DNA from: an uncultured archaeon
GTDB lineage: Archaea; Thermoproteota; Bathyarchaeia; Bathyarchaeales; Bathycorpusculaceae
Reading direction: 5' to 3'
Assembly: GCA_963782915.1 (NCBI GenBank)
Contig: CAWALK010000025.1
Coordinates: forward strand, 1-64,000
DNA: 64,000 bases
Shown: positions 1 through 64,000 of the stretch, piece after piece
How the letters are laid out: the number at the start of each line of letters is the position of its first letter
Position numbering within the stretch: position 1 is the first letter of the stretch
Program-made: the position numbers and the translations under genes
Notes under the pieces: model-generated
What the model was told of the DNA's origin: nothing
What the model saw: only the letters and a program-made list of their open reading frames with translations
The model's database searches: none

Positions 1-47
1 CGCTTGTATCGGGAATACTTTTGACCTATGGAGCGCGCGCAGTTAAG

Positions 48-167
48 ATGTCATTTGAACGTTTTCACTGCCCTATTTGCGGAAAGGAATTTCAAGACCC
101 CGACCAACTAAGAGAACATCGCATGGCAGACCATAAGGGGCAATCAAGAAAGAACCCCTCAGTATAA
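48..167 (+). CDS. C2H2 zinc-finger microprotein (39 aa)
   Basis: Manual translation MSFERFHCPICGKEFQDPDQLREHRMADHKGQSRKNPSV; F-x-C-x2-C-x3-F-x5-L-x2-H-x4-H pattern; not in the ORF track. Confidence 0.75.
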   Translation: MSFERFHCPICGKEFQDPDQLREHRMADHKGQSRKNPSV

Positions 168-495
168 AGCAAAAGCAAGGGTGGCTTCAAAAATTAGAAA
201 GCCTGTCAACTTAAGATACAACCAGTTGGTTATTGTCCAAATCGCTCACCAAATGACGCGTTTAGGACTGGTTTGTGGGTTCATTGGGTAGTCACATTTC
301 TTTTTCTATGAGCCAAGTGTAGTATGCATTGCTTAAGCTGAGACAGTTGGGCTAATCTGCTGGTAGATCAGAAGGCAAACATTTCTCTCCCTCTCTCTTC
401 CAAAATTTTTCAAGCCTTCGGGTCAAAACCACTTGGCAAGTCAGCTTAACCTAACTTTTCAAATGCAAATTTGGTAGATATTAACTGGCGCCTTT

Positions 496-699
496 TTGTC
501 TGTGGTTGCATGGCTGCAGCAACATAGCCTTTTAGGAAACCAACTTATCGTTTTACTAAAAAAGTGCAACTATACAGTCCAATGCCCCAATTGTGGAAAA
601 GAACTCTCAAAACCGAACAGAAGAATAGAGAACGCTGCCTTTTGCTTAGCGCTCTATAATTGCCCACGATGCGGCAATTCCTTCAAGAAATTTTGTTAA
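496..699 (+). CDS. small zinc-ribbon protein (start uncertain)
   Basis: CPNC...CPRC motifs. Confidence 0.45.
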   Translation: MSVVAWLQQHSLLGNQLIVLLKKCNYTVQCPNCGKELSKPNRRIENAAFCLALYNCPRCGNSFKKFC

Positions 700-1103
700 C
701 ACCTAACCTACAATTACCCTGAAGAGCAGGCTTATTTTTTCAAAAATCTTTTAATTAATCATATTATCTATAAGGTTGAGTTATCGATTATACGGAGCTA
801 ATGTTGTGTTCTAAAAGACCTTGCTGCCTTAAAGCAATATTATGAGCTCAAACTTTGACTTTTTTTCCTCAGACTCCACAATAAATGTAGGGCTTGTGCC
901 CAGCAGTCACTTTGATATGAACAAGTTCATCACAATAATCAGCATAAGCAATCGCTCCTCCTATTGGTTAGAACTTGTTTTAACACTTACCCCTCAGGTA
1001 TACCAAGACAATTGTGACCCAGTTGCAAGTTGTAGTCCATTTATGCAACAACACAGATTTAACTAATATTTTATAGCTTTGTGCTGAATATAGAGTTGGA
1101 AAA

Positions 1104-1400
1104 ATGGTATCTGCAGTAGTATTAGTAAACACTAATTTGGACGCCCAAGATAACGTTTTACAAAAACTAAAATTGATCGACGGCGTAGAAGAAGCCCATA
1201 CCCTACATGGGGTCTATGACTTCTTTGTAAAAATCAATGCTTCATCTATAGAGGACCTGAAGAACATTACTAGATTTCAAATAAAGCAAGTATCCGGTAT
1301 AACAAGCTCTTTAACGCTTTTAATAGATGAAAACACCCATAACATCCGGAGTAACTTGGATTTTACAGTTCCTCAAATGCCTAATTTACCCAGTTACTAA
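1104..1400 (+). CDS. Lrp/AsnC ligand-binding (RAM) domain protein
   Basis: AVVLVN...IDGVEEAHTLHGVYDFFVKI...SGITSSLTL pattern; no HTH. Confidence 0.8.
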   Translation: MVSAVVLVNTNLDAQDNVLQKLKLIDGVEEAHTLHGVYDFFVKINASSIEDLKNITRFQIKQVSGITSSLTLLIDENTHNIRSNLDFTVPQMPNLPSY

Positions 1401-1948
1401 CGTATTTGTCATTGTCTGGTTTTTTATAGGATCAAAATGATATTCAAATGAGCTTACAAGAGATTTTTTTGCTAAATTATTTTTAGGAGTTGATATACTG
1501 TATGTTTGGTTATATAGAACCTAATTACTCGATTTGCTATGACTGCGCTGTTGAATTCAAAACCGCAAATAGGACTGATAGTGCGCCACCGTTTTGTTGC
1601 AATAAATGCTCTGCAAAAAGAGAATATCTGATAGTGTAACTTTCTTTTTTTTGATGCTGTAACATCTATGAAAGTTGCTGAGTCAGTCATTCTTTACGAT
1701 TATTTTTTTTTGAATTTAGATGATTAAGGCTCGGCTTAGCTGTGGGTAAACAACTAATTGAAACTGGCGGCAAGGCGCTTTTCTATAGTTACGCTTTTTA
1801 GGTTTAAGAATTAGCTGCTAAAACAACAGTTTGGTGCTATGGAGAGACCAGTGAAAGTTAAACTGAGGCTTTTTGGTTTTTCGAACTGTTCGACTGTAAC
1901 CTTGGATTCTGAACAATCAATTTGAAGGCCCTATGGAAAGGGGAAAAC

Positions 1949-2240
1949 CTATGGATGTTCTGAGAGTTTTGTTTCTTGTCGAGGCTTGTATATTATGAAT
2001 GTATCTGGTTCTTTGATTTTGATGGTAAGATGATACTTTGATAATACGTCTTGCATGCAGTTTCTTGTTATTTCATCAAGGGCTGTTTTAATTAGAATTT
2101 GGTAGCCACCACTCATTAAAGAAGCGGCGTCAGGAGGCATTAAAGACAACCATTGCCCATCTAATGATGTGCATTTTTCAAAAAGTTCTTTTAAAACTAA
2201 AATTGCTTCTTCACGCTTAAAAAAAACCCTAATAAAATTG
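1949..2240 (-). CDS. hypothetical protein (5' end probably frameshifted, start approximate)
   Basis: Reading frame continues upstream of the called start (KREEAILVLKELFEKCTSLDGQWL). Confidence 0.4.
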
Positions 2241-2346
2241 AGATTACCTCACTTAAAAAGGTGTTAACCTTATTTATTTTGATATTTGCTGGTGCTGATG
2301 AGGCTTGCAAATGGAATAATTTTTTGATTTGTAGGTCATTTAACGT

Positions 2347-4660
2347 TTAGCTTTTTGGGGGCGGCAAACGTATAATGAAAGTCGTGCCCTTTCCCTCTTG
2401 GCTTTCAAAAGTTACTGTGCCGCCAAGCGATTCAGTCATACGCTTAACAACTGGCAAACCGAAGCCTTGACCCTTAGATTTGGTTGTAAACATAACGGCA
2501 AACATTTTACTTTGCACTTCTTGAGGGATGCCAACACCGGTGTCCTTGACAGTTATGACTGTCTCGTTTGCTTTCCTGTATGCCTGAATAGTTAGGTTAC
2601 CTCCGTTAGGCATTGCTTGGACAGAATTAGTGACCAGATTGTATAAAATCCGGTTAAGGTAGTAAGAGTCTACTTCAATCTTTTTTGCGTTATCATCAAT
2701 CGTTATATTGACTTTGACATTATCTGGCAATCCACTCTTTGAAATTAATCTCTCAAAAACTAATTTTAGGTCGCTTTCTTCTGCTTTGGGATTGAGAGGT
2801 CTGGCATAATCTTGTAGGTCCTGCACAATTTTGTTTATGTAATCAACGTTCTTTTCAATTTCTTCAATGCTTTCCATCGCATGTTTTTTTCCTTCGGCAT
2901 CTGGACCCTCGGCTAATTCTTCTTTAGCCAAAAATAAATCACTAATTATAGCCTGCAAAGGATTACGAATATCATGCCCAACCATCCCGGCAGTAGCGCC
3001 TATAGCTGCTAAACGTTCTGAATCCTTAAGTTTTGATAAGCGCTCTTCAGCAAGCGCTTCCATTTGCGAAGCATATTCTTCTACTTCTAAAGCCTTCTCT
3101 TCAAGCTTTACCTGCAACCTCTCTACTTGCTCAGCTCTTTCACGAGCAACTTCTTCGGCAAGAGTTTTAGACAAAGCCAGTGCCAAATGGTCGGCGATTC
3201 TTCCCATAATTGGATCATTTCAAGGGTAAACATGTTTTTACGTTTGTCATTTAGTTGAAGCAGTCCCAACGTGCTGTTTCCGACATGCAGAGCAATCAAC
3301 GCTACGGATTCATAGCCCTCGCCGTTACAGCGGTTGCGAGTGTGGGCTTGCCGGTCAGCCTCAGTGGTGCTCACAAGAAGGCTTGTTGTATCATTTGTCC
3401 AAAAACTTCCTTTTTGAGTAAAAAACTCCTTTGATGCATCAAATCTTCCGCAAATAATATTTCCACACATGCACTCTAAGATAGGGTCGCCTTTAAAGTC
3501 TCTAAGTAGGCAACCTTGATCATCTTTAGCGCATAGTTTGTTTTCTAACTCTACATGCTCAGCTGTGAACCCTCGTGTCTCATAGTACCGGTAGTCATCC
3601 CCATCTTTTAGTCTAATACCGACAGCTTCGCAGCCTGTGAGTTTCTTCATCAAATTAAGTGTCTGACTCACCAATTGAACGGTTCCTGTAGAATTATTGG
3701 CAATTTGCAGAAAATCGATAATTACTCCACGTTCGAATTCACTTTTCTTGCGCTCAACAATTTCTTGTTCTAGCCTTTGGTTTATCTGCTTCAACTCGAC
3801 GGCATCATTAGATAGCTTTGTTTCACTTTGTTTTAGGTTGCGAAATAGAAGATCATAGGGTTTGCTAAAACCAGTTTCAACCAAGGCCTTATAGATCAAA
3901 TAGAATGAGACGATGTTTAACAAATGCCCAACCATGTTAGCTATCCCATAAACGTCAGTGTACAGCGTGAATGCCATTTCAGTTGCAATGCCTAACGCCA
4001 TAGCTGCTAACAATAACTTGAAAACATTATCGCTAAATTCACGTTTATTTTTTATCAACAAACCAATGGAGATAACGAAAATCAGGGAAATGATGTACTC
4101 ACTTACTATCTTAAATGCGGTCAAACCGCTCCCATCTGTGTAGGCTTGCGGAAAAATCCCCAAATAGAAAATCGAAAGAATCAAAAAGACGGTAACCACA
4201 AAATATGCTATGGAAACTATCCTTGTCTTTATTTTACGGTTTATAATCAACAGGGGAATTAGCAACGAAAGGCTAAAGACGTATCTTGTGGCAACCCAGA
4301 GTTGAGTAGCCAAATTAGCACCAACATCTGGAAAAACCCCCATTCCCCTGTAAGCCAAGGTGTGAAGTAAATCAAGAACTCCAACGAAGAGAAACGCTAT
4401 CCCGATGAAAGCTGATACTTATTATCCATTATGTGCCGGCTATTCCATGCGACGGTAAAGATGGCTATGGCAATTACTATGGTGAAGACTTCTACTGTAC
4501 CGTGAAAAAGCAGATAGTTGTATCTGCTCAGGAAATATAGACCGACCAAGCTAATAATCAGCGCTAACCCGATTAATATATTCTTAGCAGAGAAGAAGCT
4601 TGGCTTTTCTGCGGGTTTGGCGTTGGAAGCAGCGTTAAAATTCTCGGTTGTTATGGACAA
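2347..4660 (-). CDS. MASE3-GAF-HisKA-HATPase sensor histidine kinase (3 frameshifted pieces)
   Basis: YNYLLFHGTVEVF and AYRGMGVF (MASE3-like), GAF-like segment, H-box GHDIRNPL, N-box NLVTNSVQAM, DTGVG, GQGFGL. Confidence 0.88.
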
Positions 4661-4806
4661 ATGTCAAATTCTCTCCCGGGAATTGCAATTAATGGAACGG
4701 GAGAGTTTTTTAAGTTTTTCTCTATCAGGATTCATAAAGTAGGGTACTGGTGCCATTTGACGTAAACGTGCTGTTCGAAAGTATGCTTTTCTTCGTATGT
4801 TAGACC

Positions 4807-6599
4807 TTATTTGTAGGTCCATTTACCGTTTAGCACTTTGGGGGGGGGGAAACGCATAATAAAAATTGTGCCTTTGCCCTCTTCGCTCTCAAAGCTAACA
4901 GTTCCCCCTAAACCCTCTGTCATGCGTTTAACCACAGCTAAACCGAACCCTTGTCCCTTAGATTTGGTTGTCATCATCGGAGTAAATAGCTTAGGCTTGA
5001 TGTTCTCAGGGATGCCGACTCCTGTGTCCTTAACCGTTATCAAAACATTATCCGTAGCCTCATCGGCATACGCCTGAATTGTCAGTTTCCCCCCTTCCGG
5101 CATAGCTTGGACAGCATTTAACGTTAAATTGGCGAATATGCGCTTAAGATAGTCAGGGTCAGCCATGATTTTTTGCGCTTTGTCTTCTACTTCAACCGTT
5201 ACGCTGATGTTTTTCGGAATCCCATTTTTAGCCAATATTTCATTGAATAGAGATTTTATGTTTGTTTCTTGTGTCGTGGATTAAGCGGCCTAGCATAATC
5301 TTGCAGGTCGGCTACAATCTTGTTGATGTAATCTATGTTGTTTTGGATTTCGTCTAGGCTTTCGATAGCATTAGTTTTATTCTTATTTTCTGGGAGCTCT
5401 GATAGCTCGGATTAGCTAAGAAAACATCGCTAGTAATAGCCTGCAAGGGGTTGCGTATATCATGTCCAACCATGCCTGCCGTTGCACCGATGGCGGCTAA
5501 ACGTTCAGAATCTTTAAGTTGATTAGCCCTTTGCTCCGCAAGCTCTCCCATCTGACTTGCATATTCCTCGAGCTGAACAGCATTTTCTTCAAGTTTCTTC
5601 TGGGTTAACTCAAGTTGCTCTGTGCGCTGTTTCAAAGCTTCTTCAGCTTTCTTGCGCTCAGTAATATCGTCTATTGTGCCAATCAAAAGTGAAGATTGAT
5701 TATTAGATCTGGCAATCAAGCTTGTGATGAAATGAATCCAAATAATTCTACCATCTTTTCGAACATAGCGTTTTTCGATTTCATAGTGCGCTATTTTTTC
5801 TATCTAACAATTGTCGAAGGAGCGGCCATTCTAGATTTGTGTCGTCAGGATAGGTAAACTCTGTGAATTTCTTACCATTAAGTTCTTCTTTGCTATAGCC
5901 AAGCATGCGTTGAAAAGCAATATTGCTTTCAATCACACGATACTCCACAGTTTCTCCGATCGCAATGCCAAGTTCAGTCTTTTCAAAGACATCATGGAAA
6001 CGCTCTTCGCTTTCTTTTAATGCTTTTTCAGCTTTCTTGCGCTGAGAGATTTCCGCCTCTAAATTCGATGTATAGCGTTTTATATCTTCTTCCATGTGTT
6101 GGGTTAAGTCAGTTACAACCAGAAAAGTGGTCGTAACATCGTCTGCAATTAACGAGTTAATTGAAATTTGGGTAGGTACAATAGTGTTATCCTCGGCTTG
6201 AAGAGCAATCTCTTTAGCCATCACACCCTTACCCATTCTGCCTAAGGTCAGTAGCTCTTCAAAACTTGCTTGATGATTAGGAGAAATCATACTATGGATA
6301 TCGTGGCCAACTATTTTGTCCATGGGGTTCTTTACCATTTTAGCAAAGCCATTATTGCAATACAATATCGTATTATCGCTGGCGAGCATAACGGCGCCTT
6401 CTTTCATATCTTCAATAAGAAGACGATAAGGCTTCTCAGCCCCACTAATAGTGTAAACTTGTTCACCCTTTGGAGTGGAAACGACTAATCCGTCAACTTC
6501 GCCACGCCTAATGGCATCTAAGGTCGCTTCAGCATCTTCCAAACGGGCGCGAAGTTCCTCAATATCAGCGCTTGTATACGCAGTATTGTCTTTGTGCAT
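4807..6599 (-). CDS. PAS-PAS sensor histidine kinase of the kaiB-associated type (3 frameshifted pieces)
   Basis: RLEDAEATLDAIRRGEVDGLVV N-terminus, two PAS-like segments, GHDIRNPL, NAVQAM, DTGVG, GQGFGL. Confidence 0.88.
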
Positions 6600-6601
6600 T
6601 C

Positions 6602-6964
6602 TTAAGCCGACTTTTGTTCTTGTTCTTTCTTAGGGGCTACATTTAGCCCAACGAGAATCTTTTCTTTATTTGACATGTCGCCGATGAATTTTCTCAAAGG
6701 CAAAGGCAATTTTTTGATAAGCGTGGGCGCAGCAATAATTTGTTCATTCTTAGCGTATTCTGGCTGCTGAAAGACATCGATGACTTCAAGCTCATATCTA
6801 CCCTTGAGGTTTTCTTCACAAATCTTCCTGATATTTTCAATCGCTTGAATAGATTTTGGCGTCATTCCGGTAACGTATAAACGCAGAATGTACTTTTCTT
6901 GATTTTGCTCCTTTAATGCTTTCTCGAAGTCTTCTGTAACATCTGCAGGGTCCTTGTTAGTCAA
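6602..6964 (-). CDS. kaiB: KaiB family protein
   Basis: YILRLYVTGMTPKS...EVIDV...IIAAPTLIKKLPLPLRKFIGDMS; probable TTG start after GGAG. Confidence 0.93.
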   Translation of the reverse strand: MTNKDPADVTEDFEKALKEQNQEKYILRLYVTGMTPKSIQAIENIRKICEENLKGRYELEVIDVFQQPEYAKNEQIIAAPTLIKKLPLPLRKFIGDMSNKEKILVGLNVAPKKEQEQKSA

Positions 6965-6977
6965 ACTGGTTACTCTC

Positions 6978-7307
6978 CTATTGTGTGCTCTCTTTTTTAA
7001 GGGGACGCAAATCAAGTCCTACTAGTACTCTTTCAGTGTTTGAAAGGTCACCTATTATTTTTCTAATAGGCTCAGGAAGTTTTCGCACAAGTGTAGGGAT
7101 AGCTAAAATTTGGTCGCCTTGTGCCAATTGAGGATTTTTCAGAAGATCGATTACTTCTATGCTGCATTTACCTTTGAGGTGTTCTTCGCAGATTTTTTTC
7201 AGGTTAGCGAATGCTGCTAGTGATTTGGGTGTTTGACCTGCAACATAGAGCCGCAAGTTCCAGAATTCGGCCTCGTTTAGTTGTCCGATTTCATTATCAG
7301 TCGTCAT
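6978..7307 (-). CDS. kaiB: KaiB family protein
   Basis: [12 protein letters not shown]...[10 protein letters not shown]...[23 protein letters not shown]. Confidence 0.95.
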
Positions 7308-7320
7308 GAAAGTATCATCC

Positions 7321-9031
7321 TTATGCTGTCTTTTCGTCAGCCTTTCTTTTTAATGACATTTCTTCCCGATTTTCCTTTAATATTTTTTCTTTTTGTTTCT
7401 CTTGAAGGATTAATTTTTTTATTTCCTCGGCTTTAGCTTCAAACTCTGCCTGTAGCGCTGCAATTTGGGATTCCGTTACTTTGCGTTTTCTCTCAAGTTC
7501 ACGTTGGAGCCGCTCGGTTTCTTCTTTGCGGTTTTCTTCTTCAGCTTTCTCTTTTGCTTCTTGAGCAAGTCTTGAAGACCCAGTTAGCACTCCGCGGGTC
7601 CAGTGTAAACGTCGACTATGTCTATGCCTTTGCTTGTCAGTAGGAACTCGCGTATCTGGTTTGAATGGGGCATGCCTCTGGATTTAAGAACGTAGATACC
7701 TCGGTTCCGTTCCCCTGCAATTTCAATATCTCGCACCAATATCCAGGTGTCCATGATTGAGGATACTTCCGCTTCAGTGCTTTCCAAGCTTTTGACTTGA
7801 GTTAAATTAGTGAACATAGCGGTGATTTGTTTGCTCTTTAAATGATCAATTAATCGTGTAAGCATAGATCTAACATCGGCTGATTCACCGATGCTTATCA
7901 AATTGCTTATTGGATCAACTATAACAACGCTTGGCTTAAAATCATCAATATCTCGTTGCATAGTGACAAGATGTGTTTCAAGACCATAGAGGCTTGCTCG
8001 TGCGGCATGGATTTTTAGAAGCCCTTTGTTACCCATTGCTTTAGGTTAAGACCTATGGACTGCATGTTTCGCATAATTTGTTCGGGTGATTCTTCGAATG
8101 CAAAGATAAGGCAGCGTTCTCCATTTTGGCAGGTGGAATTTGCAAAAGTTGCTGCAAGGGTACTTTTTCCTGTTCCAGCAGTTCCTGAAATCAAGATGCT
8201 GCTGCCACGGTAGAACCCTTTGCCCTCTAGCATAGCATCCAATCTGGGGATACCGCTTGAAATTCTCTCGCTTGAAACTTGATAATCCAGATTAAGCGAT
8301 GTTATGGGCATTATGGATATGCCTTTTTCGTCAATTATGAATGGGTACTCGTTTGTACCATGCATAGAGCCACGATATTTTACTACGCGCAGACGCCTGG
8401 TAGAAATTTGCCCATTTACCCGGTGGTCAAGTAAAATAACGCAGTCTGAAACATACTCTTCGAGGCCATAACGGGTTAATTCGTTGGTGCCCCTTTCAGC
8501 AGTTATTATTGCAGTTACGCCTTTGTCTTTGAGCCATCGGAAGAGTCTGCGCAATTCTGCACGCAAGATGGCTTGATTGGCTAATCCTGCAAACAACGAT
8601 TCAATGGTGTCTAATACAACTCTTTTTGCACCAATAGAATCAATAGCGAACCCTAAACGGATGAATAATCCTTCAAGATCATACTCGCCTGTTTCCTCAA
8701 TCTCGCTACGTTCAACCCTAACAAAATCAATCAGCAGCTTCTTTTCTGCAATAAGCTGGTTAACATCAAAACCTAGTGAAGCCACGTTCTTGGCTAACTC
8801 TTCGGCGGTTTCTTCAAACGCCATAAAAACGCCCGGTTCATTAAACAAGGTTGCTCCACGCACAAGGAACTCCATGGACATCAAGGTTTTGCCGCTTCCA
8901 GCGCCGCCAGCAATCAAAGTTGGACGCCCTTTTGGTAGTCCTCCAAAAGTTATGTCGTCTAATCCACGGATTCCAGAAGGAGTTTTTGCTAAAACCTGTT
9001 TAGGTGCCACAGACTTGCCCTTGTTTGACAT
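7321..9031 (-). CDS. kaiC: double-domain KaiC with C-terminal coiled coil (2 frameshifts)
   Basis: Walker A GGAGSGKT and GTAGTGKS; FEET/FEES; EEYVSDCVI; VSSIMDTWI; [14 protein letters not shown]; charged tail. Confidence 0.95.
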
Positions 9032-9094
9032 ACCTTCAAATCTGAGTATACGTACTTAAGCTTTTTTGGACTTACATGCGGGCGGTAATAGGCG

Positions 9095-9505
9095 CTACAA
9101 TTTATTTAGGATAAAATTAACCGGTTCTGCATTATAATCCCAGAATTTGCTACCAATACCAGATGGCGCAAATGGGTTTTCTTCAAAACTAACCATTGTT
9201 CCTCTGCATTTCAGTTGGATGCCCTTCAAGTCAAGTTTTGAAATTACTCGTTCGATGTTTGTTAGGTCTCCGATTAAGATTCTTTCAGGTGAAGGCTTCT
9301 TTCGAACGATTGTTGGGGTAGCCATTATCTGTTTTTCAACCGCAATTTTTGGGTTCTTTACTAAATCAATGACATTAATTACGCATTTGTTGCCCAAGTA
9401 TTGCTCGCATAGCGCTTTTAGGTTATTATAAGTTAATTCTGATTTTGGCGATTCGCCGGAAACATAAATATCGAACTCCCAAACAGGTACCGTTTGTGCC
9501 AACAC
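9095..9505 (-). CDS. kaiB: divergent KaiB family protein with C-terminal extension
   Basis: IYVSGESPKS...IDLVKNP...IMATPTIVRKKPSPERILIGDLT. Confidence 0.88.
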   Translation of the reverse strand: MLAQTVPVWEFDIYVSGESPKSELTYNNLKALCEQYLGNKCVINVIDLVKNPKIAVEKQIMATPTIVRKKPSPERILIGDLTNIERVISKLDLKGIQLKCRGTMVSFEENPFAPSGIGSKFWDYNAEPVNFILNKL

Positions 9506-9847
9506 CGATTCCTAAGGACTCTCGTACGTACCATTGCAGATAAGACTTTGCTTCCAAGGAAGCCCTTTTTTCTAATACTCTTGAAATCTACTTCGGCGAG
9601 AGAATACTATCTTCTCTTAACGCGCCCAAAATTATCTCTAATTTTATCAATTGTTTTATAGAATTTCTCCCTAGCAAAGACACTTATTTCTTGGGTAAAT
9701 TAAATGTTGAATATTCAACTTCGGATTCTGTTTACAAATATAATTTTTAGTTAAGTATTATTTAATAATAAACAATTTCCTGCATATTTGTTGGACTATT
9801 GATTAGAATTGGGGTGATTTCAGTTAAGCTTTTATTGATTATCCACT

Positions 9848-10504
9848 ATGGTCGTCCGATGCATAATAGGGGGGTTATCCATGGAGAGGCGGGGAAAAAT
9901 CGTAATAGCTATAGCCATCTTTGTTGGGTGCATTTTGCTATTCTACCCGTTAATTCTTGAAAACTCCCAAGCTGCAAAAAATCCTTATAGTTCTATCCAT
10001 TCCTTTGGACACTTAGTTTTAGCATTTGTTCCAAATTTCCTCGTTGGGTCTGTAAAAAGATGCTCTTCTAAGCATTCTGAACGCTCTAAGCAGCGGCATA
10101 AGATAAAGAGCAAAGGAATTAAAATTTCGATTTTTAAAGGAAGAGGCGCAAATAAGAATAAAGCGATATTCGAAATCTTGGATGCTAAAGGCCCACTGCC
10201 AATTAGTGATCTTCAAAAAATACTAAACAAACAAAAAGGACTCGAAATCACTTACTACGCAAGCCTCAACAAGAGGATACACGCCTTAGAAAAATGCGGT
10301 TACATAGCACAGGCACATCCAGCCGCTGTGAATCAAAGGGTTTTCAAAGCGGCGTTGTATGAGGTGCGCGCTAAATTCTATCTGGCGTGTTTTCTAAACG
10401 GTACAAGTCACGAAGAAATCCTCTGCAAAGTAACAGATGTAAATGCCACAATCATTCTTGCAGAACTAATCAACGCTACTATAAAGATCAAAGAAGAAAA
10501 TTAG
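9848..10504 (+). CDS. winged-helix DNA-binding protein (start uncertain)
   Basis: AIFEILDAKGPL...YASLNKRIHALEKCGYI wHTH-like segment. Confidence 0.55.
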   Translation: MVVRCIIGGLSMERRGKIVIAIAIFVGCILLFYPLILENSQAAKNPYSSIHSFGHLVLAFVPNFLVGSVKRCSSKHSERSKQRHKIKSKGIKISIFKGRGANKNKAIFEILDAKGPLPISDLQKILNKQKGLEITYYASLNKRIHALEKCGYIAQAHPAAVNQRVFKAALYEVRAKFYLACFLNGTSHEEILCKVTDVNATIILAELINATIKIKEEN

Positions 10505-10686
10505 ACTCAGATTCTCGTCTAGTCAAAACTGTAGAGAATTTGACTATTTGTTCCATTACAAAGTTCTCAAAGTGCTTAGTTTTGACACTTTTGAATAGTT
10601 TCCTTCGGAGGGGTCTCTAAGGAAACTCCTTCGCAACGGCACAAGTCCTTTTACTATTTGGCGCAACATACCTTTAGGTGACATGA

Positions 10687-10950
10687 TTGGTTAAACCCAA
10701 TAGTGCAACTGTTCCGGAAATCATCTCTGACCTTGCGACTGTTATAAAAAACGATATTAACGCTGTCCTAAGTGACCATGAGCAAAGGTTGCAATTGCTT
10801 GAAGGCTTGAATCTTAAAATTGAGCTTGAACTGCTACGGTCAAGAATTTTAGTGATTACTGACAAGGAAAAGCAGACGAGAGCACTGCAGGCATTCACCA
10901 AGCTATGCGATGCACTTGCAATTTCTGAATTGGAATCTACCCAGTTATAG
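10687..10950 (+). CDS. hypothetical protein
   Basis: ORF preceded by AGGTGA; helical composition. Confidence 0.5.
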   Translation: MVKPNSATVPEIISDLATVIKNDINAVLSDHEQRLQLLEGLNLKIELELLRSRILVITDKEKQTRALQAFTKLCDALAISELESTQL

Positions 10951-11153
10951 TCGGGTACTATGTGAGAGGGACTGGTAGCTTTGGCGCTTGGTCGATCTTT
11001 CAAAATTATCGGTAAGTGCTCTTATCATCGCTGGATACGCTTAGAAAAACGGGGCACGAAGACTATCGAGATCCGTGTTGGTTTGCGTGCCCCTCGGCTG
11101 GATGATTTCTGTGGCATCTGTCGCCAGCCTCGGTCACTGGTGGAGGGCGTTGA

Positions 11154-11384
11154 ATGAATTTTGGTGAAGTGCCAAGGCTGACTAAGACACAGAATTTCTT
11201 GCTTGCGATCACAGGCCAAGCGTTCCTTCACTTGCAGCAGCCAAAGGGCTATCGTTCACCGGTTGCAGTATATGTAGTAAAGTGCCCCAAGCACGGGCTA
11301 TATCTGGATACGCACCATGGATTTGATGGCTATTTTCAATGCAGGGATTGCCTCGCTGAAACTGTAAAGGAGGAGAATCGATAA
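11154..11384 (+). CDS. small putative zinc-binding protein
   Basis: CPKH...CRDC; GGAGG upstream. Confidence 0.55.
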   Translation: MNFGEVPRLTKTQNFLLAITGQAFLHLQQPKGYRSPVAVYVVKCPKHGLYLDTHHGFDGYFQCRDCLAETVKEENR

Positions 11385-11441
11385 GATGGTTAGTGGGGAG
11401 GGAAATGTCTGTGTTTTGCTTTTGAGGGCATATTTGGCGAT

Positions 11442-12759
11442 GTGTCCCAAAAAGCCAGTGTGAATAACTTTTACACGTCAGCTACTGTAACAGCTGCCGA
11501 CGCCAGCTCCCAAATCCCCACTTGCCCCAATCAATGCCCACCCTCAACGAAAATTTACCGCGATGGCCTGCGTTATAACGAGGATGGTTCTGTAGTACAG
11601 CGCTGGCTATGTACCCACTGTGGGCAGCGTTTTTCTAACAAGGATTTAAAAAGCAACGCCACCTTAACTAATTCTTGCCAAATATGCGCCAAAGGAGCGA
11701 AAAATTTGCACGTGCCGATTAGAAAGCATGTCGGCGCGGGAGTACTCACTGACGAGACTAAAGCTTTGATTACGGTGTTCGAGGGCTGGCTACAAAAAGA
11801 AGGTTACGCTGAAAGTCGATATCCAAAAAATCTAAAGACACTGGTATATCTCGGTGCTGACTTAGAGAATCCTGAAGATGTCAAAGAAAAACTAGGCGAT
11901 CACAAAATCAAAAACGGTGCAAAGCTGCAGTATGTCTATGCTTACGAAGCTTTCCTAAAAATGCAATAAAAGACTTGGGACAGCCCACATTACAAGCAAG
12001 AAGAGACTATTCCTTTTATTCCAGAAGAAAGCGAATTAGATCAATTGATTGCTGCTGCTCAGAGTCGACGTATGGCTGCCTATTTGCAGACACTTAAGGA
12101 AACTTTCGCTGATCCAGGTGAAGGCTTAGAGATAGAGCGCAGAGACATTTCAGGAAACACTATCACGATTAATCATCCAGTAAAGGGACATAGACCACGC
12201 GTGCTTCAAGTTTCTAACAAGTTGATTGCCATGATAAATTCACTGCCAAATAATTCAGACCTTGTCTTCAATACAACCTACCATTCGATGTGCGACAGTT
12301 ACATACGTCTTAAGAGGCGTGTTGCTCAGGCTACCAAAAACGAACGCATAAACTATATTGAATTAAGGACTTTCAGGCATTGGGGCGGTACCATGATTGC
12401 AGAACTGTCAAACGGTAACGTGCTTAACTGTAATGAGAATGCTGGGTCACAAACGCGTCGAAAACAGCATGAAATACATCAACATCTATATGCTAAAGTT
12501 CAGAAAAGAAACAGACTACGACGTTTTAACGGTCTCTACACCTGACGAAATTAAGGCGGCTATTGCAGGCGGCTGGGAATTGGTTTGTGAGAAGTTTGGC
12601 TTAATGTATTTCCGCCGCGTGAAGCGAATATCTTTTGCCGGAACACCGATTAATGAGCGCAATTCTTCCGAAATTCCCGTAATCAAACAAACCACACAGA
12701 ATCTCCCGATAGAAACCACGATTAGTAAACGAAAAACCGATATCATAAGCTTAAAATAA
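11442..12759 (+). mobile_element. tyrosine recombinase/integrase with N-terminal zinc ribbon; in-frame TAA at 11967 and one frameshift
   Basis: CP..C...QRWLCTHCGQRF ribbon; PFIPEESELDQLI; RTFRHW, LGHK, MKY motifs. Confidence 0.8.
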
Positions 12760-12813
12760 TTGGAGGACTGATGTGTTAACCAATTTCAAAATTAGGTAAG
12801 AATAATAGAAGGA

Positions 12814-14127
12814 ATGAAAATGAGCAAACAAGAAGGAAAACCCCACCTAAACATCATCATCATGGGGCACGTTGACAACGGTAAATCCACAACCACTGGA
12901 CACTTACTTTACCTAGCAGGCGTTATTGACCAACGAACAATCGATGCTTACAAAGAAGAAGCCGAAAAAATGGGCAAAGCCACTTTCCACTTCGCTTGGG
13001 TTCTAGACAACCTTAAGGAAGAAAGAGAACGTGGTGTCACCATTGACCTTCGATTCCTACAATTCCCAACCAAGAAATACAACATGACCGTCATCGATGC
13101 ACCTGGCCACAGAGACTTCATCAAAAACATGATTACAGGCGCAAGCCAAGCTGACGCAGCAGTCCTCTTCAGTTCAGCCAAGAAAGGCGAATTCGAAGCA
13201 GGCATCGGCGCAGGTGGCCAAACAAGAGAGCACGCTTTCCTTGCATTCACTTTGGGTATTCGTCAAATAATCGTTGCAATTAACAAGATGGACGCAGACA
13301 CAGTTAACTGGAGCCAAGACCGCTACACCGAAATGAAGAATGAAATCACAAGAATGCTAAAAATGATCGGCTACAAGACTGAGAAAATCCAGTTCGTACC
13401 AGTCTCAGGCTGGACAGGTGACAACCTACTCAAGAGAAGCGAAAAGATGCCATGGTACACTGGCCCAACTCTAATGGAATCATTCGACCTACTTGAATTG
13501 CCAGCAAAACCAACCAACAAACCACTCCGTATCCCAATCCAAGACGTCTACAGCATCACAGGCATCGGCACAGTCCCAGTCGGCAGAGTCGAAACAGGTA
13601 TACTAAAACCAGGAACAAACCTAGTCTTCATGCCATCCAACAAGACCGCTGAAGTCAAATCCATCGAAATGCACCACACCAACATCCCAATGGCAGAACC
13701 AGGCGACAACATCGGCATGAACGTCAGAGGCATCTCAAAGACTGATGTTCACCGCGGAGACGTTGCAGGTCCAGTTGATAACCCACCAACCGTTGCAAAA
13801 GAATTCATCGGCCAAATCATCATCATCTACCACCCAACAGCAATCGCAGCAGGATACACACCAGTACTCCACTACCACACAGGCCAAATCGCAGTCAAAT
13901 TCACTGAACTGATCAAGAAAATCGATCCACGCACAGGCCAAGTATCCGAAGAGCACCCAAGTTTCCTAAAGACAGGAGACGCAGCTTGGGTCCGCATGGA
14001 ACCACTCCACCCAATCGCCATCGAAGCATTCACTGACTTTGCAGAACTCGGCAGATTCGCAATCCGAGACATGGGCACAACTGTCGCAGCAGGCGCAGTC
14101 AAAGAAGTCACCAAAAAGGGTCCATAA
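12814..14127 (+). CDS. tuf: translation elongation factor EF-1 alpha
   Basis: GHVDNGKST, EERERGVTID, DAPGHRDF, NKMD, GRFAIRDMG. Confidence 0.98.
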   Translation: MKMSKQEGKPHLNIIIMGHVDNGKSTTTGHLLYLAGVIDQRTIDAYKEEAEKMGKATFHFAWVLDNLKEERERGVTIDLRFLQFPTKKYNMTVIDAPGHRDFIKNMITGASQADAAVLFSSAKKGEFEAGIGAGGQTREHAFLAFTLGIRQIIVAINKMDADTVNWSQDRYTEMKNEITRMLKMIGYKTEKIQFVPVSGWTGDNLLKRSEKMPWYTGPTLMESFDLLELPAKPTNKPLRIPIQDVYSITGIGTVPVGRVETGILKPGTNLVFMPSNKTAEVKSIEMHHTNIPMAEPGDNIGMNVRGISKTDVHRGDVAGPVDNPPTVAKEFIGQIIIIYHPTAIAAGYTPVLHYHTGQIAVKFTELIKKIDPRTGQVSEEHPSFLKTGDAAWVRMEPLHPIAIEAFTDFAELGRFAIRDMGTTVAAGAVKEVTKKGP

Positions 14128-14130
14128 ACC

Positions 14131-14160
14131 CCTTTCATTTTATTTTTTGTTTTATTTTTT
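14131..14160 (+). terminator. oligo-T archaeal terminator after tuf
   Basis: cctttcattttattttttgttttatttttt directly after the stop. Confidence 0.6.
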
Positions 14161-14286
14161 AGCCATTTTAAGTGCATTTTATTTCTTGTGAGCGTTTTCT
14201 CTGCTTGTTTTGGAGTTGTTGCATCGTCGATACAGTCACAACGTCATATATGCCATGCTGATGAGTGACAACGTAAGGTGTGGCAT

Positions 14287-14427
14287 ATGGATTATCCAAA
14301 TGGAAAAACAGGTTACTCCAAAAGAGACGAAGGCGGCAAATGTGAGCCTGTATCGTTGAAGGAAGTACCTCTGGAAGTTAGGCGAGAAGAAGCCAAAAAA
14401 CCGCTTTTCCTAACAAGGTACGAATAA
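14287..14427 (+). CDS. hypothetical 46-aa protein
   Basis: MDYPNGKTGYSKRDEGGKCEPVSLKEVPLEVRREEAKKPLFLTRYE with AAGGTG upstream. Confidence 0.45.
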   Translation: MDYPNGKTGYSKRDEGGKCEPVSLKEVPLEVRREEAKKPLFLTRYE

Positions 14428-14554
14428 TCAGCTTCTTTCTCTCAGCAAATTTTCACTTGACGTGGCTTTTTGTTATAGCCAGCGTTAATTCAAAAAACCT
14501 TAAATCCAAACCACCCAATATCACCGCTTAGATGAAAAGAAAACAAGTGGTTGA

Positions 14555-15537
14555 TTGGGTGTTTCTATGACTAATATTAAACTGATAGGTCTGCTCGTAG
14601 CAGTCCTTATAATTTCAAGCTGTACCTCTATAGCTTCCTCTACGTTACCTTTGACAAATAATGGCGATGTTTCCTATACTCCATTGGCTACTAATTCTCC
14701 CTTTCCTTTTCCGACTCCAACACCTATACCAACTCCTACACCTGAGCCAACCGCTACTCCAATCCCAACGCCTCGACCCGAACCTCACACTTGGCCTACC
14801 TTAACGATCCAGTGCACAACCACCGCACCAGAAAGCAACCTCAAAGCCCAAGTCTCCGGCACCTCTAAGCTACAATAAAACCGGCATCCCAAACGCACCC
14901 ATATACGTTGGTTACAGCGCTGATTGCGGACTCAACTGGACGGATTTTAGTCTTGTACAATACCCGCAGCGACGGCACCTTTGAAACCCTTTGGACACCT
15001 AACGCAACAGGCAATTACATGCTAAAAGCCTACTGGGACGGAAACAGCACACTGCACTGGTTAAACAGCACCGTAAACCTCGCATTAATTCCCGATTCAG
15101 CAGGCAACGTATTCTCGGTTGTATCAAACTCAACCGTATCCAATTTCGCCTATAACTCTACAACTCAGGAACTCAGCTTCAACACCAACGGAACCCAAAG
15201 CACAACAGGATACGCCAACATTTGCATTCCAAAAGCCCTCATAGACGACATACAAACCCTGCAAGTTAGCAAAGACGGGCAACCGATTGCGTTTGGCACA
15301 GAATCCAAGGACACTGTGTGGGTTATCTCCTGCGTTTATACCCAAAGCGAACATGCTTTCATGGCGCAGATACCTTTCCTGCAGATGCTCAGCCCAACAA
15401 CGTATCCATGGATAGCCATCGTCATAGCCATAGCCGCATTAATCGCCGTAGTAGCCATCTTGGTGGTTGTTAGACGAAGACGCAAAACCGCCGCAACAGT
15501 TGCATCTATCCTAAAACAGAACCGCCCCCTAAACTAA
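14555..15537 (+). CDS. secreted surface protein with Pro/Thr linker and C-terminal TM anchor (frameshifted)
   Basis: Signal peptide, PTPTP repeats, beta-rich body, TM followed by RRRRK. Confidence 0.7.
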
Positions 15538-15950
15538 GGGTTTACTGACTGACAGAGAGCCCCAAAATAGTGGCGATTCTTACAAATCCCCTTAGAATGT
15601 AGCCGTAGGTTATTATGCTCTGAGGGGGGCAACTTGGATATTTCTCTGCTTTTTGTGGCGAGGGATTGCTTATTATGGTTGGTCAGGGGGTTTGTGCCAG
15701 ATTTGTATTGTTTTGTCACTGATCTCTTGTGGGATTCTTAGGTAAACTCAACATGCCTCCACAGCCACATCACGGTCGTCTCTACATGGAACCATGTTGG
15801 GCGTGTGGAGAAAAACTCTTATCCCACACCCAAACAGACGCCAAAAAACGTTGCAACAACAAAAAGCAGTCCAGCCCCCACAAACGAGTCTCTGTGATAA
15901 ATTAAAAATCTGCCACCCCACATAGAAGACAAAGAAAACAGTTCTGCTTC

Positions 15951-15995
15951 TTTTCTCATACAGGGAGAGAAAAGGTCCGGCAAAGCAACAGAGCC
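15951..15995 (-). repeat. dispersed intergenic repeat, copy 1
   Basis: Reverse complement ggctctgttgctttgccggaccttttctctccctgtatgagaaaa. Confidence 0.55.
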
Positions 15996-16106
15996 TCAAT
16001 ACGACAAATCAATCGGGTTTCTGGATGCAACGCATGAGAAAACCCACTTAAGCGATAAAAACATAAACCCACGCATCGCATATCCAGTAGCAAAGAGTGC
16101 ACCCCA

Positions 16107-16869
16107 ATGTCTGGATAACGAAACGCTTGTGCCCTTCATCGGCGAAAAGAAACCGAAAGGTGAAGAACCAACCATCATCATGGATAGCCGCGAAGCAAGC
16201 AGCGCCAAAAAAATTGCCGCAGGCTTAACCGAGAAAGGCGCCACAGTGAAAACCCAGATGCTGGAAAAAGGCGACTACATCCTTAGCGACCAATGCGCTG
16301 TGGAGCGGAAAACCGTCAACGACTTCGTCTACACCTTAACACGGCGCTACCTTTTCGAGCAGCTCTTCCGACTAAAAGATGTCTACCCCAAATCACTCAT
16401 CGTACTCGAAGGCTACATGCCAGTCATCTACAAGTACAGCAGCATCTCGCCAGCCTCCATTTGGGGCGCCATGTTTAACCTGGCAAAAAACGGCATATCA
16501 ATCGTCAACACCTCCAACCAGAAAGAAACCGTGGATTTCCTCTACACCGCCGCAAAACAGGAGCAGATTGTAGAGAAACGCAGCGCAATAGTGCATGCAT
16601 TCAAAAAATGCGATACACTCTCGGATGCTCAGGTGTATTTTGTCGCGAGTCTGCCAAGTATTGGCCGCGAGAAGGCAATGGCGATTTTGGATTCTTATCA
16701 GACTCCGCTTAATGCGTTGATTAATGTGGATGATTGGGAAAAAGCTGTGCATGGGTTGGGTCCGGTGATTACTAACCGCGTGAAGGATGTTATCAATACA
16801 CCCTATAAGGCTAACAAAGAAAAAGATAACGCGCAAAAAGATGAGGAATGCACTGAATCCCCGCCTTAA
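16107..16869 (+). CDS. xpf: ERCC4-domain structure-specific nuclease (short XPF type)
   Basis: IMDSRE, GDY, AVERKT..DF, LEG, HhH motifs LPSIGREKA and VHGLG; start approximate. Confidence 0.88.
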
Positions 16870-16924
16870 TAGAGCGGTTGAGTTAGGAAAAAATTAAAAG
16901 CACAACCCTCAGCTAAAGCGATGT

Positions 16925-17464
16925 ATGGATAAACTCCGCTTGGCGCTCACAGTTCTCTCTGCCGCAATTCTTCTTGTTCCACTGGCTGGCATAGTTTGCC
17001 TCTACAGCAACAACATAACAGGATTGGTTTATACTCCTGAACTTAAAAATTTTGTAAACGGCGACATATCCCAATCGCAGTTTCAGCGTCCAGTACCCGC
17101 AGGAAACCCCACTTATGATGAAGCCAGTGGCGTCTACACTTTCTCTTTCAAATTCACTAATCCCTTGGAAAATGAGATTTCTGTTTCAAAAATCTCCGCT
17201 GACGTATACTGTAAAGATCATGATGTAGCGTTGGGGGCTGTTCGCATTGATGAATCAATCTCGATTCAACCCGGAGAAACCGTAACCATCAATGCCCATG
17301 GCACCTGGACCACGCAGGCGCTTGCCCATTTCGCCACATACCACAACGGCCCAGATGACGATGACATCAACGTTTCCTTCAGGGATCTAAACGTGGATTT
17401 GGCCGGTATCCAGATTTATATGGCTGAATTGGAGGATGCCGGCTGGGTTATGATGCCGAGGTGA
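16925..17464 (+). CDS. membrane-anchored hypothetical protein
   Basis: N-terminal TM, FTNPLEN beta-rich domain. Confidence 0.65.
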   Translation: MDKLRLALTVLSAAILLVPLAGIVCLYSNNITGLVYTPELKNFVNGDISQSQFQRPVPAGNPTYDEASGVYTFSFKFTNPLENEISVSKISADVYCKDHDVALGAVRIDESISIQPGETVTINAHGTWTTQALAHFATYHNGPDDDDINVSFRDLNVDLAGIQIYMAELEDAGWVMMPR

Positions 17465-17468
17465 TGCT

Positions 17469-18029
17469 ATGAATCGTGTGGTTAACTGGTATGGGTTTGC
17501 TGCTGGCGTATTAACCGTTGTGGTATTGGTTATTTCGCTGTTTATTCCTTGGTGGCAGCTCACTGTTGGGGATAATTTGATGAAGGTTAATGCTTCGCCG
17601 GTTAACACAAACTTTGGGTTATTCGGCACCAATTTCACGTTGCCGCTGCTCTATGCACTCAACATCGTGAGTGTATTAACGTTTAGCACCAGCGGACTTA
17701 TCATGCTCTTTTATTCAATAAACCCCACTAAAGCCTATGCGAAGCAGCTGCTGGGTTTCTCGTATAAGAAACCGCTGTTTTCACTGGTGACTTTCCTCTC
17801 AAGCCTGCTAATTATAACTTCGATTGCAAGTTTGCTCAACATCAACATTCCCTTGTTGGGTTCGTCTACGATGACTGTTCCGGCGAGTGTAGCGTTGGGT
17901 GTACAGATAAATGCGTCGGTTTCAGGGAGTTTCCAGTTGCCGTTTTATCTTGCCATCGCAACAGCGGTGCTTTGTATTGTTGCAAGGTTGCGTCACGAAA
18001 AAGTAATCGCAAAAGCGGCTAAAGTGTAG
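17469..18029 (+). CDS. multi-pass membrane protein
   Basis: About 4 hydrophobic segments; 4 bp from upstream gene. Confidence 0.65.
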   Translation: MNRVVNWYGFAAGVLTVVVLVISLFIPWWQLTVGDNLMKVNASPVNTNFGLFGTNFTLPLLYALNIVSVLTFSTSGLIMLFYSINPTKAYAKQLLGFSYKKPLFSLVTFLSSLLIITSIASLLNINIPLLGSSTMTVPASVALGVQINASVSGSFQLPFYLAIATAVLCIVARLRHEKVIAKAAKV

Positions 18030-18112
18030 TTGATTTTTTCTCAATCCCCTCTTTTAAGTTAGACTCCTAAAGCATTTGCTGCGATGCAAGAGCCGCCCTC
18101 CTTAGAAGGAGC

Positions 18113-18150
18113 CTTTGCTGCTCTGACCGACCCCCTCCCCTATATATAGA
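18113..18150 (+). repeat. dispersed intergenic repeat, copy 2
   Basis: ctttgctgctctgaccgaccccctcccctatatataga. Confidence 0.6.
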
Positions 18151-18241
18151 TTCAAGCGCGGGTTCAACCCTCCAGACCGCTAAAGTTAAAGCCAACCCAA
18201 CAAATACATAAAACGCACCAGCCGAAAAAACGACTTATCGT

Positions 18242-18319
18242 GGGGCCATCGGCTAGCTTGGTCCAGGCTTGTAGCCTCGGGCGCTATAGACACGAGTTCA
18301 AATCTCGTTGGCCCCACCA
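18242..18319 (+). tRNA. tRNA-Pro(CGG)
   Basis: Acceptor GGGGCCA/TGGCCCC, anticodon arm GTAGC-CTCGGGC-GCTAT, T arm ACGAG-TTCAAAT-CTCGT, encoded CCA. Confidence 0.95.
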
Positions 18320-18335
18320 CTTCATTGCACAGTAA

Positions 18336-19232
18336 ATGTTTTCTATACCTACCCTCACATTACAGGGTATGACCGCTGTCGCCCGAATCAACCCAAACGT
18401 AAAAATCACTCAAATGACAAAACTCGAGTTCCAAACTGTCGTTGACTGGGCCAAAACCGAAGGCTGGATCCCCGGCATCCACGACATAGACAGCTTCTAT
18501 GACACTGATCCAACAGGTTTCTATGCTGCAAGAATGGGCGGCGAAATAGTAGGCACCTTCTCCGTAGTTAAATACTCAGCAAATTATGCGTTTGCAGGCT
18601 TCTTTATTGTTCGCCCAGACTGGCGGGGCAAAGGAGTTGGGTTGGCAATACAGCACTTCATAGACACACAATTTGCGAGCTTTAATGTGGGTATTGACGG
18701 CGTCTTAGCAATGCAAGAAAAATACTCCCATGTGGGCTACAAGTTTGCCTACGGAAACGAGCGGTATGGCGGAATCGCCAAAGTCGGTGAATTAGATGGT
18801 AAATGCCGCACAATTTCAGCGGGCGACTTTGACAGCATCGTCCAGTTTGATGCCAAGTTCTTCCCAACTGAACGAAAAAAATTCTTAAAATTGTGGCTTA
18901 CTCAAAAAGATGCAACTGCACTGATGGCTAAAGATGATGAGGGTAAACTTTGCGGGTATGGTGTGGTGCGTAAGTGTTTTCAAGGCAACAGAATTGGGCC
19001 TCTCTTTGCAGAGACACCCCAAACGGCTAAACGGCTACTCGATTCTCTTGCTGCGTCTGTGGCTGGTCAAGAGTTCTTTATTGACGTGCCCACAGTGAAT
19101 GCCGCCGCTCTACAGTTGGCTTTGTCTAAGGGTATGAAGTCGGTCTTTACTACTGCAAGAATGTACACCAAGCAGGCGCCTAATTTGCCGCTGGAAAAAA
19201 TTTACGGCGTAACCTCGGTTGAATTAGGCTAA
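18336..19232 (+). CDS. GNAT family N-acetyltransferase (two-domain, YitH-like)
   Basis: EGWIPG..D, FIVRPDWRGKGVG, RIGPLFA, TARMY. Confidence 0.88.
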   Translation: MFSIPTLTLQGMTAVARINPNVKITQMTKLEFQTVVDWAKTEGWIPGIHDIDSFYDTDPTGFYAARMGGEIVGTFSVVKYSANYAFAGFFIVRPDWRGKGVGLAIQHFIDTQFASFNVGIDGVLAMQEKYSHVGYKFAYGNERYGGIAKVGELDGKCRTISAGDFDSIVQFDAKFFPTERKKFLKLWLTQKDATALMAKDDEGKLCGYGVVRKCFQGNRIGPLFAETPQTAKRLLDSLAASVAGQEFFIDVPTVNAAALQLALSKGMKSVFTTARMYTKQAPNLPLEKIYGVTSVELG

Positions 19233-19269
19233 ACGGCAATTTGAAACCCTAATTCAGGTTACCCTAACT

Positions 19270-19308
19270 CTATAGACCTCTGGTTCAAATCCGGGGCCGT
19301 CCCCACCA
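19270..19308 (+). pseudogene. degenerate tRNA-Pro-like 3' half (att-like)
   Basis: ctatagac-ctctgg-ttcaaat-ccgggg-ccgtcccc-acca. Confidence 0.7.
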
Positions 19309-20546
19309 ACTGCCTTAATGATCTACATGAGTATTCAAAATTTTTAAATAAACAACAGTTGAAATAAGCTAATAGAATTAACTTGAATCTAAAAATAAAG
19401 ATAGGCAAAACAAGTTGGGCAGTACTATCTGTTGCTATTGTATCGCTGATACTTTGCATAATTGCCTTTGCTTCTGGTAAACACATATCTCTTCCATTGC
19501 TTGTTTTTTATTTCTTTTCTTTTATGTTTTTTACGAAAGATTAAAGGAAATTAAGAATAGTCGCTATGATGTAGCACAGAGAAATCTATTGAATGGTAAT
19601 AGATTTAAACCAGAATTTGATAAATATGAAATTACCCTATTTACCATAATGTTATCCATTCTCATTGTTGTTGATGTACAATTTGATGGACCTTATCAAC
19701 ATGAACCTTTTTCCTTTGACTATTGTAGTTGGTGCTTTATTGCTAATTGGCATTGCTTATCATATTGATAGAAAGAATGATTGGAAGAAAGAACAACAAA
19801 CACTCATGCGTTCTACGCTCCCAAACTAAGCTCTTCAGCGCCAATAAAGGGTAATGCTACGAAGGGTTTTAATTGTGTGTACAAGCAAAGCCGTAAGTCG
19901 TTAGAAGCTTTGTGTGCCCAGCAACTGTCTTCGACTAGACTATGCATAAATAAAATCTCAGGTTTTTGATTGCCTCTACAAAATTAGCATTCCCATGCGA
20001 GCAATCAATTACCGCTTAATTCAGCAATTTAGTATTCGACAATAAATCTCGTTCCACAGGTATCACATTGGTAAGATGCCAACTTAAAGCACGCATTCTC
20101 AAGCCTTCTTGAAGGCTCGTTTAGATTGTGAGCATATTTTGGACAGGAAACCAAAAAATCACCGACAAACCAAACTATAGTGGGATACTTGGAAATTCGT
20201 TTGTGCGTCTTGTACTTTACAACAACTAACTGCGCTTGGTTTTACCACTCAGACTTGCCTCGCTATACCAAGCGAGCCCTCATCTAAACAGAATACCCAA
20301 GAAAATTATCTCTAAGCGAACCAAGCCGTGCGTTAACAAAGAAGCGGCTAAAAATAGCAGGTGTTGTTGCCTTCTCCTTGGTTAACAGCGAGACCCGCCT
20401 AACTTGTTGGCTATCCCTTGCATTCCTTACAACAGCTAACCTGTTTTGGTGATATAAGGAAATGTGGTTGCACAGTGATGCAACAATATTCCCCTGGTTC
20501 TGCTTAGAAATGAAGACTAATATGCTTCCTAAACAATTTTCTGAGT

Positions 20547-20587
20547 CTCGGGCGTTAATGCCCGTTTCGAATCCGGCGGAGCCACCA
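20547..20587 (+). pseudogene. degenerate tRNA-Pro-like 3' half including anticodon loop
   Basis: ctcgggcg...cccgt-ttcgaat-ccgg-cggagcc-acca. Confidence 0.55.
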
Positions 20588-20607
20588 AATTCGTTTTCTG
20601 AGAGTTA

Positions 20608-21144
20608 TTATTTTACTAAAGAATAATGAACTTGCACAATGCCTGATTTGTAGGAAATTACTTCCCGAAGCCTTAGCTTAAATTCCCTATCTAACGTCGA
20701 AAACAAAGAGACTTCCCCTCCTAAAAGAATCGGTACAATGAATAAGCAGAGTTCATCCATAAGTCCTGCCTTGAGAAAACTTGAGACCACTTGACCGCCG
20801 CCCACAACATAGATGTTTTTATCGCTTTCTTTTCTGATTTTTTCAACTAAGGCTTCAGGTTCGCCGCTAAAGAATTCAACCTCAGCATCAGGCACATTTA
20901 GAAAATGCTGCCGGCTCAAAACATATGTTTTTAGTCCTCTTAGCAACCGTTCAGGATGCTCGAGTGATTGCTGATAGGTTCGAGAGCCCATTATTGCAGA
21001 ACCGACTGTGTTTATAAAAGCAGAATAGCCGTAATCCTCTTCTGGGGTTTGGTATGGTTCAAGCCAGGATATGTCATCGTTTTTACGGGCAATGTAACCA
21101 TCAAGGCTCATGGCGATGTAGAGAAGAACTTTAGCCGTTGCCAT
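20608..21144 (-). CDS. dihydrofolate reductase / RibD C-terminal family protein
   Basis: IAMSLDGYIA, IMGSRTY, VVGGG, DELCLFIVPILLG. Confidence 0.9.
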   Translation of the reverse strand: MATAKVLLYIAMSLDGYIARKNDDISWLEPYQTPEEDYGYSAFINTVGSAIMGSRTYQQSLEHPERLLRGLKTYVLSRQHFLNVPDAEVEFFSGEPEALVEKIRKESDKNIYVVGGGQVVSSFLKAGLMDELCLFIVPILLGGEVSLFSTLDREFKLRLREVISYKSGIVQVHYSLVK

Positions 21145-21591
21145 GGGTTATTTCTAGTGTAGATTTATTTCTTTAACTTTCTGGTAAAAGAGCACCTGGA
21201 TTCCAGATAGCCTGAGCTACCCCAATTAGGACTGTTATGGAATTTCTGTTTTATTGTCACGCAGAGCTAACCAACGCTTAAACTCTAGCCCAGTGCACTT
21301 TCCTTTCCCCATCCAGTTATCACCGTACTTCTGTTTGAGCTTTTCATTGTAGGACTCAAAAGTTTCACATTCGCTTACTTCTACGCTGACTTTTTTCTTC
21401 ACTATCTGTAGCTCCGGTTGCCGTTCTAATGGGGGTTCATTATAACTTCACTTGAAGGTAAGTAATTATTGTTTTCCTACAGATCACCCAAGCATGCTAA
21501 AAAACAGCCCTTGGTTTACTCATGCATACAATCGATTTTGCTTTAGCTTAAATACCAATAGACCGCATATCTAAACTGCGAGGTTATGTGT

Positions 21592-21651
21592 ATGGCGAAG
21601 GATAAGAGTCCTAAAAAAGAAGAAAAGAAACAACCAGCAAAGAAAAAGTAA
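21592..21651 (+). CDS. Lys-rich micropeptide (19 aa)
   Basis: MAKDKSPKKEEKKQPAKKK with TATA-like cttaaata, GAGGT and a T-rich tract downstream. Confidence 0.5.
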   Translation: MAKDKSPKKEEKKQPAKKK

Positions 21652-21752
21652 ACTTTTCTAGTAAACACTTTTTCTTCTCTTTTTTCCCAACCAAGAAAAC
21701 TTATGCGTTATCGGATGGACGATTGTTCGGTCCAAAACAGTGCTCTACTCTG

Positions 21753-22167
21753 TTACTTAACGGCATACACCTTGAACGTGTATTCGCCCGTTGCCATATT
21801 ATAGAGAGCTTCCGACCATCCTTTAGTTGTGTTGAGGTAGGATAGTTTTTGGGAGGGGGTTTGGAATGTTAGGTTTCCCTCTATTTTTCCGATTGGGGTG
21901 GGGTCGATGATTTTTCCGTTGGCTTTTCCCATTACGAAAATGGGTTCGCCATTGCTGAATATAATCGATTTGAGGTCAAGTTCGCTTATCCCCCCTGGCT
22001 TCATGAGAATGTTGTGCGTAGACATAATTTGACCTGTTATTTTGCCGCTGGCTTTTCCAGCAACAGTAATATCGAGCCTTGCACCTTGGGGGCTGAATTC
22101 GAGATTTTGACTGATGTGGTGTTTTCTTTACCTTCAAAAAGCAATTCTTTCTCCAAAAACAGTTCAC
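21753..22167 (-). CDS. hypothetical protein (frameshifted, 5' end uncertain)
   Basis: Overlapping ORFs on the same strand. Confidence 0.4.
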
Positions 22168-22387
22168 CTAACAGGTGGAACCTTAGTTGGTGTGTTAAGC
22201 TTTTGTGATTGTTGCTTATCTACGACAAACACAGCAGATCAAAAAGCATCATCGGATTCCACATTGAACAAAGAAGAGACCGCCCAGCCGCTGTGTTGTT
22301 GCCGGTTAACTATCACAACTTCTTAAATTAGGCAACGCTTTCCTGTTCAGTTAGGCAAGCAGTCGTCTTTTGGAGTTAAATGATTTT

Positions 22388-22549
22388 ATGTCAGAACGAT
22401 GTCAAGGTTGCGGAGACAAAACCCGCTCCACCATCATCTATCATGGGCGTTTTCTCTGTATACGCTGCCAACAGGAAGCGGAATTAGAGAAAATAAAAGA
22501 ATACCGACCCTTCGAAGATGAACTCAATTACCTCAAACTAATGGTCTAA
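22388..22549 (+). CDS. small Cys4 zinc-finger protein (53 aa)
   Basis: MSERCQGCGDKTRSTIIYHGRFLCIRCQQEAELEK...; not in the ORF track. Confidence 0.6.
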   Translation: MSERCQGCGDKTRSTIIYHGRFLCIRCQQEAELEKIKEYRPFEDELNYLKLMV

Positions 22550-22554
22550 AACAG

Positions 22555-22917
22555 TTATTGTGAGCAGGTTTTTTCCCGCAGTTTCCCAAATTCTACCGCG
22601 TTTTTAATCACGCTCTCTAAACTATCAAAATCACTATGCTGCACAGTACTCTCCTCAGCACCCACATAATTGCCCCGTTTTGCTAAAGTAACAAAGCGTT
22701 CAAACTCGTACTCCAGTATGCCCTTAGTCATAACTGGCTGCCCATTAAGCAATCTATAGTTGCATTCGAGGCAATACTCAAAATCATACTCTAATCTTCT
22801 ACCCTTAGAGTTGCCTTCGCCAAAGTAGTTTCTATCGATTCCCAACTTTGCAAAGTTGACATCGTCGAATTCAACGAATGATACATGGGTTTTTTTAGTT
22901 ACATGCTGATGGCTCAC
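22555..22917 (-). CDS. hypothetical protein
   Basis: 120-aa ORF with GGAG upstream. Confidence 0.55.
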   Translation of the reverse strand: MSHQHVTKKTHVSFVEFDDVNFAKLGIDRNYFGEGNSKGRRLEYDFEYCLECNYRLLNGQPVMTKGILEYEFERFVTLAKRGNYVGAEESTVQHSDFDSLESVIKNAVEFGKLREKTCSQ

Positions 22918-23223
22918 GTTTAACAGGCTCCTATGGGCAAGGGTGGGTTGGGTGGCTGTGAGGTACCTACTGATTGGGGAAGGAGGGGCGCAGGTATTAT
23001 CTCACAACCAATAACCCAGTTCTTAGTCACTCAAGTTAGCTTAAAAGCTTGTTAAGAAGCGGAGATGGCAGTTTGTCCAAGTCTGCTTTACAAGCTTGCA
23101 AAGTCGTAGCTTGCAAAACAAGCGAAGTAGACTTGCTAAAAACGTTATTGTATGATTCTTCCGATTTCTCAGCCATGAGCATATCTGGAGAGGGCATCTT
23201 TAAAGAATAAAGCCACCGCAATT

Positions 23224-23988
23224 TTGCTAATTGTGCTGACGGTTTCGTTGACGATTACTGTATTGTTTTCTGTGGACACAAGCACACTTTTTGCTGCTCC
23301 TGCCCCCGCACAAATTTATCAGCCAACCGTGCCCTCGGCGGACCAGAAAGTGGTTTGCATCGCCTTTGACGACGGCTGGAAAACCCATGTCGACACAGTG
23401 CCCATTCTTGAACGCTACAACTTCACTGCGTCCTACTCGATAGTAACTTCCTACATTGGGTACCCTGCTTACATGAACTGGGCTGACATCGCTTATGTCG
23501 CGCAGAAGGGCAACGACATCGTTAGCCACACAAACACCCACGCTAACCTCTCCTCCGTCGATGCAGCAACCTTGCATTCGGAGCTTTCTGATAGCCGAGA
23601 AATACTCCGCTCAAGAGGCTACGGCGCCAACATCCTGATTTATCCCTATGGCGAAGCCGCAAACAACGAAACCGTCCGCGACGCAGTAGCCCAAATTTAC
23701 CAATTAGCAACTGGCACTCAATCAGGAAAATGCGACGTTTACTCCATCGACAGATACAACGTAAACACCTACGTTGTCTACAATGGCGCAACCATGCAAG
23801 ATTTCGCTTCTTACCTTAACGGTACAGGCGGCAACAAGGTAACCGTGCTCTATTACCACAAAATCGGCGACGCCGCAAGCGACAACTCTATCACAAAAGA
23901 AACTTTCCAAGCTCAAATGCAGTACCTAAGCGATAACGGGTTCACCGTAAAGACGTTAAGTGGGCTTTTCCTAAAACAAACCCAATAA
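23224..23988 (+). CDS. secreted polysaccharide deacetylase (NodB family)
   Basis: IAFDDG, SHTNTH, YPYG, YYH. Confidence 0.88.
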   Translation: MLIVLTVSLTITVLFSVDTSTLFAAPAPAQIYQPTVPSADQKVVCIAFDDGWKTHVDTVPILERYNFTASYSIVTSYIGYPAYMNWADIAYVAQKGNDIVSHTNTHANLSSVDAATLHSELSDSREILRSRGYGANILIYPYGEAANNETVRDAVAQIYQLATGTQSGKCDVYSIDRYNVNTYVVYNGATMQDFASYLNGTGGNKVTVLYYHKIGDAASDNSITKETFQAQMQYLSDNGFTVKTLSGLFLKQTQ

Positions 23989-24040
23989 ACACCCAATCGT
24001 CGATTACGTAAAATAGCTGCAACTACACAGCCTCTAGCAT

Positions 24041-24611
24041 ATGCTTGAATACCTCGTTTTCGCCGCCGCCTTCGCAAGTATACTTGGAGCCGCACTCTAC
24101 ATCCGCTCAATGTTTAGAGGCAACGCCAAACCAAACCGCGTCACATGGCTTATGTGGTCAATTGCACCCTTCATCGCCACAGCAGCCGCAGCCTCCAGCG
24201 GCGTCACCTGGGCAGCCATCCCCGTATTCATGACGGGTTTTGCGCCGTTTTTGATTTTTGTCGCTTCATTTTTCACCAAAAAAGCCTACTGGAAACTAAC
24301 CACCTTCGACTACCTATGCGGTGCCCTATCCGCGGTAGCGCTGATCCTTTGGTTTGTAACTATGGAGCCCAATTTAGCGATTAGTCTGGCGATTGCAAGC
24401 GACGCCTTAGCCGCCATCCCCACACTTGGCGAAGGCTTGGCGTATCCCCGAATCCGAATCCGTTTGGCCATTCATAACAGGCTTATTCAATGCAGCCACA
24501 AGTTTTGCAGTGGCGACCATGTTTACTTTCCCAGAGATCGCTTTTCCCGCGTATCTAATAATAATCAATGTTTTGCTTGTCTTGGCAGTGTACCGTAAAA
24601 AGCTGCATTAA
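24041..24611 (+). CDS. membrane protein (frameshifted)
   Basis: KPNRVTWLMW and multiple TM helices. Confidence 0.65.
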
Positions 24612-24678
24612 CCGCCTGCAATTTGCGACCGATTGGTTTTTGTGTCTCCAGCAATCCAATCTATAGAAGGTCAAAAAA

Positions 24679-25039
24679 TTGAGCACTCAAGAAAAACCCG
24701 CAAAATCCGGCTACCCCGAAGTGCTACTGTCACAGTTGCCCGAAGCCAAAGTCGCCTTTGAAGGCAGCAAGAGCATGGATAATGCAGTCAGAGAGCAATC
24801 AACTGGTTTTCTTTGAATTCGAAGCCGGCATAAACCTGCCCGACCACAATCATACCTATCAGCAGTGGGGCGTGGTAATCGAGGGTGAAATGGAGCTGCG
24901 ACTCAACGGCAAACCCCAAATATGCAAGACAGGCCACGAATACCTCATTGAGGCAGGCGTTATGCATGGAGCCAAATTCCTGAAGCGAACCCGAGTGATG
25001 GATTTCTTTTCAGAAAAAGGCAGATACACACCCAAATAA
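24679..25039 (+). CDS. cupin domain protein (5' frameshift)
   Basis: PDHNH..QWGVVIEGEM...IEAGVMH. Confidence 0.8.
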
Positions 25040-25091
25040 CCCATTAAACCTTAAATCCCAACCCCCGAATACATTTAGTTAGGACTGCGTC

Positions 25092-25454
25092 ATGAAGCCG
25101 ACTGGTTTTAAAACAATAGACCAATACATCGCCACTTTCCCACCCAACATACAAGCCATACTACAACAAATAAGACAAGCCATCCACGAAACCGCACCCG
25201 ACGCAGAAGAAACCATCAGCTACCAAATGCCCGCCTTCAAACAAAACGGCGTCTTAGTATATTTCGCAGCCTTTAAAGACCACATAGGCTTTTTCCCAAC
25301 TGGCTCAGGCGTAGAAGCCTTCAAAGACAAACTATCTGGCTACAAGACAAGCAAGGGCACCATACAGTTCCCGCTCGATAAACCCATCCCGTTGGATTTG
25401 GTTAAAGAAATAGTGCGGTTTCGAGTTAGCGAGAACTTAAAAAAGGTGAAGTAG
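25092..25454 (+). CDS. DUF1801 (YdhG-like) protein
   Basis: TIDQYI...PDAEETISYQMPAF...KGTIQFP..KPIP. Confidence 0.85.
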   Translation: MKPTGFKTIDQYIATFPPNIQAILQQIRQAIHETAPDAEETISYQMPAFKQNGVLVYFAAFKDHIGFFPTGSGVEAFKDKLSGYKTSKGTIQFPLDKPIPLDLVKEIVRFRVSENLKKVK

Positions 25455-27567
25455 ACAGTGCTGCTTGAGCTGTCGCGAACTCCATTCTTGATTGCTTAAT
25501 CGGCAGGGATATTTTGATTTTTGTTCCTACTCCAACGTGGCTTTCAACCGATACTTTTCCGCCATGAGCCTCAACAACCCGTTTGCAGATGGCTAAACTC
25601 ATACCCATACCCTTGGCTTTCGTAGTTACCAGCGGCGTAAAGATTCTATCAAGCATATCTTCTGCGATGCCTACGCCTGTGTCTTCGAAGCAGAACTGCA
25701 TGTTTGAGCCGTCAATGCAACTTTTAAGGTGCAGCGCCCCTTTTTCTGGCATAGCCTGTATGGCATTCTGTATTATGCCCGCAAAAACGCTTTCTAGTCG
25801 GGTTGTATCAAGGAGCATTTTTGTCTCGTCCGAGGCATCATTTTGCAGGCTAATGTGGCTTGGTACTTCAATCTTTGAGAGGGCATCAGCTACAAGCGAT
25901 TTTGGCGTACACAACTCAGGGGTCAATAGTAGCTCGCTTGAGTATTCGATTAGGCTGGTGACGATTCGATTAGAATCCTCAATTGCTACCTCAATTATCC
26001 GAAGAATTTCTGCTCGATCTTCCTCGGTAATTTTGTTGCCTTTCTTCTTAACGAGATAAACGCCATTTTTTATGCCTGCCAATGGATTGCGAAGATCATG
26101 GCCAAGCTGCCCCGCCAACTCGCCGATGGACGCTAAACGTTGAGCTTTGATAAGTTTTTCCTCTATCATTTTACGCTGGGATAAATCGATAAAATTTTCA
26201 ATCAATAGCAGTCGATCTTTGAGTTGCAGTTTTACGACGCTTTTTAGTATCTGCTTTCGCTCGCCTTTTGCGGTTAGAAGGACTCTTTCGTCGTTAGCTA
26301 TTTCTGAGCCTAAATCAGTTATGGGGCAGGTTGCTTTTTCTCCTGGGCAAACAAAATTGTGGCATACTTTCCCAATGACTTCTTCTCGGGTTGCACCGAT
26401 CATTTTGAGCGCAGAAATGTTAGCGTCTACGATTTCATGGGTTTTGCCGTCTATAACGATAATTCCCGAGAGCATAGAGTTGAGAAGGGTTTCTAGATAG
26501 TTTTTGGTGTTGGCGAGTTCTTCTTCAGCGATTTTGCGTTCGGTGATGTCATGGATAACACAGGTTAAACCCAGTGGACGCCCTGATTTACTTGTAACCA
26601 CTGAACCAGAAAATAGAACATGCCTTTTCTCTCCCGTTTTAGTTTGCAGAACTAATTCGCGGTTCCTAACAAGCCTGTCCCGTGAAAGTTCCTCTAACAC
26701 TGCAGTGCATTCTTTGGGGTTATCCCTGCATAGTTTGGTGATTGGTTGCCCGATTAATTCTCCTTCACTAAATCCTGAGAAGTCAACTAAGCGTTGGTTT
26801 ACTTTAAGCATGCCTGAATTCATGTTTGCCAAAATCAATGCGTCTGGTATCGTGGATACAATGTTTTCGGCAGCTAGGGCAGCGTCAATAGTGAATAAGT
26901 CATATTTCACGATTGCAAAACCCACAAAGACCGCAAAGAATAATGTGGCGATTGGTCCCAAATTGGGGATGCCCATGCCTAAGCCACGTGCCACCATGTT
27001 GGTAACGATGAATGCCAAAATTGGAATGACTATGCCGATGGTAACGAATTTTCCTCGTTGCTTTTGGGTGGTATCTTTGGCTTTTAGGTAATACCTGAAA
27101 CATAAACCAAACGCTAGTAACGGTAGGAGTGCAGACCAGAAAGTTGAAACTGCATAAAGCCATGTTTCTGCGGCTAAATCGTTGTATCCCCAAACCTGCA
27201 ATACTGGTGCCGTGTTTATGTATTCGGTCATGGCGTCGATGAGGAAAAAGGTTATGGCTGGCAAATAGATGACGATGTAGTGTATCTTATTTTTTATCCA
27301 CTTGTTGTTTGTGAAAATTAAGGCGAAGGTGAATACTGTTGCTGAGAAAAAGGGCCATATTGTTCCAAGTTTATGCCATATAAACGCGTTTTCAGCGGTG
27401 GGTGCAATCCACATCATGACGGTTGTAAAGGTATATACGAATCCGATTAGGGCAGTTAAGAAGAAAATTCTGTTTAGGGCTGGTTTGTGGTTTAAGTATA
27501 ATACTAATAGGCCGAGTGCCAAGCAGAACATGACTGCGATTAGCGAGACGAAGGCGAATACGTTCAA
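25426..27567 (-). CDS. 7TM-PAS-PAS sensor histidine kinase
   Basis: N-terminal multi-TM sensor, two PAS segments, GHDLRNPL, NAIQAM, DTGVG, GMGMSL. Confidence 0.92.
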   Translation of the reverse strand: MNVFAFVSLIAVMFCLALGLLVLYLNHKPALNRIFFLTALIGFVYTFTTVMMWIAPTAENAFIWHKLGTIWPFFSATVFTFALIFTNNKWIKNKIHYIVIYLPAITFFLIDAMTEYINTAPVLQVWGYNDLAAETWLYAVSTFWSALLPLLAFGLCFRYYLKAKDTTQKQRGKFVTIGIVIPILAFIVTNMVARGLGMGIPNLGPIATLFFAVFVGFAIVKYDLFTIDAALAAENIVSTIPDALILANMNSGMLKVNQRLVDFSGFSEGELIGQPITKLCRDNPKECTAVLEELSRDRLVRNRELVLQTKTGEKRHVLFSGSVVTSKSGRPLGLTCVIHDITERKIAEEELANTKNYLETLLNSMLSGIIVIDGKTHEIVDANISALKMIGATREEVIGKVCHNFVCPGEKATCPITDLGSEIANDERVLLTAKGERKQILKSVVKLQLKDRLLLIENFIDLSQRKMIEEKLIKAQRLASIGELAGQLGHDLRNPLAGIKNGVYLVKKKGNKITEEDRAEILRIIEVAIEDSNRIVTSLIEYSSELLLTPELCTPKSLVADALSKIEVPSHISLQNDASDETKMLLDTTRLESVFAGIIQNAIQAMPEKGALHLKSCIDGSNMQFCFEDTGVGIAEDMLDRIFTPLVTTKAKGMGMSLAICKRVVEAHGGKVSVESHVGVGTKIKISLPIKQSRMEFATAQAALSTSPFLSSR

Positions 27568-27731
27568 TGCGTGTCCGCTCTTTTGGGTCTAAGCTCTTCG
27601 CTGATTGGTGTAGCATGTTGGCTTGGGGTGTATCTCCATAGTCGAGAGAACAGTTAAAAATGGATATAAGCGCTGTGCAGTATCAATCAATATTCAATTA
27701 CTGAATAATGCCCGTTAAATAAGATGCTCTT

Positions 27732-28076
27732 TTAGAAGACGCCAATCAGCTTTGTAATAACAACACCAACCGAAATAATAGCAACCAAAAAAATCAGTTT
27801 ACCCTTAGAAAGCGCGAATCCCTTCGAAGCATTTTCATCCTCAGCAAACTCGTACTCACGAATCTCCTTAGTCGTCGAGTTAATCTGTACCTTAGCAGTT
27901 TTCTTGGTTTGAGATAGCATTTCGACAACGTAGAGTTCGCCGTCTAAGCTGACTTTCATGGGCAGCCAGATTCCCTTGTAGCCCAGACGCTTCAGAAAGT
28001 CCGCTGTCAAAGCGGTCGCATTCTCCGCGTCGAAGCGAGAAATTTCGGGTGAAACCTCTACACTGGCTGATTCCAT
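27732..28076 (-). CDS. hypothetical protein with C-terminal TM
   Basis: Clean ORF. Confidence 0.6.
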   Translation of the reverse strand: MESASVEVSPEISRFDAENATALTADFLKRLGYKGIWLPMKVSLDGELYVVEMLSQTKKTAKVQINSTTKEIREYEFAEDENASKGFALSKGKLIFLVAIISVGVVITKLIGVF

Positions 28077-28185
28077 TAATCTTCACTCAAAATTGATAGC
28101 ACAAATGCTTATTAGGAGTTATGAAGCCCGAAACTGAATTACAAATCAGTAATACAGAAAAACTGAGAAAATGAGCTAAAAATGG

Positions 28186-28446
28186 TTATTTGAAAAATGA
28201 TTGGTTATGGCGTCGGCGTTGCCGTCGCTGTTGGCATGCCCGAAAGAACGGGTTGGTACCATTAAACAGTGATGTGTTATTGAGGATTCTTGCTTGCATG
28301 CTATTTATCAGCTGCATCGGTGGGCTGTCTCCGCTAAAAGATTGTGTTATTGTGTCTACTGCATAAACGATTACTATGCATGATAAGACTACTGTCGAGG
28401 TTACTAACAATAATGCTGCTACTGTTGATTCCAAAGCTTCTTGCAC
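28186..28446 (-). CDS. small pilin-like or membrane-anchored protein
   Basis: ALESTVAALLLVTSTVVLSCIVIVYA hydrophobic N-terminus. Confidence 0.45.
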   Translation of the reverse strand: MQEALESTVAALLLVTSTVVLSCIVIVYAVDTITQSFSGDSPPMQLINSMQARILNNTSLFNGTNPFFRACQQRRQRRRHNQSFFK

Positions 28447-28553
28447 CTTCTCCCTGCAGCCTACTAGGTGAAAACTATTTAATTGGTTAGTTCCTTCGCC
28501 GTCGATTATGTCGAATTTGGGAATATGTTCCCCTTAAAAATTTAGGGTTTTGG

Positions 28554-29104
28554 TTACTTCTTTTCGGCTGCAGGTTGTGCCGCGGCAGGAGCAGGCGACG
28601 CAGCAGCTTGCGCTGGAGCACCAGATGCAACTGGGGCAACCTCAGTCTGCCTGACCCGCATTATTCGATAGTATCTGTATCTTCTCTGCCATAGGATGCA
28701 ATAGGTCAGGCGGCGGATAGGGCGTGTTCAGGTTAGAGGAGAGCATGTAGATTGAGTTGAAGACATGCTGGTAGATGGTGAAGAGGATTTGGGGAATCTT
28801 TGTTTTAGGGTTCACTTCCAGCTTCTTCTTGATATCCTCAACTTTGCCAATGAGTGTCACTGTGCCTGAAGTTGCATACTTAACAACATTAGGTTTAGTT
28901 GAAATGAATAGTTGGAAGCCGAGTGTTACTTGATTGTTATCCTTTTTCTGTTCCTCAATCTTTGCGTTAACGTCAAAGAAGAGTTCGTCAGCTCCCGAGT
29001 AGACTCCGCTTCGTTCAGCCTGTAAACTATTAAGAACGATTGAAACGGTGACTCCTGAGACAGAATACTGCGGGTTGACGACGGCTGATTCCTCTTTAGT
29101 TCAT
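28554..29104 (-). CDS. hypothetical protein with Ala/Pro-rich tail (frameshifted)
   Basis: Frame open from ~29080 (VTVSIVLNSLQAER...PYPPPDLL); tail APAQAAASPAPAAAQPAAEKK. Confidence 0.65.
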
Positions 29105-29177
29105 TTCGCTTTTTTCATATTTAACTTTTGTATACCCTACCACCGATTAATCACCCTGTGAAGGGTGGGTTAGGGGT

Positions 29178-29750
29178 TTAGGTGGCGGCTGGGATGCTAA
29201 AGTACTGCGGCACCGATAGCTCAGTCATAAACTTGAATGAGTCATCCCCTTTAACGTTAGCTTTCTGTTTGAGCACTATTTTCTTAGGAACATCCTCTTC
29301 GAGATACACTATGTAGTTGACTGTTTGCCCCAGTCCCAATCTGGTGAGTTGCTGTACTGTGGCTTTGAATTTTTCGTATTCCTGTAGTTTAGCTGTGATT
29401 TTTTCGATGGCTTCAAAGAGAATCTCTGTTTGTCCTTGCTCAGTGAATGAGATGGATATGTCGCCTGTTTGAATCCACGGTGAATCTTCCGATTGGCCTT
29501 TACCGCCTTTGCCGCTTTTCTTTGATTTATCGGGTTCAGGCGCTCTTTTTGAACTGGATTTTAGGACTTTTTGTGCTGCTGCTGATTTCTGATACCATTC
29601 TTCGCCTTTATGTTTGGATTCTGCGTCTCTTAGAACTGTACCTAACCATTGGCTGTAATCTTCGAATAATGCTTTGTATTGGCTTGTTTGGCCTAGTAGA
29701 AACTCGGTGATTTCTTTTAGTGAGGTAAATGTGCGAATTTCTGTTCCCAA
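29178..29750 (-). CDS. hypothetical protein
   Basis: 190-aa ORF. Confidence 0.65.
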   Translation of the reverse strand: MGTEIRTFTSLKEITEFLLGQTSQYKALFEDYSQWLGTVLRDAESKHKGEEWYQKSAAAQKVLKSSSKRAPEPDKSKKSGKGGKGQSEDSPWIQTGDISISFTEQGQTEILFEAIEKITAKLQEYEKFKATVQQLTRLGLGQTVNYIVYLEEDVPKKIVLKQKANVKGDDSFKFMTELSVPQYFSIPAAT

Positions 29751-29860
29751 ATCTCAGATACTCCGGTAAGGTGTGGTAAAGTAACGATACTGAATGCTTG
29801 TTTTTGGGATAATAGGGTTTGTCTATCACAGAAGTGACATACTTTTTGTGCTGCGCTGGT

Positions 29861-30946
29861 TTAACGGTTTTTGGCTTGCTCATACGCCTTCGAGATTGCT
29901 TCACTGGTTATGGCGCCGATTAGTTTGGTTGGGTTTTCTTTGTCAACCACTGGTATAACGTCGATTTTTTCTCTTATGCTGATCTTGTTTGCTTCAAGAA
30001 TGGATTCGTCTTCGTACACTGCGATTTTTGCAAGGGGCATCTGCTCAATACGCAAATTATCCCGTTGGTCTGGGGTGACTTTCATAAGTTCACTCCAAGT
30101 GACAATACCCAAAAATACGCCGTCTTTTTCGACTAATACGTCGTGGTAACGGTTTTTGAACATGACTTCAAGGGCTTCTGTGATGGTTTGCTGGGGGTTT
30201 ACGCGGCCGACTTCTGATTGCATTACATCCCTAACTCGAACGCCCGCTAATTTTGTTGAGATTATTGTTTGTTCGCCTTCTTCGCTTGCGCCAAGATAGA
30301 CAAAGAGCCCCACTAAGATGAGTAGGAAGTTGAAGAAGAAGCCAATAGCCACCATGGCAATGCCCAGGATTCTGCCGATGTTGACTGCGTATCTGGTGGC
30401 GTCTGAGAATTTCATCCGTTCCGCCAGTAATGCGCGGAAGACTCTGCCGCCGTCCATGGGGAACGCTGGAATCAAGTTGAAGAGGCCCAGTAGTATGTTT
30501 AGGACTGCGAGGTCGAAGAGGAAGTTTCCTGTTGTGGAGAGTGTGAAGACAAATGGCAGTAGATACGGTGTCAGAGCGAGGCTTATGGCCAATAGTGCGA
30601 GCCCGAAAATTAGGCTTGTTACTGGGCCTGCTATTGCCATGCGCCATTCCTGTGCGGGGTTGTCGGGGATTTCCTCGATTTCTGAGACGCCCCCGATTGG
30701 GTAGAGCACAATTTTTCTTACCCGTATGCCGTAGCGTCGTGCGACAACGGAATGGGCGAGTTCATGGAAAACGACGAACACGAATAGGAAGAGCACGATG
30801 AAGAATGTGTAGAATGCCCCGTAGAACGTGTAGTATTGCAGGTTAAACAGTGATAGGGCTAAAACTGCTAGAATAAGCAGCAGAAAGGTGAAGTGTAACT
30901 CAATGGGGATCCCCCATGCTTTGCCTATCTTGAGAGAATACTTCAT
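29861..30946 (-). CDS. site-2 (M50) metalloprotease with CBS domains
   Basis: HELAH, FNLIPAFPMDGGR, CBS pair. Confidence 0.95.
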   Translation of the reverse strand: MKYSLKIGKAWGIPIELHFTFLLLILAVLALSLFNLQYYTFYGAFYTFFIVLFLFVFVVFHELAHSVVARRYGIRVRKIVLYPIGGVSEIEEIPDNPAQEWRMAIAGPVTSLIFGLALLAISLALTPYLLPFVFTLSTTGNFLFDLAVLNILLGLFNLIPAFPMDGGRVFRALLAERMKFSDATRYAVNIGRILGIAMVAIGFFFNFLLILVGLFVYLGASEEGEQTIISTKLAGVRVRDVMQSEVGRVNPQQTITEALEVMFKNRYHDVLVEKDGVFLGIVTWSELMKVTPDQRDNLRIEQMPLAKIAVYEDESILEANKISIREKIDVIPVVDKENPTKLIGAITSEAISKAYEQAKNR

Positions 30947-31080
30947 AGGAATAATTGGCGTTGGAGGGCATAATAAATTTTCGATGGACTGCTTTTTGTA
31001 TCTGCTCCGCTGCTATGCCCTGATTTGCGAAAACTACATATGCTTAAACTCTAAACTAACCCAAAAACAGGTGCTAAATA

Positions 31081-31575
31081 ATGAATAGAAAGTTGCTCTT
31101 GGGTTTAATCCCAATTATAGTAATCATCGGCTGTACAGCCATCATATTATCCCAATCATCCATCGCCCCAGCAGCTGGGACGCCTCGGGAGCTTGATTTC
31201 ACCGTCAGCGGCAAGAACCCTTGCTTAAGATTCCTAAACGACAGCGTATCCGTTGTCTACGTACCCATCGCCACGGGTGCGAATGAGAACTGGGAGTTAA
31301 CAATCAACGCGACGAATATGGCTGGGGGCGCAGGCGGCTGGGTAGACCTCTACGTTTACAATGGCTACTGGGATGGCGGCACCAACAACACCTGTGTTGC
31401 TAAAGATACGTATCCGATTCTGGCCAATATAGAGGATGCAAACGCCCAGATCAAAGCCAATGCACCATACACGCAAACTTTCGGCGGAGCAACAGCAGAA
31501 ACTCATACATTGTTCTTTATCTTCCCGCCCGGCGGCCAATCAACCTTCCATGTGACGCTAAAACAAATCCATTAA
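31081..31575 (+). CDS. secreted hypothetical protein
   Basis: Signal peptide, beta-rich. Confidence 0.65.
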   Translation: MNRKLLLGLIPIIVIIGCTAIILSQSSIAPAAGTPRELDFTVSGKNPCLRFLNDSVSVVYVPIATGANENWELTINATNMAGGAGGWVDLYVYNGYWDGGTNNTCVAKDTYPILANIEDANAQIKANAPYTQTFGGATAETHTLFFIFPPGGQSTFHVTLKQIH

Positions 31576-31700
31576 CCCTCAACAAATTGGTTGCAGCCTT
31601 TTTTCATTTAACATGCAACCAACATTTTTCTTTTTCATAAACTTTTTTTAACTTATTTCTAATCAATTTTTAAAATACGTAAACTACATAAATGATCGTT

Positions 31701-31863
31701 GAGTAGCCAATATTGGCTTTCACTCAGCGTCGCTTGCTATGCACGCGTAAAACCCCTTACCTGTATCCTATCCGTCTCTACACGAGCTCGGGAGGCCCAA
31801 CTTTGATATTAAGTGGGTTGCGTGGACGAGCGCCAGTGAAAGCCTCTTCTTACTTACTCTACA
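31701..31863 (+). ncRNA. candidate structured non-coding RNA
   Basis: Nested stems GAGUAG/UUACUC, GGCUUUCACU/AGUGAAAGCC, CGCUUG/CGAGCG, CACGC/GCGUG, AACCC/GGGUU, CUUA/UAAG. Confidence 0.5.
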
Positions 31864-31984
31864 GTTTTGCTGTCACATTATTGTAGGGTCGTAGTTAGAG
31901 GTAATCTAAAATTCTAGAATTTGATATATGATAAGTAAACACGTCGGAGTCGACTGCATTATTTTTTCTGGCGTGCAAGGGGAA

Positions 31985-33312
<1,328 letters not shown>

Positions 33313-33541
33313 CAAATCTCCACCGCAATACAAAACCAAATGCACTTCGTCGTTTTCTTTGGAAGCTCATAGATATGGGTCCTTTAGGTTATAGATAGGC
33401 CATTTGATTTTTATGTTTAGGGTTTTGTAGTGGAATTGTTTGTTGTTTTGGTTTTATTATGTATGCTGTGCAATGGCTGGGTCCGTGCGATGACTTTTTG
33501 GAGTACGCGCCCTATTGCGGGGGTTTAAAAGATTGGGAACC

Positions 33542-34197
33542 CTAGAAAAAGGCTTACTAGCCACAATCAAAGCGCCAATCAGTATTAAAAAAGGCTTTGC
33601 GATATTTGACGCTCCACATTGTAATCTTATCGTTGATTCTCTGTAGTAGTGAAGCGCATTTTCCACGTGTTACCAAAAGACCCCAACGAGGATTAGAAGC
33701 GGTAAAATATAGATGAAATCGTAGATCAACAAAAGGCGGTTAATCCCATAAAGGGCAACTGTACGCCGATGAGTAGGGCGATTGCTGCGAAGTATGGAAA
33801 AGCCGTGGGTATATCCATGAAGGTGGAGAAGAACCCGAAAAAGAAGGTTTTTGCTGGGCTTAGATTTCTAACTGCACCATTACTTGCCAACGTTGATTGG
33901 TATTTGGAGTTCATTCGGTAAGCTAAAGAAAATAAGAACTGAACCCACTACTATAGAATAGCATACTCAACGGTTCCTAAAGTATAGGTTAATAATCGAG
34001 TTTTAATAATTCACCTAGACCAAAAACGATGAGAAAACCAACAGAAAGTAAGAAACATAAACGCCTAATGCGTGAGCGATAGCCCGCCGTTGTGGTTTCT
34101 GGGTGCCTATGAGCAGAAAAGCTTGTGTAGAGATGGTTGCTGGGTTTAGGCAGTCAACTAAAGCTAGTGAGATTAGTGTAATCAGCAGGTCTATCAT
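33542..34197 (-). CDS. GAP/SfLAP-like membrane protein (multiply frameshifted, possibly a pseudogene)
   Basis: LALVDCLNP, DIPTAFPYFAAI. Confidence 0.6.
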
Positions 34198-34341
34198 GCG
34201 GGGTCTATTCAGGGTTTTTGTTAATTCGAGAATATAAGGCTACACCACATTTATTTTTGAATAATTTGTGGTTTATTTTGTTGCATTTGATGGTGCTATG
34301 AAGTGTTTACTGAATTGTTGGTTAAACCTGTGTTTCTTAGT

Positions 34342-34437
34342 CTATAAATAAGGGAGGGGTAGGTACCTCTGAGGTAGTAGGTCTAGTCTTTTTGTGCTTT
34401 TTATAGGGGATAGGGGTCGTTGGCAAAGCAGCAGAGC
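34342..34437 (-). repeat. dispersed intergenic repeat, copy 3 plus sub-motif
   Basis: RC gctctgctgctttgccaacgacccctatcccctataaaaa and RC gtacctacccctcccttatttatag. Confidence 0.6.
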
Positions 34438-34618
34438 AAACACCCAAAACCAACCGAGCCCAAACACAGCCGCCTGCCAAGTCAAGCGGAAGACGATGGT
34501 ACAGGAGGTCCGCACCATTATCTACTGATAGAGAAGTACCCCAACCAAAAGGCTGCGCAAATTACTTGGAAAATTTTTATATAACCGCCCAAAGACAGGC
34601 TACTTAGAGGAACCTGTT

Positions 34619-34996
34619 TTGTCACAGAATGTTTGGAATAAACCTGTAATCTGTATTTTTAAAGAACGCACAGGAGACCACTGGGAATCTGACCCGTTTG
34701 TGGTTGTTAAAGCTAAACAAGTAACCGTAACCCCGCAAGACAACCAAAAATATGTTGGAGTCCTCACGGACTTCTTTACTCTTATGGGCGATGCAGAGTA
34801 CATTTCTTCAGCCGAAGGCAAAGCCGACCACTATGTAATGTGCTGGTTTGACGACACAGAACCCGACATGACCAAAGACCTCCGCCGATTAAGAGGCGTA
34901 AGGTTCAGCGGCGAAGTAACGCATAGCGAAAACCCCAAAACCCACAAACGAACATACAACGGCACCTTCACGGCAGAACAAGCAAAACTAACCTAA
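34619..34996 (+). CDS. hypothetical protein
   Basis: Clean ORF, GAGG upstream. Confidence 0.65.
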   Translation: MSQNVWNKPVICIFKERTGDHWESDPFVVVKAKQVTVTPQDNQKYVGVLTDFFTLMGDAEYISSAEGKADHYVMCWFDDTEPDMTKDLRRLRGVRFSGEVTHSENPKTHKRTYNGTFTAEQAKLT

Positions 34997-35161
34997 ACCC
35001 CTCCCTTATTCAACATAAACTTGTTAAGCTACAGAGGCAGCGCTGCCTCTACCATGCAATAAATCCCCATAATTTATTGAGTTAATTGGCAATTTTATGC
35101 TATTTTTAAACTTACTCTTAAATATAACTTGATAAATTTCTATGGGATAAGGTCGTAGAGA

Positions 35162-35572
35162 ATGGTAGAGCAAAAACTACGCGCTATACTAATTACTGGC
35201 AGGACTATTGAACAGGGCGTTGGAAAAGAGCTTGGAAAAGGCTCCATAGAATACTATGATAGCTGCGCCGTTTGTTTCTTCAACAAAACCGACATGACAA
35301 AACTCGGCATAAAAAACGGCTCAATCGTCAAAGTCACCTCCAAATATGGCTCAGTCATAGTTAAAGCCCAAAAATATCAATGGGGCGTCAACCCAGGAAT
35401 GGTTTTCATACCCTGCGGTTCATGGGCAAACGCAATAACAGGCGACGAAACCTTCAGCATGGGCATGCCACTCTTCAAAGGATTCCCAGTTGAAGTAGAA
35501 GCAGCACCAAACGAGCCCATCATGACCTTAGATGAGCTCTTAATGAAACAGTTTGGAAGGAACAGTTTATGA
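35162..35572 (+). CDS. fwdD: formylmethanofuran dehydrogenase subunit D
   Basis: LITGRTIEQG, VFIPCGSWAN, GMPLFKG. Confidence 0.93.
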   Translation: MVEQKLRAILITGRTIEQGVGKELGKGSIEYYDSCAVCFFNKTDMTKLGIKNGSIVKVTSKYGSVIVKAQKYQWGVNPGMVFIPCGSWANAITGDETFSMGMPLFKGFPVEVEAAPNEPIMTLDELLMKQFGRNSL

Positions 35573-37135
35573 CCGAAATAAAAAATGTTGTTTGTCCAAT
35601 CTGCGGTTGCCTCTGCGATGACTTAGAAGTCACCGTGGAAAACAACGAAATCGTCAAAATGAAAAACGGATGCGCCGTATGCGAAGCCAAAATGGTACAT
35701 GGCTACAAAAGCGAAGAACGCATCCTAAAACCCATGATAAGAAAAGACGGCAAACTTACACCAGTCACCATGGATGAAGCTGTAAAGAAAGCAGCCCAAA
35801 TCCTCACCGACGCAAAATATCCACTGCTCTTCGGCTGGAGCAGCACTGTGGGCGAAGCACAACGCATCGGCGTCGAATTAGCCGAAGAACTCGGATCAGC
35901 ACTAGACAACTGCTGCAGCGTCTGCCACGGACCATCCGTCATGGCAACACAAGAAATCGGCATACCCGCAGCAACACTAGGCCAAATCCGCCACAGAGCA
36001 GACTTAATCGTTTACTGGGCATGCAACCCATGGACAAGCCACCCACGCCACGTAGAACGCTACACCGCGTTCACCGACGGCCGCTTCGAAGGCAGCGAAT
36101 GGAAAAGCTACATGAACAAAATGAAAGCAGGCGCAAGCCGCAAAAAAATGGAAGTAGCCTCCAAACGCATCGACCGCGAAGAAGCACACATTAACCCACA
36201 AGTAGACATCAACGGCCCTCCACCACAAACACTACTGAAAGCCAGGCCGCAAAATGATTGTAGTCGATGTAAGAAAAACCATGACTGCAGAAGCAGCCGA
36301 CTACTTCATGCAAATCGAACCCAACCGCGACTACGACGTAATCGAAGCCCTACGCTGTCTAGTTCAAGATCAAGAATTAGATGTTGAAAAAGTCGGCGGA
36401 GTCCCAGTTGAATACCTGAGAGATGTCGCGGATGCCATGGTGAGTTGTGAATTCGGTGTAATTTACTTCGGACTTGGCATGACTCAAACTTTAGGCCGAT
36501 TCAGAAACATCGAAGTCGCCATCGCACTAGCAAGGGACCTTAACCGCAAAACAAAATTCATCATTTCACCCATGCGTGGACACTTCAACGTCACAGGCGC
36601 AAACACCGTGTTTGCTTGGCAAACAGGTTACCCATACGCAATTGACTTCTCACAGGGGTATCCACAATTTAACCCCGGAGAAAACACAGCCGTCGACCTA
36701 CTCAAACGAGGCGACAACGACGCAACACTAGTCATCTCCGCAGACCCAGGCGCCCACTTCCCCAAAGTCACCATGCAAAACATGATGAAGCACCCACTCA
36801 TCACCATCAACCCAGACATGAACGCCATCTCACGCTTAGGCGACGTCGTGTTCCCAGCACAATGGTGCGGCATAGAATACGAAGGCACAGCATACCGCAT
36901 GGATTCAGTCCCAATCACACTCAAAAAAGTAGTAGAAGCACCACCGGGAATCTTAACTGACGAGGAACTTTTAATTCGCATACTTGCTGAAGTCCGCGCA
37001 ATCAAAACCAAACGGGGCGAACCAGTCGAGCAATCCGAGTTAAAGTTTGCTCACCAACCTGATGCTCCCAGAGTATGCCCTGTTCCGGCAGCTAAACCTA
37101 AAAAAACAGTTAAAAAGCACAAGGAGTCCGCTTAA
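35569..37135 (+). CDS. fwdB: formylmethanofuran dehydrogenase subunit B (frameshift ~36240)
   Basis: CPICGCLCDD, VCHGPS, HPRH, MRGHFNVTG, WQTGYP, GTAYRMD. Confidence 0.95.
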
Positions 37136-38836
37136 ATGACTGAGATATTAATTAAAAACGGCTTTGTAGTTGACCCACTAAACAAGATTAACTGCCAAAA
37201 GATGGATATAGCCATCAAAGACGGCAAAATCGTAGAGAAAGTCAACGAGAAAACCGCGCAGATAATCGATGCTTCTGGCTTAACAGTTATGGCTGGCGGA
37301 GTAGACATCCACAGTCACGTAGCCGGCGCAGAAGTTAACATGGGCCGCATGATCCGCCCCGAAGACCACTACAAAGACCCAGTACACAAAACAACCATCA
37401 CACGCGCAGGCACAGGCTACTCAATCCCATCCACCTTCGTCACAGGCTACCGCTACTCAGAGATGGGTTACACCTCAGTCTTCAACGGCTCCATAGCACC
37501 GCTCAAAGCTAAACATGCCCATGAAGAATTAAACGACATACCCCTAATGGACAAAGCAACTTACGTTTTAACAGGCGACTGGTGGTTTGTCCTCGAACAA
37601 CTCGCAAAAGGCGACATAGACGAATGCGCCCGCCGTGTCTCATGGTTAATGAACGCCTCCAAAGGCTATGCAATCAAAGTTGTTAACCCCGGTGGCTTAG
37701 AAGCTTGGGGTTTCGGACACAACGTTCACAGCATCGACGATGTGGTGCCTAACTTCGGCATTACCCCACGTGAAATCATGCGTGGATTAATCAAAGTTAA
37801 CAAGATACTCAACATGCCCCACACAATCCACCTGCACACTAACAATCTAGGTATACCTGGCAACTACCAAACCACACTGGATACCATGAAAGCGCTAGAA
37901 GACTTATCCACTGACGGTAAACCAGTCTGCCACATTACCCACATTCAATTTGCCAGTTTCAAAGGCGAAAACTGGGGCAAATTCAAATCAGGCGCAGAAG
38001 AAATCGCCAACTACATGAACGCCCACAATCACATTACATTAGACATGGGTCAAGTAACATTCAAGGACACCACAACCATGACCGCTGACGGGCCATTCGA
38101 GTTCTCACTCTACGAGCTAGGCGGACACAACAAATGGGTAAACAGCGACGTTGAAACTGAAAGCAGCGGCGGCATCATACCCTTCCACTACAAGAAAAAC
38201 AGCCCCGTCAACGCATTACAGTGGTCAATCGGCTTAGAAATCGCTCTACTCATCAAGGATCCATGGAAAATCTTCATGACCACAGACCACCCCAACGGCG
38301 GACCATTCTACGATTACCCCAAAGTCCTCTCTTGGCTATACAGCAAAAAAGCACGTGAAGCAACACTTGCAAAATGCCACAAGAGCGCCAAGCGAAAAAG
38401 TTTACTCCCATCAATCGACCGCGAATTGAGCCTCTACGAAATCGCCATCATGACCCGCGCTGGAACCGCCAAAGCCTTAGGGTTACCCAACAAAGGCCAC
38501 TTAGGCGTCGGCGCAGATGCAGACATTGCAATCTTTAACATTAACCCAGAAACCCAAGACATCGCCCAGAAATTCAGAACCGCCCGCAAAGCCTTCGCCA
38601 ACACAGCATACACAATCAAAGACGGCACAGTAGTCGTCAAAGACGGCCAAGTAGTTAACGGCCAAGTCCCAGGCAGAACCCTGTGGGTTGATTCACAAAC
38701 AAAGGACCCATGCGAGATTGACGAAGAAATGAAGCGCAGATTCAAAGAATACTGGACAATCGAATACGAAAACTACGCAGTCACAGACCACTACGTTAAG
38801 GTTTCAGACAAATTAAGCATAAAGGCAAGTGTCTAA
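37136..38836 (+). CDS. fwdA: formylmethanofuran dehydrogenase subunit A
   Basis: GGVDIHSH, KVVNPGG, HLHTNNLG, TTDHPNGG, TRAGTAK. Confidence 0.97.
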   Translation: MTEILIKNGFVVDPLNKINCQKMDIAIKDGKIVEKVNEKTAQIIDASGLTVMAGGVDIHSHVAGAEVNMGRMIRPEDHYKDPVHKTTITRAGTGYSIPSTFVTGYRYSEMGYTSVFNGSIAPLKAKHAHEELNDIPLMDKATYVLTGDWWFVLEQLAKGDIDECARRVSWLMNASKGYAIKVVNPGGLEAWGFGHNVHSIDDVVPNFGITPREIMRGLIKVNKILNMPHTIHLHTNNLGIPGNYQTTLDTMKALEDLSTDGKPVCHITHIQFASFKGENWGKFKSGAEEIANYMNAHNHITLDMGQVTFKDTTTMTADGPFEFSLYELGGHNKWVNSDVETESSGGIIPFHYKKNSPVNALQWSIGLEIALLIKDPWKIFMTTDHPNGGPFYDYPKVLSWLYSKKAREATLAKCHKSAKRKSLLPSIDRELSLYEIAIMTRAGTAKALGLPNKGHLGVGADADIAIFNINPETQDIAQKFRTARKAFANTAYTIKDGTVVVKDGQVVNGQVPGRTLWVDSQTKDPCEIDEEMKRRFKEYWTIEYENYAVTDHYVKVSDKLSIKASV

Positions 38837-38838
38837 AC

Positions 38839-39648
38839 ATGATAACCCTAACACCTCTTAGAGCATTCGATGTTCCAATCCAAGCACCCTGCATAACACC
38901 CGAAAACTTTACAGGCAAAAGCGTTGCAGAAATCGCGAAAATGCCCCTAACAGAAGGCGTCCGAAACCTAACCTTAGCTGACCTCTTCAAAATCGAACAG
39001 AGCCCAGCTGAGACCCCGAGCATCACCATAAACGGCGAATGCAGTAAAGTCAAACGCGTCGGCCAAGGCATGAAAACCGGCGAAATCGTCGTAAACGGCA
39101 ACATCGGTATGCACACAGGCGAAAAAATGAATGGCGGCAAAATCACAGTAAACGGCAACAGCGGCGGATGGACAGGCAGCGAAATGAAAAAAGGCATCAT
39201 CGAAATCCACGGCGACGCAGGCGACTATACCGCTTCACCTTACAGAGGCAACGACCTCGGAATGAAAGGCGGCTTAATCACCGTTGACGGCAACGTCGGT
39301 ACAGATGTCGGCTGCTATCTCCAAGGCGGCATCATAAAAATCAAAGGCAACGCAGGCAGATTCCTCGGATTCCACATGAGCGAAGGCGCAATCTACGTTG
39401 AAAAAGACTGCGATGTCCGCACAGGCGCACTTATGAACGGCGGCAAAATCGTTGTCGGAGGCAAACTGGAAATCTTGCCCTCATTCACTATCGACAGCGT
39501 TAAACCTAAAGTCAAAGTGGACGATACCCTAAACGTGCCAGGACCATTCTATGTGTTCCTTGGCGACTTGTCTGAGCATGGCACCGGCAAAATCTTCGCT
39601 AACAAAGCAAACAATCCTGACCTTAAATTCTACGAGAAATACCTCTAA
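38839..39648 (+). CDS. fwdC: formylmethanofuran dehydrogenase subunit C
   Basis: GxxMxxG beta-helix repeats, FLGDL. Confidence 0.95.
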   Translation: MITLTPLRAFDVPIQAPCITPENFTGKSVAEIAKMPLTEGVRNLTLADLFKIEQSPAETPSITINGECSKVKRVGQGMKTGEIVVNGNIGMHTGEKMNGGKITVNGNSGGWTGSEMKKGIIEIHGDAGDYTASPYRGNDLGMKGGLITVDGNVGTDVGCYLQGGIIKIKGNAGRFLGFHMSEGAIYVEKDCDVRTGALMNGGKIVVGGKLEILPSFTIDSVKPKVKVDDTLNVPGPFYVFLGDLSEHGTGKIFANKANNPDLKFYEKYL

Positions 39649-39725
39649 ACCTTCTTTGGCGACGCGTTTTGCGTTAGCCACACAACTTTTCATTTCTTAA
39701 AAATGCTAAAGAATAGATTGCTAAT

Positions 39726-40040
39726 TTACCATCGCTTTTTTCGCTCGCCACTCAATTCACGAGTCAATACCCCAACGAAGTCCTGATGCTTCCTAAGTAT
39801 GTCATGCCATATGTGGCCTTTCTCAGTCAAAACAAATCCCTCATCTTTGTTTCCGGATATTAGTTTGTTCTGCTGTAGGTACTCTATTGTGTTATCTGTT
39901 TGGTATTGGTTACCTGCCCGTCTGTATACATCATACCAGACTGCTTTGCCCTTCTGAGTTTCTGCCGACTGGATAATGTCCAAGTATTCTTTGAGTCTTT
40001 CAGCCGCTCTAGAGGGTGGCGGCGAATGGGTTCGCGGCAT
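39726..40040 (-). CDS. winged-helix protein
   Basis: IEYLQQNKLI...FVLTEKG. Confidence 0.65.
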   Translation of the reverse strand: MPRTHSPPPSRAAERLKEYLDIIQSAETQKGKAVWYDVYRRAGNQYQTDNTIEYLQQNKLISGNKDEGFVLTEKGHIWHDILRKHQDFVGVLTRELSGERKKRW

Positions 40041-40043
40041 TAC

Positions 40044-40427
40044 TTAATCCCGTTTTGCTTTCTGTTCTCTGTATTCTTTCACTCGGAGACTTTTTTCGAG
40101 GCTAAACAATGTTTGGTATCGTGCATTGAGTTTGCTATAGCGATATAGTACACATGCGCCAGCGCCTATCGGTATCAAATTGACAAATATTACCCATATT
40201 GCAAGGAATCCGATGTTTGATAAGTCGATGCTGCCTGTTAGGTATAAGTAGAAGTCTAAGCCCAAACCGAATGCCAGCATGTAAAATCCCAGAAGGAAAT
40301 ATGCCGATACTGCCTCGTTTAGGTCTTTGGCGATTGTTCGGGCATCCTTTGAAAGCTCATCGTATACTATGTTTAGTGCTTTTAAGTCAGAGTCTATGGC
40401 TTGATTTTCATTTGACATATACTTCAT
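40044..40427 (-). CDS. two-TM membrane protein
   Basis: Two hydrophobic helices. Confidence 0.6.
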   Translation of the reverse strand: MKYMSNENQAIDSDLKALNIVYDELSKDARTIAKDLNEAVSAYFLLGFYMLAFGLGLDFYLYLTGSIDLSNIGFLAIWVIFVNLIPIGAGACVLYRYSKLNARYQTLFSLEKSLRVKEYREQKAKRD

Positions 40428-40579
40428 CTGTTTACTCTATAGAGTGGCTGCTCGGTTATTTCTGGTTAATTCTATACATTAGTTCATGCTAATTTCTACA
40501 CGTTTATTCCGGTTAAGTTAGAGCCGAATAACTTATCAGGTGGGTTAGACTCAAAAAAGCAATACAAGAGGATACTGTT

Positions 40580-41366
40580 ATGCGTCAAGTTGACATGACA
40601 AGGCTTGACTTATCAACAAGAACAGCAGTAAAAATGCGTGATTACGTCGCTGAAGAGGTTCCGCTGCAAATCACCGTTAACGGCGCTTACTCTTTTGTTA
40701 TTTGGTCTTCTCCTTCACAGTTTAAAGAGTTGGCGGTGGGTCACTTATTCGCCGAAGACATCCTGCGTAACGCAGATGAAATCGAGTCATTAACCTCTAA
40801 CGAAGCAAACAACACCTGTCAATTGCAGCTAAAACCCAGCATAAACCTCGACGAACGCCTCAAAAACCAGCGCCGAGGCACCCGCATAATCCCACTCATT
40901 AAAGCCAGCCACCTCAGCTTATCAACACGACGAAAAATTAATCGCTGTAAAATCCGATTTAACGATTAAAGCCCAAGTCATACTCGACGCCGTTAATCAA
41001 ATGAACGAAAAAGCCCTGGGCTTCAAAGAAACCGGCGGCTTACATGACTCAGGCATCTTCAAAGCAGACGGCACAATGGTTGCCTTCTCCGAAGACGTCG
41101 GCAGACACAACACCGTAGACAAAGTCATCGGGCAAGCATTGCTTAACAGGGAAAATTTTGCTGAATGCTTCATGTTTATCACGGGTCGTGTGCCGGGAGA
41201 CATGATTTACAAGGCAGCCAAAGTCGGTTTACCCATAGTGGCTTCGGGGGCGGCAGTGCTGAACTCAGGGATTTCATCGGCTGAAAAAGCAAACATTACA
41301 TTGGTTGGGTTTGTGCGGGGCAAACGCATGAACATCTACACTTGCCCGGAACGGATTCTTCTCTAA
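40580..41366 (+). CDS. fdhD: formate dehydrogenase accessory sulfurtransferase FdhD (frameshifted)
   Basis: VAEEVPL, ELAVGHLFAE, TGGLH, EDVGRHNTVDKVIG, TLVGFVRG. Confidence 0.92.
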
Positions 41367-42376
41367 GCACCGATTTTTTCTATGCAAAACGCTTTATCAG
41401 CAAGAGCTCGTTGTGCAAGTGATGTGCAATCGTTTGCTGTGTAAGCTTCCGCTTCTTTTCCGTAGTTTTCTGCTGCTTTTGCATAGGTTTGTTTTGCTAC
41501 GGTTTTTTTGGATAGTTTGAGTTGGGTTTCGCCGAGTTTTTCCTCGCTTAGTGCAGCCCAGAAAACAAGTTTATTCGCTTCAAAGTGGCAGGCGCAGTCG
41601 GCGAAAACAGGCAGAGCCTCCAAAAATTTGCCTTCACCGAGTAACTTTTGCCCATCCCTCAACTGTTGTAGTTGCTCAACCGGTAGGTTTGCTCTGTGGA
41701 AGCAGACGTCCTCAATAACTGGTCCTTCGATTGAGCGGGTTTTGAGGTTGGCGAGGTCTTCTTGGGAGTTAATGTTAACAAAACTTTTGAGTTCAGGGTC
41801 CAAGTTGCGGATTTGTTGAAGCGGCGAAACCAGATGGAGCGTGCTTGAGCTTCTTATGATGCCGTCTGCGTTGGCTCTGTTGAGTGCACAAAGCGTCAGC
41901 GCGGTTTCGATGCAGCTTTCCCGTTCTATTGCCATGAGTAGGGTTTCGATTGTGCCGTCTGGCCAGATTGGAACCGCCACGTTATAGTTTTTGCAGGCTT
42001 CAAGGAGGTAGTCGGCAACTTGTGGTTTTAAAAAGGGCATGTCCGTTGGCACTATGAGGCAGTATTGGGCGTTGGTTGCCTGTAATCCCGATGCTATGGC
42101 TAGGAGCGGTCCTTGGACTGGGCTGTTTTGTTGGTCCACTACAAACCTGACTTTTCCCGTTGCTTGTTTTTCTAGAAGCTGCTTGTATTGGGTTAAGCGT
42201 TGTTCATCGTTAACGCATACAAGAATCTCGTCTACAACGCCCTTTAAGTTCTCGATAACATGTACCAGAAGCGGTTTGCCATCGACTTCTGCGAGCGCTT
42301 TATCCTGCCACTGATTTGATGTTTGGAACCGTTTAGCGCTACCACCTGCTAAAATCAGCGCAGCATGATTACCCAT
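41363..42376 (-). CDS. mobA: molybdenum cofactor guanylyltransferase with C-terminal helical extension
   Basis: ILAGGSAKRF, DKAL, GPL..I, PTDMPF, FVNINS. Confidence 0.88.
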   Translation of the reverse strand: MGNHAALILAGGSAKRFQTSNQWQDKALAEVDGKPLLVHVIENLKGVVDEILVCVNDEQRLTQYKQLLEKQATGKVRFVVDQQNSPVQGPLLAIASGLQATNAQYCLIVPTDMPFLKPQVADYLLEACKNYNVAVPIWPDGTIETLLMAIERESCIETALTLCALNRANADGIIRSSSTLHLVSPLQQIRNLDPELKSFVNINSQEDLANLKTRSIEGPVIEDVCFHRANLPVEQLQQLRDGQKLLGEGKFLEALPVFADCACHFEANKLVFWAALSEEKLGETQLKLSKKTVAKQTYAKAAENYGKEAEAYTANDCTSLAQRALADKAFCIEKIGA

Positions 42377-42385
42377 AGTTTTCCC

Positions 42386-42941
42386 CTAAAGAGATGCGTC
42401 CAGTCTGTTTCTGATTAGTTTAACGAGTTTTTCCCCGTCTTTGGGCACTTTGATTAGGGGGATTTCGCCGAAGCATTCTTCGGTGCTGTTTTCGGCTACT
42501 ACGCCTGTTACGGCTAAAATTGGGGGTACTGTGCCCTGCAATGTTCTTTCCAGGTCGGCTTGGTCTTTTGCCGTTAATGATTTTCGGTATATCTGCGCGT
42601 TTGGCGATTAAGTTGTGGAATCCTTCGATGAAGATTATGTCGAGTTTCTCTTTTTCTAGTAAGCTTAGGATTTTGTCGAGGTCGTTTAGTTCGCGGCCGG
42701 TTTTTTTGATGATGTCGATTTCCGTGGGGGAAATGGCGACGACGACTTTAGATCCTGCTTGGGCATAACGCCATGTGTTGGTGCCTTCTCGGTCGATGGA
42801 GAAGTCTTTGTGGTGTATGTGTTTGATGGCTCCGACACTGAGCCCTTCGTCCGAGAAGCGGCTGATTAAATACTCGATGGTCGTTGTTTTTCCTGAACCG
42901 CTCTGCCCCACTGCGGCGACAATTAAAACCGTACGTTTCAC
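42386..42941 (-). CDS. mobB: molybdopterin-guanine dinucleotide biosynthesis protein B (frameshifted)
   Basis: GQSGSGKTT, IKHIHH, IEGF. Confidence 0.9.
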
Positions 42942-43042
42942 GCTCTCCTTGAGTCAACGGCTTTGGCGTATAATAAATTATGCCCAACACATGAAGCCTC
43001 AACGATCGGGCGAAGGCGATCAGGAGGTCTTTTGCTCGGAGC

Positions 43043-43122
43043 ACCTACCCCCTCCCTTATTTAAAGGATAAATAGGGTATCTTCTGTTGCTCTGCCGCTA
43101 CCCCCCTCCCCTTATATATAGA
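43043..43122 (+). repeat. dispersed intergenic repeat, copy 4 plus sub-motif
   Basis: acctaccccctcccttatttaaag and ttctgttgctctgccgctacccccctccccttatatataga. Confidence 0.6.
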
Positions 43123-43425
43123 CTGAATTCTGAATAACTTTGCAAACAATGACAGCAATGAACAGCGCAATGAAGTCGGGCACTAGCATGGCCCATTCGA
43201 TATCTTAGCCCGTCACCACCAGAAAAGCAGCCGCCAACCGATAAGCCATCTTGTACCACCCGTGGCACAACACAAAGGACCACAAAAACAAAACCGCCCA
43301 CACACCAACCCACACCCTATAAACAAACCCCACAAACAAAAAACACAACAAAAGAAGCATGTTCAAACAACATCTAGATAATTATGCAAAGTAAGATCCC
43401 TTAAGAACCGATCACTTGCGTCTCT

Positions 43426-43463
43426 GTAGAATGTTATCGGTTCAAATCCGATCGACCCCACCA
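43426..43463 (+). pseudogene. tRNA 3' half (intact T arm, acceptor strand and CCA; Pro-like)
   Basis: ATCGG-TTCAAAT-CCGAT-CGACCCC-A-CCA; no adjacent GGGGTCG 5' half. Confidence 0.75.
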
Positions 43464-43688
43464 AACCATCCACACACACGGTTTGCCAACGACTCACGGC
43501 TTGATTAAGCAATAAATAGCAGTTAAGTGCTTGGTTCAACTGCTGACGGCAGCACAGCGGTTGCACATACACAGCCTGCCAAGCATAAGCGGTAAATAGC
43601 CAGCTAATCTACAGTATGACAATCTATAGACTTTCTGAGTGTATTCGGAAAGCAACAATTTCTTAAAAAATGAAAAAGGTAGTGGTTC

Positions 43689-44267
43689 TTATAATTGAAC
43701 CACCGATACTTGAATTCTGTATTGTCCTACTGGAGCACTGTCTCTAAACGTCAAGCCGATTCCTATATGGGCGGTTTGTCCAGGATTCATTGGTTCATTA
43801 AAGCCTATGTCTGATGGAAGAAACATAATGTATGTTAACACACTGCCTAACGTCGTTGGACCTGATGCTGGATTGACCAATGGGTCGCGTTGTAGAATGA
43901 AAATTGGGCTTGAAGGACTCGATTGGTCTGAACTGGTAATTGGTGAAGGCGGAAATATCTTCACTTCTAATCTAACTTTGGTGTATGCGTTTGGAGAGAC
44001 ATTTTGCACTGAGACATTGTATACATATTCATTGTTCTTGATCATCGTTGCCGTATTGGGATCTGTACCTACCCAACTTACAACGAAGGGTTGATCACTG
44101 ACCGTAAAGGTGCTTGATAGGGTATTGCTTAATATTAAAGCACCTAAGGTAGTTGGTATGAGGACTGCGAGAAGTGACAGCGCTATCAGCATTCTTTTCT
44201 TACGCGTTTTTTCACCTCCCCAGAAGAAATTTAACAAAGAACCGATGGCTAAACTAAGACAAGTCAA
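43689..44267 (-). CDS. secreted beta-rich protein, paralogue A (start uncertain)
   Basis: Signal peptide; shares NVSPN.Y, IFPPSPI, LTFRDSAPVGQY with the next gene. Confidence 0.7.
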   Translation of the reverse strand: MTCLSLAIGSLLNFFWGGEKTRKKRMLIALSLLAVLIPTTLGALILSNTLSSTFTVSDQPFVVSWVGTDPNTATMIKNNEYVYNVSVQNVSPNAYTKVRLEVKIFPPSPITSSDQSSPSSPIFILQRDPLVNPASGPTTLGSVLTYIMFLPSDIGFNEPMNPGQTAHIGIGLTFRDSAPVGQYRIQVSVVQL

Positions 44268-44457
44268 ATACGAAAAATCCTAAAAAGGCAGGCATTCTTA
44301 GCGTCGATTCTTTTGAGTACCCATCAATAGGTATCTTACCCATAGAATATAAGCGGTTGCTGGAACAAACTGTAACACTATCAGTTAAAACTCCTAAAAA
44401 AGGGGTAATAAGAGAAGATTAGAATATAGCCTGACGGCGTTCAATACTCCGCTTGTC

Positions 44458-45033
44458 CTAATAAGAAGACACTGATGCCTGAATGCTGTATTGTCCTACT
44501 GGGGCACTATCTCTAAATGTCAAGTTGATTACTACGTAGATGGTTTGTCCAGGGTTTATTGGGGCACCAAAAGAATATTCTGATGGAAGGGTCAGCATAT
44601 AAGTCAGTACACTTCCCACTGTTGATGGGGCTACTGGAACGCCAAGATTACCATTACGTTCGTGTTGCGAAAGCCAAATTGGGGATGAATCGAGCCCTGG
44701 CGGTGCACTATTGATTGGTGAGGGCGGAATTATCTTTACTACTAGGGTACTGTTTTGGTAGGTGTATGTGTTCGGTGAGACGTTGTGTACTGATATGTTG
44801 TATACATATGGGTTATTCTTGAGCATAGTTACCGAATTAGGATTCGCACCCTCCCAGCCTATGACGAATGGTGAGTCAGAGACTGTAAAGGTGCTCGACA
44901 ACATATTGCTTAATACTATAGCACCCAGAGCTGTTGGTATAAAAACTGCCAGAAGTGACAGCGACAGTAGCAGTCTTTTCTTTCTTTGCATTTTTTCACC
45001 TCCGAAAAAAGCGTACAAAAGAACCAACGCCAA
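44458..45033 (-). CDS. secreted beta-rich protein, paralogue B (probable start MQRKKR)
   Basis: Tandem paralogue of the previous gene. Confidence 0.7.
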   Translation of the reverse strand: MALVLLYAFFGGEKMQRKKRLLLSLSLLAVFIPTALGAIVLSNMLSSTFTVSDSPFVIGWEGANPNSVTMLKNNPYVYNISVHNVSPNTYTYQNSTLVVKIIPPSPINSAPPGLDSSPIWLSQHERNGNLGVPVAPSTVGSVLTYMLTLPSEYSFGAPINPGQTIYVVINLTFRDSAPVGQYSIQASVSSY

Positions 45034-45295
45034 CGGCAGAAAAGCAAAATGGGCGCGCGCGAGCTTTTTCTTAAACCATCAGCCTAACTGCTTTGCATCG
45101 GCTGTTTTGGATATTAATAGATACTCACTCAAAGGATATAATCGGTAGCTGGCTACACTTAAAACATTACCAATCACACAATAATATAGAAATTCTAATT
45201 CGTAGTTCTATATTTTGCATACTTGCCTGTGCTGCAAATTGGTATCTTGTAAATACGTTTTAATCTAGTAATGATGCGGTATATGCGCACTTTAC

Positions 45296-45781
45296 CTATT
45301 TCAGTTTCCTATATTGACTTACTCTATTCTGAATAGTTGACTGAACAACCCCATTATCCCTAAACTGAAAAACCAAACCCTGCTCCAGCCCCACAGCATC
45401 TTTGAACGATAGAAGCAGAAACCTGTTATTAATCCTCCACAACAAACCTGGAATAGCGCCAAAAACTATCCAGCGAAAGGAACTAATCCGCTCCTGATTA
45501 ACAACCTGAATACCTATAATGTCACCATAGGCTACTGAGATGAATGGCTTATCACTGAACAATTCTTGGCTCTTCTCTGATTTGAATTGGAAAAAGCCAA
45601 GCCCATTATCGGTGAATCGTAGCAATACTCTCATTCCGTTGCCATGTTGTACGCTGCCGCCGAGGTAGGCTCCTCGTATTCTGAGCGATTTGGTAACTCT
45701 ATATCGAACATACAAGCTATTGGCTGTTAAACTGCTTAAATAATTGTTGTTTTTACAATTGGGATTCCTCAGCAGTAGCAA
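45296..45781 (-). CDS. hypothetical protein (start uncertain)
   Basis: GAYLGG..H...LRFTDNGL segment, PH-like at best. Confidence 0.45.
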   Translation of the reverse strand: MLLLRNPNCKNNNYLSSLTANSLYVRYRVTKSLRIRGAYLGGSVQHGNGMRVLLRFTDNGLGFFQFKSEKSQELFSDKPFISVAYGDIIGIQVVNQERISSFRWIVFGAIPGLLWRINNRFLLLSFKDAVGLEQGLVFQFRDNGVVQSTIQNRVSQYRKLK

Positions 45782-46244
45782 AGCCCCAACCTAAAAGTTT
45801 AGAACATTCTCGAACATGGTAGGGGTTTTAGTCTAGCTCCACAATAAAACGCTGATTTAATCGGCATCCTAATCGAGGGTTAATAAATTAGTTCTCAAGT
45901 AATTATGCCTCTTGCTCATGCTTTGCCCAGAACCTTGGAAACAAAAGGGCGATAAGACTTTGGGTCCATGCCCAAGCCTTTGCAAATATCTGCCTGACCT
46001 AAGCCCTACTGGTATAGCGCTATGATCTTTGGTGTATTTGGGCTCAGAGGATTTACCAAATGGCATTCTGCTATCTTGAGTCGTCTTCTGTTGCGTCGAT
46101 AAAGCGGTATAGGCTATTACGTTTGTTATTTCCCTTTTGATTGGCGCTTGTTTTGGTGTTGGGTTATTTTTGGGTTGTTGGTTGGGGAGTGCTGCGCCAA
46201 ACTTTTAACTCTAGGGGGCTTATGTTTTCTCTGGTTGACTTTGT

Positions 46245-46572
46245 ATGGTTGACAGTGAAGGTTACACATCGGTCATTGATGAGAGTGTGCTTGAAGAGGG
46301 CAAGATGAAGCTTGTTCGTGTTGAGGGCAAACCGGTGCTTTTCATTAAGCAAAACGGCAAAATTTTTGTTATTGATGATCGTTGTCCGCATATGGGTTGC
46401 AAGTTTTCCGGCGGCAGTCTTGGAGGGTGGTGTGGTTGTTTGTCCTTGTCATGAGTGGAAATTTAATTTGGAAACGGGCGAATACGATGAGGATCGCTCG
46501 TATGTTTTGGTGAAGTACCCGTTTAAGGTTGAGATGGGGAAAATCTGGGTTAAACTGGAAGAAGATTTCTAA
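46245..46572 (+). CDS. Rieske [2Fe-2S] ferredoxin (frameshifted)
   Basis: DRCPHMG and VCPCHEWKF. Confidence 0.88.
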
Positions 46573-46628
46573 AAAATATGGTTGGATTTAGGCTGCAGTT
46601 TTTGCTGCAATCACTAACCCTATTTAGT

Positions 46629-47811
46629 TTATTGGTTGTAGACGCGGATTTCCGTGACGTATCTTGCGAACATGTTGGCGATTGTTGCGTATCCGTCAGA
46701 TCCGACGAATGAAACCGTCAGATACGAGCCGTCACTGTAGCCGGGGAGGTTTGAGCTTGTGCTGTTTAAGTGATAAGCTAAAATCATAGTTACAGGTGCA
46801 TTCGGAGTTGCGGGGGCAACGGTTGCTGGGTTATACATCGTTAAGCCTGTGCCCGTGACTTCGGCGTAAGTGTAGTTTTTTACGTAGCCGTCTGCTGCAC
46901 TTAACAGATAATACTTGTCCGATGGATATGCCGCCTACTTGATTGAGCAGTGTAGTCATTGATACTCCGGCGTAGGTGCCGTAGTCGAAGATGCCGTTTG
47001 CGCTTTTGTATTTGCCTCCGAACCCTGAGGTTTGGGGGTATGCGGCAAGGTTTGCTGCGTTGAGTGTGAGGGTGGTGTTGTCGGCTCCGATGAGTGTTAC
47101 GTGGGTATCGGGAATCGCAAGCGGTATCACTTCCTCAATTGGTGGCGGTGTGGGCGAAGCGGTTGGTTGAGCTGTCGGTTGAACCGTCGGCACCGCCGTA
47201 GGCGCCGGAGTAGCCACGGGGTTCACCGTGAGTTTAACAACCATTTTTTCCCAAACATTCCCCGCAGTCGCCAAACCTTCAGTGCCCAAAACACCCAACA
47301 TCAACGGCCCATCACCACTAGCCAGCGCTGCCCCTTCAAATTGGTAAATTACTGTCAGTTTTAACGGTTGAGTTGCGGCTGCAACATTTCCGCTACTGTC
47401 ATAGGTTGTAAAATCTTGGCCGAGGGCAACTTGCTTGTAATTGTAAGTTGTTGTGTAGCCGTCGTGGGCTGTTGCGGTTAAGGTTTGGCCGTCTTGCATT
47501 CCCCCGACTAACGCAGTGAGGTCTGAGGCTGCTATGCCTGTGTATGTTCCGGCAGCTTTTATTTGGCCGCCTGACCTTGATGCGCCTTGACCGGTGTATG
47601 ATTCGAGTGCTGCTATCTCTGTTGCGGTCAGGGTTTTGGTTGTTCCGTCGCCGCCCACGACCGTTAAAGTCATGGTCGGGAGGGTGTTGTTTTGTGCGGG
47701 TTTGGCGAGCATGTATTCCGCCGCGACGGCTGAAATTGAGATTACGATTATGGTGATTAGGATTGCTGTGAGTATTTTTGTGTTAAATTTCCCTTTTTTT
47801 GGGGTTGTCAT
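46629..47811 (-). CDS. membrane-anchored protein with two molybdopterin-oxidoreductase-like domains and a Pro/Thr linker (frameshifted)
   Basis: Repeated YTG(I/V)..L...A.DGY...Y motif; N-terminal TM; GAGG before MTTPKK. Confidence 0.65.
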
Positions 47812-47844
47812 GGTTTTGCCTCGTTTGTTTAGAAAAACATTGAG

Positions 47845-47868
47845 CGACATTACTATTTAATCATATCG
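47845..47868. promoter_or_regulatory. ModE-type operator, site 1
   Basis: CGACATTACTATTTAATCATATCG; overlaps the TATA-like box of the minus-strand gene. Confidence 0.65.
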
Positions 47869-47931
47869 GAAAACGCTGAAACAACAACACATCAAACAAA
47901 AACAAACCCACAAACAAAACAAGCAAACAAC

Positions 47932-48966
47932 TCAAACAAAGCCGCACTTAACACGTTTCCTAACAAAAAACACGCAAACCCCAACAACAGCCAAAACCAA
48001 AACAACCCCCACAACGGCCAAACCTGCAAGAAAACTTTCGCTATCAATAGAGTCATTTCGAAAAGCCGTGTCTAGAGTAAAACTGTTGTTTGAATCTGCG
48101 GCGTATTGATTCGTGTATAGGCTGAAGGTTTGCACATCAACGGTGCCCTTTGCTGTGTCAAAAGTTAGGATTCGCGCAGACGCAGCACCCAACTTGCCAT
48201 AAGCATCCTGCTGATTGAAGAGCAACTCATCCCTGCCGCCAACCCTCGTTCGGTTACCCTGAGTGGGATAGTAATGCCCGCTTAGCGTCAAAAACACGTT
48301 AGCGTGAGTATCGAGCACTGTATTTTTGAAATTGGTGGCCCAGTCATCGTATCGGCATTGCTTGTCAATGTAAGCGTGGGTGGCTACGATGGCATGCGCC
48401 TGAGGGTAAGCATCCAGTACGCTGTTTGCCCAAGCCAAGACGGTATCGTTTGCGTTATATGCTATATTCACTATCAAGCATTCCCAACCAGACACGTTGA
48501 AGAATACGGCGTTATTCATGCCATCAAACTCTGTACTTACCCAATACGACTTTGAGGCCAGTGCCTGGGGGTTGAAGGCTGCGTATTGGTTGCCCATCCA
48601 AAAAGTCCTGTTAAAATCGTGATTGCCCGCAGCCCAACAATAAGGAATACCCGCATCAAGCAGAATGCCCATGGATTGATTCGCGTTAAGCCACTGTGTA
48701 CGGTTTCCTTCACTATTGACAAGGTCTCCGGTGTGGATAACCATTTGGACGTTGTATACGTCGCTGTTTTGCACTATCCAGCGGCTCAGGTTAGTGTTGT
48801 ATGCTGGGTTGCTTTCCGCGAGGTACTGTGTGTCGGTTATCCAAATTATCGAAAAACCTTTGTTTCCGGCTGTGGCTGGGCTGGGTTGAGCATATGCTGT
48901 CATCAAAGGGGCAAGGGCAAATGATAGTAACGCTAATGTACAGATGCGGAGGGCTGCTTGTTTCAC
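47932..48966 (-). CDS. secreted calcineurin-like metallophosphoesterase with C-terminal TM
   Basis: DTQ, GDLV, GNHD, THAY, SGH motifs; signal peptide. Confidence 0.9.
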   Translation of the reverse strand: MKQAALRICTLALLSFALAPLMTAYAQPSPATAGNKGFSIIWITDTQYLAESNPAYNTNLSRWIVQNSDVYNVQMVIHTGDLVNSEGNRTQWLNANQSMGILLDAGIPYCWAAGNHDFNRTFWMGNQYAAFNPQALASKSYWVSTEFDGMNNAVFFNVSGWECLIVNIAYNANDTVLAWANSVLDAYPQAHAIVATHAYIDKQCRYDDWATNFKNTVLDTHANVFLTLSGHYYPTQGNRTRVGGRDELLFNQQDAYGKLGAASARILTFDTAKGTVDVQTFSLYTNQYAADSNNSFTLDTAFRNDSIDSESFLAGLAVVGVVLVLAVVGVCVFFVRKRVKCGFV

Positions 48967-49002
48967 TTTTTTCTCTCGCAGTTTTGGTTTAAAGAAAATT
49001 GG

Positions 49003-49026
49003 CGATATGACTATAAAATACTATCG
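49003..49026. promoter_or_regulatory. ModE-type operator, site 2
   Basis: CGATATGACTATAAAATACTATCG. Confidence 0.65.
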
Positions 49027-49069
49027 ATGATTTTAAAAATATTGTTAAATTAAAAGAGGGCTGGATATG

Positions 49070-50003
49070 CTACTCTTTTGGGCACGTAACCGTCTGGCAC
49101 CTAAACCTATAGCCCCTGCAGAATTCCCAGAAAGCCTCCGACGGCTTAAGCAACGCATTCTTCGGCCTAGCCATGTAAAGTTTACGTGCACTCTTACCCT
49201 CAGCGATAGGAATCACCTTAACTAATCCGGCAGCTTGAGCCTTCGCAGCCGCAATCGACGAAATAATGCTAATTCCCCTGCCCTCCGAAACAGCAGTAAC
49301 CACCGATTCTGTACTGCCCAACTCAAAAGCTATTTTAATCTGCATAAAATCAATCTTGTTGGCTTCCAGCAACTTTTCAGTTTCCAACCTTGTACCCGAG
49401 GTTTCCTCTCTGACAATGGCAGGGTACTTTAGGGCTTCAGAGAGTTTAATTGCCTTATGCTTGGCTAACTCATGGTTGCATGGCTGTAATGAAAACTAAC
49501 TGTTCTTCCCCGATTGGGAGGTAATCGAATTTTTCTTCGAAACCCTGCATTGTTCCGACAGCAGCGAATTCTGCATCGTTTGCCTGTAAGCTTGCCAAAC
49601 TGCTTTGGCTGTCTTGGGCTTTTATTTTGAATTTTACGTCGGGATATTTCTTCTGGAATTCCGCGATTAAGCCGGGGATGATGTGTTCTTCGGGTATTGT
49701 GCTGGCGGAGATGCGTATGGTTCCCGATAGGGTGTGTTTGGCGCTGGAGATTTTTGCTTTGGCATCCTGTGCCTGCTGAAGGATGCGTTCGGCTGCTTGC
49801 TTTAGGGTTGCGCCGGCTTCGGTGACTTCCACGCCGTTGGGGGTGCGTTTGAAGAGTTCAGCGTCAAAGAAGCCCTCTAGGGCAGCGATGTGGTGGCTGA
49901 CGGTGCCTTGGCTGGTTTTGAGTTCTTTGGCTGCGACTGAAAAACTGCGAGTTCTATCCACCGTAAGGAATGTGTTCAGATAATCGAACCGTATAGTTTC
50001 CAT
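49070..50003 (-). CDS. LysR family regulator (frameshifted), divergent from the selD operon
   Basis: SFSVAAKEL..SQGTVSHHIAALE, ASTIP, GSTESVVTAVSEGRGISIIS. Confidence 0.9.
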
Positions 50004-50141
50004 GCGCTTTGTTTCCTCTGAAATATCTTTCAGTATACATTTATCACTAATTATATTAATATTCCATTTCTGAATACGCATAACACCTTTATATTTGTTT
50101 TTCTAATAGCCTCTATCAACAAATCTCAAGGATGAAGCAAC

Positions 50142-50493
50142 ATGGCAACTTTCACAATAATCATCTATGAAGCCCCATACGCAAAAGAACGCGCCCTCTC
50201 AGCACTGCGCTTTGCATGGACCGCAGATTTAGAAGGAAACAAAGTGCGCATATGGCTGTTTGAAAACGGCGTATACCTCGCCAAGAAAGGCCAAAAACCA
50301 GCACAGGGCTTAACCAACTATGGCCAAATGCTCGAAGACATGATAAAAGGCGGCGTAGAAGTCAAAGGCTGCATAGTCTGCGCTGACGCACGCGGCATTG
50401 TCGCAGGCTGAACTTATCGACGGCGTCAAACTTGCCACTGTCCATGACCTTGTCGAGTGGACCTCAACCAGCGATAAAGTCCTTACTTTTTAG
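50142..50493 (+). CDS. DsrE family sulfur-relay protein (frameshifted)
   Basis: APY..E...ALRFA, LFENGVY, CIVCADARG; C-terminus SDKVLTF in shifted frame. Confidence 0.88.
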
Positions 50494-50501
50494 GGATCAA
50501 T

Positions 50502-50727
50502 GTGAGCATCGAGAAATTGGATGTTAAGGGCAAAATGTGCCCGCTCCCCGTTGCTTTTACAAAGCGCAAGCTCGAAGCCATGGCGTCTGGGCAGCTTTTG
50601 GAGGTTGTGGGTGAGGGTGAATTGGAGTTTGATAACATTCAGCGTTGGGTGAGGAATAATGGGCATGAAGTGGTTGACGCCTCCAAGTCTGGATGGCGAG
50701 TTTAGGGTGCTAATCAAGAAAACGTAG
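50502..50727 (+). CDS. TusA/SirA family sulfur carrier (frameshifted)
   Basis: LDVKGKMCPLP motif. Confidence 0.9.
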
Positions 50728-50851
50728 GTGCCATTAATTTTTTTAATTTGCTTCTAAAGATTGGGTCAGCTATTAGTTTTTTTAATAGCAAAAATGAAAG
50801 TTTTTAATACGTCGGCTGCATTCCTATTTGCCCAACGGACATGGGACGAGT

Positions 50852-52145
50852 ATGTCAGAGAAATACATTGAAATGTGGAAAAACATCGGAATGGACATAG
50901 AAAAACACAACATCCTCCTAAACGCACTAGGCGGATTCTACACAGACATCTACCTATCACAAAAAAACCGCCCCAAAAAAATGGATTACTTCGACTACGT
51001 CATCTCAGAAATCCATGGCGGACGAATAAAAGAATTAAACGACCAACGCGCCAAAGGCAAAAAAGTCATCGGAGCCTTCTGCATCTACGCCCCCGAAGAA
51101 CTCGCATACGCAGCAGACGCCTTAATGGTTGGTTTATGCGGCGGCGCAGACTTCTCGGTACCAGACGCAGAAGCAGTATTGCCCCGCAACCTCTGCCCAC
51201 TAATCAAATCATTCTACGGCTTCAAACTTAACCGAACCTGCCCATACTTCCAAACAAGCGACCTCGTCGTGGGCGAAACCACCTGCGACGGCAAAAAGAA
51301 AGTCTACGAACTCCTAGCTGAACTTATCCCAACATATGTGCTTGAGATTCCCCATAAACCAGATACAGCCCAGGGCAAAGAGTTCTGGCTAAAAGAACTC
51401 GAAGCTTTCAAAACTAAACTTGAAGAAGTAACAGGCAACAAAATAACCGCTGAAAGCCTCAAAAAATCCATCGAATTAATCAATAACAAACGCAATGCCC
51501 TCAAACGCCTCTCCGATTTGCGTGCCAATTCGCCTTCGCCAATCAGCGGCTTAGACGCATTATTGATTAATCAAATCAGCTTCAACGATGACCCCGTACG
51601 CTTCACCGCTAAAGTAAACGAACTCTGCGACGAACTCGACCAGCGAGTACGCGATGGCGTCGGAGTTGCAGCCAAAGATGCGCCAAGGCTACTGGTTTCG
51701 GGTTGCCCAATGGCTATTCCCAACTGGAAACTCCACAGCATAGCCCAAGCAACAGGCGCAACCATCATTGCCGAGGAAAGCTGCGTTGGCACACGCTACT
51801 TCACCGACCTAGTCGAACCCAAAGGCGACAGCATCAACGAATTGCTCTGGGCAATCGTTGAGAAATACAGCAAGATACCCTGCGCATGCTTCACACCCAA
51901 CGATGCACGCATAAAAAACATCCAATCACTCGCAACACAATTCAAAGCTGACGGAGTCATCTACTATACACTGCAGAACTGCCATGACTATAACGTTGAA
52001 GGCGTCAAAGTTGACCGCGCAATGAAGCAGCAGGGTTTGCCGATGCTGAAAATCGAAACAGACTACGCCATGGGTGATGCCGCTCAGATTCAAACACAGA
52101 CTCGAAGCGTTCTTGGAAATCATAGCTGGCAAAAAACAAGCCTAA
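50852..52145 (+). CDS. double-cubane cluster protein / 2-hydroxyacyl-CoA dehydratase family
   Basis: GAFC, GLCGG, PRNLCPLIKS, ETTCDGKKK, SGCP, EESC, PCACF; RLEAFLE in shifted frame. Confidence 0.88.
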
Positions 52146-52221
52146 ACCCTTCTTTTTCCCTCTTTTTAATTTCAACATTTTTATTCAGTTAATGACTAAA
52201 TCAATGTAGGCGAAAAACAAA

Positions 52222-53241
52222 ATGAGTTACCGCTTAACCAAAGCCGTTCCCGTTCATGGATGCAGTTGTAAGCTGCCTCAGTATCAACTGGGCGATTTAC
52301 TTGATCAGGCAGGTATGACTGGCGGGTTTGGTGAGGAAGTGCTGGCTGGACCCTGGGAAAACAGCAGCGTCGTCAAAATCGCCGATAACATCGCAATATT
52401 AAACACGCTCGATTTTTTCACGCCCATGGTTGATGAACCAGAAATCCAAGGGCGCATCGCAGGCAGCAACGTCACAAGCGACATCTACGCCTTAGCCGTA
52501 ACCAAAATCGCCAGCGTCTTAACAATTATGGCGTTTCCCGAGAATATGCCAACGGAGCTTGCGGTGGGTATGCTTAAGGGGTTTGGGGATTTCTGCCGTG
52601 AAATGGATGCGCCAGTCGTTGGTGGGCATACTATCCGTAATCCTTGGCCGATTATTGGCGGTGCTGCAACGGGTATTGGTGATCCTGAAAAGATTGTTTA
52701 TACTAAGGGGGCAAAACCTGGCGACCGATTATTTTTGACTAAACCTTTGGGTATTGCGCCTGCGATGGCAGCTTATCGTTTGCGCAAGGAGGACGAAGGC
52801 AAAGAACTCCTTGAAGGTGTGCCTGAAGACTTGATTGATGAAGCCGTTAATCAGGCAATTACTGGGATGATTACTTCAAACAAGCCTGTTGCAGAAGCTA
52901 TGCAGCAGGTGCCTGTCCATGCAGCCACAGACGTAACAGGCTTCGGACTCAAAGGGCACGCAGCAAACATGGCGATGCTGGGCAAAGTCGACATAGTCAT
53001 CGACAAATTATGGGTTATCCGCGGAACACCGCAACTCACAGACATCTTCGGTTATCCATTACTAACAGGGGAATCGAAGGAAACCGCAGGCGGCATGCTC
53101 ATCGCAGTAGCCAAAGAAGACGCTGATGACCTCCAAAGCGAATTAGACAAACGAAAAGTGAAACATTGCGAAGTCGGCTACGTCAAAGAGGGCAACGGCA
53201 ACGTTAACGTGCTAAAAGACGCAAAAGTAGTAGAAGCTTAA
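52222..53241 (+). CDS. selD: selenophosphate synthetase (Cys form)
   Basis: HGCSCKL, DFFTP, SDIYA, GGHT, TKPLG, TDVTGFGL. Confidence 0.93.
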   Translation: MSYRLTKAVPVHGCSCKLPQYQLGDLLDQAGMTGGFGEEVLAGPWENSSVVKIADNIAILNTLDFFTPMVDEPEIQGRIAGSNVTSDIYALAVTKIASVLTIMAFPENMPTELAVGMLKGFGDFCREMDAPVVGGHTIRNPWPIIGGAATGIGDPEKIVYTKGAKPGDRLFLTKPLGIAPAMAAYRLRKEDEGKELLEGVPEDLIDEAVNQAITGMITSNKPVAEAMQQVPVHAATDVTGFGLKGHAANMAMLGKVDIVIDKLWVIRGTPQLTDIFGYPLLTGESKETAGGMLIAVAKEDADDLQSELDKRKVKHCEVGYVKEGNGNVNVLKDAKVVEA

Positions 53242-53415
53242 CATCGCTTGCTCTCTGGGGCCTATCCCTCTATTTGTAGGATCAACACTTGTTGTGTTCC
53301 CTGTTTTGGTTGTCAGCATTCATTGTTTAGCGGGTGTGGGGAAACTGCGTTTGTTAGGGGAACTTGTTGGGTTTCTATGCGGCTGTTTTTGGGCTCTGTA
53401 GGTTTTGGGTATTTG

Positions 53416-53460
53416 GGTTCTGTTGCTTTGCCAAGGACCCCCCTCCCCCTATATATAGAA
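53416..53460 (+). repeat. dispersed intergenic repeat, copy 5
   Basis: ggttctgttgctttgccaaggacccccctccccctatatatagaa. Confidence 0.6.
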
Positions 53461-53515
53461 AAAAACGTTAATTCTCATACGAGTATTGCCTCTACCAGCA
53501 AAACACACAAGCTGC

Positions 53516-54016
53516 TTAGCTTACTTCTATTGCAGCCACGCCACGAACCATTCTCTGCGAATACTCATCGTCGCCGATAACAAGCCTGTATGGTCCTTCC
53601 CCGCCCTCACTGAGAGGTGACATTGTTGCTCCTTCCTTTTTGTAAGCGATGAAAACGTTGTCTTTTTGGGCTTCCTGCATGGTAAGGGTTGTTCCGTAGC
53701 CGTCTGAAGCTTGAATGTAGATTGAGGTGGCGTTGCTTGATATTTGGGCTGCTGTGAGGAGCTCTTTTAGGGTGACGCCTGTGTAGCTGTAGACGCCGTT
53801 GTCGCCCTGATGCCCATTTACGGTTACTTGCAAAGTGACGGCTGGGTATGCTTCTAATTGGGTGTAGGTTAGGTTTGCTGGATTGCCGACTTTGCCTCTG
53901 ATTTGCAGGGTCCCCGTGGGCTGTGAGGTGTCTGGTCGAGTGTAGTAATAGAGCGGAATAACCGCGATAATTAAAACGATGAAGGCTGCGAGGGCTATTT
54001 TGGTTGATTTCTTCAT
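53516..54016 (-). CDS. membrane-anchored molybdopterin-oxidoreductase-like domain protein
   Basis: YTGVTLKELL, ASDGY, GPYRLVI; N-terminal TM; contains no Cys. Confidence 0.75.
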   Translation of the reverse strand: MKKSTKIALAAFIVLIIAVIPLYYYTRPDTSQPTGTLQIRGKVGNPANLTYTQLEAYPAVTLQVTVNGHQGDNGVYSYTGVTLKELLTAAQISSNATSIYIQASDGYGTTLTMQEAQKDNVFIAYKKEGATMSPLSEGGEGPYRLVIGDDEYSQRMVRGVAAIEVS

Positions 54017-54594
54017 GGTATTCCCTTTAATTTTCCGTTTAAACCGATTTTTCCAATCCTAACAAGAAGCATATTTGCGATGAAGCCTCCGATGCAGCCG
54101 CTAATAGCCGCGACTACCGCCAAAAATGCTAGTACCTCCAAGGGCAAAAACAGCACCAAACCCCCCACAAGCACAGTTCCAACAACATTGGCGACTGCGC
54201 AAGCACCCATGCAACATCCCAAACAACACGCCTTATGGCGCAAGAGCAAGAAGAAACCGTCGATTGCTAAGCCAGGCCCAAGATAGATAACAAAGGAGAG
54301 TAACCCAAAGTTGCCGTATGGAAGAATCAGGCTGATGAACGCTTGCGTTAACGAAACCATGGTTGCTGCGCCAGGCTTGCCTACAAAACCAAACGCCATC
54401 ACAGGCCACATCATGTATAAACCGCCCATAACCGCGCCCGTGGGAACATAAATCGCCCCCATTAATGGACCGATTAGCGGATGCAGGATGTTTTTGGTTG
54501 CTAAACCTAAACTTGCAAACAGCGCCATCAACACTAAGTCGACTGTTGCGATTCTTAAGTTGCTGTTGCGCAGGGTGTAGTTTGGCAGAGTCAT
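54013..54594 (-). CDS. ECF transporter S component
   Basis: TVDLVLMALFASLGL, GKPGAA, PGLAID; about 6 TM; overlaps next gene by 4 bp. Confidence 0.8.
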   Translation of the reverse strand: MTLPNYTLRNSNLRIATVDLVLMALFASLGLATKNILHPLIGPLMGAIYVPTGAVMGGLYMMWPVMAFGFVGKPGAATMVSLTQAFISLILPYGNFGLLSFVIYLGPGLAIDGFFLLLRHKACCLGCCMGACAVANVVGTVLVGGLVLFLPLEVLAFLAVVAAISGCIGGFIANMLLVRIGKIGLNGKLKGIP

Positions 54595-54602
54595 GCCGAA
54601 TC

Positions 54603-54626
54603 CGATATGCTAAATTGGTAACATCG
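54603..54626. promoter_or_regulatory. ModE-type operator, site 3
   Basis: CGATATGCTAAATTGGTAACATCG (extends to TCCGAT...ATCGGA). Confidence 0.7.
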
Positions 54627-54660
54627 GAAAATTAAACCTTACCCCAAAAACCAATGCAGT

Positions 54661-54990
54661 CTATGGGTTTTCTTTCACAGTTTGGGCTAATGTTACCTGC
54701 ATTTTTCTGTACTGAAGAACCAAATCTTTCCCAAAAGCCGTAACTTCAGAAGAACCACCGCCTTTAGCGCCGCCCCTGCTTCGTGTAACCAACGCTTGGC
54801 CGAGTCTTTCTTCCGCCAAAGTTATCCTGTGGAGTGCATAGCGGTAGGACATCTCTAAGTGTTTGGCTGCTTCCAAAACCGAGTGGTGCTCATTTATTTC
54901 TTCAAGCAGTTTAGCTATGCCGTCGCCGAAGATTGCTTCGTCTTTGTCGTTTACCATCCAGAGCTTAAATCTGAAACTTAATGGACACAT
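54661..54990 (-). CDS. modE: ModE family regulator, DNA-binding domain only
   Basis: FGDGIAKLLEEI...SVLEAAKHLEMSYR...RGGAKGGGSSEVT; no TOBE domains. Confidence 0.88.
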   Translation of the reverse strand: MCPLSFRFKLWMVNDKDEAIFGDGIAKLLEEINEHHSVLEAAKHLEMSYRYALHRITLAEERLGQALVTRSRGGAKGGGSSEVTAFGKDLVLQYRKMQVTLAQTVKENP

Positions 54991-55166
54991 GTCGCTTGCC
55001 CTGCTTTATTTTGGTGTTTGTGGACTTAAGCTTATGCTTCCAAAGCCCAATTTTGTGTTAGGAGCGCATTTTTGGGGGGTTGTTGTAGTCAGTTGTAGCT
55101 AGCAAGGCTTTTATAGCATATATATTGTATATACGATTAATATTATCAGGTTAGCTGTTAGCCGAG

Positions 55167-56052
55167 ATGAACATAAAAGTGCCAGAAACCAGCATGCAAA
55201 ATAACCAAGTTGTAGAAAAAAAAGTACTCAATTCTGTAACCAAAAAAATAACCATTTATGCTCCGGATATTGCAGCAAAAGCCCACCCCGGCCAATTCGT
55301 AATCTTCAAAATCCGCTCAGACAGCGAACGAATACCACTAACCTTATCCTCATGGGATAAAGAAAAAGGCACAATCTCACATATTTTCCAAGAAGTAGGA
55401 TACTCAACCATCGAAATGGGTTCCCTCCATGTCGACGACAAAATCATGCACGTCGCCGGCCCACTGGGCAACCCCAGCGAAATCAAAAATTTCGGCACCG
55501 CAGCAGTCATCTGCGGAGGCCTAGGCACAGCAGTAGCTTACCCCGTAGCTAAAGCACTCAAAGAAGCCGGAAACAAAGTTGTCTCCATAATGGGCGCAAG
55601 AAGCGCAGAACTCTTCATATTAGAAGATGAAATGAAAGCCGTATCAGACGAAGTCTTTCTTCACCTCCGACGACGGCACAAAAGGACAAAAAGGCTTCGT
55701 CAGCGACGTCTTAAAATCACTTCTCGCAAAAAACACCAAAATCGACATAGTCTTTGCCATAGGGCCCCCGATTATGATGAGTGTAATCGCCGACATCACC
55801 CGACCCTACGGAATCAAAACCATCGCCAACCTCAACCCCATCATGGTAGACGGCATGGGCATGTGCGGTGCCTGCCGAGTCTCAATAGATGGCAAAACAC
55901 AATTTGCCTGCGTAGACGGCCCCGAATTTGACGCTCACAAAGTCAACTTCAAAGAGTTAATGCAGCGGCTCAAAAGCTACTGCACCGAAGAAAAAAACCT
56001 ATCCCTATCTATCCAGAAACCAGGAGAAAGTTGTCAATGTCACGGACACTAA
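55167..56052 (+). CDS. nfnA: NfnA/SudB small subunit (frameshifted)
   Basis: PGQFV, ERIPLT, GPLG, MVDGMGMCGACRV, CVDGPEF. Confidence 0.92.
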
Positions 56053-57455
56053 ACAACACCGCAACCAATAACCGCTTTACAGCGGTCGAAGTTCCAAAGC
56101 AAGAACCATTTGCACGAACAAAAAACTTCAAAGAAGTCGTTTTAGGCTACACAGAAGAACAAGCATTAACCGAAGCCTCCAGATGCCTAAACTGCGCCGA
56201 ACCAAAATGCGTTGAAGGCTGCCCCGTCGCAGTACCCATCCCCACATTTATCAAACTCATAAAACAGAACGATTACAGCGCCGCCATTAACAAAATCAAA
56301 GAACGCAACAGTTTACCCGCCATCTGCGGCCGCGTTTGCCCACAAGAAGAACAATGCCAAAAAAACTGTATCATAGGCAAAAAAGGTGACCCAGTCTCTA
56401 TCGGCAGACTCGAACGATTCGTCGCGGATTTGGAACGCGAAAGAGGCATCAATGTACCAGCAGTTCCGGCGTCTAATGGCAAAAAAGTCGCCATCGTCGG
56501 CGCAGGCCCAGCCGGCTTAACCGTCGCAGCAGACCTCGCAAAACAAGGCTACCAAGTTACCATTTTTGAAGCGCTTCACAAAGGCGGCGGCGTCCTAGTC
56601 TATGGCATCCCGGAATTCCGCTTACCAAAACAGATTGTACAAGCAGAAATTGATTATATCACAAAATTAGGCGTCAAATTCCAACCTGACTTCTTAATCG
56701 GCAGAATATTCACAATCGATGAATTAATCTCCAAAGGCTACGAAGCCGTCTTCATAGGAACAGGCGCTGGCTTACCAAAATTCCTCGATGTTCCAGGAGA
56801 AAACCTCAACAGAATATACTCCGCCAACGAATTCCTAATACGCGTCAATTTAATGAAAGCTTACTCTTTCCCACAATCAAAAACCCCCATCCGCGTCGGC
56901 AAAAGAGTCGCAGTAATAGGCGGCGGTAACGTTGCGCTGGACTCCGCACGGTGCGCATTACGTTTAGGCGCCGAAAACGTTACAATATTCTATCGACGCA
57001 CAAGAAACGAAATGCCTGCACGTGAAGAAGAAATTTCCAACGCCGAAGAAGAAGGCATCTACTTCAAATACCTAAGCACACCCATCAAATTCATCGGCGA
57101 CGAACAAGGCAACGTCAAAGCCATGGAGACAATCTCTATGAGGCTCTGCGATGCAGATGATTCCGGAAAACACCGAGTCTCCCCCATCGAAGGCTCAGAA
57201 GTAACCATGGATGTGGACACTGTCATCGTTGCTATAGGACGCACACCCAACCCCATTATTCAGGGCACAACTCCCGGGTTGAAAACTTTGAAGGGCGGCA
57301 TAATCGCCAGTGACGAATCATTCAAAACCAGCTTAGAAGGCGTCTATGTTGGCGGAGACATAGCAACCGGCGAAGCCACAGTCATCAGCGCCATGGGCTC
57401 AGGCAAAGTCGCAGCTAAAAGCATACACGCATACCTCTCAAAACCCAAAGAATAA
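56031..57455 (+). CDS. nfnB: NfnB/SudA (GltD-like) large subunit
   Basis: RCLNC...CVEGCP, CGRVCPQE, GAGPAG, YGIPEFRLP, GGGNVALD. Confidence 0.92.
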   Translation: MSMSRTLNNTATNNRFTAVEVPKQEPFARTKNFKEVVLGYTEEQALTEASRCLNCAEPKCVEGCPVAVPIPTFIKLIKQNDYSAAINKIKERNSLPAICGRVCPQEEQCQKNCIIGKKGDPVSIGRLERFVADLERERGINVPAVPASNGKKVAIVGAGPAGLTVAADLAKQGYQVTIFEALHKGGGVLVYGIPEFRLPKQIVQAEIDYITKLGVKFQPDFLIGRIFTIDELISKGYEAVFIGTGAGLPKFLDVPGENLNRIYSANEFLIRVNLMKAYSFPQSKTPIRVGKRVAVIGGGNVALDSARCALRLGAENVTIFYRRTRNEMPAREEEISNAEEEGIYFKYLSTPIKFIGDEQGNVKAMETISMRLCDADDSGKHRVSPIEGSEVTMDVDTVIVAIGRTPNPIIQGTTPGLKTLKGGIIASDESFKTSLEGVYVGGDIATGEATVISAMGSGKVAAKSIHAYLSKPKE

Positions 57456-57481
57456 AGAAAACGCCATTAAAGGCGTAATTT

Positions 57482-58526
57482 CTATCTTTCATACTCATAT
57501 TCTAGTTCAGGGGAAGCCATCTTAAACGCACGGTTCACAGCGATTTCTGCAATGCTAAAAGTGCAATGACTGAATTCGTTTTATGTTGTCGCGGATGGAG
57601 CAGATGCCGCATACCAATTCCGCGCTTTTCTGGGCACCCGTAAACGCTTTAGAGGTGATTTCCACGTCGAGTTTTTCGAGTTTCTGGCGATGCTTCATTA
57701 TCCCCACTGCGGCGTTAACGTCTTTGGAGAAAAACGCCTGTACCGATTTTACATAGAGGTCCGCTACTTCTGTGCCGGCACTGATCATTAGCGCCAATAC
57801 GTCGTCGGGTATGGTTAGTTTTTCGCCGTTGAGCATTATTATGTGCCGTGTGATTTCGGCGGCGTAGTCGGAGGCATGTTCCATGCGGGAAACCAGCATA
57901 TGATGATCCATGCAATCCAACGGGTCAACATGCAATTCATTAGCTAAATGCGGGTCTTGGGCAGCGTTGCGCAGCATTCGGATGATGAAGAATGCAAAAT
58001 GATCAACGTCGTCGTCAAGGGAATACGAAGATTTAGCCAACGCAACATCGTTGTTTTTTAATGCGGTGAAGGCGCCTTCGCACATTGAACGCGAAATAAG
58101 GTGCATGCGTTGAACCGCTTGCTCAAGTGAAGCTTTGGATTCATCCATTAAGCTTTGGATATAGACGCATTTTGGTTCTGCCTCCATAACTCGCATGTAA
58201 AGCCGCCCGGCCATGTTGCGGATGGCTTTTGTTTGGGGAACCGTGAAAATGTTTTCGGATGAGAGCATGATTCCCGTGTACCCGTTTAGGTAGGCGCCTA
58301 ACACTTTTTGTGTTATTAGGATTTCTTCCTCGTTTTGCCCTACGCTGAGCGTTATTTCTTTCATTTCCGATTTTTTGAGGGTGCTGGGGTATATGACTAG
58401 TGAGCGGTCCCGTTGGATGGTAAAGGAGACGGTTTCGCCTTTTTTGAGGTCGTTTAGTTGCATCCACTCTTTTGGCAAAGAAATTACCAGCGATGATTTG
58501 CCCAGAGACATAATTTTTCTTTCCAT
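57482..58526 (-). CDS. phoU: AbrB-PhoU phosphate uptake regulator (frameshifted C-terminus)
   Basis: RKIMSLGKSSLVISLPKEW, DDDVD, RMEHASD. Confidence 0.88.
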
Positions 58527-58631
58527 GCTACCCCACAATCCTCAGATATTAACTGTTAATACATCTATTACACTGAGAAATTAAATATATATTATTCTCT
58601 AAAAAACACACTTGCGGGCAGCTTTTTGTGT

Positions 58632-60252
58632 TTAGTGTCCTCTAAACTTCAAAAAGTAAACTGCGCCACCAACCGCCAAAGCAACAACCAACCCAATAAC
58701 AATAAACATCTGATACTTCACATAAATCGGCGGCTCATTTACAGTAAAAATCAACTGATCCCCATCACATCCCCAAGCCGTCTTAGATTCAAGCGAACTA
58801 GCCGCAATAGCCCACTCCCCCAAACCTGCAGGCGCAAAATTCGCTGTAAAAGTTCCATTCGCCGCCACTTCACACGTCAGGCTTTCGGTTGCGTTGGCGC
58901 TGAAAAATTGAAGTGAAATTCTAGAATAATTATCGTTAGGTGATAGGGTTCCGGTGATGGTGAGGTTTTGGCCCAATAATACTGTATCTTTAAGCAGGTA
59001 TATGTCGAGTGTCGGTTGTGTTTTAACGGAGTAAGTGTCTGTGGTTTCTAAATGATTCTTTATCACATCGTCAGCTGACACTCTATACTGCACTGTAGCG
59101 CCGGCTTTTTGGCCCGGTATGGTTGCGTTGCAGGTTCGATTGCTAACAATCATCGGGATCAACTCCACAGTTGCCCAATCATCAACTGAATAGGTTAGGT
59201 TGGCTTTTTCAAGTGCTGGACCGCTGGCTTTATACACGATTTTTACGGGGGCATTAGGGAGAACTCTGCTTGCTGTGCCTACTTGCGATAATGTGCTGTT
59301 GGAAAAATCCGTTTTCATCATGAATTCAACGTTGCCTGACCCTTCCTCGCCGATGAATACTAAATGATAGAGGTTCAACCCAGTATTGGCTGAGGTGTAG
59401 TTGAGGAACATGTCTTGTCCCTTGTTTTCACAGCTTGCATAGGTTACGCCTCTGTAGCCTTCAGTTTCAAAGTTGTAACCGCCCACAACGCCGCTTACGT
59501 TGCCATATAAACCTGATTCCACTGGAAGCGGAAAACCGTTTATGCTGGGCGAGTTTTGGTTATTCATAAGGTAGAGCCTAGCTTCATACATGTCAAGGGT
59601 GTCTGGAATTTTAAGGTAAACCTCCAATTTGGATTCGTTAGTTACAAATTCAAACGCTGACGTGGTATGGAGCAGCGATGCGCTGTCCTCTGCCTTGCCC
59701 TCGACAGGTGCAGTGTACCATTTGTTGCATTCCAAATTCTCAATAATCATAAAGGTTGCTTGCTGATCCCCCGCGCTTTCGCGGGCATCATTCTTAATTA
59801 TGAACGTATAGTTGCCCGTTTGTTTTGGCGTAAATAGGTTATCGTTATCTTGTGAGCTTAAATGTTCGGGATAACCTGCTGCTTCCGTATGTGAACTCAC
59901 GGAGTTTCCTGCAGGATCAGAAACATAGATGTCATAATCTGTTTTTGCAGTTGAAGATGTGCTTACCCAGGAGCCGTAGCAGTAAATGTGGTAGTTGTGG
60001 TTGGCTTCTAGGGGGCAGGTTATTGTCCAGCTTTGGCCGACTTGTATCTGTGCATTGTTTATGGTCAGGGGGAAGATCGGTTTGTCGATGTAGGTGATGT
60101 TTTCTCCGGGGGGTGAATGGACGAATTGTTGGTATTCTGTGGTACTTGTTAATTGTAGGCCGGTTGTTTGGGCTATTATGAAGGGGCTTATGGTTAGGAG
60201 TAGTATTACTATTATTGGTGCTGTGGTTTTGTGGGTGGTGGTTGGTGTGCAT
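58632..60252 (-). CDS. secreted multi-domain surface protein with C-terminal TM
   Basis: Frame open upstream of the called start to a signal peptide (PIIVILLLTISPFIIA); start approximate. Confidence 0.7.
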
Positions 60253-60598
60253 GCTATAGCCTGGTCTGGTTTGGTGTTATAGTGTGTGTAGGGTGGATTA
60301 ACGGTTATGAAGGCTGAATCTGTATTTTGGAGCTGCCTTTTTTGTGGGTATGGTGAAGGGTTGTTTGTTGGGAAAACTTGGTTTGTTTTTTGGCACTGAA
60401 GTTTGCTGTAGGGTTTATTGTTGATTCAGATTCAAGAGTTGGTTTTCAAAGTAGTATATTGTGTATTAAATCATGCTACAGAAGATATTTATAAGAAAAA
60501 CACCCACTTGTGTTTTCAAGTGAAAGTAACATGACAAACCCACACATAAAAAATCAAGCTAAAAAAATAACCCGCCAACAGACGGAGGTGAACTGAGA

Positions 60599-61213
60599 AT
60601 GAACTATAACACATACCGACGCTTCATGAAAAACAAGTACGCACTTAGCACCGTCGTAACAACCCTAATTATCCTCGTAATTTCCGTGCTGTTGGCAAGC
60701 GTAGTAACCTACTTCGCCATCAACGTCGTAAGCACACGTGTCCAAGAAGAAAGCTTACACCTAACCAAACAGCACCTATGGCACAACGCAGCCGCAGCCG
60801 CCGGAGACGCAAACTACTCCATCGCTTCACTCATGGTCATCAACACCGGCGGTCGAGACATAGTCATCGACAAACTCGCAGTCAGAGGACAAGAAAGCCC
60901 CTGGAATGACCAAACAAACACAAAATTCGTCCTATACACCATCACCACAAACCCAATCGCCAACGACCTACCATTCGTCGCAAACTTCACCGCAGACGAC
61001 AACAACGAACTATCCTTCGGAGGACAAGATTACGACTTTAGCCTCGCAGTAAACGACCTCGTCTTACCATCAGGATACACCATGGTCCTCTACATCATCA
61101 ACCCAGACTCAATCACCATCAACGACATCGGCCTAACCGTATCAATCACACTCTACACAGCACAAGCAATGTACTACCGTGAAGCAAACGTGCAAGCATA
61201 CTGCCCAGTTTAA
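60599..61213 (+). CDS. type IV pilin-like protein 1
   Basis: Class III-like signal KNKYA/LSTVVTTLIILVISVLLA. Confidence 0.8.
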   Translation: MNYNTYRRFMKNKYALSTVVTTLIILVISVLLASVVTYFAINVVSTRVQEESLHLTKQHLWHNAAAAAGDANYSIASLMVINTGGRDIVIDKLAVRGQESPWNDQTNTKFVLYTITTNPIANDLPFVANFTADDNNELSFGGQDYDFSLAVNDLVLPSGYTMVLYIINPDSITINDIGLTVSITLYTAQAMYYREANVQAYCPV

Positions 61214-61352
61214 ACCTAAAAGAGATTTTTCTCTCTTTATCTTTAACTTTTTTAATCAATTCTAACATAGCAAGCGTGTAGTGAATTTTTTTTACACACA
61301 AGCCCACATATCCCAAAAAAAGTGTAAGAGTTTCCTTAAGTGAAAAATAAAA

Positions 61353-61971
61353 ATGCGAAATATATTGAAGAATCGTTTGGCTCTAAGTACAGTCGTTACA
61401 ACACTAATTATCCTAGTTGTTTCAGTGCTTCTCGCAGGCGTCGTCACATACTTTGCAATCAACGTTACCAGCACACGTGTGCAAGAAGAAAGCTTGCATT
61501 TAACCAAACAACATGTTTGGTACCAAGCGACTGGTACTGCAGCAATCTGTTGCAGCTCATCATGATCATTAACACTGGTGGTCGAGATGTCGTCATCGAC
61601 AAATTGACTGTTAGAGGCCAGGAAGTTGCATGGAACGGTACTACACAAAAAGTCTTCTTATGCAATCACTACTGACTCCATATCAAGCTGACCTTACATT
61701 CCACACCGCTAGCACAATTGCCAATGCTGATCCAGTTGACCTACAAGATGACTTGACAGAACTCTCGGGAGCTACAGACCTAGGCGGAGCCGCAAATGAC
61801 TTAACATTGCCCTCAGGTCAAACCATGATCATCTACATCACAAGCCCTGACAGCGTTACCATCAACGACATTGGCTTAACAGTTGCAATCACTGTGTTCA
61901 CATCACAGGCAATGTACTACAAAGAGACAAACGTTCAAGCATACGTACAGAGCATAATAAATTCAGAGTGA
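61353..61971 (+). CDS. type IV pilin-like protein 2 (frameshifted)
   Basis: KNRLA/LSTVVTTLIIL; C-terminal SPDSVTINDIGLTV...YYKETNVQA. Confidence 0.8.
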
Positions 61972-62022
61972 TTAGACCCCCCACAAAGTCTATTCCCTCC
62001 CCCATTCTTCTTTCTTTTAAAA
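61959..62022 (+). repeat. conserved pilin 3' trailer, copy 1
   Basis: aaattcagagtgattagaccccccacaaagtctattccctcccccattcttctttctttt. Confidence 0.85.
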
Positions 62023-62170
62023 GTTCAAAAATTTCTAGAAAACTTTGCCATTAATTGATTGGCTATGCTGACCTGCACTGTTCTTGGCAAAAGGCAAGTA
62101 TCTGTAATTTTTTTTACACACACAATAACATATTCAGTATATGAGTATTGATACTTTAAGTGAAAATAAA

Positions 62171-62765
62171 ATGCGAAATATACTGAAGAATCGTTTGGCT
62201 CTAAGTACAGTCGTTACAACCCTAATTATTCTCGTCGTTTCAGTGCTTCTCGCAGGTGTCGTCACATACTTTGCAATCAACGTTACAAGCACACGCGTCC
62301 AAGAAGAAAGCTTACACTTAACCAAGCAACATGTATGGTATAATGCGGCTGACGGCGGTGTCTCAGTTGCAGCTATTATGATCATTAACACTGGTGGCCG
62401 TGATGTCGTTATCGACAAATTAGCCGTCCGAGGCCAAGAAGTCGCATGGGCAGGGAACCAAAAAGTCTACTACGTCAATACTACAACCGATACCATATCT
62501 CAGCTGACCTATCCTACGTAGCCAAGCGTCAGCAGGCAAAGACTAGCACAGAACATTAGGTTTAGAGGCAACACCATCGGCAACTTAGATGCAACTACAA
62601 CTGATCTTACTTTGCCCTCAGGTGAAACCATGATCAGTCTACATTACAAGCCCTGACAGCATCACCATCAACGACATTGGCTTAACAGTTGCAATCACTG
62701 TCTTCACATCACAAGCAATGTACTATAAAGAGACAAACGTCCAAGCATACGTTAGTAAAATAAAT
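62171..62765 (+). CDS. type IV pilin-like protein 3 (frameshifted, end approximate)
   Basis: Same N- and C-terminal blocks as protein 2. Confidence 0.8.
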
Positions 62766-62768
62766 GAT

Positions 62769-62830
62769 AAATTCAGAGTGATTAGACCCCCCACAAGTCT
62801 ATCCCTCCCCCACTCTTCTTTCTTTTGAAA
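62769..62830 (+). repeat. conserved pilin 3' trailer, copy 2
   Basis: Near-identical to copy 1. Confidence 0.85.
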
Positions 62831-62960
62831 TAAACTCTTGATATCCGAAATTTATCGTTCTATCAATATACTACTATTAAACAACTGTTATCTGTAATTT
62901 TTTTTACACACACAATATCATATCCATAACAGTCGTATTGTACTTTTAAGTGAAAAATAA

Positions 62961-63551
62961 ATGAGAAATATACTGAAGAAATCGTTTGGCTCTAAGTACA
63001 GTCGTTACAACCCTGATTATTCTCGTCGTTTCAGTGCTTCTCGCAGGTGTCGTCACATACTTTGCAATCAACGTTACAAGCACACGCGTTCAAGAAGAAA
63101 GCCTACACCTAACCAAACAACATGTATGGTACAGTGCGGGCAACAGGCATTACACAATTGCAGCAATTATGATCATTAACACTGGCGGTCAGAGACGTAG
63201 TTATAGACAAATTGACAGTCCGCGGCCAAGAAGTTGATTGGGACGGAACATCACAAAAAGTCTCCTATGTAATAACTGACAAATCAATATCAAATGACCT
63301 CGAATTCGTAGCCTCAGACCAATCTCAACCCATGACGTTGATGACGTTCTAGGCGTTGACGTTGCATGCTCTAAACAGCTGCAACCACTGACCTCACATT
63401 GCCATCTGGCATGAACCGCATGATAATCTACATCACAAGCCCAGACAGCGTCACTATCAACGACATTGGCTTAACAGTTGCAGTCACTGTCTTCACATCA
63501 CAAGCAATGTACTATAAAGAGACAAACGTAGAAGCAAACCTATCATCATAA
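62961..63551 (+). CDS. type IV pilin-like protein 4 (frameshifted)
   Basis: Same N- and C-terminal blocks; ends VEANLSS*. Confidence 0.8.
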
Positions 63552-63556
63552 AATGC

Positions 63557-63620
63557 AAATTTAGAGTGATTAGACCCCCCACAAAGTCTATTCCCTCCCC
63601 CCACTCTTCTTTCTTTTAAA
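63557..63620 (+). repeat. conserved pilin 3' trailer, copy 3
   Basis: Near-identical to copy 1. Confidence 0.85.
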
Positions 63621-64000
63621 AACCTCAATCTTACAGGTTAAGCGCTTTGGCTATCCTTAATCATTACAATTTCTATGTTGACAAAATTTAATCGCAAGCT
63701 GTATCAACGCAGCACTTTTGCTGTTCTGCTTGTAGTTTACTCCTCAACCAGCCTGCAACCAGCCAGACTAAAAACGCCAGAAACCAAAGGACGACAGGCA
63801 TCGCCATACTTCCATACAGACCCCTGGTTGTAGTTGAGTATAGGGGCTCTCTCGCAACAACACCTAGAAATCATGCATTCAATCAGATTTTAACTGATAT
63901 AAGGAGGTTCGCCTAGCAGAGCAACTAACGCTACCGATATGAGCTTTCTATCTGCGCGGTCTCACTTGCAAGCGCTAAAGCCAACCAATCGCTCCACTGG

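Follow-up and report, generated by a model that had tools for sequence, protein, structure and literature searches.

The window analysed here is a 64,000-nucleotide stretch of contig CAWALK010000025.1 (assembly GCA_963782915.1) from an uncultured archaeon of the Bathycorpusculaceae. Positions 46629–54990 hold genes for a ModE-type HTH regulator, a PF09819 ECF S component, a membrane-anchored SUOX-fold protein (OxM1), a metallophosphoesterase with a membrane anchor, and a paralogue of OxM1 that has two domains, and all four gene products that the initial annotation had described in this span are present at the coordinates it gave. These features, together with two cofactor genes nearby, are as follows.

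41363–42376, reverse strand: MobA-like nucleotidyltransferase (PF12804, E 1.6e-32)
42420–42941, reverse strand: MobB (PF03205, E 9.7e-27)
46629–47850, reverse strand: anchored two-domain OxM protein with a Pro/Thr linker between the domains; frameshifted near 46902 in the assembly; orthologues with PF00174
47845–47868, unstranded: Box 3, CGACATTACTATTTAATCATATCG, one mismatch; overlaps the first ATG of the two-domain OxM gene
47932–48966, reverse strand: metallophosphoesterase, signal-like segment at the N-terminus and TM anchor at the C-terminus (PF00149, Metallophos, E 1.6e-08; motifs DTQ, GD, GNHD, GH)
49003–49026, unstranded: Box 2, upstream of the metallophosphoesterase gene, one mismatch
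53516–54016, reverse strand: OxM1, membrane-anchored extracytoplasmic SUOX-fold (PruR-like) domain of 166 aa (PF00174, E 5e-15; one N-terminal TM helix)
54013–54594, reverse strand: ECF S component with several hydrophobic helices, belonging to a PF09819 subfamily of its own (PF09819, E 7.3e-13; invariant CCxxCC)
54603–54626, unstranded: Box 1, CGATATGCTAAATTGGTAACATCG, 24-nt palindrome, no mismatches; 9 nt upstream of the S component start codon
54661–54990, reverse strand: ModE-N-type HTH regulator of 109 aa without Mop domains (HTH_1, E 2.2e-07; TIGR00637 ModE_repress, E 9e-17)

The stop codon of the S component gene and the start codon of OxM1 overlap by 4 nt, and the description of this pair as a transporter component coupled to an anchored, cysteine-free domain of molybdopterin-oxidoreductase type holds. 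The second OxM gene is interrupted in the assembly, and a related short-read contig has one letter fewer at position 46902; read without that letter, the gene is open for 406 codons, and the two domains that had been placed on a Pro/Thr stalk become visible at 28–210 and 248–393, the first matching the family profile with an hhalign probability of 98.1% (E 9.5e-14). The true start of this gene is probably Met14, at 47811. A selenium-metabolism cluster, not mentioned in the initial annotation, also lies within the span (49070–53241) and is not part of the putative uptake system discussed below.

The three boxes noted in the initial annotation are three copies of one 24-nt palindrome (CGATRT-N12-AYATCG), one ahead of each transcription unit. 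Fifteen sites with at most one mismatch occur in the 3.28-Mb genome, and only four have an AT-rich spacer, three of these being the boxes of the locus; a looser form of the pattern is found four times in the window against 0.78 expected. Counterparts of Box 1 lie upstream of the S component in four related loci (L013, L014, L016 and L017), and in L016 and L018 counterparts of Box 2 stand beside the esterase gene. The regulator scores 61 bits against TIGR00637, under the 98.5-bit cut-off, and 32 of 38 archaeal loci have an orthologue of it upstream of the S component. It is probably a repressor acting on the three boxes, which would be its operators.

The CCxxCC motif of the S component is present in all 120 relatives. 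An OxM gene adjoins the S component gene in every one of the 48 archaeal and bacterial loci, and two of ten proteins scanned (P0243 and P0262) are fusions of the two; the co-occurrence that the initial annotation had proposed checking thus extends to adjacency and even to fusion. Genes for EcfA, EcfA' and EcfT lie within the S component operon in L019 (genome G098) and L071, and EcfT alone was matched at the same locus in L020/L062, L067, L068 and L075. The window's genome has its EcfA/A'/T module away from the locus (C12:140041–142402).

OxM1 has no cysteine over its full length, and across the family the loop at the place of the Mo-ligating cysteine reads S-S-[HKRQ]-P-P-E. Compared with PDB sequences, the OxM family profile finds the PruR-type chains 7kom (1.3e-9) and 7kos (6e-9), and SorA (4.9e-9). 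Together with the PF00174 match these hits bear out the fold that had been put forward for HMM confirmation: judged by sequence, the OxM domains are members of the SUOX/Oxidored_molyb superfamily, with the cysteine-less PruR pterin-binding proteins as their nearest solved relatives. Residues D105 and Y107 of OxM1 align with the PruR pterin contacts N102 and Y104; D105 is conserved in 70 of 71 family members, and position 107 is Y or F in 66 of 71. We propose OxM1 as a putative cofactor-capture protein. Two Oxidored_molyb paralogues that do carry the cysteine are encoded elsewhere in the genome.

The metallophosphoesterase, with its signal-like segment and C-terminal TM helix, conforms to its earlier description as secreted and membrane-anchored. 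Among archaea it occurs in few loci only—the window, L016/L063, L018, L038 and L051—and in the last four its orthologues adjoin multi-domain OxM genes. Phosphodiesterases in these operons belong to two Pfam families and three types: depending on the lineage, an equivalent operon position holds a Metallophos, a purple-acid-phosphatase-type or a PF01663 nucleotide pyrophosphatase gene, the latter two being the analogues in bacterial operons; in one protein an S component carries a fused PF01663 domain that follows an additional TM helix. The proposed role, cleavage of the nucleotide or pyrophosphate from a dinucleotide cofactor, was the weakest part of the initial annotation and gains support from these unrelated enzymes.

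The cofactor genes of the window's genome are an incomplete set. Searches of this genome gave no match to MoaC, MoaE or the C-terminal domain of MoaA, and found neither the small MoaB nor the canonical MoeA pair. Inside contigs C18 and C22 the moaC-moaB-moaA genes and moaE have been deleted: their conserved neighbours are in place, with no remnants between them. Nor was a PF13531 protein (ModA/WtpA-type oxyanion binding) found, whereas 17 of 20 genus mates have one; TupA-type tungstate-binding proteins were ruled out for G090 and for the best-scoring G000 copy only. The genome retains AOR (two copies), Fwd, FdhD, MobB, the two cysteine-bearing Oxidored_molyb proteins and MobA, whose top NCBIfam matches are MobA at 86 bits, under the equivalog cut-off of 164. 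The absence of moaA and moaC that the initial annotation had asked about is seen, and extends to moaB and moaE. With these genes deleted, and with the MoeA pair and a ModA/WtpA-type protein not found, the organism most likely depends on the uptake route proposed here.

A similar pattern is seen among relatives. Strong S component and OxM orthologues are found in an identical set of 8 of 201 sampled Bathyarchaeia genomes, and 32 of 38 archaeal loci have mobB next to the transporter genes (often with mobA alongside), as does the bacterial locus L071. In a sample of the order (51 genomes) all six genomes with neither a MoaC nor a MoaE match are carriers; G067 has no MoaE and a MoaC match below cut-off only. 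MoaA was found in none of the five Moa-less carriers tested in this sample against 20 of 20 other genus members. MoaC and MoaE are both missing from 19 of all 47 carrier genomes, in at least three separate clades of the S component tree and thus through at least three independent losses. AOR is kept in 14 of these 19. A strong PF13531 match is seen in none of them, compared with 11 of the 23 carriers that have both genes; AOR, the only Moco enzyme searched there, was not seen in the other five, and the carrier G007/G252 has none. In B. tardum-type genomes MoeA is missing too. Both MoaC and MoaE are present in 23 of the 47 carriers, so it is not only auxotrophs that have the system. In one family (f19), four small genomes retain AOR without MoaC, MoaE or any such system.

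We consider it fairly probable that the locus encodes an ECF importer of the pyranopterin cofactor used by Mo and W enzymes (Moco/Wco, that is, Mo- or W-molybdopterin), a salvage interpretation already offered in the initial annotation and strengthened here by fold, linkage, fusions, phyletic pattern, the moa deletions and the operator sites; the sequence-based checks that the annotation had suggested spoke in its favour. The cysteine-free SUOX-fold domains on the outer membrane face (53516–54016 and 46629–47850) would catch free or released cofactor, and the anchored phosphoesterase (47932–48966), where present, would cut the pyrophosphate link of MGD or MCD to leave a mononucleotide-free pterin phosphate. 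The S component (54013–54594) would receive the cofactor and the EcfA/A'/T module help to move it inward, after which MobA and MobB could remake the dinucleotide form for Fwd, and AOR-type enzymes would be loaded too. The three transcription units would be governed by the ModE-N-type regulator through their common palindrome. The ligand, its metal and nucleotide state, the order of the steps and the pocket are predictions from homology and gene context; the imported form is most likely the metal-loaded cofactor. Free Moco is chemically labile, and it counts against Moco that the solved PruR relatives bind small non-Moco pterins and have no deep Moco cleft. If the proposal is right, an archaeon without pterin cofactor synthesis most likely scavenges finished Mo/W cofactor from its surroundings; a literature search found no described prokaryotic Moco importer.

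An unlikely alternative is that the cargo is a different pteridine-type or dinucleotide cofactor, or a precursor of one—a pterin precursor of methanopterin or folate, or an FAD-derived flavin—with the SUOX fold binding the ring and the esterase trimming the nucleotide. The ligands of PruR relatives are neopterin and monapterin, nucleotide pyrophosphatases would fit FAD or NAD salvage equally, an FMN_bind gene lies downstream in L075, and half of the carriers can make molybdopterin themselves. Such a cargo leaves unexplained, however, the adjacency of mobB and mobA, the ModE-type regulator, and the exact match in the order sample between carriers and genomes that lack Moa genes but keep AOR; moreover, the hairpin that bears the cysteine in Mo enzymes is three residues longer in OxM than in PruR-type chains, where it is truncated.

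It is quite improbable that this is an ECF-type tungstate or molybdate importer in which the SUOX-like domains, reduced to the oxyanion-binding portion of the sulfite-oxidase site, stand in for the lost WtpA/ModA. ModE-type regulators usually control oxyanion transporters, the Moa-less carriers also lack PF13531 binding proteins, and three basic residues (R144, R155 and K/R158) are conserved in the OxM family. An oxyanion would nevertheless be useless without molybdopterin to auxotrophic carriers that lack MoaA, MoaB, MoaC and MoaE (and, in the B. tardum type, MoeA); oxyanion uptake has no use for the nucleotide pyrophosphatase that is fused to an S component, and the PruR pterin-contact residues are conserved in OxM.

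A YkoE-like thiamine or hydroxymethylpyrimidine importer with unrelated surface proteins as neighbours is very improbable. It follows automatic annotation, the S component being a PF09819 member named by JGI 'ABC-type thiamin/hydroxymethylpyrimidine transport system permease subunit', and YkoE is the sole solved S component relative; that similarity is nonetheless marginal (20.6 bits, E 0.0031), YkoE lacks CCxxCC, neither a thiamine-related neighbour nor a riboswitch was found at the locus, and the constant adjacency and the two fusions argue against unrelated OxM neighbours. Very little credence can be given to the anchored domains as pterin sensors or as part of the selenium cluster: PruR is a signalling protein and a SelD/DsrE/double-cubane/LysR cluster adjoins the system in about 15 loci of the same genus-level group, but the domains are consistently partnered by an S component and ECF ATPases and not by a DcpA-type sensor, the cluster is absent from B. 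tardum-type and bacterial loci, and the boxes stand ahead of the transporter, esterase and OxM genes alone.

The Mo/W cofactor importer that we favour has partial counterparts among known systems. In Agrobacterium tumefaciens and other Proteobacteria, PruR is described as a pterin-binding protein of the periplasm (PDB 7kos, 7kou, 7kom, 7rkb and 7kp2), partnered by a DcpA-type c-di-GMP enzyme or a sensor kinase (PMC11194511), and some PruR groups are reported to have Asp at the pterin-contact position (PMC13259868). Like OxM it is a small (about 170 aa), exported, cysteine-less SUOX-fold domain, and its contact Asn/Asp and Tyr are retained as D105 and Y107. OxM differs in its S component partner, its longer hairpin, the absence of the PW70 motif, its TM anchor and frequent tandem copies, and its occurrence in archaea and Firmicutes. 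SorA, YedY/MsrP and sulfite oxidase share the homologous Moco-binding domain (PF00174), whereas OxM lacks their Mo-ligating cysteine, comprises about 135 residues with no dimerisation or redox-partner domain, and is exported by a plain TM anchor.

The transporter resembles YkoEDC (HMP/thiamine; YkoE, PDB 5edl) and other ECF systems in combining a PF09819 S component with EcfA/A'/T, whose genes either stand in the operon (group I-like, in G098 and bacterial loci) or form a shared module at another site, as in the window's genome; the subfamily is very distant from YkoE. ECF transporters by definition operate without separate binding proteins, and CbiMNQO and NikMNQO have extra membrane subunits; the S component described here, by contrast, is always accompanied by extracytoplasmic binding-type domains and often by an ecto-phosphodiesterase, sometimes fused. 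The N-terminal HTH and the AT-rich palindromes with CG-containing half sites near Mo/W genes resemble the ModE regulon and the ModE box consensus; the regulator here differs in lacking molybdate-binding Mop domains, and its targets are the transporter set rather than modABC. Dietary Moco uptake has been reported in C. elegans (PMC7849362). There, and with the eukaryotic Moco carrier proteins, an organism that does not synthesise the cofactor lives on that of others. To our knowledge no transporter has been defined for this eukaryotic uptake, whereas the locus described here offers a concrete prokaryotic gene set.

All of the gene products that the initial annotation had placed behind three palindromic boxes – an ECF S component, a membrane-anchored Oxidored_molyb-like (OxM) protein, a two-domain paralogue of it and an esterase – were recovered by profile matches at 46629–54990 on the reverse strand. 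The features of the locus are as follows.

54661–54990, reverse strand: helix-turn-helix (HTH) protein of 109 aa (HTH_1, E 2.2e-07; TIGR00637, E 9e-17)
54603–54626: box 1, 9 nt upstream of the S component start
54013–54594, reverse strand: ECF S component (PF09819, E 7.3e-13)
53516–54016, reverse strand: OxM1, 166 aa (PF00174, E 5e-15), with one N-terminal transmembrane (TM) helix
49070–53241: selenium-metabolism cluster, between both halves of the system
49003–49026: box 2, upstream of the esterase gene
47932–48966, reverse strand: metallophosphoesterase, signal-like at its N-terminus and with a TM helix at its C-terminus
47845–47868: box 3, covering the first ATG of the two-domain gene
46629–47850, reverse strand: anchored two-domain protein with a Pro/Thr linker
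Upstream in the window: FwdD, FwdB, FwdA, FwdC, FdhD, MobA and MobB

The OxM1 and S component genes share four bases. Two paralogous membrane-anchored proteins of about 190 aa (43689–44267 and 44458–45033) match no family and have no counterpart in the loci of relatives.

Several frames in the window are split. The two-domain gene carries a frameshift near 46902 in this assembly, and a LysR gene is split at 49484; the contig of a related population has one letter fewer at exactly 46902, another has one fewer at 49484, and dropping these letters opens both frames, with two domains visible in a 406-codon product. Domain 1 aligns with the 166-aa family profile (hhalign 98.1%, E 9.5e-14). Also split are FwdB (35569–37135), FdhD (40580–41366) and a DHODB-like gene (55167–56052). 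Single letters are missing from related short-read contigs at 46902, 49035, 49484 and 50128, which indicates indel errors in the assembly, and the split frames are taken to be such errors or strain differences, not decay of the system. Two public DNA read sets, which contain only 16% and 5% of sampled words (relatives 90–99% alike, depth <6), served only to reveal single-letter differences at the frameshift sites.

In a word-indexed search with OxM1, 197 candidates were scored and 134 of them qualified as relatives (E ≤ 0.001), at least 120 of which carry PF00174 (all 120 among the matches listed); the automatic names of the matches listed are YedY-like or 'molybdopterin-dependent oxidoreductase', from Bathyarchaeota. 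An exhaustive search gave 963 clusters at E ≤ 0.001, ranging from single-domain forms of about 170 aa to repeat proteins with up to nine matched stretches. Assignment to Oxidored_molyb, first made from the sequence alone, holds at the level of profiles (PF00174 E 5e-15), and the family profile reaches sulfite dehydrogenase SorA (4.9e-9) and PruR-type structures (7kom 1.3e-9, 7kos 6e-9, 7rkb 1.3e-4) about equally. The claim that the domain is cysteine-free also stands: the 166-aa protein has no cysteine, and none is conserved in the aligned loop of 71 family members.

Other proteins of this fold were seen in the same genome and elsewhere. Two Oxidored_molyb proteins of the window's genome carry a cysteine in a CVEGWS motif, which we take to be YedY-like. 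Three more Oxidored_molyb-like proteins of this genome (C16:3051-3851, C15:44874-45389 and C18:185997-186815) combine a Sec-type signal and a C-terminal anchor with a Pro/Thr stalk and a cysteine-containing 'FCYG' motif. As surface-exposed SUOX-fold proteins whose export involves no Tat motif, they may be extra capture proteins, not enzymes. At two bacterial loci (L066:1824-10670 and L068:99-2027) the capture domains are part of large surface proteins that also contain Big_2 or S-layer-homology domains.

The S component matches PF09819 with 49.2 bits (cut-off 25.2) and has several hydrophobic helices. Its association with OxM, which the initial annotation had proposed checking by co-occurrence, holds: among the 201 class genomes sampled, the eight that have a strong OxM orthologue (E ≤ 4e-32) are exactly the eight with a strong S component orthologue (E ≤ 2e-59), and in species-representative genomes searched with the S component profile one or more OxM genes lie beside the S component in 48 of 48 loci. 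Of these loci, 38 have archaeal-type copies and 10, in nine genomes, are bacterial (35–43% identity); two of the 38 come from bins with the labels Methanocella and Saccharibacteria and are possibly misbinned. Two proteins (P0243 and P0262) are fusions of S component and OxM, with an extra TM helix between the parts.

On genomic evidence, the S component would work with an EcfA/A'/T energising module. The operon of genome G098 (locus L019) runs S component, two-domain protein, one-domain protein, EcfA, EcfA', EcfT; bacterial locus L071 likewise encodes both ATPases and EcfT, and EcfT alone was matched within L020/L062, L067, L068 and L075. In the window's genome such a module (EcfA-A'-T) is encoded at C12:140041-142402. 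Residues 123–128 of the S component form a CCxxCC segment ('RHKACCxxCCMGA') in 120 of 120 relatives. Fusion P0262 and the L066 protein from bacteria have this segment too; fusion P0243 and YkoE do not. The segment may provide a thiophilic metal or dithiolene contact.

The esterase matches PF00149 (E 1.6e-08; 35.7 bits, cut-off 21.5) with the metal-binding motifs DTQ, GD, GNHD and GH; together with its signal-like N-terminus and C-terminal helix, this agrees with its earlier description as a secreted, membrane-anchored metallophosphoesterase. The only PDB match is marginal (plant diphosphonucleotide phosphatase 3zk4, E 0.077). The archaeal esterase is present in few loci only (the window, L016/L063, L018, L038 and L051), always flanked by multi-domain capture genes and boxes. 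In bacteria its operon position is held by a PF01663 type I phosphodiesterase/nucleotide pyrophosphatase (L071, L075) or by a purple-acid-phosphatase-type Metallophos protein (L067), and L066 encodes an S component and, following an additional TM helix, a PF01663 domain as a single fused frame of 604 aa. From this non-homologous replacement and fusion we argue that phosphodiester or pyrophosphate cleavage outside the cell would be an integral step of the system. Such cleavage fits removal of GMP or CMP from dinucleotide forms of the cofactor, the presumed substrate.

The box is a 24-nt palindrome, CGATRT-N12-AYATCG, with three sites in the span. Box 3 covers the first ATG of the two-domain gene, the true start of which is probably Met14. 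The 3.28-Mb genome has 15 sites at ≤1 mismatch; the spacer is AT-rich in four, and three of those are these boxes. With a looser pattern, four sites are observed in the window against 0.78 expected, a number reached in 0 of 100 shuffles. Four loci of relatives have the same box upstream of their S component gene, and in two loci it is found next to the esterase and multi-domain genes. A genome-wide scan found none near the ECF module, AOR genes, MoeA-like gene or MobAB, apart from one site at C12:161580, which is GC-rich and probably a chance occurrence. The presence of one box at all three units, kept in relatives, points to one small regulon, for which the adjacent ModE-N-type protein is the obvious putative regulator. 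This 109-aa protein scores 61 bits against ModE_repress TIGR00637 (below the 98.5 cut-off) and 31.2 bits against HTH_1 (cut-off 26.6); it has the HTH domain only, and C-terminal molybdate-binding Mop domains were not matched. An Rfam scan of 45500–55500 gave no match at E ≤ 1, and a sigma-70 promoter and terminator scan, a model unsuited to an archaeon, gave results at chance level.

The selenium-metabolism cluster was overlooked in the initial annotation. It contains SelD, a double-cubane-cluster reductase, a DsrE-like protein and a LysR_Sec_metab regulator, whose frame is split at about 49484; inspection by eye also shows a small forward-strand ORF at about 50490–50720 that is TusA-like and has a CPxP motif. 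The cluster adjoins the system in about 15 loci of the window's genus-level group. It has no box and was not seen at loci of the system of the type found in Candidatus Bathyarchaeum tardum or in bacteria, and it was set aside as a part of the system.

Genes for the molybdopterin cofactor (Moco) accompany the system. One or two mobB genes directly follow it in 32 of the 38 archaeal loci, often with mobA, a ModE-type gene lies upstream of it in 32 of 38, and the bacterial L071 operon ends in a MobB-like gene. At two loci of genus g20 (L017:9775-10551 and L019:5240-6016) the MobB gene on the strand opposite the transporter operon encodes a fusion with PF04060, a putative Fe-S cluster domain.

The window's genome, which is 93.5% complete, gave no match to MoaC, the MoaA C-terminal domain or MoaE, so that the absence of moaA and moaC, raised earlier as a point to check, was found. 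Nor were the small MoaB and canonical MoeA pair of its genus mates found, and one divergent MoeA-like gene remains. The moaC-moaB-moaA genes of two genus mates are flanked by genes whose orthologues here stand 1 kb apart on contig C18, with only a 98-aa HTH ORF and no moa remnants in the gap; the orthologues flanking the mates' moaE are 197 bp apart on contig C22. These gaps lie within contigs between conserved neighbours and are thus true deletions, and an assembly artefact was rejected. Kept in the same genome are two AOR genes, Fwd, FdhD, MobA and MobB. No PF13531 (ModA/WtpA-type) oxyanion-binding protein was found in it; among 20 other members of the genus, 17 give a match that passes the cut-off. 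Matches to PBP_like_2 were considered as TupA and rejected for the single copy of genome G090 and the best copy of the window's genome, both of which are PstS with PstC beside; copies at C14:36752-40032 of the window's genome stand apart from this exclusion.

The pattern was followed in a class sample of 201 genomes, of which 51 make up the order-level part; counts outside the order part rest on tallies by family. In the order sample, six genomes have no match to MoaC and to MoaE, and all six are carriers of the system; a seventh carrier has both. Genome G067 is without MoaE and has a MoaC match only below the cut-off, and MoaE is present in each of the four non-carriers that are without MoaC. 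None of the five Moa-less carriers tested had MoaA, versus 20 of 20 other genus members. AOR is kept in all five of these carriers; MoeA was found in two of them and in neither genome of genus g20. One of the latter, G090, is a single contig of 2,152,572 bases whose sole PBP_like_2 protein is PstS, and hence no recognisable ModA, WtpA or TupA is present there. Most other Moa-less genomes of the class belong to one family in which AOR is also lost (13 of the 15 AOR-less genomes). AOR copies number 1–3 in Moa-less carriers and 3–15 in most other sampled Bathyarchaeia. Four genomes of family f19 (G019, G025, G055 and G066; 0.6–1.4 Mb, 73–93% complete) are without MoaC and MoaE although AOR is kept, and orthologues of the S component and of OxM1 are missing there as well; such genomes may have another route or be incomplete.

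Across the 47 carriers reached through the loci, 19 are without MoaC and MoaE (AOR in 14; strong PF13531, E < 1e-20, in none), five are without one of the two, and 23 have both (strong PF13531, E < 1e-20, in 11). The double-negative carriers include the Candidatus Bathyarchaeum tardum M17C-01 record (L056/G246) and AOR-keeping bacterial MAGs labelled Christensenellaceae and Firmicutes. In a quick IQ-TREE version of the S component tree the window falls in a well-supported clade of ten rows, all without MoaC and MoaE, and neither the B. tardum pair nor the bacterial rows belong to it; given the branches with good support, the MoaC/MoaE state must have changed independently at least three times.

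These observations fit a salvage importer of pyranopterin cofactor, as predicted from gene content and neighbourhood. In auxotrophic clades the imported form would probably be metal-loaded, because these clades have no ModA/WtpA-type oxyanion-binding protein and genus g20 has no MoeA. With a little better than even confidence we propose that this is the first defined prokaryotic import pathway for finished Mo/W pyranopterin cofactor, and that it is an ECF transporter with outward PruR-like capture domains and an ecto-nucleotide-pyrophosphatase, unlike all described.

Some observations weigh against the importer reading. About half of the carriers are able to make the cofactor, which is usual for salvage and open to other readings; the four small f19 genomes are Moa-less and AOR-keeping without the system; AOR was not seen in some double-negative carriers; and PruR's ligands are small pterins. 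The rivals each explain part of the evidence, and no single one covers the mobB linkage together with the correspondence between carrying the system and having lost the Moa genes. Import of another pteridine or dinucleotide cofactor agrees with those ligands and with an external phosphodiesterase. Uptake of an oxyanion agrees with the ModE-type neighbour and with the lack of PF13531 proteins in Moa-less carriers. An HMP/thiamine transporter is suggested by the sole solved relative of the S component, YkoE (5edl_A), to which the profile match is marginal (E 0.0031, 20.6 bits); thiamine-related context (thi genes, a TPP riboswitch) was not found, the neighbours being OxM, MobB/MobA and ModE-type genes and Rfam being empty over 45500–55500. 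A signalling role is the precedent of PruR, and OxM stands beside a transporter component throughout. A role in selenium metabolism has the adjoining cluster in its favour and the B. tardum-type and bacterial loci against it.

Full-text literature searches, including on molybdopterin auxotrophy in Bathyarchaeia, found no prokaryotic Moco transporter described, in keeping with the statement of the initial annotation that no such uptake route is characterised. A 2018 molybdenum survey lists several hundred 'orphan molybdoprotein' genomes, with molybdoenzymes and without a complete Moco pathway, many of them also without Mo transporters (PMC6147048). In its text, the only explanations proposed are undiscovered biosynthetic genes or Mo-independent enzymes; uptake is not considered, and 'Moco uptake', 'salvage' and 'Moco transport' occur 0 times, although its supplementary tables may list Moco genes (PMC6147048). 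The text of the B. tardum paper reports partner dependence and does not mention molybdenum, tungsten or ECF; its supplementary tables, too, may list Moco genes (PMC10477458).

A salvage transporter would solve the puzzle of the orphan-molybdoenzyme genomes. If the proposal is true, whole clades of Bathyarchaeia (the cultivated lineage of Ca. Bathyarchaeum tardum among them), as well as some anaerobic Firmicutes and Actinomycetota, could drop both Moco synthesis and oxyanion uptake and subsist on cofactor that their neighbours release. Anoxic communities would then trade Moco as a public good, and a cofactor would join the metabolites exchanged in anoxic sediments. The proposal would also partly explain the resistance of Bathyarchaeia to pure culture. 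The system would be assayable, given the existing enrichment culture and operons compact enough for heterologous tests.

Each of the parts can be compared with a known system. OxM shares a homologous Moco-binding domain with the sulfite-oxidase-family molybdoenzymes but lacks the Mo-ligating cysteine. PruR is a small, secreted, cysteine-less protein of the SUOX fold; its Y104 and W160 lie on either side of the bound pterin, which is of the neopterin or monapterin type and is hydrogen-bonded by N102 (PMC11194511). OxM is likewise small, exported and cysteine-less, and by sequence alignment shares the pterin-contact Asn/Asp and Tyr: N102 corresponds to D105 (70 of 71 members) and Y104 to Y107 (Y/F in 66 of 71). 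Some PruR groups have Asp at the N102 place, according to a 2026 review (PMC13259868). Additional conserved OxM residues are G139, G141, P142, D150, R155, W156 and K/R158. OxM differs from PruR in having no P-W motif (none at positions 67–71), in a hairpin – the site of the Mo-cysteine in the enzymes – that is three residues longer than in 7kos and 7kom, and in its gene partner, which is the S component in 48 of 48 loci and not a DcpA/DTB-type sensor. In PruR that hairpin is truncated and the deep Moco cleft is missing (PMC11194511). The S component does not reach orthologue-level similarity to YkoE, and its CCxxCC segment is without counterpart in YkoE. The predicted novelty is an ECF transporter for a new substrate class, with external PruR-like capture domains and an ecto-phosphodiesterase; if true, it would widen the ECF paradigm to transporters with external capture domains and extend the pterin-binding fold of PruR from signalling into nutrition.
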